Assembly: GCA_019057795.1 (NCBI GenBank)
Contig: JAHLWS010000029.1
Span: 1-17,055 of the forward strand
Length of the DNA: 17,055 nt
Direction: 5' to 3'
Source of the DNA: Promethearchaeota archaeon
GTDB taxonomy: Archaea; Asgardarchaeota; Lokiarchaeia; Sigyniarchaeales; SOKP01
Below the pieces are notes generated by a model. It had not been told where the DNA came from and ran no database searches. It worked only from the letters and a program-made list of their open reading frames with translations. How positions within the stretch are numbered: position 1 is the stretch's first letter; each line of letters starts with the position of its first letter. This document shows, piece by piece, positions 1 to 17,055 of this stretch. The position numbers were made by a program, and so were the translations under genes.

Positions 1-156
1 AGTATTGGTATGAGTATTGCAATGAAGTATAAGGTTGAAAAGCTGTATTATCTTCAATTGTGGGGTCGAGAATATCAAAATCAACCATATATTAAGATTC
101 CTTTAACAAATCAGAAATTAATAAACATTATGGAGTTAACATTAAAACATGGATAG
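1..156 (+). CDS. 3' fragment of a probable stand-alone CARF-domain protein (5' end outside window)
   Basis: Frame 1 is open from base 1: SIGMSIAMKYKVEKLYYLQLWGREYQNQPYIKIPLTNQKLINIMELTLKHG*, TAG at 154-156, overlapping the ATG of the PIN gene by 8 nt. Small-residue helix followed by 'LYYL' strand and 'PYxxIP' resembles the C-terminal end of archaeal CARF proteins; the diagnostic DxTxGxK motif would lie upstream of the window. Confidence 0.55.
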   Translation, partial: SIGMSIAMKYKVEKLYYLQLWGREYQNQPYIKIPLTNQKLINIMELTLKHG

Positions 157-1213
157 TAAAATTTCAGAGTTTATTTTGAAGCTAGAAGAATTACCAATTT
201 TTTTAAATGTTCTATATTTAAAAGCTAACGAATGGTTTTATATTTACCCATATTTAATAGAGGAGAACACTTTCAGTGTCACTTTAGAAAAGAAAGTAAC
301 AATAACTCGGCTAATAAACAAACTTAGATATCAAGATATAATAACCGAAAAACAATTATCAGATTTTCCAAATATTGTGCCAAAATTTGAAGTTTTACGA
401 GGAATCTTAATTGCCTCTGGTTTCTTGAAGATGAAGAACTGGTCAACTATTCTGGAAGAATTAGGAAAAATTAAAAAAACCAATCCATTGAAAGGAGAAC
501 GACAGACTTTCATAGGGTTGGATACTAATTGTTTCATAGATAGAATTTATTCTGTATTAGAACATTCCTATAAAAAAGATATTTCAGATTTTTATTTCGT
601 ATTATCAAGAATAATTAGAAATGAATTAATGTCAATGAAAACCATATCTGGCAACCAATTAAACGATCTTAGAGATAGATATACGGAAAATCATGAGATT
701 ATTCAAGAATTTTGGAACGGAGACACTCTTTATACGCGAACTCGTCATCTTGGTTTAGTAGAATGTAATAAATTTAGAAAACAATCTAAATATTTAATTA
801 ATGATGGTCTAGACATAAATAAATCAAGAGAAATGGATTATCAAATAATTGAGGATTTTAGAAACCAAATATTAAAGCAAGGATATAATTTGCTCCTCTT
901 AAGTTCTGATAAGCAATTTGCTGACCAAGCACGACAACCAGGTATTAATAGCATATATCTTGAAAGGTTACCGCTGAAAGATATGCCAAGGCAATTCTCT
1001 GGAACTTGGCCCATGTTATGTGATTTTCTTTATCTTAATAGCGTATATTTTGGAGCAATACATCTTATTTGCAATAAACATAAAATAAAAATGTTTGGAA
1101 TATGGAGGGGCAAACAAGCAACAGAATGGGACTCTGAATCGGTTAAAATTTGGGTAGGAAGCGAAGATCTCTCAAATTTACTCGACCAACAACTAACTCT
1201 TGTAAGGACATGA
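149..1213 (+). CDS. PIN-domain ribonuclease with N- and C-terminal extensions, candidate type III effector
   Basis: 354 aa; PIN acidic motifs IGLDTNCF, SRIIRNEL, MDYQII, LLSSDKQFADQARQPGINSIYL; translationally coupled to the upstream CARF-like gene. Confidence 0.8.
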   Translation: MDSKISEFILKLEELPIFLNVLYLKANEWFYIYPYLIEENTFSVTLEKKVTITRLINKLRYQDIITEKQLSDFPNIVPKFEVLRGILIASGFLKMKNWSTILEELGKIKKTNPLKGERQTFIGLDTNCFIDRIYSVLEHSYKKDISDFYFVLSRIIRNELMSMKTISGNQLNDLRDRYTENHEIIQEFWNGDTLYTRTRHLGLVECNKFRKQSKYLINDGLDINKSREMDYQIIEDFRNQILKQGYNLLLLSSDKQFADQARQPGINSIYLERLPLKDMPRQFSGTWPMLCDFLYLNSVYFGAIHLICNKHKIKMFGIWRGKQATEWDSESVKIWVGSEDLSNLLDQQLTLVRT

Positions 1214-1318
1214 ATAAGCATCTATCGTTTGATGTTAGCATGAAAGTCTTTTTTTATCATTTGCGACTAGTACGTTGCGCTTTTATGCTTGAATAAAATA
1301 ATGAGATAAGAAAATCAT

Positions 1319-2206
1319 CTAATTTTCAATCTTATTTTTAAAATTTTTTAAATAATTGTTAGGGACGTTAGCCTCGCCCATTTCTATATTTTTATTTTTC
1401 CCATGGTAATCAGAACCACCTGATCTGATCAAATTGTAATCATCAGCTAATTTTCTATAATATTGAGGAAAATAATCTTGCGCCCATTCTGCCTTGCCTG
1501 TATTAACAAACGGTCTATTCTTGGCATAAGTATATTCAATTTCAATTCCTTTTATTCCAGCCGCAACGCAAAATGTTACGAATTTTCGCCTATTAGAGAC
1601 ATTATATATTCCTGGATGCGCGATTATTGGAATTCCCCCAGAAGTCTCTATTAATTCAATGGCATTTTCAAAACTTAGCCTAAATTCACGAAAAACATAA
1701 GCTTCTCCTCCAAGCCCAATCATTTTAAATAAATCATCTTTTGATTTTTCTTTCAGAATATCTGGGTTGTTTTTTGTTAAAACTTTAACTATATGGGGGC
1801 GTCCTATCGAATTATTTCCTGCTACAACTTTTACTTCTTCAAATGTTATTTTATATCCAAATTCTTCTCTTAATCGTTTACAGATCAACTTTTTTTGTTC
1901 GATTCTTCCTTCTATTTGTTTTTTAAGAATATTACTTAAATGTAATGAGGTGTAATCTAAATTTAAACCGAGTATGTGCACATCTTCTATTTCTCTCTTA
2001 GGTTCATGTTTAATAGATATTTCAATTCCAGGAATAAGCGTGATATCCTTCCCATCACCATAGGATAAAAATTCTTTTATACCATTAATGGTATCATGGT
2101 CCGTTAATGCAATTGCTTTTAATTTAAGTGCTAAGGCGAGATCAATTAACTCCGAAGGTGAATCAGAACCATCGGAATAGGTTGAATGTAAATGGAGATC
2201 AATCAT
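1319..2206 (-). CDS. PHP-domain phosphoesterase (YciV/TrpH-like)
   Basis: Motifs DLHLHSTYSDG, LTDHDT, GIEIS, HILG, GRPHI, AHP, GGSDYHG. Likely start is the ATG at 2206 (MIDLHLH); the ORF track extends it to a TTG at 2224. Confidence 0.92.
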   Translation of the reverse strand: MIDLHLHSTYSDGSDSPSELIDLALALKLKAIALTDHDTINGIKEFLSYGDGKDITLIPGIEISIKHEPKREIEDVHILGLNLDYTSLHLSNILKKQIEGRIEQKKLICKRLREEFGYKITFEEVKVVAGNNSIGRPHIVKVLTKNNPDILKEKSKDDLFKMIGLGGEAYVFREFRLSFENAIELIETSGGIPIIAHPGIYNVSNRRKFVTFCVAAGIKGIEIEYTYAKNRPFVNTGKAEWAQDYFPQYYRKLADDYNLIRSGGSDYHGKNKNIEMGEANVPNNYLKNFKNKIEN

Positions 2207-2224
2207 GATAATTTCACAACTCAA

Positions 2225-3052
2225 TTATTTAATAGAAATTATGGAGTTATATCCAAATCCTAAAGATGTGCGAACTCCAATACCCGTAAATTCTGATAAG
2301 TAAACAAGTTTCCACATTAGAGTTCTCTCAAACGAGTTCCCTACAATTTTAAATGTGATATTTCCTACTTGGCCTTCTAAAGTAATGACTTTATTTTTAT
2401 CAATCGTGTTTGATATATAACCTCGTCTTTTCTGAGTGTAGTCTTGAACGATTCTTAGATATGGATATAGTTCTTCTGCTTCCAAGTTTACTATCCCGAG
2501 TTGTTTAAACTTTTCACATTGGTAATTGAGAAATGTTTCGGCAGTAAATTTATCAAGAGTTCTTTTTCTGGCATTATAAAAAAATGTTGGCGTTTCTAAT
2601 TTTACTGTAATTGTATCAATAGATTGAGGGACTTTATTTAAATTTCCGTGTTCAAATTCCACCCTTTCAATTATGAGTTTTAAACTGCCAATTTCGAGAG
2701 ATTCTTTTTCATTCACATATATTTTTATAAGCTCATGAATGTCGGAGTCAATAGTTTTAATATTGATATATCCCCTTTGGCCTCGCCTAATATGTGTAAA
2801 ACCCCTTCTCTCGGATTCTGGCTGTTTAAAATAAAATCTTAAATAAGAAAATGACCATGGTTTAACAAGTGTCGATTTATGATATTGATACATAATTTTT
2901 GGGTTTACTTGTGATAGGAGATTATAGAACGTTCCTTGTACTTTTGAATGATTCGTTAAAGGAATATCTGCATCATTTTGTGTAATAAGAATGAGTTTGC
3001 AGTTAACTGGTGTTATTTTTTTTCTAAGCTTTGTTCTTGTTTCATAATCCAA
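2225..3052 (-). CDS. cas6: CRISPR pre-crRNA endoribonuclease Cas6
   Basis: C-terminal G-rich loop FTGIGVRTSLGFG, PWSFSYL motif and LETPTFF strand; located at the end of the cas operon. Confidence 0.92.
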   Translation of the reverse strand: MDYETRTKLRKKITPVNCKLILITQNDADIPLTNHSKVQGTFYNLLSQVNPKIMYQYHKSTLVKPWSFSYLRFYFKQPESERRGFTHIRRGQRGYINIKTIDSDIHELIKIYVNEKESLEIGSLKLIIERVEFEHGNLNKVPQSIDTITVKLETPTFFYNARKRTLDKFTAETFLNYQCEKFKQLGIVNLEAEELYPYLRIVQDYTQKRRGYISNTIDKNKVITLEGQVGNITFKIVGNSFERTLMWKLVYLSEFTGIGVRTSLGFGYNSIISIK

Positions 3053-3145
3053 TTTTTCATCACTCTATAATTATTATTTTTTTTGAATAAAAGTACGAAT
3101 TTTTTTACCTTTCATATTTCATTTTTTTCATGAACTAACAAATAT

Positions 3146-3961
3146 TCAATTATATTCAAAATTCAGTAAACCCCTTGTTAAGAGCGAACTAAAAAGTTGA
3201 ATCTCTTGTACATCCTTAGCTGTATATTTAAATTTAATTTTATTATTCATAAAATCAATAGTTAAAGAATTGGAATTAAAAATTTTTTCTTTAAAGATCA
3301 GTTCTGAATCTATATTAGTATCTTGTAATATGAATTTATAATTCTCAAATAAATTATTTGGATTAAAAATAAAATCAAAAGTTGTAGGTTTTATTAAGAC
3401 TGGGTTTTTTTCTAAATTTAATTTTGATGTGAATTTTGGAAACGTCTTATAATTAAATAAGGGATGAAACAAGTATAAAGTATACTTTAATTCCTTATTT
3501 TGAATGGTATCTATAAAATCTTTCTCATTAAAGTCAATAATTGAATTAAAATAATTTTGCCATAGAAAATTATTATGTGAAAGTATCTTCATTTGAGTAT
3601 TTGAGTAAGGTGTCTCAAAATGAAATCCTTTTATTTTTAAATTAAAAACATTTGATTCTAGTATGGATTGGATAATATTTTGGAGAAGTATTAATTTTGG
3701 AACCAATTCCACAGCGTCATTATATAGAACCCATAAGAAATGGATAAGTTTGAATCGTTTTGAGACAGAATAATAAGCTTTGATATTTTGCTGTAATATT
3801 GAACTAATTAAGCTACACGCAGAACCCTCTTTTACACATCTTAAACACGACTTAAAATTTGGGCATAAATTAATTGTTTTTAGCGAAGTTTCAAACTCTT
3901 TATTTAAAACCCTTAATATATGCTCAAGAAAATATTGATTAATGCTTTTCTCTTCAGTCAA
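3146..3961 (-). CDS. Uncharacterised protein with N-terminal C-x5-C-x2-C-x6-C cluster; possible degenerate Zn-finger Cas6-like RAMP
   Basis: 271 aa, in the operon orientation. ILRVLNKEFETSLKTINLCPNFKSCLRCVKEGSAC, FLWVLYNDAVELVPKLI and TLYLFHPL recall Zn-finger (DUF2276-type) Cas6 segments, but there is no G-rich loop. The ORF is likely real; the family call is tentative. Confidence 0.45.
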   Translation of the reverse strand: MTEEKSINQYFLEHILRVLNKEFETSLKTINLCPNFKSCLRCVKEGSACSLISSILQQNIKAYYSVSKRFKLIHFLWVLYNDAVELVPKLILLQNIIQSILESNVFNLKIKGFHFETPYSNTQMKILSHNNFLWQNYFNSIIDFNEKDFIDTIQNKELKYTLYLFHPLFNYKTFPKFTSKLNLEKNPVLIKPTTFDFIFNPNNLFENYKFILQDTNIDSELIFKEKIFNSNSLTIDFMNNKIKFKYTAKDVQEIQLFSSLLTRGLLNFEYN

Positions 3962-4040
3962 TATTTCATATGAGGTAATAAATTTTAAGAATTTTATTTA
4001 AACTCTCCTCAAAATTAAATATTATGATTAAAAAATATTT

Positions 4041-4817
4041 CTAGTTCAGCTTAAAATAATCCGTATAATTTTTAGCTTCCACATCATCAGGAAACAGAAA
4101 ATCTTCTTTAGATTTTAATTCTTTAACTGTGGTCTTCTCTAATACGAACCTACCCATTCCAGTAGACTTTTTGCCACCAAAAGAAACAAATCCTAAATTA
4201 ATCATGTGAAAAAGCGCTTGTAGTAATTCAAATTCTTTTTGTTTGGTCTCTTGTGTGATGTTATTTATAATTATTTTAAATTCGAATTTTACTCCTGGTT
4301 GTAGAGTCTCTATAAAAAATAATGACCCATCCCGAGAAACTTGCTTCTCTCGATCGATCGCTATCCCGGGCTTTAAACCCGAATGCAATTCTTTGATTGT
4401 ATCTTCTACTGGAAAAGCATCAGAAATTATTATATGAGATGCCAAATCATTCCCTCCGAAAATACTACATACTACACAAGGGTCTTTAAACACTTTTTTT
4501 TCTTGTTCTACTGTGCAATATTTCTTTGGATATTCTTCACATATGTACTCTTTTTTGCTTTGTTTATTACCTAAGGATTTAGCAAATGCTTCTACTGCTG
4601 AACGAAAATTTCCTTTTATAGTGCTACTAGGAATATACGGTAAATTTAATGAGGTTCGTAAAATGGCGCTTTCAGGTGAAAAATTAATGTCACTGCCCCC
4701 AATTCCAATATGCATTTGTGTTGTTAATTTAATAACACCTTCAATAATTATTCGGTTCTTAATAATTGCCAAATCAGCACTTGACACATCTTCAATTGAT
4801 TTGTATGTTTTACTCAT
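4041..4817 (-). CDS. cas7: Type III-D Cas7-group RAMP (Csm3/Csx7 family)
   Basis: MHIGIG, PYIPSSTIKGNFRS, CVVCSIFG, ISDA, GIAIDRE, GGKKSTGMG motifs; ATGA overlap with the csx10 stop. Confidence 0.92.
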   Translation of the reverse strand: MSKTYKSIEDVSSADLAIIKNRIIIEGVIKLTTQMHIGIGGSDINFSPESAILRTSLNLPYIPSSTIKGNFRSAVEAFAKSLGNKQSKKEYICEEYPKKYCTVEQEKKVFKDPCVVCSIFGGNDLASHIIISDAFPVEDTIKELHSGLKPGIAIDREKQVSRDGSLFFIETLQPGVKFEFKIIINNITQETKQKEFELLQALFHMINLGFVSFGGKKSTGMGRFVLEKTTVKELKSKEDFLFPDDVEAKNYTDYFKLN

Positions 4818-6028
4818 ATTTTTTTTATCTCCTCCGACATTGGAAAATAAATTAAATTATATCCTAACTCTGAATAGTGGTTTAATCCGACAAATTCCAT
4901 ATAAGCAAGGGCTTCAATTATAGTTTCGTCTAAATCTTGATTAATTTTAAATTTATATAAGGATCCTGGGACTGCAGCTGTTATATGTGGTTTTGGTTGT
5001 TGAGTTTTATAGCTCCATCCTCCAAGTAGTTCTACATCTCCTAACGATTCTTTTAATTGAAATCTATTTTCTAAATTTGAAAGTTTAAGATTCATTTTAG
5101 TATTGACATAGTTTAACGCAGAATTTAAATCGATTTCAGGATTTGATATGATATTTTCATTGAGTTTTTCTAAGGCAAAAATATGGGTTTTTGCAGCAAG
5201 AACAAGTGAGTTCAGTTGACTCATCTCATTTAGCGTTTTTTTATTTTTTTTTATTTTTTCATGAATATCAAGCGGTTTTAAATCTATTCGTACTTTTCCA
5301 AATCCTCGAGATTTAGCTCTCCCTAATCGCAGGAAATTAATATTATTTAAATTATTAAGAACAGGATCATTACGTTCGAATACCAGATAACTCTCAAAAA
5401 TTGAACCTCGTTGTATATACCTATAATTAAATAAATATCCGGTAAGACTACTGTTTTTTGCATAATTAATACTTGTAGAAGTTGTTAACCCTATTTCAGG
5501 ATTCTTTTTCATATAATTGCATGATTTGCAATAATTTCCTCCGACAAGATCCATTGTGGTTTTTCGCTTGCATACTGGATTTTGACAGGTAGCTCGTATA
5601 TAAGGTTCTTCTTCAATTAACCACTCTTTAAGGTAATTAACACATTTTTTATCAGATTCACATCTTTTACATTGTTTAATTAAAGGATGGGTTGGTACTA
5701 AATCAGGATTTTGGCATTCTTTTTCATCTCCTTCATTATTTTCATCTTTCAGAAAAAGCCCGTTAGAAAGAGTAAATACATTTTGATAAAAGAATTGATA
5801 AAATTGACACTCTTCTTTTTTAACACATATTTCACAGTGCCCCCATAGTTCGCTTGTATCTTCAATTTGACATAACTTTGGTAATAATTCTGTTGCAATT
5901 CCTCCCCTTAATGTGATAGAGGGTATATAATCTAAAGTTTTATATAAATTATGATCTGGTGCGGTAAAACCTACTAATAATGGTGCTTCGAGAATAATTT
6001 TTACTCTAAAAAAGTTTAACTCAGTCAT
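4814..6028 (-). CDS. csx10: Type III-D Cas5-group RAMP (Csx10-like), cysteine-rich
   Basis: LEAPLLVG, LDYIPSITLRGGIA, LGRAKSRGFG, GGWS..PKP..AAVPGSLY, SELGYN: the two-RRM Csx10 pattern. Confidence 0.82.
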   Translation of the reverse strand: MTELNFFRVKIILEAPLLVGFTAPDHNLYKTLDYIPSITLRGGIATELLPKLCQIEDTSELWGHCEICVKKEECQFYQFFYQNVFTLSNGLFLKDENNEGDEKECQNPDLVPTHPLIKQCKRCESDKKCVNYLKEWLIEEEPYIRATCQNPVCKRKTTMDLVGGNYCKSCNYMKKNPEIGLTTSTSINYAKNSSLTGYLFNYRYIQRGSIFESYLVFERNDPVLNNLNNINFLRLGRAKSRGFGKVRIDLKPLDIHEKIKKNKKTLNEMSQLNSLVLAAKTHIFALEKLNENIISNPEIDLNSALNYVNTKMNLKLSNLENRFQLKESLGDVELLGGWSYKTQQPKPHITAAVPGSLYKFKINQDLDETIIEALAYMEFVGLNHYSELGYNLIYFPMSEEIKKI

Positions 6029-6662
6029 TAAATCCCATCTTTTTTAATAATTTTAATATTATATCATTATCTTGGGAAAACCCTTCAACTTTATTTATTT
6101 CAATGTCAATTAGCCCATTACCATTTCCAAAACTGCAAAATTTTAAATTATTTAAGGCAAAAATGATCAATAACTCTTCATTCTGAGCTAATTTTTTAGC
6201 TTCAAAGAAGGATTTAAATGAGATATTAGGAGGGATCTGTTCTTTGATAAACAAGCTCCCTCTTTTTGCCTTTCCCGAATCTCTTTCGATACTTGTTTGA
6301 GTAAAATACTGCAAATCAATACGACCCTCAGAAGTAGGAAAAAAATCTTCACAAAATATTTTTGATGGTTTATTATTGGCACCAAAAACTTTACATATTA
6401 TACAACCCTTACAAGAACTTAATTTATCAGTATGTACAGATTTACAGTAGTGCTCATCACCTACGATAAAGTGTGCGATTTGAACAGCACTTGATCGTAA
6501 TAAACCTTTAAAAGTAGTTGCAGGAATGCAAATCCTTTCTTTGCGATTAAATTTACGTCTTAATTGAATAATATCTGCAGACTGGAGAAATTGATTCTTA
6601 CCAGCACCAATTGTTAAATGGGTTTTTGAAATTAAGTTAAGATTCATCTTTAAATTTATCAT
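6021..6662 (-). CDS. cas7: Short Cas7-group RAMP
   Basis: LTIGAG, IPATTFKGLLRS, CIICKVFG, SIERDSGKAKRGSLFIKE, FGNGNG; ATGA overlap with the cas10 stop. Confidence 0.88.
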   Translation of the reverse strand: MINLKMNLNLISKTHLTIGAGKNQFLQSADIIQLRRKFNRKERICIPATTFKGLLRSSAVQIAHFIVGDEHYCKSVHTDKLSSCKGCIICKVFGANNKPSKIFCEDFFPTSEGRIDLQYFTQTSIERDSGKAKRGSLFIKEQIPPNISFKSFFEAKKLAQNEELLIIFALNNLKFCSFGNGNGLIDIEINKVEGFSQDNDIILKLLKKMGFND

Positions 6663-9223
6663 AATAAGCCTCCTGATAAGAATTTTAATAATTCTAAAGA
6701 ATCAAAAAGTAAGAAATCCTCTTTCTTCCCCTCTAGAAAGGAACTACCAATTAAATTGAAAAGCTTAATATAGGATGTTTTTCCTAATAATTCTTTTTGC
6801 CTTCCTGTTTGGTATAACACAAATGAAAGAGCCATCTGCTTTTCCTTGGCAAAATTTTTCGGATTAAATGAGAAAAATGCAGAAACTCGTTTACTTCTAT
6901 TTCTTAAATCTTTTAAAACAGATGGTTTGGAATCATTTTTGTCGTAAACTAACTTAATCTCCTCATTTACAAAATGATACAAGCTATCATAATTCTCCTC
7001 TAAAGTGAATTTTAACTGGTAGTCTTTTCCAATAATGTTGTTTATTACATATTGAATATCTTCTACCTCTTGAATACTTATTCCATTTTGTACGCTAATT
7101 TTAAACGGGCGTCTTGAAAAAACTCTCCTTGGATCTTTAGAATCTTTATCTTTTTTTACAAAATTGGGAACAGTTAACCCAGAAGAAAAACTTTGAAAAT
7201 CGATAACTCCCATTTCGTTATCTTCGCATAGTCTCCCCTCCTTTTTCGCATTCTTTAATAACAATCTTGATGTAGTTATTGCTGACCAGATTGGAAATTT
7301 ATTGGGACAGAGAAAAATTCCGGTAGATAAGGTACATTTTGTTCCCATTTTTTTATAAAATTCCTTGGTTAAGGTGAGTGCGACAGGAATTGCTAAATAT
7401 GCGGGGAGTAGTAATAAGATGTCATCTCCTCCAGAATAAATTTTTCCGATATCAAAACGCGCATAATCAAATTCATGATTATAAATGCTTTTAATCTTAT
7501 TTTCTCCTATAATTGTCTCAAGGATTTCTCTAACTGAATTGGAGATTCTAGTTATTCGAGAATATAAATCTGAAAGGGAGATTGATTTAGCGATAAATTC
7601 AGCCATTAAATTTCCATCTGCATTTAATATTGCTAATTTGTGAGGTTTGGGTACGTTTTCCTTTGAAATATCCTCTAATCGGACTCCGGAAATAAATTCC
7701 ATAAGATTTTGAGAGATATCTTTATAAATATTTTTCCAAATACCTTCTTGAAGACTTAATTTACGAACATCAGGATCTGGTAATTTAAATTTGTATAAAC
7801 ATGGTTTACAATAATATTTTAACTCCGTATCAGAAAAGGGTATTATTTCTGTTGCGATTTTACTTCCACAAGAATCACATAACCTAGAACTTCCGAAGAG
7901 CACATTTTTTTTTTCTTTTTTACTTAAATCGTTCTTTTTTGCCCCTATTTTAATCGCTAGTTTTGAATATAAATCTCCAAACGAATCCTCAAATTTTTGT
8001 TCTTTTTCGTCCACCTCATCAAAGAAATAAATATAATCTGTGGTCATCCATAGTCCTTCGTGCATAGCTTCGTAGAATATTGATTCAATAATACTTGCGA
8101 TTTCTTGAACTTGGGATCCTGGACAAAACAAAATAATATTTCCTCCACTACTGTAGATTATTTGTTCAGGATATAACCTCTTATCTTTGATTAGTTTAGT
8201 AACTAACACGTTAGAAAGGACATGGTCGAGAAGTTTACTTGCATTTCTTAATTCTTCTAACTTATGAACATGGTCCGTATATTCATGTATGTGTCTAACA
8301 TCTCCACGTAGTAAGGCGATAGTTCCATTTTTCTTATAATTTAATTTTACGGGTGGTTGATTTAATAACGCTTTCTCATAACCGCTTACAAATTGTTGGG
8401 TTAGTCTTTTAATCTCGTGCTCGTTAGTTTCCCAGAAATCATTGTTATCAAAATTTTCAATTATATTTTTTTCATTAGACAAAATATTTTTAGTTAGTTT
8501 CAAAAGTTGCTCTGAGGCTAACGATAATCTGCTTCCAAACCTTACGTAACGCGAAAGATTAGAAGAATTGTCATCTTGAATTCCTCTAATTACATCAATT
8601 ATTGTATTAAAAATCTCTTCAGAAAATAAGTTAGTAAAGTGTTTTTCAAATAATTCAATACTGTGATCAATTGAATTAAAGCGGGATAAAGGTTTTCCTA
8701 TTGCGTGGAAAAATGAACTAGTCCTTACGCATTGCATTTGAAGTTCAGAAATGTTTTCTGAGTCTTTTTTTTGCTTCGCTATACATACAGCTAATGCTGA
8801 AGTTGCAATTAGATGGATTAATAAAGACGAGGTATTTAATCCTGGACGATCATCAGCTGGAAATGTATTATAAAATTTTTCAGATAGCGTAAAAAATGTC
8901 TCACATTCTGATTTAATGCTCTCGGAAAAATTGTTAAAATTGGTCTCTAACCAATTAATTACCATTTCATTCCAATATTGTGATAATCCTCCAAATGTAA
9001 GCAGCACGAATAAGTCGTTAGCTTTCTCTAACTGGTTTACATTTTTAATTCCACCTTCGAAGAACAAGAGGAAAATCCTATTTAAAATACTTAAATATTC
9101 ATCCACAAAACCTATATCATTAGTAATATCTCTAACATCTTCAAACTTACCGATATTGGCTTCTTCATAATAATTTGGAATTAAAAAGCCACGAATATAG
9201 CTTTTTCTTGGTTTGTTATTCAA
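6659..9223 (-). CDS. cas10: Cas10 (type III-D) with intact GGDD Palm2 and degenerate HD domain
   Basis: PADDRPGLNTSSLLIHL (Sulfolobales III-D-like), Palm1 GDVRHIHEY and YSSGGNI, Zn finger CDSC/CKPC, ADGNLM, and YSGGDD (GGDD at 7421-7432). The HD motif reads FFHAIGKP. Confidence 0.96.
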   Translation of the reverse strand: MNNKPRKSYIRGFLIPNYYEEANIGKFEDVRDITNDIGFVDEYLSILNRIFLLFFEGGIKNVNQLEKANDLFVLLTFGGLSQYWNEMVINWLETNFNNFSESIKSECETFFTLSEKFYNTFPADDRPGLNTSSLLIHLIATSALAVCIAKQKKDSENISELQMQCVRTSSFFHAIGKPLSRFNSIDHSIELFEKHFTNLFSEEIFNTIIDVIRGIQDDNSSNLSRYVRFGSRLSLASEQLLKLTKNILSNEKNIIENFDNNDFWETNEHEIKRLTQQFVSGYEKALLNQPPVKLNYKKNGTIALLRGDVRHIHEYTDHVHKLEELRNASKLLDHVLSNVLVTKLIKDKRLYPEQIIYSSGGNIILFCPGSQVQEIASIIESIFYEAMHEGLWMTTDYIYFFDEVDEKEQKFEDSFGDLYSKLAIKIGAKKNDLSKKEKKNVLFGSSRLCDSCGSKIATEIIPFSDTELKYYCKPCLYKFKLPDPDVRKLSLQEGIWKNIYKDISQNLMEFISGVRLEDISKENVPKPHKLAILNADGNLMAEFIAKSISLSDLYSRITRISNSVREILETIIGENKIKSIYNHEFDYARFDIGKIYSGGDDILLLLPAYLAIPVALTLTKEFYKKMGTKCTLSTGIFLCPNKFPIWSAITTSRLLLKNAKKEGRLCEDNEMGVIDFQSFSSGLTVPNFVKKDKDSKDPRRVFSRRPFKISVQNGISIQEVEDIQYVINNIIGKDYQLKFTLEENYDSLYHFVNEEIKLVYDKNDSKPSVLKDLRNRSKRVSAFFSFNPKNFAKEKQMALSFVLYQTGRQKELLGKTSYIKLFNLIGSSFLEGKKEDFLLFDSLELLKFLSGGLL

Positions 9224-9250
9224 AAATTTTCAACTCTAAATGCGATTGGT

Positions 9251-9562
9251 TTAAAATATTATAAATTCTGAACTCGAACTTAATTTATCGTGGAGATATA
9301 TTCTTGCTTTCCCCTTTATTTTATGTTGTATAATTAACGAATTACTTAATTTGTTAAATTCCCAAGAGAAATACTTTTCAGTACTATTAATAAAACAATA
9401 GCCGAATCTTGAACCTTTGATTAATTTTTTAAAATTGTCGTCTATTTGAGGTTGCTTTAAGTATGTTTCTGTTAAGTCGTCCTCTATCAAAATGATACTA
9501 ATACCTAAACTCGAAACCTGTTCAATTTTTTCTATTAAACTATTTATCCCATTAGTTTCCAC
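9251..9562 (-). CDS. Small hypothetical protein inside the effector operon (possible reduced Csx19-like subunit)
   Basis: 103 aa, GTG start preceded by AGGGGA; fills the gap between cas7 and cas10 with 20- and 27-nt spacers. No confident family. Confidence 0.6.
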   Translation of the reverse strand: METNGINSLIEKIEQVSSLGISIILIEDDLTETYLKQPQIDDNFKKLIKGSRFGYCFINSTEKYFSWEFNKLSNSLIIQHKIKGKARIYLHDKLSSSSEFIIF

Positions 9563-9582
9563 TTTTCATATCCCCTTATACC

Positions 9583-10521
9583 TTAAGTTGTAGGTTCATT
9601 AAAATTTCTTATAATACTGCTAAAATTCTTATTAATTCCCTCTTTTATACTACTAATAAACATACTAACATTGAGATCCTTCTCATTGAAACCAAGATTA
9701 TCATAAGTAAATTTCATTACTTTTTTAATGCCCAATTTTATTTTTCCGAATTGAATGATTTCTCCATTAGCATCCTTTTGTGGAGAAAATTTGTGCATGC
9801 CAACGCGCAACATCCCATCTTTATGAAGGTTCATTCCTATCATTAATAAAGCTAAATCTTCGGGAGTTCCATTATTCAAGTTGATGGTAAATGAAAATTG
9901 GCTGTCTGGGGGAACTACTCTCTTTCGGTCAGTATATTTCGCAACAATCTCTTTCCGTTCTAGTTGGATTTCATTTACAGGCATAGCATCTGAAAATATC
10001 ACCCGCGAAGCTGAATTCGTGTTTCCGAATAAATCACACACTTTGCATTGGTATTCTGGATATTTTCTCGTTTTCCAATCCCATTTGGTGTCTTCTTTAC
10101 CGCGTGCTTCGGGGAAGTTTGAGTAATTAAAAATATTCAAAAAATTACGGATTTCGTTAATGGGTTTTGGATTAGTTTGCTTAATGAAACAGGAATAGAT
10201 TTCACCGCGATCGTTTGCTTTAAACGAATGTTCTAGGAAAAACCTTATCATTCCTTTCAGGGTAGAACCCGGGATATACGCTTTTCCATCAAGTAAAATT
10301 GAAGAGGACAAAGGCTCTATATGGGTTTGAATTTTGGCAAGCTTTGAATCCAAATCTAGAAGATCCTCAAAATCTTTGTCCTCTATTTGAAAAATTTCGT
10401 CCTTGGAACTTCCAATAAACAGGTAATTATCCTCCATTACTCTAAGATTGACTTTAAATTGGTAAAACGGTTTTGAAAACAACTCCCTGCTACTATTTTT
10501 AATTTTTCTTAGTTTCAACAA
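9583..10521 (-). CDS. cas7: Cas7-group RAMP (Csm5-like capping subunit)
   Basis: YLFIGS, YIPGSTLKGMIR, CKVCDLFG, SRVIFSDA, RVGMHKF...FGKI. Confidence 0.85.
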   Translation of the reverse strand: MLKLRKIKNSSRELFSKPFYQFKVNLRVMEDNYLFIGSSKDEIFQIEDKDFEDLLDLDSKLAKIQTHIEPLSSSILLDGKAYIPGSTLKGMIRFFLEHSFKANDRGEIYSCFIKQTNPKPINEIRNFLNIFNYSNFPEARGKEDTKWDWKTRKYPEYQCKVCDLFGNTNSASRVIFSDAMPVNEIQLERKEIVAKYTDRKRVVPPDSQFSFTINLNNGTPEDLALLMIGMNLHKDGMLRVGMHKFSPQKDANGEIIQFGKIKLGIKKVMKFTYDNLGFNEKDLNVSMFISSIKEGINKNFSSIIRNFNEPTT

Positions 10522-11380
10522 ATTTACTCCATACCTCCATAAAGTTATTAATTAAAGCTTGACTAAACTCTTCTCGACTCTTTTGTTTCAATTCAGTTAA
10601 ATTAAATATTACGTCTCTATCAACTCCATTTCCGCCTGAGATACTACTGATTTTAAAAGTTTCTGATGGGTGATCAATTAACGATTTATAATCAATTACA
10701 TCAGAATCCTCAAGTTTTTTTACTTCAATTTTATCAATTAGTATTTTGACTTGTCCCAATCCTGCTCTTTTTTTCCCACCAATTAAAATTACATTCTTAT
10801 TTATTAAATAAATTACGTTGAACAGTAATCCTATCAAATAATTGGGAAGATTGTCAATTTTAATTTGAAAATTAAAGAAGGAACCCGGATTGATGTGTTC
10901 AACTGTAAAAATTCCCCCCCCCATAGTTGTCCCATCTATTCTATTTATTGCAATACCTGGGGCTGTGTCAAATTTAACCGCCGCTAAATCGATAGGTATA
11001 CAATCGTATAGAGTTACATTACTTGAATAGCTTAAACCCCCAAAAATTTTACAAGCTATACATAAATTGTTAATTTCATGCCTAATCTTTTCTACATTTT
11101 TATCTCTAGTTGCGTAAGATATTTCTTTACTAATTTCTGAGCACGAACTTCTTCTTGCTAACATACATGTATAAATTCCTAAAGATTTTAGTATAAATTC
11201 TATTGAAGATCGAAATATCCCTTTCAAAGAAGATCCTGGGATATAGGGAAGATCAATATTTCCCATTTTTATTCGAATTAAAACACTTTCTGATCCCTCA
11301 AAATTAGCTTCAGCATTACCGCTTCCCACATGAACCCTACCTATTGTTTCGAGTATCCCCGAGATTCTAACTGATCGCAT
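10499..11380 (-). CDS. cas7: Cas7-group RAMP (Csx7 family)
   Basis: VHVGSG, PYIPGSSLKGIFRS, CIACKIFG, GIAINR, IGGKKRAGLG; the true start may be an in-frame CTG at 11407. Confidence 0.92.
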   Translation of the reverse strand: MRSVRISGILETIGRVHVGSGNAEANFEGSESVLIRIKMGNIDLPYIPGSSLKGIFRSSIEFILKSLGIYTCMLARRSSCSEISKEISYATRDKNVEKIRHEINNLCIACKIFGGLSYSSNVTLYDCIPIDLAAVKFDTAPGIAINRIDGTTMGGGIFTVEHINPGSFFNFQIKIDNLPNYLIGLLFNVIYLINKNVILIGGKKRAGLGQVKILIDKIEVKKLEDSDVIDYKSLIDHPSETFKISSISGGNGVDRDVIFNLTELKQKSREEFSQALINNFMEVWSKFVETKKN

Positions 11381-11412
11381 GAATTCACTATGATCTAAAT
11401 AAGTCAGAGTTA

Positions 11413-12192
11413 TTAATCACCTAAAAATTTAAGTAGATCTATAGCTTGGATATTATAAAACTCGTGAAGGTCTTCAGGTCTTATCTCTATTATCTTCGCA
11501 TCTGCAATCTTAATGTTTCCTAAACCCGTAGATCTCTTTCCCCCTACATAAATCCATCCTTCTAGTAATTTTTTTAGGAGAAATTTAATCGCGCGCGTTA
11601 TTATATTGTCTTCTTTTAAATCGATATTAATAATTTGTAGCTCAAAGCTAAAAATTCCACCTGGTTGCAAGGACTCTACTGGGAAAACAGCGCCCCTTTG
11701 AGCCGCACCAGTTATACGATTTATCGCAACTCCTGGTTTATTTTTTATTCCTGGAAACTTATCCATGTCCAATATAGCATCTGACACAATTATATGCGAG
11801 CCTACTTGAGAATTACCAAATATCCGACAAGCTAAACATATATTTTCGATTTCTTTCGTGTTGCAACTATTTCTGTTTTCATAGACATAGCAAACATTCT
11901 GAAAATGCTCAGGTTTATAAGTTTTCTCTTGAATTTTTAAATATTTCTCAATTTCAGTTCTAAATATACCTTTTAAGCTAGATCCTGGGATATAAGGTAC
12001 ATCAGTATTTCCAATCTTTAACCGTATTAAAGGGTTATCAATTGAAAACTCTGCTTCTATCCCTCCTGCTCCAACATGTAATTGAGAAATGTTAATTATA
12101 TTTCCTTTAATAACATATCTACAATCAAATTGTGCAAAATTATCTGGTTTTTTTAATATATGATTATCATTATAATCTTCTGTTTTTTCCAT
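11413..12192 (-). CDS. cas7: Cas7-group RAMP (Csm3/Csx7 backbone, catalytic Asp retained)
   Basis: LHVGAG...IDNPLIR, PYIPGSSLKGIFR, CLACRIFG, VSDA, VGGKRSTGLG; GGTGAGG SD upstream. Confidence 0.93.
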   Translation of the reverse strand: MEKTEDYNDNHILKKPDNFAQFDCRYVIKGNIINISQLHVGAGGIEAEFSIDNPLIRLKIGNTDVPYIPGSSLKGIFRTEIEKYLKIQEKTYKPEHFQNVCYVYENRNSCNTKEIENICLACRIFGNSQVGSHIIVSDAILDMDKFPGIKNKPGVAINRITGAAQRGAVFPVESLQPGGIFSFELQIINIDLKEDNIITRAIKFLLKKLLEGWIYVGGKRSTGLGNIKIADAKIIEIRPEDLHEFYNIQAIDLLKFLGD

Positions 12193-12209
12193 TATAACCT
12201 CACCACGAT

Positions 12210-12644
12210 TTAATGTCGTTTTCTCTTTCTTAAAGCAGAACTTTGAAAACTACTAATTATTGATTTAAATGCGTTTTCAAGATTTATATCACCAAATAAA
12301 TTTATATTTTTAACAGCTTCAAAAAGCCACTTTAATAAGCCTAAATATTCTCGAACTTGCCGTTTTTTTTCGATATCTTGTATTTCTTTATTCCCTACTC
12401 TTTGCTCTAGCATAATATTTTTTAAAGTTTCAACGATAGTCGCAGTTGATGCGTTTTTAAAATATTTTCTTTCCCTCTGTTTCATAACAAACGCCATTAT
12501 AAGCATAATTGTGTTTTCGATATCTCTTTTTAAATTAGTGTTATAAATACCTAACAATTGATTCACTTGGTTATTTTTAACTCGATCTTGTTTACATAAG
12601 ATAGCTGCTAAACTTGCTCTGTTAAATATTTCTTTATACTCCAT
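12210..12644 (-). CDS. csm2: Small subunit Cas11 (Csm2-like, type III-D)
   Basis: 144 aa, predicted all-helical, with FVMKQRER and REYLGLLKWLFEA motifs; first effector gene, as in Sulfolobales III-D loci. Confidence 0.78.
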   Translation of the reverse strand: MEYKEIFNRASLAAILCKQDRVKNNQVNQLLGIYNTNLKRDIENTIMLIMAFVMKQRERKYFKNASTATIVETLKNIMLEQRVGNKEIQDIEKKRQVREYLGLLKWLFEAVKNINLFGDINLENAFKSIISSFQSSALRKRKRH

Positions 12645-12796
12645 TAAATTTCCTCTTTTTTTTTATTGGTAAATATCTATTGGATTTTATTATTTTTAAA
12701 TCTTTTATAAAAATGTCAAATCTAAGTAATTTTACAGTAACCATTCAATATAAATACATTTCTTCGATCATGTTAAAAGAAGAGCTACCATTACTG

Positions 12797-13003
12797 TTAA
12801 AACCCTCCCCCTTGTATTTTAATTATCATACCTTCTTCCCAGATATTATGTAATTCTTCAGATTTTATAGATACATCGTATATCTGACCGCATTCTAAAC
12901 AAATATCTTCTTCAATAAATTCAAGACAGTTAGGACACATAAAAAATTGCCCAAACTCTTTAGACTCGTACACAAAAACCGCTCTGGAATATAAAATTGT
13001 CAA
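12797..13003 (-). CDS. Small zinc-ribbon protein (CxxC-x8-CxxC)
   Basis: 68 aa, CPNC...CLECG; strong GAGGTGA SD upstream of the TTG start. Confidence 0.72.
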   Translation of the reverse strand: MTILYSRAVFVYESKEFGQFFMCPNCLEFIEEDICLECGQIYDVSIKSEELHNIWEEGMIIKIQGGGF

Positions 13004-13026
13004 TCTTGTTTTTTCACCTCTATTAA

Positions 13027-13203
13027 TTAACTAATTCTTATTTTTAACGAATATTTTGTCTGAAGCTTTTTTTTATTAACAGGATCGATACCACAACCCT
13101 CTGAAAGTTCCTGGTATATGCTTCTTTCCACCCATTTTTCAAATAATCTCTTTGCGTATATGCTGGATTTAGAACTGTCTTTCTGAATTTTTTTTTCGCT
13201 CAT
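13027..13203 (-). CDS. Small basic hypothetical protein, probably leaderless
   Basis: ATG at 13203 lies about 23 nt downstream of a TTTAAATA box (13233-13226), giving 58 aa; followed directly by the SD of the Zn-ribbon gene. Confidence 0.5.
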   Translation of the reverse strand: MSEKKIQKDSSKSSIYAKRLFEKWVERSIYQELSEGCGIDPVNKKKLQTKYSLKIRIS

Positions 13204-13225
13204 AAATAACAAATGATCATTCTCA

Positions 13226-13254
13226 TATTTAAATGTTTCTCACCTTGATATGAG
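13226..13254 (-). promoter_or_regulatory. Archaeal promoter (TTTAAATA) with adjacent CTCA-N8-TGAG operator A (13239-13254)
   Basis: Minus strand reads CTCAtatcaaggTGAG-aaaca-TTTAAATA. Confidence 0.72.
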
Positions 13255-13281
13255 TTTTTCCCCAAAATTACATTTCCATAG

Positions 13282-13297
13282 CTCAGTACTTTATGAG
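13282..13297. promoter_or_regulatory. Palindromic operator B, CTCA-N8-TGAG
   Basis: CTCAgtactttaTGAG. Confidence 0.68.
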
Positions 13298-13400
13298 GGA
13301 AACCAGTATTACGAAAATCCAATATATGGTTATATAAGCATTTTAAGTCAACAATTCTAAAATTACTCGCCTAAAAAAACAAATATTATTCTCACACTAA

Positions 13401-13416
13401 CACATAATACTATGAG
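13401..13416. promoter_or_regulatory. Degenerate operator C, CACA-N8-TGAG
   Basis: CACAtaatactaTGAG, one mismatch to the consensus. Confidence 0.4.
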
Positions 13417-13542
13417 AAGAAAAATAAATCGATTAAGGAATTTATGCAACAGAAACTATAAAATTGTGCCCAAAACCTCTCGTGGTACGAGCACTTAATA
13501 AGAGTAACATTTGTTCTCATCTCTATATTGTCATCAATAGAG

Positions 13543-14196
13543 TTAAATCCAAATTATTTTTCTCCCACTGAAATAACAACGCCTAAGGTTATATTCTGTG
13601 CTCAGATTTAAGAGAGCGATAGAAACCGGTTTTGTACCACCTGTTATTTCACAGACAATTTCGTAATTTTTGATCTCTTCTTTAAAAATCTTTTCTAACT
13701 CTTCATAAATTTGCTGATAATTTTCTCTTAGAACTTTTTGATAATCGAATTCTCTCACAACAATTTCTACTTCTTCGTATTTGCTTTTATCTAATTTACT
13801 AAACTCCTCGTGGTAATCTGGGCTTGTGAATAACACGTATTTTCTCGGGATGATACTAATCTCTTCAAAAGCTGCGAGAACGTCATTGAACAGCGTAGGA
13901 ATTCCTAACCCACCAATAAGGCAAATTGGAACAGTTTTTTTATAATAGTTCCTTAATGGCTGTCTTGCGATTGCATTTAACGTATAAGAACCTCTTTCCG
14001 TTTTTTCTAGCATACCATCTTTTACTAATCTTTTAAGATGATGATCCGCGCGTTTTGACATGTTTTTATTAATAAGATAGCTGCTAATTTCATTGAATTC
14101 GTAAATTTCTTTGCTATCGTCTTCAAGAAACATTAAAATAATTTTTTCTCTATTTTTATCCTCAAAACTTTTTTCAATTGTTCTTTTCTCTATCAT
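13543..14196 (-). CDS. wHTH-CARF transcriptional regulator (Csa3-like domains in reversed order)
   Basis: N-terminal winged helix (FNEISSYL...ADHHLKRLVKDGMLEKTERGSYTL); C-terminal CARF (CLIGGLG, KYVLFTS, CEITGGTKPVSIAL, RCYFS). Confidence 0.88.
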   Translation of the reverse strand: MIEKRTIEKSFEDKNREKIILMFLEDDSKEIYEFNEISSYLINKNMSKRADHHLKRLVKDGMLEKTERGSYTLNAIARQPLRNYYKKTVPICLIGGLGIPTLFNDVLAAFEEISIIPRKYVLFTSPDYHEEFSKLDKSKYEEVEIVVREFDYQKVLRENYQQIYEELEKIFKEEIKNYEIVCEITGGTKPVSIALLNLSTEYNLRRCYFSGRKIIWI

Positions 14197-14319
14197 TTTT
14201 AAAAGTTTTATATCAATTCATTTTAACATGTATAAATCTCATTATCTCATAATGGTCAAAAACCTTAAATAGTTTTATTTCGTAATTTATTAATCGCTTA
14301 AGAATTGCTAAAATATATA

Positions 14320-14337
14320 TCTCATACAATAATGAGA
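14320..14337. promoter_or_regulatory. Palindromic operator D, TCTCAT-N6-ATGAGA
   Basis: TCTCATacaataATGAGA; a minus-strand TTTAAATA lies at 14346-14339, immediately beside it. Confidence 0.7.
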
Positions 14338-14466
14338 CTATTTAAAGTTATGTAAAAAAAAACAAAAAAATTCAGTTAAATTGCATAACGAGTATATTTA
14401 TATGGCTTTATTACTTCAACTATTCTCCAAAAATCTAAAATAGTTGTTTAATCCAAAAATCTAGAA

Positions 14467-14495
14467 TCTCATCAATTTATGAGAAAGTTTAAATA
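14467..14495 (+). promoter_or_regulatory. Operator E (14467-14484) plus TATA box (14488-14495) of the crn2-cas2-cas1-cas4 operon
   Basis: TCTCATcaatttATGAGA-aag-TTTAAATA. Confidence 0.74.
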
Positions 14496-14577
14496 TCTTA
14501 ATTTTTATTATCATATTAAATACAATATTCTTTCTACTTGGAGGGTAAAAGATAAGAAATCATTCAAAACTTAGGAG

Positions 14578-14925
14578 ATGTTAATGACAGAACAAAAATC
14601 ACAAGTTCTTAAAATAGATTATATTTTGAACGCTCCAATCTTAACGAATTGGGGCGTATACAAGTATTTTTTATATTCTCATAAAACCAGCAACTTGGAA
14701 CTATCTAACGCAATTTCCGCCGTAGGACACGCTTCAACCGCAAAATTAATGTCGAAACTTTTAAATTATCCGATTAAAGTCAATAGAATTAAAATACAAA
14801 TGAAAGTTGGAGAAACTGCGTTAGTGTTTTCTCTTAAAGATAGACAACCAGAAGGTATCGTCTTGAGTTTGAAAGATATTAAAAAATTAAAATACAAATT
14901 AGGTATATTAAAAAGGGTTAAATAA
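14578..14925 (+). CDS. crn2: DUF1874 / AcrIII-1-family cA4 ring nuclease (Crn2)
   Basis: YILNAPIL, SAVGHASTA (catalytic GH), VNRI, RQPEG motifs; 115 aa; AGGAG SD favours the ATG at 14584. Confidence 0.92.
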   Translation: MLMTEQKSQVLKIDYILNAPILTNWGVYKYFLYSHKTSNLELSNAISAVGHASTAKLMSKLLNYPIKVNRIKIQMKVGETALVFSLKDRQPEGIVLSLKDIKKLKYKLGILKRVK

Positions 14926-15039
14926 ACATATTTTTTATTTGATGGAAGCACTTAAGAAAATCGTCCAACCACTTGAAATTAGAGTTTTGAATAATAACCC
15001 AAAAGACTTAATGTAAAATGGATTAGAAGGTGAAAAAGC

Positions 15040-15302
15040 ATATTTATTGTAGCTTATGATATTTCAGACAATAAAAGGTTGCGAGTAATTGCAAAGATTT
15101 GCGAAAATTATTTAATACGAGTACAAAAGTCTGTTTTTGAGGGAGAATTGAGTAAAAGTCAATTATACGCTCTGAAAAAAGATTTGAAAAAAGAAATAAA
15201 TAAAGAGGAAGACTTGTTATGGTTTATTTTATAAGGCGTACTTCAATAAGAAAAAAAATACAATTAGGGAGAAAAGTTGAAGATCCCTTTGTCATATTTT
15301 AA
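15040..15302 (+). pseudogene. cas2: cas2, frameshifted and with an ATA start (missed by the ORF track)
   Basis: AGGTGA SD at 15028-15033, then ATA-FIVAYDISDNKRLRVIAKICENYLIRVQKSVFEGEL...EED. That frame stops at 15232-15234; the Cas2-like tail VMVYFIRRTSIRKKIQLGRKVEDPFVIF* is in the -1 frame (15216-15302). One base is missing at about 15214-15215; the repaired length is 87 aa. Confidence 0.88.
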
Positions 15303-15343
15303 TTTAAAATATATTAATAGTGGATTAAAATGGTGAAAATTAG

Positions 15344-16363
15344 ATGAAAGAAATGTTATACATTATGAATTCTAATGTTGAACTCTTAAAATCTAAAAAT
15401 ATTATAAAATGCTTAAGACCAGATCCAGATGAGCCAGGTAAATTTAAATTGCAAATGATTCCAATCTCCCGATTGAATTCTATTGAAGTATATGGAAATG
15501 TTAAAATTTCAACTCCGCTGTTAAAATTATGTAATAAAGTCAAAATTCCATGCTATTTTAATACTTATTATGGTGTTCCGATAGGCAAATTTGTCCCTGA
15601 AAATTCGAGGTCAAGCGTAATTCGATTGAAGCAATATGAAACCTTTCTTAATACGCAAAAAAAATTACATATAGCAAAAGCGATTGTAAGTAAAGCGACT
15701 CAAGAACGAAATATTATTTTACTAAAATACGATAAGAACAAAACAATTAAGAAAAACATATCTAGAATAACTCAGTATGTAAAAAAAATAAGCGGAGTAA
15801 AAAGCGTCTCAGAACTTCGCGGAATCGAAGGGAATATTATGAAAAATTATTTCGAATGTTTTTCAAAATTACTTTATCATTTACCATTTAATGGAAGATC
15901 ACAACGTCCACCGAAAGATGAAGGGAATTCTATTTTAAGTTTCGGTAATGTTTTATTATATAACACTGTTCGCTCTGAAGTTTATAGATCCGCCCTTGAT
16001 CCATTGGTAGGGTTTCTACACGAACCCCATGAAAATAGAGCGTCTTTAGCACTTGATATAGCAGAAATATTTCGTCCAATAATCGTAGATAATTTGATAT
16101 TACATCTTGACCATAAAAAAAATCTTTTAACAAATCATTTTGATAGGGACGAAATGAAATGTTATTTGAACCAAAAAGGGAAAAAGATTTGGATAAAACA
16201 GTTTAAAGAGCGACTGCGATCATCTATAAGATATACGCCACTTAAGCGAAACATTGCAATTCAAGAAGAAATAAAACTTGAATGTTATAATCTTATAAAA
16301 TACATTTCAGGAGAAAAGAAAGAATATATTCCAATTAACTTCAATAATTATTTGAGGTATTAA
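15344..16363 (+). CDS. cas1: Cas1 integrase (I-B-like)
   Basis: LRGIEG, RSQRPPKD..NSILSFGN, GFLHEP, SLALDIAEIFRP; catalytic E/H/E present. Confidence 0.97.
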   Translation: MKEMLYIMNSNVELLKSKNIIKCLRPDPDEPGKFKLQMIPISRLNSIEVYGNVKISTPLLKLCNKVKIPCYFNTYYGVPIGKFVPENSRSSVIRLKQYETFLNTQKKLHIAKAIVSKATQERNIILLKYDKNKTIKKNISRITQYVKKISGVKSVSELRGIEGNIMKNYFECFSKLLYHLPFNGRSQRPPKDEGNSILSFGNVLLYNTVRSEVYRSALDPLVGFLHEPHENRASLALDIAEIFRPIIVDNLILHLDHKKNLLTNHFDRDEMKCYLNQKGKKIWIKQFKERLRSSIRYTPLKRNIAIQEEIKLECYNLIKYISGEKKEYIPINFNNYLRY

Positions 16364-16920
16364 TGATAATCATGTTTACACACCAATATATTGAACCACA
16401 CCAAGTAAATGCGTTTGCATATTGCAAAAGGAAATGGTACTATCAGAACAGGTTAAAATTACAAATTATTAACGATCACATGGAAATTGGGTCCTACATT
16501 AAAGAGCACCATTGGATGAAAACCATCAAACGAAAGGAAATCTATCTCATGTCTAATAAATGGAAATTAAAAGGAATGTGTGATTATATAATTGAAGAAA
16601 ATGGTTTCCAAATTCCTATAGAAATCAAAAAAGGCAAGTGTTCTGCTGTAAAACCCTACAAAAACGATGTAATGCAATTATTATGTTATGTGTTATTATT
16701 AGAAGAAAATTTAGGAATCAAATACACACATGGATATATTCTTTACGTAGGATCAAAACGGAAATTCACGGTAAATATCACACCTAACTTGAGAAAGAAA
16801 ATACAAAATTACTTCAAAGAGATTAAATCTTATTTACGGAACGGAAAAATGCCAGAACTTCAAAGCAACAAAATTTGTTGTGTAGGATGTTCTTTTGAAG
16901 AATATTGTTGGTTTGAATAA
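16363..16920 (+). CDS. cas4: Cas4 RecB-like nuclease
   Basis: YCKRKWY, GMCDY, PIEIKKG, QLLCY, C-terminal CxxCxxxxxC; TAATG coupling to cas1. Confidence 0.95.
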   Translation: MIIMFTHQYIEPHQVNAFAYCKRKWYYQNRLKLQIINDHMEIGSYIKEHHWMKTIKRKEIYLMSNKWKLKGMCDYIIEENGFQIPIEIKKGKCSAVKPYKNDVMQLLCYVLLLEENLGIKYTHGYILYVGSKRKFTVNITPNLRKKIQNYFKEIKSYLRNGKMPELQSNKICCVGCSFEEYCWFE

Positions 16921-16942
16921 GCTAACGATGAAAAGAAGAATG

Positions 16943-16981
16943 GAAACATTTAAATAGGTAGACTTCACATTTATAAATGAG
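16943..16981 (+). promoter_or_regulatory. Promoter (BRE/TATA) with a degenerate operator; possible CRISPR leader
   Basis: GAAACATTTAAATA at 16943-16956 is identical to the 14-mer of the minus-strand promoter at 13239-13226; CACA-tttataaa-TGAG at 16966-16981. Confidence 0.45.
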
Positions 16982-17055
16982 TTAAGTTTCTACCGTGATC
17001 GATAGAGGTGACGGTAAAAACCGAATAAAAACGCAATTTATGAGGAGTACAGTAC

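Follow-up and report, generated by a model that had tools for sequence, protein, structure and literature searches.

To our knowledge, Csa3 is the only family of CARF transcription factors that has been studied. The Csa3a palindrome of Sulfolobales, CAPPa, reads TCCC-N8-GGGA (PMC8699464; the system is also described in PMC4333418 and PMC5587795), and the letters TCA-N8-TGA, which the initial annotation of the present locus had given for it, were wrong. As far as the available part of the source describes it, the family carries an N-terminal CARF domain and a C-terminal wHTH domain (PMC8699464). It has been reported that cA4 binds to the Csa3 protein, while altered DNA binding in vitro was not demonstrated (PMC8844856, PMC8699464). 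Csa3b of Sulfolobus islandicus, also a CARF-wHTH protein, binds palindromic repeats in cas promoters and represses interference genes, and it also affects both Cmr (type III-B) and adaptation and can bind an analogue of cA4 (PMC5389559; PMC7480081). The wHTH-WYL defence repressors such as CapW, according to the accessible portion of their description, are located beside an immune system, repress it and release it on an infection-related signal (PMC11662680).

We analysed a 17,055-base stretch of Lokiarchaeial DNA, referred to here as the window, and an exact search for CTCA-N8-TGAG revealed four matches, at 13239-13254, 13282-13297, 14321-14336 and 14468-14483, and no others. All four are intergenic and lie in the stretches 13213-13542 and 14197-14577, which comprise 711 bp in total. 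When the window was shuffled with its dinucleotides preserved, 0.15 sites were expected, and four were reached in none of 200 shuffles. The features of the locus are as follows.

1319-13203, minus strand: type III-D-like effector operon, from its gene content by ORFs and domain matches
13226-13233, minus strand: TATA box TTTAAATA of the effector operon, from the sequence and an invariant block in alignment A2
13239-13254, no strand: site A, CTCACCTTGATATGAG, from the exact search, 5 bp upstream, as read on the minus strand, of the effector-operon TATA box
13282-13297, no strand: site B, CTCAGTACTTTATGAG, from the exact search, its centre 43 bp from that of site A
13401-13416, no strand: site C, the CACA variant CACATAATACTATGAG, from the sequence and a position-weight scan
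13543-14196, minus strand: regulator gene P0001, 217 aa, modelled as wHTH (residues 3-87) and CARF (residues 88-217)
14237-14249, minus strand: tandem direct repeat TGAGATAATGAGA, 41 bp upstream of the regulator ATG
14321-14336, no strand: site D, CTCATACAATAATGAG, with the extended form TCTCAT-N6-ATGAGA, 2 bp downstream of a TATA box pointing at the regulator
14339-14346, minus strand: TATA box at site D, TTTAAATA on the minus strand and TATTTAAA on the plus strand, from the sequence and the spacer alignment
14468-14483, no strand: site E, CTCATCAATTTATGAG, with the extended form TCTCAT-N6-ATGAGA, 4 bp upstream of the crn2-cas1-cas4 TATA box
14488-14495, plus strand: TATA box TTTAAATA of crn2-cas1-cas4, from the sequence and the spacer alignment
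14578-16920, plus strand: crn2, cas1 and cas4, with Pfam matches to STIV_B116-like (7.9e-21), Cas1 (4.7e-79) and Cas4 (7.9e-26)
16921-17055, plus strand: CRISPR leader, with a TATA box at 16949-16956 and, after a gap of 9 bp, site F, CACATTTATAAATGAG, at 16966-16981

The initial annotation had listed the same four perfect palindromes at the same coordinates, and the exact search recovered all of them. Its CACA variants at 13401 and 16966 were found as well (13401-13416 and 16966-16981), its chance rate of about 8e-6 per position agrees with the 8.4e-6 given by base composition, and the gaps of 5 bp and 4 bp that it gave between sites A and E and identical TTTAAATA boxes can be read off the sequence.

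The motif is rare in the genome and is specific in its spacing. Across 4.95 Mb there were 26 exact CTCA-N8-TGAG matches against 42 expected from composition, and eight of the 26 were at regulator- or CRISPR-linked promoters. The best intergenic matches of the position-weight scan were mostly in CRISPR-linked DNA (contigs C29, C3, C83 and C19) and at a promoter duplicated on contigs C55 and C74, while a match at C40:4236 was rejected as chance since it adjoins sugar epimerase genes. The 21.4 kb of DNA that flank the regulator in 17 non-redundant Lokiarchaeial loci contained 16 copies of the N8 palindrome, whereas zero or one match was obtained with every other spacing from 2 to 14 and with each control (everted and reversed-letter). 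Bias was also seen at positions that had played no part in site selection, with T before CTCA in 75% of the sites and T after it in 79%; TCTCAT-N6-ATGAGA is the extended consensus and CTCA-N8-TGAG the core. When the strict 18-mer TCTCAT-N6-ATGAGA was counted in the 161 genomes of the class, it occurred about 0.3 times per genome, its count separated regulator-positive from regulator-negative genomes at most weakly, and it was present on the regulator's own contig in only two regulator-positive genomes (G074 and G152). The informative measure is the enrichment of the motif close to the regulator, rather than the number of 18-mers per genome.

It is very improbable that the palindromes are something other than operators, whether chance products of AT-rich DNA, RNA hairpins or terminators, or inverted-repeat remnants of mobile elements. 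The DNA is indeed AT-rich and of low complexity, and the extended arms would permit a 6-bp stem at sites D and E, but the shuffling result and the restriction of the enrichment to the N8 spacing argue against such an origin. An RNA element was rejected because the predicted hairpins were weak (-1.9 to -5.3 kcal/mol), three of the four being indistinguishable from shuffles, because no Rfam family matched, and because the variants were uncompensated. The arms are conserved in sequence, beyond complementarity, and the variant sites (CGCA, CACA and TGCG) are changed in one arm only and never compensated; together with the weak hairpins, this fits protein-DNA recognition and not an RNA stem. Moreover, most of the sites lie upstream of TATA boxes and would not be transcribed.

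We then consider the regulator protein. In sequence searches, Pfam gave only a marginal CARF_Card1 match (residues 155-208, 25.1 bits), NCBIfam gave only sub-threshold matches to TIGR02710 and AbiEi and did not place the protein in the curated Csa3/cas_HTH families, and a PDB sequence search with the family profile gave no significant match, including none to Csa3. The AF2 model is confident, with a pLDDT of 94. The CARF fold is indicated by Foldseek matches to Cam1, Card1, Can2 and Csm6 (E 1e-5), and residues 88-217 of the model match CARF structures at Z 12-15 (VIA), resembling the cA4-bound CARF domains of Cdn1, Can2, Card1 and Csa3 at Z 12-15; the Csa3 match (Z about 12; 6wxq and 2wte) was aligned to Csa3 residues 1-131. 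For the wHTH region, residues 3-87, there was one structural match, CadC 3f72 (Z 10.3), and no sequence-family match to the ArsR/SmtB type. In the model, the wHTH domain precedes the CARF domain. Across the regulator family there is little or no variation in the recognition helix R-x-D-x-H-L or in the CARF loops GGLG and TGGTK. From the modelled fold, cA4 is the putative ligand.

The site follows the regulator gene across the class. An exact site was present within 250 bp upstream of the regulator in nine of the 16 other loci, and in about 12 of the 16 when one-mismatch or lower-scoring variants were included, the background rate of sites scoring at least 12 being 1e-5 per bp. It is kept beside orthologous regulators whose protein identity falls to about 40%, a distance at which the flanking intergenic DNA can no longer be aligned. 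In all six aligned regulator-crn2 spacers, which are otherwise unalignable, the sole conserved island is site D together with its TATA box, and in most orthologous loci the regulator is preceded by an equivalent TATA-site pair. Site A is kept in loci L016 (7070) and L028 (1237) and is degenerate on C83 (9443), site B is kept in L016 (7027) and has a CGCA variant on C83 (9486), and site C is kept in L016 (6909), L028 (1116) and C83 (9607). Site E is identical in the putative C3 paralogue, and in L016 and L017 a one-mismatch variant precedes a TATA box. In L011, L009 and L019 the regulator has no full palindrome upstream, only half-sites or direct repeats, and in the Thermoproteota loci L014 and L015 nothing recognisable was found upstream of the regulator family member. 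The direct repeat TGAGATAATGAGA is present on the regulator strand, 40-100 bp upstream of the start, in C3, L008, L011, L016 and L018, and has only eight copies on both strands of the 4.95 Mb genome.

The initial annotation had proposed that these sites define a regulon around the wHTH-CARF gene, and had named a motif common throughout the genome, or one not conserved at orthologous loci, as grounds against it. The 26 matches in 4.95 Mb and the persistence of the motif beside regulator orthologues down to about 40% identity support the proposal, in which binding is predicted. The palindromes could still be regulatory but read by a different DNA-binding protein, either another CARF-HTH regulator or a host factor, with the wHTH-CARF gene merely as a target. 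We regard this as improbable. The link between the sites and the wHTH-CARF protein is one that we infer, and sites are also found at promoters on other contigs (C55/C74 and C19); however, the site accompanies the regulator gene in distant loci, among them contigs of 1.5-3 kb with little other content (L010, L021, L037 and L039), and the recognition helix is conserved in step with the half-site. The regulator is present in 9 of the 161 class genomes and absent from all 40 remaining genomes of its genus, so that the co-location would not be explained by a host factor common to many genomes. In each of the four genomes of the class that have crn2, a member of the regulator family is encoded on the crn2 contig. 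Taken as a whole, the palindromes are very probably operators of the adjacent 217-aa wHTH-CARF protein.

The candidate targets comprise the type III effector operon and crn2-cas1-cas4, together with a variant type III operon in the putatively paralogous locus and genes on other contigs. The effector operon comprises two small ORFs, a 144-aa ORF, three RAMP genes, a 103-aa ORF and cas10, followed by a RAMP gene, a csx10-like gene, a RAMP gene, a 271-aa ORF, cas6 and a PHP-domain gene, and its Cas10 carries GGDD at residue 598. The crn2 gene (14578-14925), whose true start is probably the ATG at 14584, is a B116/DUF1874 ring-nuclease homologue with both the DUF1874 match and the GH motif. The PDB sequence matches of its product are AFV3-109 and STIV B116, whose alignments keep the GH motif, and 6scf, and the activity is predicted from these. 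The predicted source of the signal (GGDD Cas10) and its predicted sink (GH-motif Crn2) would both be encoded in the candidate regulon. The target gene at C55/C74 and the site-preceded gene of L023 are not homologous. The contig ends where the first CRISPR repeat should start, and on C3 the leader sequence (site at 6039) directly adjoins an 18-repeat CRISPR array, of which the transcript-strand repeats each end in ATTGAAAC.

Detailed comparison of the promoters revealed two arrangements. At the target promoters the order is site, 3-5 bp and TATA box, with 11 bp at the duplicated C55/C74 promoter, while at the regulator's own promoter it is TATA box, 2-3 bp and site, the site being placed between the TATA box and the start. 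Site, AAAG or AAAC, and TATA box is an arrangement common to the target promoters of the window, L016, L020 and L028, and L023 has the same arrangement with a different spacer of 4-5 bp. The leader variant, site F, is placed just downstream of the leader TATA box. The mRNA of the effector operon is probably leaderless, since its TATA box ends 22 bp before the ATG at 13203. In divergent spacers, including that of site D in the window, the direction of the TATA box is ambiguous because TTTAAA-type boxes are nearly symmetric. In L012, L038 and L039, however, the regulator is preceded by a gene of the same orientation and the site falls between the TATA box and the regulator start, so the TATA-site pair must belong to the regulator. 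The autorepression geometry that the initial annotation had claimed for site D is strengthened by these three loci, where the adjacent TATA box serves only the regulator.

Here, we need to consider that the same sites and protein may work differently, with the regulator acting as Csa3a does and repressing only its own gene, a reading that we find possible but on the unlikely side. Consistent with it, the target sites lie upstream of the TATA box rather than over the start, and at C55/C74 the 11-bp gap places the site outside the BRE position. The additional sites B and C, far upstream of site A, resemble cooperative upstream activating sites, and this arrangement counts against a repressor model. 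On the contrary, the gap at most targets is only 3-5 bp, so that the proximal half-site occupies the position where the BRE should be. In addition, the TATA boxes have the perfect consensus TTTAAATA and do not suggest a weak activator-dependent promoter, the leader site is downstream of its TATA box, and the modelled wHTH domain of the regulator, by its single structural match, appears closest to ArsR/CadC-type repressors. When a BRE consensus was sought in 353 TATA-plus-ORF promoters of the genome, there was no positional signal, and for this reason the argument on the sign of regulation stays weak.

Based on these observations, we lean slightly towards an explanation in which the palindromes are operators and a cA4-released repressor controls all of these promoters. 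The two recognition helices of the regulator dimer would contact half-sites with a centre-to-centre distance of 12 bp, and the unliganded dimer would repress all site-bearing promoters by keeping TFB or RNA polymerase away. The GGDD-bearing Cas10 would make cyclic tetra-adenylate, which would bind to the CARF domains and release the dimer, and this release would induce more effector complex, crRNA, adaptation genes, Crn2 and the repressor itself. The Crn2 ring nuclease would then destroy the signal, giving a self-resetting loop. Release controlled by the ligand is not a safe extrapolation, since cA4 left the DNA binding of Csa3 unchanged in vitro (PMC8844856, PMC8699464). More tentatively, and with some doubt, we propose that an inverted wHTH-CARF receptor of cyclic oligoadenylates may govern an entire type III CRISPR locus in Asgard archaea as its master switch, one messenger and one operator jointly controlling the signal-making effector, the ring nuclease, spacer acquisition, crRNA production and the receptor itself. 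We know of no CRISPR system for which a closed self-resetting transcriptional feedback loop of this kind has been described.

The question touched by this locus is how cyclic oligoadenylates control transcription, and it offers a cleaner test case, with a small regulator, perfect and strongly conserved probable operators at several promoters and a fixed TATA register. The candidate regulon holds both the signal synthase (Cas10) and the signal-degrading enzyme (Crn2), which makes it a testable example of an alarm molecule that would switch a whole immune locus on or off. If the explanation is true, this would be the first defined operator and regulon for an Asgard archaeal defence regulator and the first ring-nuclease gene under a cOA sensor, and the operator-regulator pair could be used as a cOA-responsive genetic switch.

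When the locus is compared with the described systems, CapW is similar in having an N-terminal wHTH followed by a C-terminal ligand-sensing domain, but, to the extent covered by the accessible portion of its description, it is bacterial, its sensor is a WYL domain binding single-stranded DNA rather than CARF, and its promoter architecture is unrelated (PMC11662680). Csa3b can be likened to the Lokiarchaeial regulator as a CARF-wHTH factor at palindromes in cas promoters, where binding of the Lokiarchaeial protein is predicted, but it differs in the order of CARF then wHTH, in its sites and in repressing jointly with Cascade; no ring-nuclease gene is reported in its regulon, whereas the Lokiarchaeial candidate regulon has crn2. 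The closest likeness is to Csa3a. Both regulators are CARF-plus-wHTH factors encoded inside a CRISPR locus, the Lokiarchaeial protein being a predicted dimer, and the CARF folds are similar (Z about 12 to 6wxq and 2wte, from the model). Both palindromes have 4-bp arms and an N8 spacer, occur next to the BRE/TATA of the adaptation cassette as well as within CRISPR leaders, are virtually missing from other promoters, and track the presence of their regulator; in the Lokiarchaeial case site E precedes crn2-cas1-cas4, site F is in the leader, and the motif is rare genome-wide. The differences are as clear. The arms are CTCA/TGAG and not TCCC, the modelled domain order is reversed, with wHTH 3-87 then CARF 88-217, the Csa3 sequence models do not match the protein, and the gap to the TATA box is 3-5 bp at the Lokiarchaeial targets, whereas CAPPa lies 12 bp upstream of the BRE. 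Finally, the Csa3a system is of type I-A, while the present one is type III-D-like in an Asgard host, and its candidate regulon, unlike that of Csa3a, includes the type III effector operon, the Crn2 ring nuclease and the regulator's own gene.

The initial annotation had reported four perfect CTCA-N8-TGAG palindromes around a wHTH-CARF regulator gene, with CACA variants at 13401 and 16966. We recovered both variants and exactly four perfect sites in the window, starting at 13239, 13282, 14321 and 14468, where 0.15 are expected, and none of 200 dinucleotide-preserving shuffles reached four. All four sites are non-coding and lie within 711 bp flanking the 217-aa gene on both sides.

13239-13254 and 13282-13297: sites A and B, effector-operon side
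13401-13416: site C, CACA variant
13543-14196, minus strand: regulator gene (217 aa), flanked by both palindrome-bearing non-coding stretches
14237-14249, minus strand: TGAGA-N3-TGAGA, an element of the window's subgroup (also in contig C3, L008:5911, L011:5903, L016:5948 and L018:1108)
14321-14336: site D, regulator promoter
14468-14483: site E, crn2-cas1-cas4 promoter
16966-16981: site F, CRISPR-leader variant

The motif is not common genome-wide, since the source assembly (4.95 Mb, 31% GC, 87 contigs, the window being one entire contig, C29) contains 26 exact matches versus 42 expected from base composition. Promoter DNA linked to the regulator or to CRISPR accounts for eight of the 26, and the others are mostly within long open frames. 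By the names given to homologues, the assembly falls in the Lokiarchaeia/Promethearchaeota. We then compared 21 related loci drawn from collections of genomes and metagenomes, with more from genomes of the class. Of the 16 other non-redundant loci, 9 had an exact site no more than 250 bp upstream of the regulator, and about 12 had a site when one-mismatch or lower-scoring variants (CGCA, TGCG, TGCA) were included. Across the DNA flanking the regulator in 17 loci (21.4 kb in total), we counted 16 palindromes with N8 spacing; all other spacings between 2 and 14 gave 0-1 each, as did the everted and the reversed-letter patterns. In the genome-wide spacing comparison N8 showed no preference. Bias at positions outside the site-selection criteria extended the consensus to TCTCAT-N6-ATGAGA. 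When regulator-crn2 spacers were aligned, the sole island common with loci of a 42%-identical regulator was site D with its TATA box. The shuffles, spacing controls and ortholog controls exclude a chance origin of the palindromes.

To the left of the regulator, the minus strand carries a type III-D-like effector operon, in which two small ORFs come first and which contains several RAMP genes, a csx10-like gene, cas10 with GGDD at residue 598, cas6 and a PHP-domain gene. To the right, the plus strand carries a B116/DUF1874 homologue (crn2), then cas1 and cas4. The cA4 ring nucleases Crn2 and AcrIII-1 belong to the DUF1874 family; the window homologue retains the GH motif in alignments with AFV3-109 and STIV B116, and 6scf was also matched. 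Because a stop codon directly follows the first ATG of crn2 in the C3 copy (window equivalent 14578-14586), the second ATG (window 14584) is the likely start, giving a 113-aa product. A CRISPR leader takes up the final 135 bases of the window, and the identical sequence in C3 directly abuts an 18-repeat array; since every repeat on the transcribed strand there terminates in ATTGAAAC, the leader was assigned to this side of the array.

Contigs C83 and C3 overlap, and when joined they give a second copy of the locus in the same assembly, in the following order.

PIN-like gene, then a type III effector operon unlike the window's
within this operon: three RAMP fusions (753, 460 and 691 aa), with a cold-shock domain in the 691-aa one
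within this operon: a Cas10-like protein of 540 aa, with KGDD in place of GGDD
degenerate sites A', B' and C', then cas6, then a 225-aa CARF protein
regulator (95% identical to the window's), then perfect sites D' and E', then crn2
leader with site F', then the array

Sites A, B and C, degenerate in this copy, are all retained in locus L016. The first 30 bases are common to C29 and C83, so the pair could reflect strain variation instead of paralogy; in either case, the same operator set precedes different effector cargo. Just past the regulator stop codon, 51 nt of the window (13441-13491) are 88% identical to the cas6 3' end in C83. This stretch seems to be left over from an ancestral arrangement of regulator, cas6, operators and effector operon, which persists in C83 and L028.

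At target promoters, the site is followed by 3-5 bp (often AAAG or AAAC) and then by a TATA box, as found at sites A and E of the window and of L016, in L028 and L020, at two L023 sites and on contig C19. At the regulator's own promoter the order is opposite, with the TATA box, 2-3 bp and the site, and then, in most loci, 35-130 bp to the ATG. The autorepression geometry proposed for the regulator gene gained support from L012, L038 and L039, where the upstream gene is co-directional, so that the TATA box serves the regulator only and the site falls between it and the transcription start. The leader site lies 9 bp after its TATA box, and its own spacer is TTTATAAA. In six loci, the tandem direct repeat TGAGA-N3-TGAGA precedes the ATG by 40-100 bp on the strand that encodes the regulator. 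It has only 8 copies in the 4.95 Mb genome and might represent another kind of operator that uses the same half-site. That the palindromes act as RNA structure is unlikely: predicted hairpins are weak, variant sites lack compensating changes, the sites gave no Rfam match, and many of them are positioned upstream of promoters. The palindrome is an operator-like element tightly coupled to the regulator gene and core promoter elements.

When the whole genome was scanned with a position-weight matrix and intergenic matches were ranked, the best were sites D and E with their C3 copies, a promoter on contigs C55 and C74, site A, a C19 site and the two leader sites. The duplicated promoter (C55:42051 and C74:562) reads CTCATAATCACATGAG, 11 bp, TTTAAATA; both contigs end at the same base inside the gene behind it, whose partial product (168 aa) matched no Pfam family. 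The C19 site, TCGCAT-N6-ATGAGT (L030, region 1-540), is followed by 3 bp, a TATA box, about 30 bp and the start codon (ATG) of an RVT_N fragment of 62 aa, with transcription directed at the array. It lies just past the trailing CRISPR repeats and trailer; C19, which opens with four repeats of the window's array family, is probably the continuation of that array. An intergenic match on contig C40 adjoins sugar epimerase genes and is probably due to chance. In the distant locus L023 (4760-4840), a site and TATA box precede a gene of 176 aa, weakly similar to PIN/NYN, which comes after a Cas_NE0113 (Csx15-like) gene; therefore, the regulon may include ancillary RNases.

The AF2 model of the regulator is confident (pLDDT 94) and predicts a CadC-like wHTH at residues 3-87 (Z 10.3) and a CARF domain at residues 88-217, with Cdn1, Can2, Card1, Csm6 and Crn1 among the matches (Z 12-15). 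Since cA4-bound Csa3 aligns with this CARF domain through its residues 1-131 (Z about 12), the predicted domain order is opposite to that of Csa3. The family is small, with 41 clusters in a large protein collection; of the 161 genomes of the class, 9 carry it, and it was found in none of the 40 further genomes belonging to the same genus. Source annotations say "hypothetical protein" or HTH regulator, nothing more specific. In a 27-sequence alignment, R49, D51, H53 and L54 of the predicted recognition helix are invariant, and the CARF loops GGLG, TSP and TGGTK are invariant or nearly so. CARF-only paralogues of 135-146 aa, without the wHTH, occur in three genomes (G023:C158, L044; G024:C92, L040; G031:C79, L046), where they adjoin crn2 or stand divergent from a full-length regulator. 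A role as sponges or as ring nucleases is conceivable.

Because the sites are conserved and co-located with the regulator gene, and the recognition helix is conserved too, we suggest that a wHTH-CARF dimer very probably binds the palindromes. Reading by another DNA-binding protein is disfavoured, because the site accompanies the regulator gene even on very short contigs. As for the sign of regulation, which is less secure than binding, we favour repression at all sites: the dimer on its operators would repress all linked promoters, and cA4 would relieve this repression. First, a site between TATA box and start, as at the regulator promoter, is the classical archaeal repression geometry. Second, the proximal half-site at the targets occupies the expected BRE position. 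Third, the TATA boxes are perfect consensus. Finally, the modelled wHTH appears ArsR-like. The main rival combines Csa3a-like activation at the targets with autorepression of the regulator gene, a reading favoured by the Sulfolobales precedent, by the upstream position of sites B and C, and by the gap of 11 bp at C55/C74. For relief of repression, cA4 is the likely ligand, given the CARF fold, a Cas10 with GGDD and the Crn2-family gene adjoining the regulator; published work presents the AcrIII-1/Crn2 family as cA4 ring nucleases (PMC8844856).

Literature searches found no description of the wHTH-CARF family or the CTCA-N8-TGAG motif. The TCA-N8-TGA palindrome given for Csa3a in the initial annotation has to be corrected, since the published CRISPR-associated promoter palindrome (CAPPa) is TCCC-N8-GGGA (PMC8699464). 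The window motif shares the architecture and placement of CAPPa, but its letters differ and it stands in closer register to the TATA box. Unlike Csa3a, the window regulator has an inverted domain order, belongs to an unrelated sequence family and resides in an Asgard archaeon, and its candidate regulon takes in a ring nuclease and the regulator's own gene as well as genes of the type III effector.

Follow-up and report, generated by a model that had tools for sequence, protein, structure and literature searches.

A wHTH-CARF regulator and its putative operators at ring nuclease and type III-D CRISPR promoters in a Loki-type Asgard archaeon

A type III-D CRISPR system of a Loki-type Asgard archaeon is located beside a small regulator gene, around which six copies of a 16-nt palindrome (CTCAT-N6-RTGAG) are distributed, all in non-coding DNA. 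The encoded wHTH-CARF protein is probably a cyclic oligoadenylate (cOA)-sensing factor acting on its own promoter, those of the ring nuclease gene crn2 and the III-D operon, and possibly that of the CRISPR leader, such that target detection would elicit a self-terminating pulse. Type III CRISPR signalling has to be turned off again for the cell to escape harm, while to our knowledge the control of ring nuclease levels is largely uncharted and almost no gene regulation has been studied experimentally in Asgard archaea. The window described here, the whole stretch of 17,055 nt that was analysed, represents contig C29 of a 4.95 Mb genome, which was scanned for operator/TATA units and carries a paralogous locus on contigs C3 and C83.

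The type III-D effector operon

The effector genes and a further pair of genes at the left end of the contig are arranged as follows:

1-153, + strand: C-terminal part of an NE0113-like CARF protein, truncated at the left edge of the contig
149-1213, + strand: PIN-like protein, 354 aa, overlapping the NE0113-like CARF gene
2225-13212, - strand: III-D effector operon behind S1
6659-9223, - strand: Cas10, with GGDD at aa 598-601, an HD motif reading HA and a palm2 match

The operon begins with two small ORFs, a 144-aa protein, three Csx7-type RAMPs and a 103-aa protein, followed by Cas10, a RAMP, Csx10, Csx7, a 271-aa protein and Cas6. Three of the RAMPs score above the TIGR02581 (Csx7) cut-off, while a 404-aa RAMP has Csx10 as its top match (TIGR02674; 57 bits, under the cut-off). 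The combination of Cas10, a Cas5-like Csx10 and several Csx7-type Cas7 genes identifies the operon, as judged from these matches, as type III-D. The SGGDD motif of Cas10 (aa 597-601) is also retained in three related loci (L022, L008 and L012), while the HD aspartate is lost from the window (FFHAIGK) and from the relatives L022 (FFHAVG) and L008 (FFHEIGK). The protein is thus predicted to be cyclase-competent and HD-inactive, in line with the HD-dead Cas10 of the initial annotation. The split CARF and PIN pair (1-1213, + strand) is a probable second cOA-sensing effector, and the regulator would therefore not be the sole cOA sensor of this locus.

Operators and promoter units

The palindrome was searched for on both strands at up to one mismatch, with 200 shuffles as control. 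Twelve strand hits are found in the window against 1.42 expected, a number reached in 0/200 shuffles. Genome-wide there are 109 sites at the same threshold (22 per Mb), and a TTTAAA box within 6 nt accompanies the palindrome at only seven strand sites, five of which belong to this locus (C29) and its paralogue on C3. The copies and associated boxes are:

13239-13254 (S1), - strand: palindrome with TTTAAATA at 13229-13236, 5 nt apart, toward the III-D effector operon
13282-13297 (S2), no strand assigned: operator-like palindrome, one mismatch, conserved in L022
13401-13416 (S3), no strand assigned: operator-like palindrome, one mismatch, conserved in L022
14237-14250, - strand: regulator-proximal tandem half-sites ATGAGATAATGAGA, abutting TTTATACA (14229-14236), about 40 nt ahead of the regulator ATG
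14321-14336 (S4), + strand: perfect palindrome with TTTAAA at 14341-14346, in the interval separating crn2 from the divergent regulator gene
14468-14483 (S5, 'operator E'), + strand: perfect palindrome with TTTAAATA at 14488-14495, 4-nt gap, toward crn2
16966-16981 (S6): palindrome in the CRISPR leader

Three palindromes are followed by a TTTAAA box after 4-5 nt, with one (S1) directed toward the III-D operon and two (S4 and S5) toward crn2. This spacing fits an occlusion of TFB, while leaving the sign of regulation undecided. An operator/TATA unit pointing toward the effector operon had been noted in the initial annotation, and its TTTAAATA box is situated 22 nt ahead of the ATG that opens the first small ORF, a leaderless distance. 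The S1 unit is identical in L022, and in the paralogous locus a degenerate copy precedes a type III effector operon of another kind. The regulator-proximal half-sites, kept in C3, L022, L023, L007, L008 and L010, are a candidate autoregulation site. Downstream of S5, ATTAAATA at 14512 may represent an alternative crn2 promoter.

The ring nuclease, adaptation genes and CRISPR leader

The genes behind S5 are found in the order that was initially annotated, with crn2 directly following the operator and preceding cas2-cas1-cas4:

14584-14925, + strand: crn2, ring nuclease of the DUF1874/AcrIII-1 family, 113 aa if translated from the second ATG
15040-15302, + strand: cas2, frameshifted by 1 nt near 15205-15214, with ATA where the start codon is expected
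15344-16363, + strand: cas1, intact
16363-16920, + strand: cas4, intact
16921-17055, + strand: CRISPR leader, with TTTAAATA at 16949-16956 followed by S6; the contig breaks off at the expected start of the array

The crn2 start is probably at 14584, as the paralogue contains a stop behind the first ATG. The protein matches PF08960 (74.5 bits; cut-off 26), and alignment to 2J6B, 2J85, 2X4I and 6SCF shows that it keeps the catalytic histidine of GH..ST together with the R..E pair. By analogy with the DUF1874 family, Crn2 would degrade cA4. An intact cas1-cas2-cas4 set is not encoded in the window, as cas2 needs a 1-nt frame change; the frameshift is absent from four orthologues (L022, L028, L029 and L010) and may be a sequencing error. 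In C3, crn2 runs straight into the same sequence as that around S6 and then into a CRISPR array, a layout which places S6 in the leader, downstream of a TATA-like box, where it would constitute the crRNA arm. The operator variant reported behind cas4 is therefore present, but as a leader element that is only loosely conserved: it has one mismatch and AT-rich surroundings, and in L022 the left half has shifted by 5 nt.

The regulator may control only its own gene, crn2 and the effector operon, with the adaptation genes and CRISPR array outside its regulon, a possibility that we regard as doubtful but which has several features in its favour. A T6-A-T3 run directly follows the crn2 stop codon, the gap between crn2 and cas2 measures about 114 nt where L022 has about 45 nt, cas2 combines its frameshift with ATA in place of a start codon, and S6 is poorly conserved. 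In L028 and L029, the cas2-cas1-cas4 cassette has an operator-like unit of its own, and direct control would thus be achieved differently there. Against this stands the near contiguity of crn2 and cas2 in L022, suggestive of an operon, and no further TATA-like box is evident in the interval between these genes in the window. We infer that crn2 is co-transcribed with the adaptation genes through read-through. The adaptation arm is, as far as the gene arrangement indicates, the weakest part of the proposed circuit, with a T-run, a frameshifted cas2 and no operator of its own here; given the frameshift and the T-run, it may function poorly or not at all in this genome.

The wHTH-CARF regulator

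13543-14196, - strand: regulator, 217 aa, with an ArsR/SmtB-like winged helix (about residues 1-85) and a CARF domain (about residues 90-217)

The existence of a wHTH-CARF protein, as initially annotated, is borne out by an AF2 model (pLDDT 93.9) with a wHTH domain at residues 1-85 and a CARF domain at residues 90-217. The latter matches the CARF domains of Cam1, Can2, Card1, Csm6 and Crn1 (Foldseek; probability 1.0) as well as PF23400 (25.1 bits; cut-off 24.6). With its modelled Rossmann-like fold, Gly-rich first loop and second motif ending in Lys, it is assigned to the CARF superfamily. The CLIGGLG and TGGTK motifs are invariant across the regulator family, and the first loop (GGLG) lacks the usual Ser/Thr. 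The N-terminal 85 residues match the folds of CadC, CzrA, HlyU and ArsR (TM 0.6-0.67; best E 1.7e-3), while no Pfam or NCBIfam ArsR model, including Pfam ArsR/HTH_5, is matched. A predicted recognition-helix segment (R-P/A-D-x-H-L) is invariant in the homologues, as is the operator half-site.

The fold neighbours and the linkage to Cas10 and Crn2 suggest that the regulator binds a cOA. Alternatively, it could be an autoregulated factor that binds these sites with its CARF domain uncoupled from the Cas10 signal, serving as dimerisation module, cOA sponge, slow ring nuclease or sensor of another ligand, with crn2 and the effectors expressed constitutively. The absence of the first-loop Ser/Thr would be compatible with this, as would the paralogues of about 143 aa that consist of a CARF domain alone and neighbour crn2 or the regulator, a homologue of 79% identity (L007) with no CRISPR genes nearby, and the finding that the DNA binding of Csa3a is unchanged by cA4 in vitro (PMC8699464, PMC8844856). 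We nevertheless consider it unlikely, as TGGTK and the CARF core are invariant in the family, linkage to type III operons, crn2 and cas1/cas4 is strong, and the top fold matches are cA4-binding CARF domains.

The proposed circuit

According to the preferred reading, the regulator is a one-component transcription factor whose ArsR-like winged helix would recognise CTCAT-N6-ATGAG and whose C-terminal CARF domain would sense a cOA produced by Cas10, most likely cA4. The operators would abut or overlap the BRE/TATA elements of four kinds of promoter, namely those of the regulator, crn2, the III-D operon and possibly the CRISPR leader, while cas2-cas1-cas4 would be reached from the crn2 promoter by read-through. 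In the absence of a signal, the regulator dimer would occupy its operators and keep basal expression low. Once target RNA is recognised, cA4 made by Cas10 would occupy the CARF dimer and re-orient the winged helices, and the resulting release of DNA would allow all arms to rise together. Newly made Crn2 would then degrade cA4 and newly made regulator would rebind the operators, so that the response would be a self-terminating pulse.

The direction of regulation cannot be read from the sequence, a point on which we agree with the initial annotation; if the factor binds its operators, derepression is the likelier mode. With the opposite sign, cA4 would be a co-repressor, or be needed to activate only some promoters, and detection would shut off crn2 and the cas genes, leading to positive cA4 feedback and to dormancy via the CARF and PIN effector. 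The unreadable sign and the presence of this second cOA sensor with a PIN nuclease leave room for such a scheme, as do the two operator/TATA geometries encountered, for in L013, L015, L016 and L017 the regulator-proximal palindrome sits between two TATA-like boxes. It is, however, decidedly unlikely, since CadC, CzrA, HlyU and ArsR are ligand-released repressors and ArsR/SmtB-like folds typically leave DNA upon ligand binding, operators overlapping the BRE and control of the regulator's own gene fit a classic derepression design, and an alarm that switches the ring nuclease off would leave a cellular Crn2 pointless.

The feedback circuit of the initial annotation is thus plausible: its wiring is supported by the folds, the operators and the Crn2 and Cas10 motifs, while its adaptation arm, with a frameshifted cas2, is the least secure. 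That the locus encodes a complete pulse generator, in which cA4 from a signalling-only Cas10 frees an independently evolved repressor from the promoters of crn2, the regulator, the effectors, the adaptation genes and the crRNAs, is put forward tentatively, the odds being somewhat against it. In that case, detection would boost interference and memory formation before a delayed ring nuclease ends the alarm, and crn2 would be the first ring nuclease gene under cOA-dependent transcriptional control.

Conservation in other loci

The closest locus, L022, encodes a regulator with 78% identity and repeats the whole layout including S1-S3, with cas4-cas1-cas2-crn2 divergent from the regulator, followed by the effector operon. 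The divergent orientation of crn2 and regulator is shared by the window, C3, L022, L023, L028 and L029, and the paralogous locus (C83 and C3) reuses the regulator-crn2-leader module. The intergenic region between the two genes diverges with indels, leaving S4, S5, the TTTAAA boxes and the regulator-proximal half-sites as conserved islands. In distant loci (L010, L028/29 and L031), crn2 is located near the regulator with no recognisable palindrome directly ahead of it.

The palindrome is found within 500 nt upstream of a regulator homologue in 11 of 16 foreign loci, a count that overstates their independence because several are near-duplicates. Its density is 1.8 per kb upstream of the homologues, 0.11 in the rest of these loci and 0.022 in the own genome, and the conserved copies accompany homologues of 37-79% identity. 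In a 301-genome sample of the phylum, four of the six genomes with Crn2 have a member of the regulator family on the contig that bears crn2. That the palindromes serve another factor or a mobile promoter cassette, with the regulator linked by plain synteny, is very improbable: the 318-nt spacer that holds S1-S3, together with both small ORFs, shares 91-94% identity with L022, compared with 78% for the regulator DNA, and could therefore be a recently exchanged block, and a similar unit precedes an unrelated ORF of unknown function at the ends of C55 and C74, but the palindrome accompanies homologues of down to 37% identity with differing neighbours, in some cases cas6, an array or a type III operon and in others no recognisable gene, and recognition helix and half-site are both invariant.

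Comparison with known systems

The design is compact and testable, comprising Crn2, a small regulator and an operator of 16 nt at three or four promoters, and the operator/regulator pair could act as a cA4-responsive switch. The predicted N-terminal fold resembles those of the ArsR/SmtB repressors CadC, CzrA, HlyU and ArsR, with which dimeric inverted-repeat binding and own-gene control are likely shared, while the sensor is a fused CARF domain instead of metal or thiol sites. Sso1393-type Crn1, a CARF-wHTH ring nuclease, likewise combines CARF and winged helix in a cOA-signalling context, but has the opposite domain order; the regulator lacks the first-loop Ser/Thr, and nothing in it indicates ring nuclease activity. 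The crn2 product resembles Crn2/AcrIII-1 (DUF1874; PDB 6SCF, 2J6B, 2J85) in its PF08960 match and its aligned His and R..E pair. Crn2/AcrIII-1 degrades cA4 and is rare in cellular genomes (7/242 ring nuclease-positive loci; PMC12409355), whereas crn2 recurs in several Loki-type loci, divergent to a CARF regulator and behind a putative operator. No paper placing a ring nuclease gene under a cOA-sensing regulator was found in the literature consulted.

The closest parallels are Csa3a and Csa3b of the Sulfolobales (PMC8699464, PMC8844856, PMC7480081), which are likewise one-component factors with CARF and winged-helix domains inside a CRISPR locus. Csa3a binds cA4, the ligand predicted for the regulator, and its CAPPa palindromes are situated both ahead of the acquisition cassette and within CRISPR leaders (PMC8699464). 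By analogy, the palindromes of both systems lie just upstream of the BRE/TATA of cas promoters and in leaders, with different motifs, and both have been proposed to link cas and crRNA expression to target detection by type III systems. Csa3a/Csa3b have been described as transcription factors through which cOA controls adaptation genes and CRISPR leaders (PMC8699464, PMC7480081, PMC8284326), and the locus therefore extends a known principle rather than founding one. The regulator shows no sequence match to Csa3, which is also absent from its best 50 fold matches; its modelled domain order (wHTH then CARF) is the reverse of that of Csa3, its CARF fold is nearest Cam1, Can2 and Card1, and its winged helix is ArsR/SmtB-like, unlike that of Csa3. 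The operator CTCAT-N6-ATGAG is situated 4-5 nt from the TATA box, CAPPa 12 bp from the BRE, and the regulator belongs to a type III-D locus of an Asgard host, whereas Csa3 belongs to I-A loci of the Sulfolobales. The present reading would imply that cOA-controlled transcription originated a second time, in a factor whose domains run in the reverse order; this order, the occurrence in an Asgard host and a ring nuclease gene inside the apparent regulon are the new elements relative to Csa3a and CAPPa.

Host and gene content of the contig

The window constitutes the whole of contig C29, from an assembly of 4.95 Mb with a GC content of 31%. A bacterial origin, which the low GC and the type of repeat might suggest, was ruled out by the SSU rRNA of the assembly, which scores 1458 bits against the archaeal model versus 1118 bits against the bacterial model, and by the regulator homologues, which derive solely from Lokiarchaeia/Promethearchaeota records. 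The contig carries the following features:

149-1213: PIN-like gene, 354 aa
1319-2224: PHP phosphoesterase, next after the type III-D operon
13212 down to 2225, minus strand: type III-D operon
13543-14196, minus strand: regulator (wHTH-CARF protein), 217 aa
14584-14925, plus strand: crn2 (DUF1874/AcrIII-1-family ring nuclease gene), followed on this strand by cas2, cas1 and cas4 in this order, then 135 nt to the contig end
13239, 13282, 13401, 14321, 14468 and 16966: S1 to S6, copies of the palindrome CTCAT-N6-RTGAG with at most one mismatch, non-coding in every case

The III-D operon encodes, in order, two small ORFs, a 144-aa protein, three Csx7-type RAMPs, a 103-aa protein, Cas10, a RAMP, Csx10, Csx7, a 271-aa protein and Cas6. 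The SGGDD motif is retained in Cas10, while the HD motif reads HA. As the HD motif is also missing from the relatives in L022, the closest foreign locus (HA), and L008 (HE), its loss is old. The Crn2 product matches PF08960 (74.5 bits) and, when aligned with AFV3-109, STIV B116 and AcrIII-1, conserves the GH..ST histidine and the R..E pair. In three foreign loci (L017, about 5310-5492; L020, 3377-4174; L032, 5891-6820), homologues of the PHP phosphoesterase adjoin regulator paralogues that consist of the CARF domain only, a placement which hints at a role in the turnover of cOA or of a product. An Rfam scan of positions 12600-17055 returned zero matches.

The regulator and its family

The regulator was modelled from a 23-sequence alignment with a pLDDT of 93.9. 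In Foldseek, its residues 90-217 hit the CARF domains of Cam1, Can2, Card1, Csm6 and Crn1 with a probability of 1.0. The Pfam family CARF_Card1 is hit just above the cut-off, and the motifs CLIGGLG and TGGTK are invariant among the homologues. Residues 1-85, modelled separately (pLDDT: 89.5), resemble the ArsR/SmtB repressors CadC, CzrA, HlyU and ArsR (TM: 0.6-0.67). The family is tiny: of 1.84 billion representatives, 62 clusters are hit at an E-value limit of 1e-3 and 11 at a limit of 1e-30. Among the genomes sampled, it was found in 0/27 further species of the host genus and in 4/68 genomes of the host's taxonomic family.

Distant wHTH-CARF-like homologues in other Asgard families (22-29% identity) were rejected as an extension of the circuit, as the four loci examined contain neither homologues of the window's cas genes nor a palindrome close to the homologue; the G006 homologue sits among housekeeping genes, and L040 has one 1-mismatch palindrome about 1.8 kb from its homologue. 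Paralogues of 142-146 aa comprising the CARF domain without the wHTH (L010, 7157-7585; L025, 2024-2464; L018/L019, about 3840-4240) are placed next to the regulator or immediately follow crn2, and they might act as a sponge, as a ring nuclease or as a partner. A homologue with 79% identity in L007 (10001-10654) keeps the tandem half-sites upstream of its start, and no cas genes or palindromes occur in the 14.5 kb examined; it looks like an orphaned copy.

Palindromes and promoter boxes

The palindrome yields 12 strand hits in the window against 1.42 expected, a count reached by 0/200 shuffles. Exact copies occur at seven positions genome-wide, four of which are in C29 and the paralogous contig C3, and with one mismatch allowed 109 positions are found (22 per Mb), while clusters of at least two within 400 nt are almost confined to these two contigs. 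A TTTAAA(TA) box follows S1 (on the minus strand), S4 and S5 at 4-5 nt. Genome-wide, a box lies within 6 nt of the palindrome at 7/218 strand sites, against a chance level of 1.7% per site, and five of the seven are in the C29 and C3 loci. These counts, shuffles, box spacings and placements establish that the arrangement is real and non-random. The claim of the initial annotation that crn2 lies behind operator E is upheld, since S5 and its box point at crn2, as is that of a like unit facing the effector operon: the box of S1 ends 22 nt before the first ATG of this operon, a leaderless distance. TTTAAA/TTTATA shows a weak rise only, at -40 to -21, before long ORFs of the genome, and the label TATA for these boxes therefore rests on the archaeal consensus. 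Sigma-70 promoter-like hits are at shuffle level and no hairpin terminators were found, in a scan of bacterial type that is uninformative for an archaeon.

The non-coding spacer of 318 nt that separates the stop of the regulator gene from the promoter of the effector operon (13213-13530) is 91% identical to that of L022, compared with DNA identities of 78% for the regulator gene, 86% for cas10 and 60% for crn2. It contains S1-S3 and a small hairpin (CTCGT-ACC-ACGAG), without an Rfam match, and may represent a densely packed control region, a small RNA or a block that was exchanged recently. Elsewhere in the genome, the perfect palindrome CTCATAATCACATGAG occurs at the end of contig C55 (L003, 2052-2628) and the start of contig C74 (L004, 1-577), 11 nt upstream of TTTAAATA and about 45 nt upstream of the start of an ORF. 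The two copies of this ORF are roughly 90% identical, each cut by the contig end and without a Pfam family, and it may be an extra member of the regulon.

Linkage of regulator and palindrome

Full-length homologues (37-79% identity) are present in 16 distinct foreign loci, and in 11 of these the 500 nt preceding the regulator gene hold one palindrome or more. This corresponds to 14 sites in 7.7 kb (1.8 per kb), compared with 0.11 per kb in the remainder of these foreign loci and 0.022 per kb across the host genome, an enrichment with a Poisson P of about 1e-13 or lower, the independence of which is weakened by several near-duplicate loci. Many of the foreign palindromes likewise abut TTTAAA boxes. 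Furthermore, nearly all loci have tandem half-sites, ATGAGATAATGAGA or ATGAGATTATG, beside a TATA-like box about 40-80 nt upstream of the regulator start, which fits putative autoregulation. When the regulator-crn2 intergenic regions of the window, C3, L022 and L023 are aligned, the tandem half-sites, S4 with its box and S5 with its box stand out as conserved islands, while the remainder has diverged and carries indels. The predicted recognition-helix segment, R-P/A-D-x-H-L, is invariant, and so is the half-site.

crn2, adaptation genes and effector operons

The crn2 and regulator genes are divergently oriented in the window, C3, L022, L023, L028 and L029, while in L031 and L010 crn2 is found at a distance of one to three genes; L022 repeats the entire window layout, S1-S3 included. 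Among 301 sampled genomes of the phylum, six have a Crn2 above the cut-off, and in four of these a regulator family member is on the same contig. This co-occurrence counts in favour of the proposed circuit; all four genomes represent one taxonomic family. No palindrome was seen directly before crn2 in the more distant loci, so that direct control of crn2 by the putative operator is documented solely in the subclade whose members share 77% identity or more.

As initially annotated, crn2 lies upstream of cas2-cas1-cas4. In L028 and L029 the cassette is downstream of the regulator, with an operator-like unit and TTAAATA of its own. The gap between crn2 and cas2 is about 114 nt in the window versus about 45 nt in L022, and T6-A-T3 directly 3′ of crn2 could plausibly terminate transcription in an archaeon. 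To read the window cas2 (15040-15302), the frame must be changed by 1 nt near 15205-15214, which is not the case for its counterparts in L022, L028, L029 and L010. Both points are caveats to the proposed circuit. A tRNA-type micro-intron was rejected as the cause of the frame break, as the alignment shows a 1-nt shift only and no extra ~30 nt. The cas2 start position is ATA in the window, ATT in L022, L028 and L029 and GTG in L010, suggesting a conserved near-cognate start codon. Each ATA or ATT lies a few nt after GGTGA.

In the paralogous locus formed by contigs C83 and C3, the regulator-crn2-leader module is joined to a different type III effector set, and a degenerate operator with the same TATA and small-ORF start precedes the C83 effector operon. 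This effector set is unusual (L034, 1339-9236), comprising a 540-aa Cas10 with a palm2 match, RAMPs of 753 aa and 460 aa, and a RAMP fused to a cold-shock domain (691 aa); a further CARF_Card1-like protein, of 225 aa, is encoded between cas6 and the regulator gene.

The CRISPR leader and a probable second sensor

Contig C3 holds a second copy of the module, with the regulator 5′ end, S4, S5 and crn2. Here, crn2 runs straight into the sequence found 3′ of cas4 in the window, with a CRISPR array next, whose 30-nt repeat ends in ATTGAAAC, by which S6 is placed within the CRISPR leader. It lies 9 nt downstream of a TTTAAATA box, a position which would overlap the transcript start. In L022, the box and the right half-site are present in the leader, with the left half displaced by 5 nt, and no palindrome with up to two mismatches occurs in the leaders of L008, L018, L029, L030 and L032. 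The operator variant reported 3′ of cas4 is thus present, but in a leader and with loose conservation, and S6 is a tentative candidate site.

The first 153 bases of the window code for the C-terminal end of an NE0113-like CARF protein and overlap the PIN-like gene; the contig end removes most of this gene. NE0113-like CARF (about 170 aa) and PIN-like (354 aa) proteins recur near the regulator (window, 1-1213; L008, 11356-12913; L029, 3190-4735; L010, 4829-6934), adjacent in L008 and L029 and fused into one 701-aa protein in L010. The pair is likely a split cOA-activated nuclease, and given this CARF protein, the regulator would not be the sole cOA sensor.

Proposed mechanism and comparison with known systems

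We favour a ligand-released repressor, since the proximal half-site fills the BRE position next to the TATA box, S6 falls between TATA and transcript start, the regulator appears autoregulated and its DNA-binding domain resembles ArsR/SmtB repressors. For the sign of regulation, we lean modestly towards derepression. Basal leakiness would be required for the effector complex to be present before infection, and Crn2 induction together with extra regulator would end the response. The anatomy of the proposed feedback circuit has strong comparative support, while the dynamic timer attributed to it is put forward as a hypothesis.

Among known systems, Csa3a binds cA4, and its palindrome, CAPPa, is found in CRISPR leaders and, at the acquisition cassette, 12 bp before the BRE (PMC8699464). 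Csa3b ties cOA to adaptation and Cmr (PMC7480081), which a review terms positive feedback (PMC8284326). The 2025 CRISPR classification includes transcriptional regulators among the cOA-activated effectors (PMC12669027). A Crn2 of cellular origin is rare (PMC12409355). The literature search found no paper using the terms 'wHTH-CARF' or 'HTH-CARF', and none with a ring-nuclease gene under a cOA-sensing regulator. In the regulator the wHTH precedes the CARF domain, the opposite of the order in Csa3. The proposed wHTH-CARF circuit represents a variant on the known principle of CARF-based transcription control exemplified by Csa3.

Follow-up and report, generated by a model that had tools for sequence, protein, structure and literature searches.

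A predicted cOA-sensing wHTH-CARF regulator and its operator-like elements in a type III-D-like CRISPR locus of an Asgard archaeon

A regulator gene beside a type III-D-like CRISPR operon of a Promethearchaeota archaeon encodes a protein, P0001, in which an N-terminal winged helix (wHTH) precedes a C-terminal CARF domain. P0001 belongs to the catalogued CARF_m5 family, its relatives are repeatedly linked to type III loci, and TGAGA-containing cis-elements are conserved upstream of its gene and of homologous genes. We consider it reasonably probable that P0001 is a transcription factor that regulates its own gene and senses cA4 made by Cas10, with cOA binding as a prediction of the structural and sequence comparisons described below. 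Features of the window, by which we mean the whole 17,055-nt stretch of DNA that was analyzed (GCA_019057795.1 JAHLWS010000029.1:1-17055), are collected in Table 1. To our knowledge, cOA-responsive transcription is the least studied signaling output of type III CRISPR systems, and Csa3 is its sole characterized case. A large census of type III effectors deliberately left regulators aside (PMC11229360).

Table 1. Features of the window and of one distant homologous locus (L024). Coordinates refer to the window unless L024 is named.
Feature	Coordinates	Strand	Basis or remark
wHTH-CARF regulator gene, P0001, CARF_m5 family	13543..14196	-	ORF call, 217 aa, ATG start
N-terminal wHTH, aa 1-88	13933..14196	-	VIA, Foldseek vs CadC, HlyU
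C-terminal CARF domain, aa 89-217	13546..13932	-	Pfam CARF_Card1, domain model, structure matches
EITGGTK motif, aa 183-189	13630..13650	-	translation
Tandem element TGAGATAATGAGA, putative autoregulatory operator	14237..14249	-	53 nt upstream of regulator ATG
Palindrome O2, TCTCAT-N6-ATGAGA	14320..14337	.	flanked by TATA-like TTTAAA boxes
Palindrome O3, TCTCAT-N6-ATGAGA	14467..14484	.	3 nt upstream of TTTAAATA box
Two further CTCA-N8-TGAG palindromes	13239-13254, 13282-13297	.	
Two small ORFs	12797-13212	-	behind 13239-13297 palindromes, ahead of III-D operon
Type III-D-like effector operon: cas6, several Csx7, Csx10-like, cas10	2225..12644	-	profile matches
cas10	6659-9223	-	within III-D-like operon; GGDD at aa 598
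PHP-domain phosphoesterase gene	1319-2224	-	after cas6; best NCBIfam matches sub-threshold (RNase RNM, pAp phosphatase)
354-aa PIN protein	149..1213	+	PADLOC CARF_m1--CARF_PIN E 1.1e-33, profile 168-453 of 465
STIV B116-like / Crn2-Csx16-like predicted cA4 ring nuclease	14578..14925	+	divergent from regulator; Pfam PF08960, PADLOC
cas2	15037-15234	+	TIGR01573 E 2.5e-13
cas1	15344-16363	+	Cas_Cas1 E 5e-79
cas4	16363-16920	+	Cas_Cas4 E 8e-26
L024 wHTH-CARF relative	4056-4757 (L024)	-	CARF_m5 E 2.7e-51
L024 actin gene, head-to-head with wHTH-CARF	5316-6470 (L024)	+	PF00022 E 5e-137

An initial annotation, made by reading the window, had proposed an N-terminal wHTH followed by a C-terminal CARF domain, and both folds were matched in structural comparisons. 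We built a full-length AF2 model of P0001 from 26 homologues (pLDDT 87.5, pTM 0.78). In VIA comparisons, residues 1-88 of this model resembled CadC (1u2w; Z 9.9, rmsd 2.8 over 79 residues) and HlyU (Z 9.6), with many further ArsR/MarR matches, and a Foldseek search with the full model also returned CadC and HlyU for this region. Sequence profiles matched the wHTH below threshold (Pfam HTH_5, E 0.21, for P0001; PadR in relatives). In the model, the N-terminus is a winged helix of the ArsR/SmtB/MarR/PadR type, and its putative recognition helix, at about residues 50-59, carries an R-x-D-x-H-L pattern that is conserved in a 26-sequence alignment.

For the C-terminal part, sequence searches with P0001 gave modest results. 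Pfam CARF_Card1 matched residues 155-208 at 25.1 bits (cut-off 24.6), the sole NCBIfam match of P0001 was TIGR02710, below threshold, and PDB sequence searches with P0001 or with the family profile returned nothing significant (best match, Cdn1, E 0.21). All Foldseek matches of the two-domain model had E > 1e-3, the top match being Crn1 Sso2081; a model of the CARF domain alone (C-terminal 132 residues, pLDDT 95.4) gave clear matches. When the CARF-only model was compared with 48,161 PDB representatives using VIA, ranks 1-22 were all CARF proteins (Z 13.9 to 8.9), including Can2 (7bdv, Z 13.9, rmsd 2.0 over 116 residues; 8bao, Z 13.8), VC1899 (13.8), Cdn1 (13.7), Card1 (13.1), Csa3 (11.8), and Crn1 (10.8), whereas unrelated Rossmann folds scored 8.9 or lower. 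In Foldseek, the top 39 PDB matches of the same model were likewise all CARF proteins. As modeled, the C-terminus is a CARF domain with a Rossmann-like alpha/beta fold; the doubt raised beforehand, that this domain might prove not to be CARF, is dispelled by the 22 CARF chains that outrank other folds. A homodimer co-fold prediction of P0001 gave a score of 0.00, which we count neither for nor against a dimer.

The family motifs of the CARF domain are CLIGGLG, TSP, LRENY, (I/L)TGGTKP, and Y208. Conserved positions comprise C92, L93, G95, G96, T124, S125, P126, L156-Y160, E183, T185-K189, and Y208, and 26 sequences show no variation at T185, G186, T188, and K189 and almost none at G187. The intact EITGGTK motif noted in the initial annotation is indeed present, and a profile alignment sets its TGGTK opposite the VTGGTK of Cdn1. 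The cA4 contacts common to Can1 and Can2 are Ser19, Thr42, Lys99, and Tyr118 (PMC7969007). K189 and Y208 of P0001 are separated by 19 residues, the same spacing as Lys99 and Tyr118 of Can2, and T124/S125 follow strand 2. Judged by this spacing and by the aligned ranges, K189 is likely to be the equivalent of the cA4-phosphate-binding Lys99 of Can2, and three of the four Can1/Can2 contacts would be matched by the conserved T124/S125, K189, and Y208. The Ser19 position of Can2 corresponds to a Gly-rich loop, CLIGGLG after strand 1, that has no conserved Ser/Thr in the 26-sequence alignment; the missing Ser19 equivalent counts against a role for P0001 as a cA4 sensor.

The regulator gene lies where the initial annotation placed it, with the III-D-like operon on one side and a B116/Crn2-like gene followed by cas2-cas1-cas4 on the other. 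Within the operon, three Csx7 proteins scored above cut-off and Csx10 matched with E 2e-15; the Cas10 of the locus is the presumed source of the cOA signal. The protein encoded divergently from the regulator matched Pfam PF08960 (E 7.9e-21) and PADLOC 'Csx16' (E 4.4e-20), so that at similar E-values one resource labels it STIV_B116-like (Crn2/AcrIII-1) and the other Csx16. It carries a VGHAST histidine, and the catalytic residue of the B116/AcrIII-1 family is His-47 (bioRxiv 10.1101/778746). A Shine-Dalgarno-like AGGAG suits the second ATG of this gene, at 14584, better than the first, and the second is possibly the real start.

Several other genes of the locus bear on cOA signaling or on its annotation. 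The PIN protein matches the CARF_m1 profile in its PIN half only and is a candidate cOA-dependent RNase effector of the locus; in two homologous loci, L002 and L004, a 168-aa CARF gene lies directly upstream of a 283-355-aa gene, which suggests a split two-gene CARF + PIN effector. In two other Asgard loci, a PHP gene also occurs directly upstream of a CARF-only CARF_m5 paralogue (L008, 8892-9191; L009, 6198-7169), and the repeated association raises the possibility that PHP and CARF together process cOA or the linear products derived from it. One of the two small ORFs ahead of the III-D operon encodes a basic protein of ~58-61 aa and the other a 68-aa protein with a zinc-ribbon-like CxxC...CxxC pattern; neither matched a family. 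The cas2 frame contains no ATG, GTG, or TTG start and is preceded by an in-frame TGA, and just upstream of it a GTG in another frame stands beside an A-run; a frameshift in a homopolymer, a fault of the assembly, or use of a non-canonical start might explain this anomaly. A search of the window for a CRISPR array found none.

A role as a DNA-binding regulator, also part of the initial annotation, draws support from an operator-like element conserved in the regulator's own promoter at independent loci. The TGAGATAATGAGA element of the window lies ~12 nt downstream of a TATA-like box (~14262-14271). Its general form, TGAGAT-WW-TGAGA, occurs 53-146 nt upstream of the start in six independent loci (the window, L001, L002, L004, L006, and L007; proteins 46-79% identical to P0001), always on the strand of the gene and ~10-16 nt downstream of a TATA-like box. 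Matches to the 13-mer with at most one mismatch numbered 12 in 154 kb of loci, compared with 1.9 expected. L016, which was not used for motif discovery, has a one-mismatch tandem element at about -85, and the element is preserved in a variant locus on contig C3 (see below); no recognizable tandem site was found upstream of the most diverged homologue tested (L023, 40% identity). By its position, the tandem element probably overlaps the transcription start and lies within the transcribed leader. The transcription start is a classic place for an archaeal repressor to bind, and this probable position makes autorepression the likeliest reading of the element. Direct-repeat operators are unusual for a symmetric dimer, and for this reason we count the tandem arrangement against an operator function for a dimeric P0001.

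TGAGA half-sites also form palindromes. O3, which the variant locus retains, is 94 nt upstream of the start of the ring-nuclease gene and is abutted by a 16-nt direct repeat (TCCAAAAATCTAAAAT / TCCAAAAATCTAGAAT, at 14426-14441 and 14452-14467). On the minus strand, the pair at 13239-13297 precedes a TATA-like box and the two small ORFs ahead of the III-D operon. Two perfect 18-mer palindromes were present in the window, compared with 0.09 expected, and four CTCA-N8-TGAG sites, compared with 0.15 expected, a number reached in none of 200 shuffles. The initial annotation had called for a survey of the wHTH-CARF architecture and its linkage to the palindrome; across all loci, we found 12 CTCA-N8-TGAG palindromes where 1.27 were expected, and in L008 and L009 two of them stand ~45 nt upstream of family members. 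The B116-like gene of L007 is not preceded by a site, so control of the ring nuclease is supported in the lineage of the window alone. No TGAGA site occurs in the ~150 nt that immediately precede the first III-D gene (12645-12796), which makes direct control of the effector operon uncertain. From the co-occurrence of gene and elements, and from the conserved R-x-D-x-H-L helix, we infer that P0001 binds the TGAGA elements.

Linkage of the regulator to type III loci is recurrent. L002 and L004 have the same III-D-like gene order as the window, and in L006 and L016 the regulator homologue is divergent from a cas10 gene. In L007, a CARF-only paralogue lies next to the homologue, together with a B116-like gene and RT-cas2-cas1-cas4. 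Among public homologues with long sequence context, the closest (L001, 79% identity) lacks cas genes in the 10 kb upstream and in the ~4 kb of sequence available downstream. The same MAG (G000) contains a second version of the locus on contigs C83 (L013) and C3 (L014), the flanks of which are 93-96% identical to positions 1-1236 and 13540-14934 of the window. Its effector module, also type III, is entirely different: the RAMPs are fused (691 aa with a cold-shock domain, 460 aa, and 753 aa), Cas10 is a minimal form of 540 aa, and cas6 and a gene for a 225-aa CARF1-type protein are also present. This second version keeps the regulator, all three intergenic operator-like sites, and part of the ring-nuclease gene, and it represents either an in-situ exchange of effector modules between strains or a duplicated locus.

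In the mechanism we propose, the ArsR/PadR-like winged helix would bind TGAGA-containing operators, namely the tandem site over the regulator's own probable transcription start and the TATA-abutting CTCA-N8-TGAG sites before the Crn2/Csx16-like gene and before the two small ORFs upstream of III-D. The Can2/Card1-like CARF domain would most likely dimerize, and the CARF dimer would most likely bind cyclic tetra-adenylate (cA4) from the Cas10 of the locus. Ligand binding would change affinity for DNA, causing either release or strengthening, and detection of invader RNA would then retune expression of the regulator, the ring nuclease, and perhaps neighboring cas genes.

Multiple observations favor this mechanism. 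First, both folds were confirmed and P0001 matches CARF_m5 over its full length. Second, the tandem element is conserved across loci and the recognition helix is conserved in parallel. Third, palindromes occur in excess, type III linkage recurs, and the regulator and operator-like sites were kept in the variant locus. Fourth, three of the four cA4 contacts of Can1 and Can2 appear to be conserved. Fifth, the locus contains both a source of the signal (Cas10 with GGDD) and a consumer (the Crn2/Csx16-like gene). Finally, Csa3 provides a precedent, as it binds cA4 without cleavage and regulates cas genes (PMC8699464, PMC8844856). We favor cA4 as the ligand because the nearest CARF clade binds cA4, because the adjacent ring-nuclease family is cA4-specific, because CARFs of the Can2 type leave the ligand uncleaved and typically rely on Crn2, a frequent neighbor of can2 (PMC7969007), and because type III loci in archaea reportedly have no cA3 or cA6 effectors (PMC11229360).

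The family to which P0001 belongs is broader than its CRISPR-linked members. The PADLOC profile PDLC01987, 'CARF_m5--CARF', matched residues 24-217 with E 3.7e-41 (139 bits; profile positions 18-195 of 195), and the next best PADLOC profile was CARF4 (Can2/Card1; E 1.3e-9). Because a CARF-only paralogue matched positions 74-195 alone, the CARF_m5 profile includes the wHTH, although its label says only 'CARF'. We take CARF_m5 to be a minor clade of the Makarova et al. 2020 CARF census, as carried in PADLOC-DB. A literature search that covered work other than this census found no paper naming CARF_m5 and nothing on an HTH-CARF architecture or a C-terminal CARF with an HTH, and the 2025 Crf nomenclature table has no family with an N-terminal HTH.

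Word-indexed and exhaustive homologue searches point to a small family: they returned 41 clusters among 5.8 billion proteins and 28 representatives at E <= 1e-3 among 1.84 billion proteins, and all named sources were Asgard MAGs (Lokiarchaeia, Promethearchaeota, or Hodarchaeota). The family has two forms, wHTH+CARF proteins of 207-225 aa and CARF-only proteins of 135-146 aa, the latter being paralogues at ~50% identity. We considered whether the CARF-only forms might be fragments produced by miscalling and discarded this possibility, since each is a gene in its own right, with upstream genes of its own. One distant match, P0062 (507 aa), is about twice the usual length, matches the query in two stretches, and may be a tandem, single-chain (wHTH-CARF)2 form. 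Of 400 Asgard genomes surveyed, which span many lineages, 60 had a match at E <= 1e-5 and only about nine had a close match (E < 1e-50). These relatives, together with the full-length match to a catalogued profile, show that a singular inverted architecture would be an overstatement: by these sequence comparisons, CARF_m5 was already known as a clade and the wHTH-CARF order is not unique to P0001. The present analysis adds confirmation at the level of the fold, a CRISPR-linked sub-branch with TGGTK, a putative operator, and, in this lineage, wiring to a ring-nuclease gene.

One of the weaker matches of this survey, a 233-aa protein with a PadR-like wHTH and a CARF_m5 domain, is encoded in a complete genome from another Asgard family (G117:C1, L024) head-to-head with actin; TDGTR replaces TGGTK in this protein, and LRENY is lost. 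Because its site motifs are altered, P0001 is best placed, on sequence grounds, in a CRISPR-linked CARF_m5 sub-branch that keeps the Can2-like lysine. The occurrence of CARF_m5 away from CRISPR genes, beside actin and in the cas-free L001, means that the family as a whole need not respond to a ligand made by Cas10. The same facts, with the absence of a Ser19 equivalent from the strand-1 loop, are what would be expected if P0001 were a transcription factor acting on the same operators through a CARF-like domain that serves as a dimerization module or senses some other small molecule. This alternative seems improbable to us, as the CRISPR-linked subfamily keeps TGGTK and Y208 at a Can2-like spacing and repeatedly adjoins cyclase-competent type III operons and a cA4 ring-nuclease gene.

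A second alternative, less likely, is that P0001 is chiefly a Crn1-like CARF ring nuclease or combines regulation with cA4 degradation, in which case the CARF-only proteins would be stand-alone ring nucleases; the idea applies particularly to these paralogues. It is encouraged by the Foldseek search, since Crn1 Sso2081, the top match of the full model, is also a small CARF ring nuclease that bears a wHTH, and by conservation of the motif-II lysine. The domain order of Crn1 is opposite to that of P0001, however. Ring-nuclease CARFs such as Crn1 use a Ser/Thr after strand 1, whereas P0001 and its family have no conserved Ser/Thr there and do have conserved operator-like sites, which argue for DNA binding. 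Stand-alone CARF paralogues exist, and most small CARF proteins of this stand-alone kind are ring nucleases, but a dedicated Crn2/Csx16-like gene is adjacent to the regulator and two ring nucleases in one locus are rare, ~4% (PMC12409355). The nearest clade, Can1/Can2, moreover lacks ring-nuclease activity, which is outsourced to Crn2 (PMC7969007). For P0001 itself, we regard a ring-nuclease or dual role as distinctly unlikely.

The notion that the TGAGA elements are sites for another factor or RNA elements of the 5' UTR, with P0001 a cOA buffer that retains a vestigial wHTH, gains something from the probable location of the tandem element inside the transcribed leader but is very hard to reconcile with symmetric palindromes of the same half-site at non-transcribed, TATA-abutting promoter positions, with an element that travels with the gene across loci with otherwise unrelated flanks, and with a strongly conserved recognition helix.

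If P0001 is a cA4-sensing regulator, then its relationship to known systems deserves comment. Csa3 acts at palindromic promoter sites. Like P0001, Csa3a and Csa3b (Sulfolobales; PDB 2wte, 6wxq) are transcription factors that combine CARF and wHTH domains and are encoded beside cas genes. In Csa3, however, the CARF domain is N-terminal and the wHTH is C-terminal, and the Csa3 locus is of type I-A in Sulfolobales, whereas that of P0001 is of type III-D in an Asgard archaeon. The CARF domain of P0001 is also nearer to Can2/Card1 (Z 13.9; CARF4 E 1.3e-9) than to Csa3 (Z 11.8), P0001 was not matched by Pfam Csa3_N, and the PADLOC Csa3 profile is absent from the best 25 of 40 families listed for P0001. 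The initial annotation had suggested a regulator that was independently assembled or permuted. A separate fusion is modestly favored over a permuted Csa3, given the stand-alone CARF paralogues and a CARF domain that is closer to CARF4 than to that of Csa3; the preference is no more than modest, as the PADLOC Csa3 profile weakly matches the N-terminal part of two relatives (E 7e-4 to 1.4e-3).

The CARF structures nearest to that modeled for P0001 are those of Can2, Card1, and VC1899 (CARF4, Crf4; Z 13.9-13.1, rmsd 2.0-2.6), which also have TGGTK and the same distance between the Lys and Tyr of the cA4 contacts. Can2 and Card1 have a C-terminal PD-(D/E)xK nuclease, whereas P0001 has none, its output domain being the N-terminal wHTH, and lacks the Ser19 equivalent. 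Regulators of the wHTH-WYL class (BrxR, DriD, and CapW-type) resemble P0001 in placing a wHTH before a ligand sensor and in regulating defense genes (PMC4012209), but their sensor is an Sm-like WYL barrel unrelated to the Rossmann-like CARF domain.

A more specific scenario, which we offer tentatively, is a feedback loop in which cA4-switched P0001 acts at the TATA-abutting palindromes, so that a dangerous ring nuclease would be made only after the alarm and would serve as a timed off-switch; cas2-cas1-cas4 and the small ORFs upstream of III-D might be switched along with it. Such a loop would be the 'tight transcriptional control' that the authors of the AcrIII-1 study proposed for a domesticated anti-CRISPR (bioRxiv 10.1101/778746). 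If true, it would tie the acquisition of spacers in an Asgard archaeon to detection at the level of RNA.

The locus is a compact and testable system that comprises a 217-aa sensor-regulator, named putative operators, a cyclase-competent Cas10, and a ring-nuclease gene that follows one of these operators. P0001 anchors the CRISPR-linked branch of an Asgard-wide CARF_m5 family whose members in other lineages are actin-adjacent, and knowledge of its ligand and of the coupling within a wHTH-CARF dimer, once learned, would inform all CARF_m5 members.
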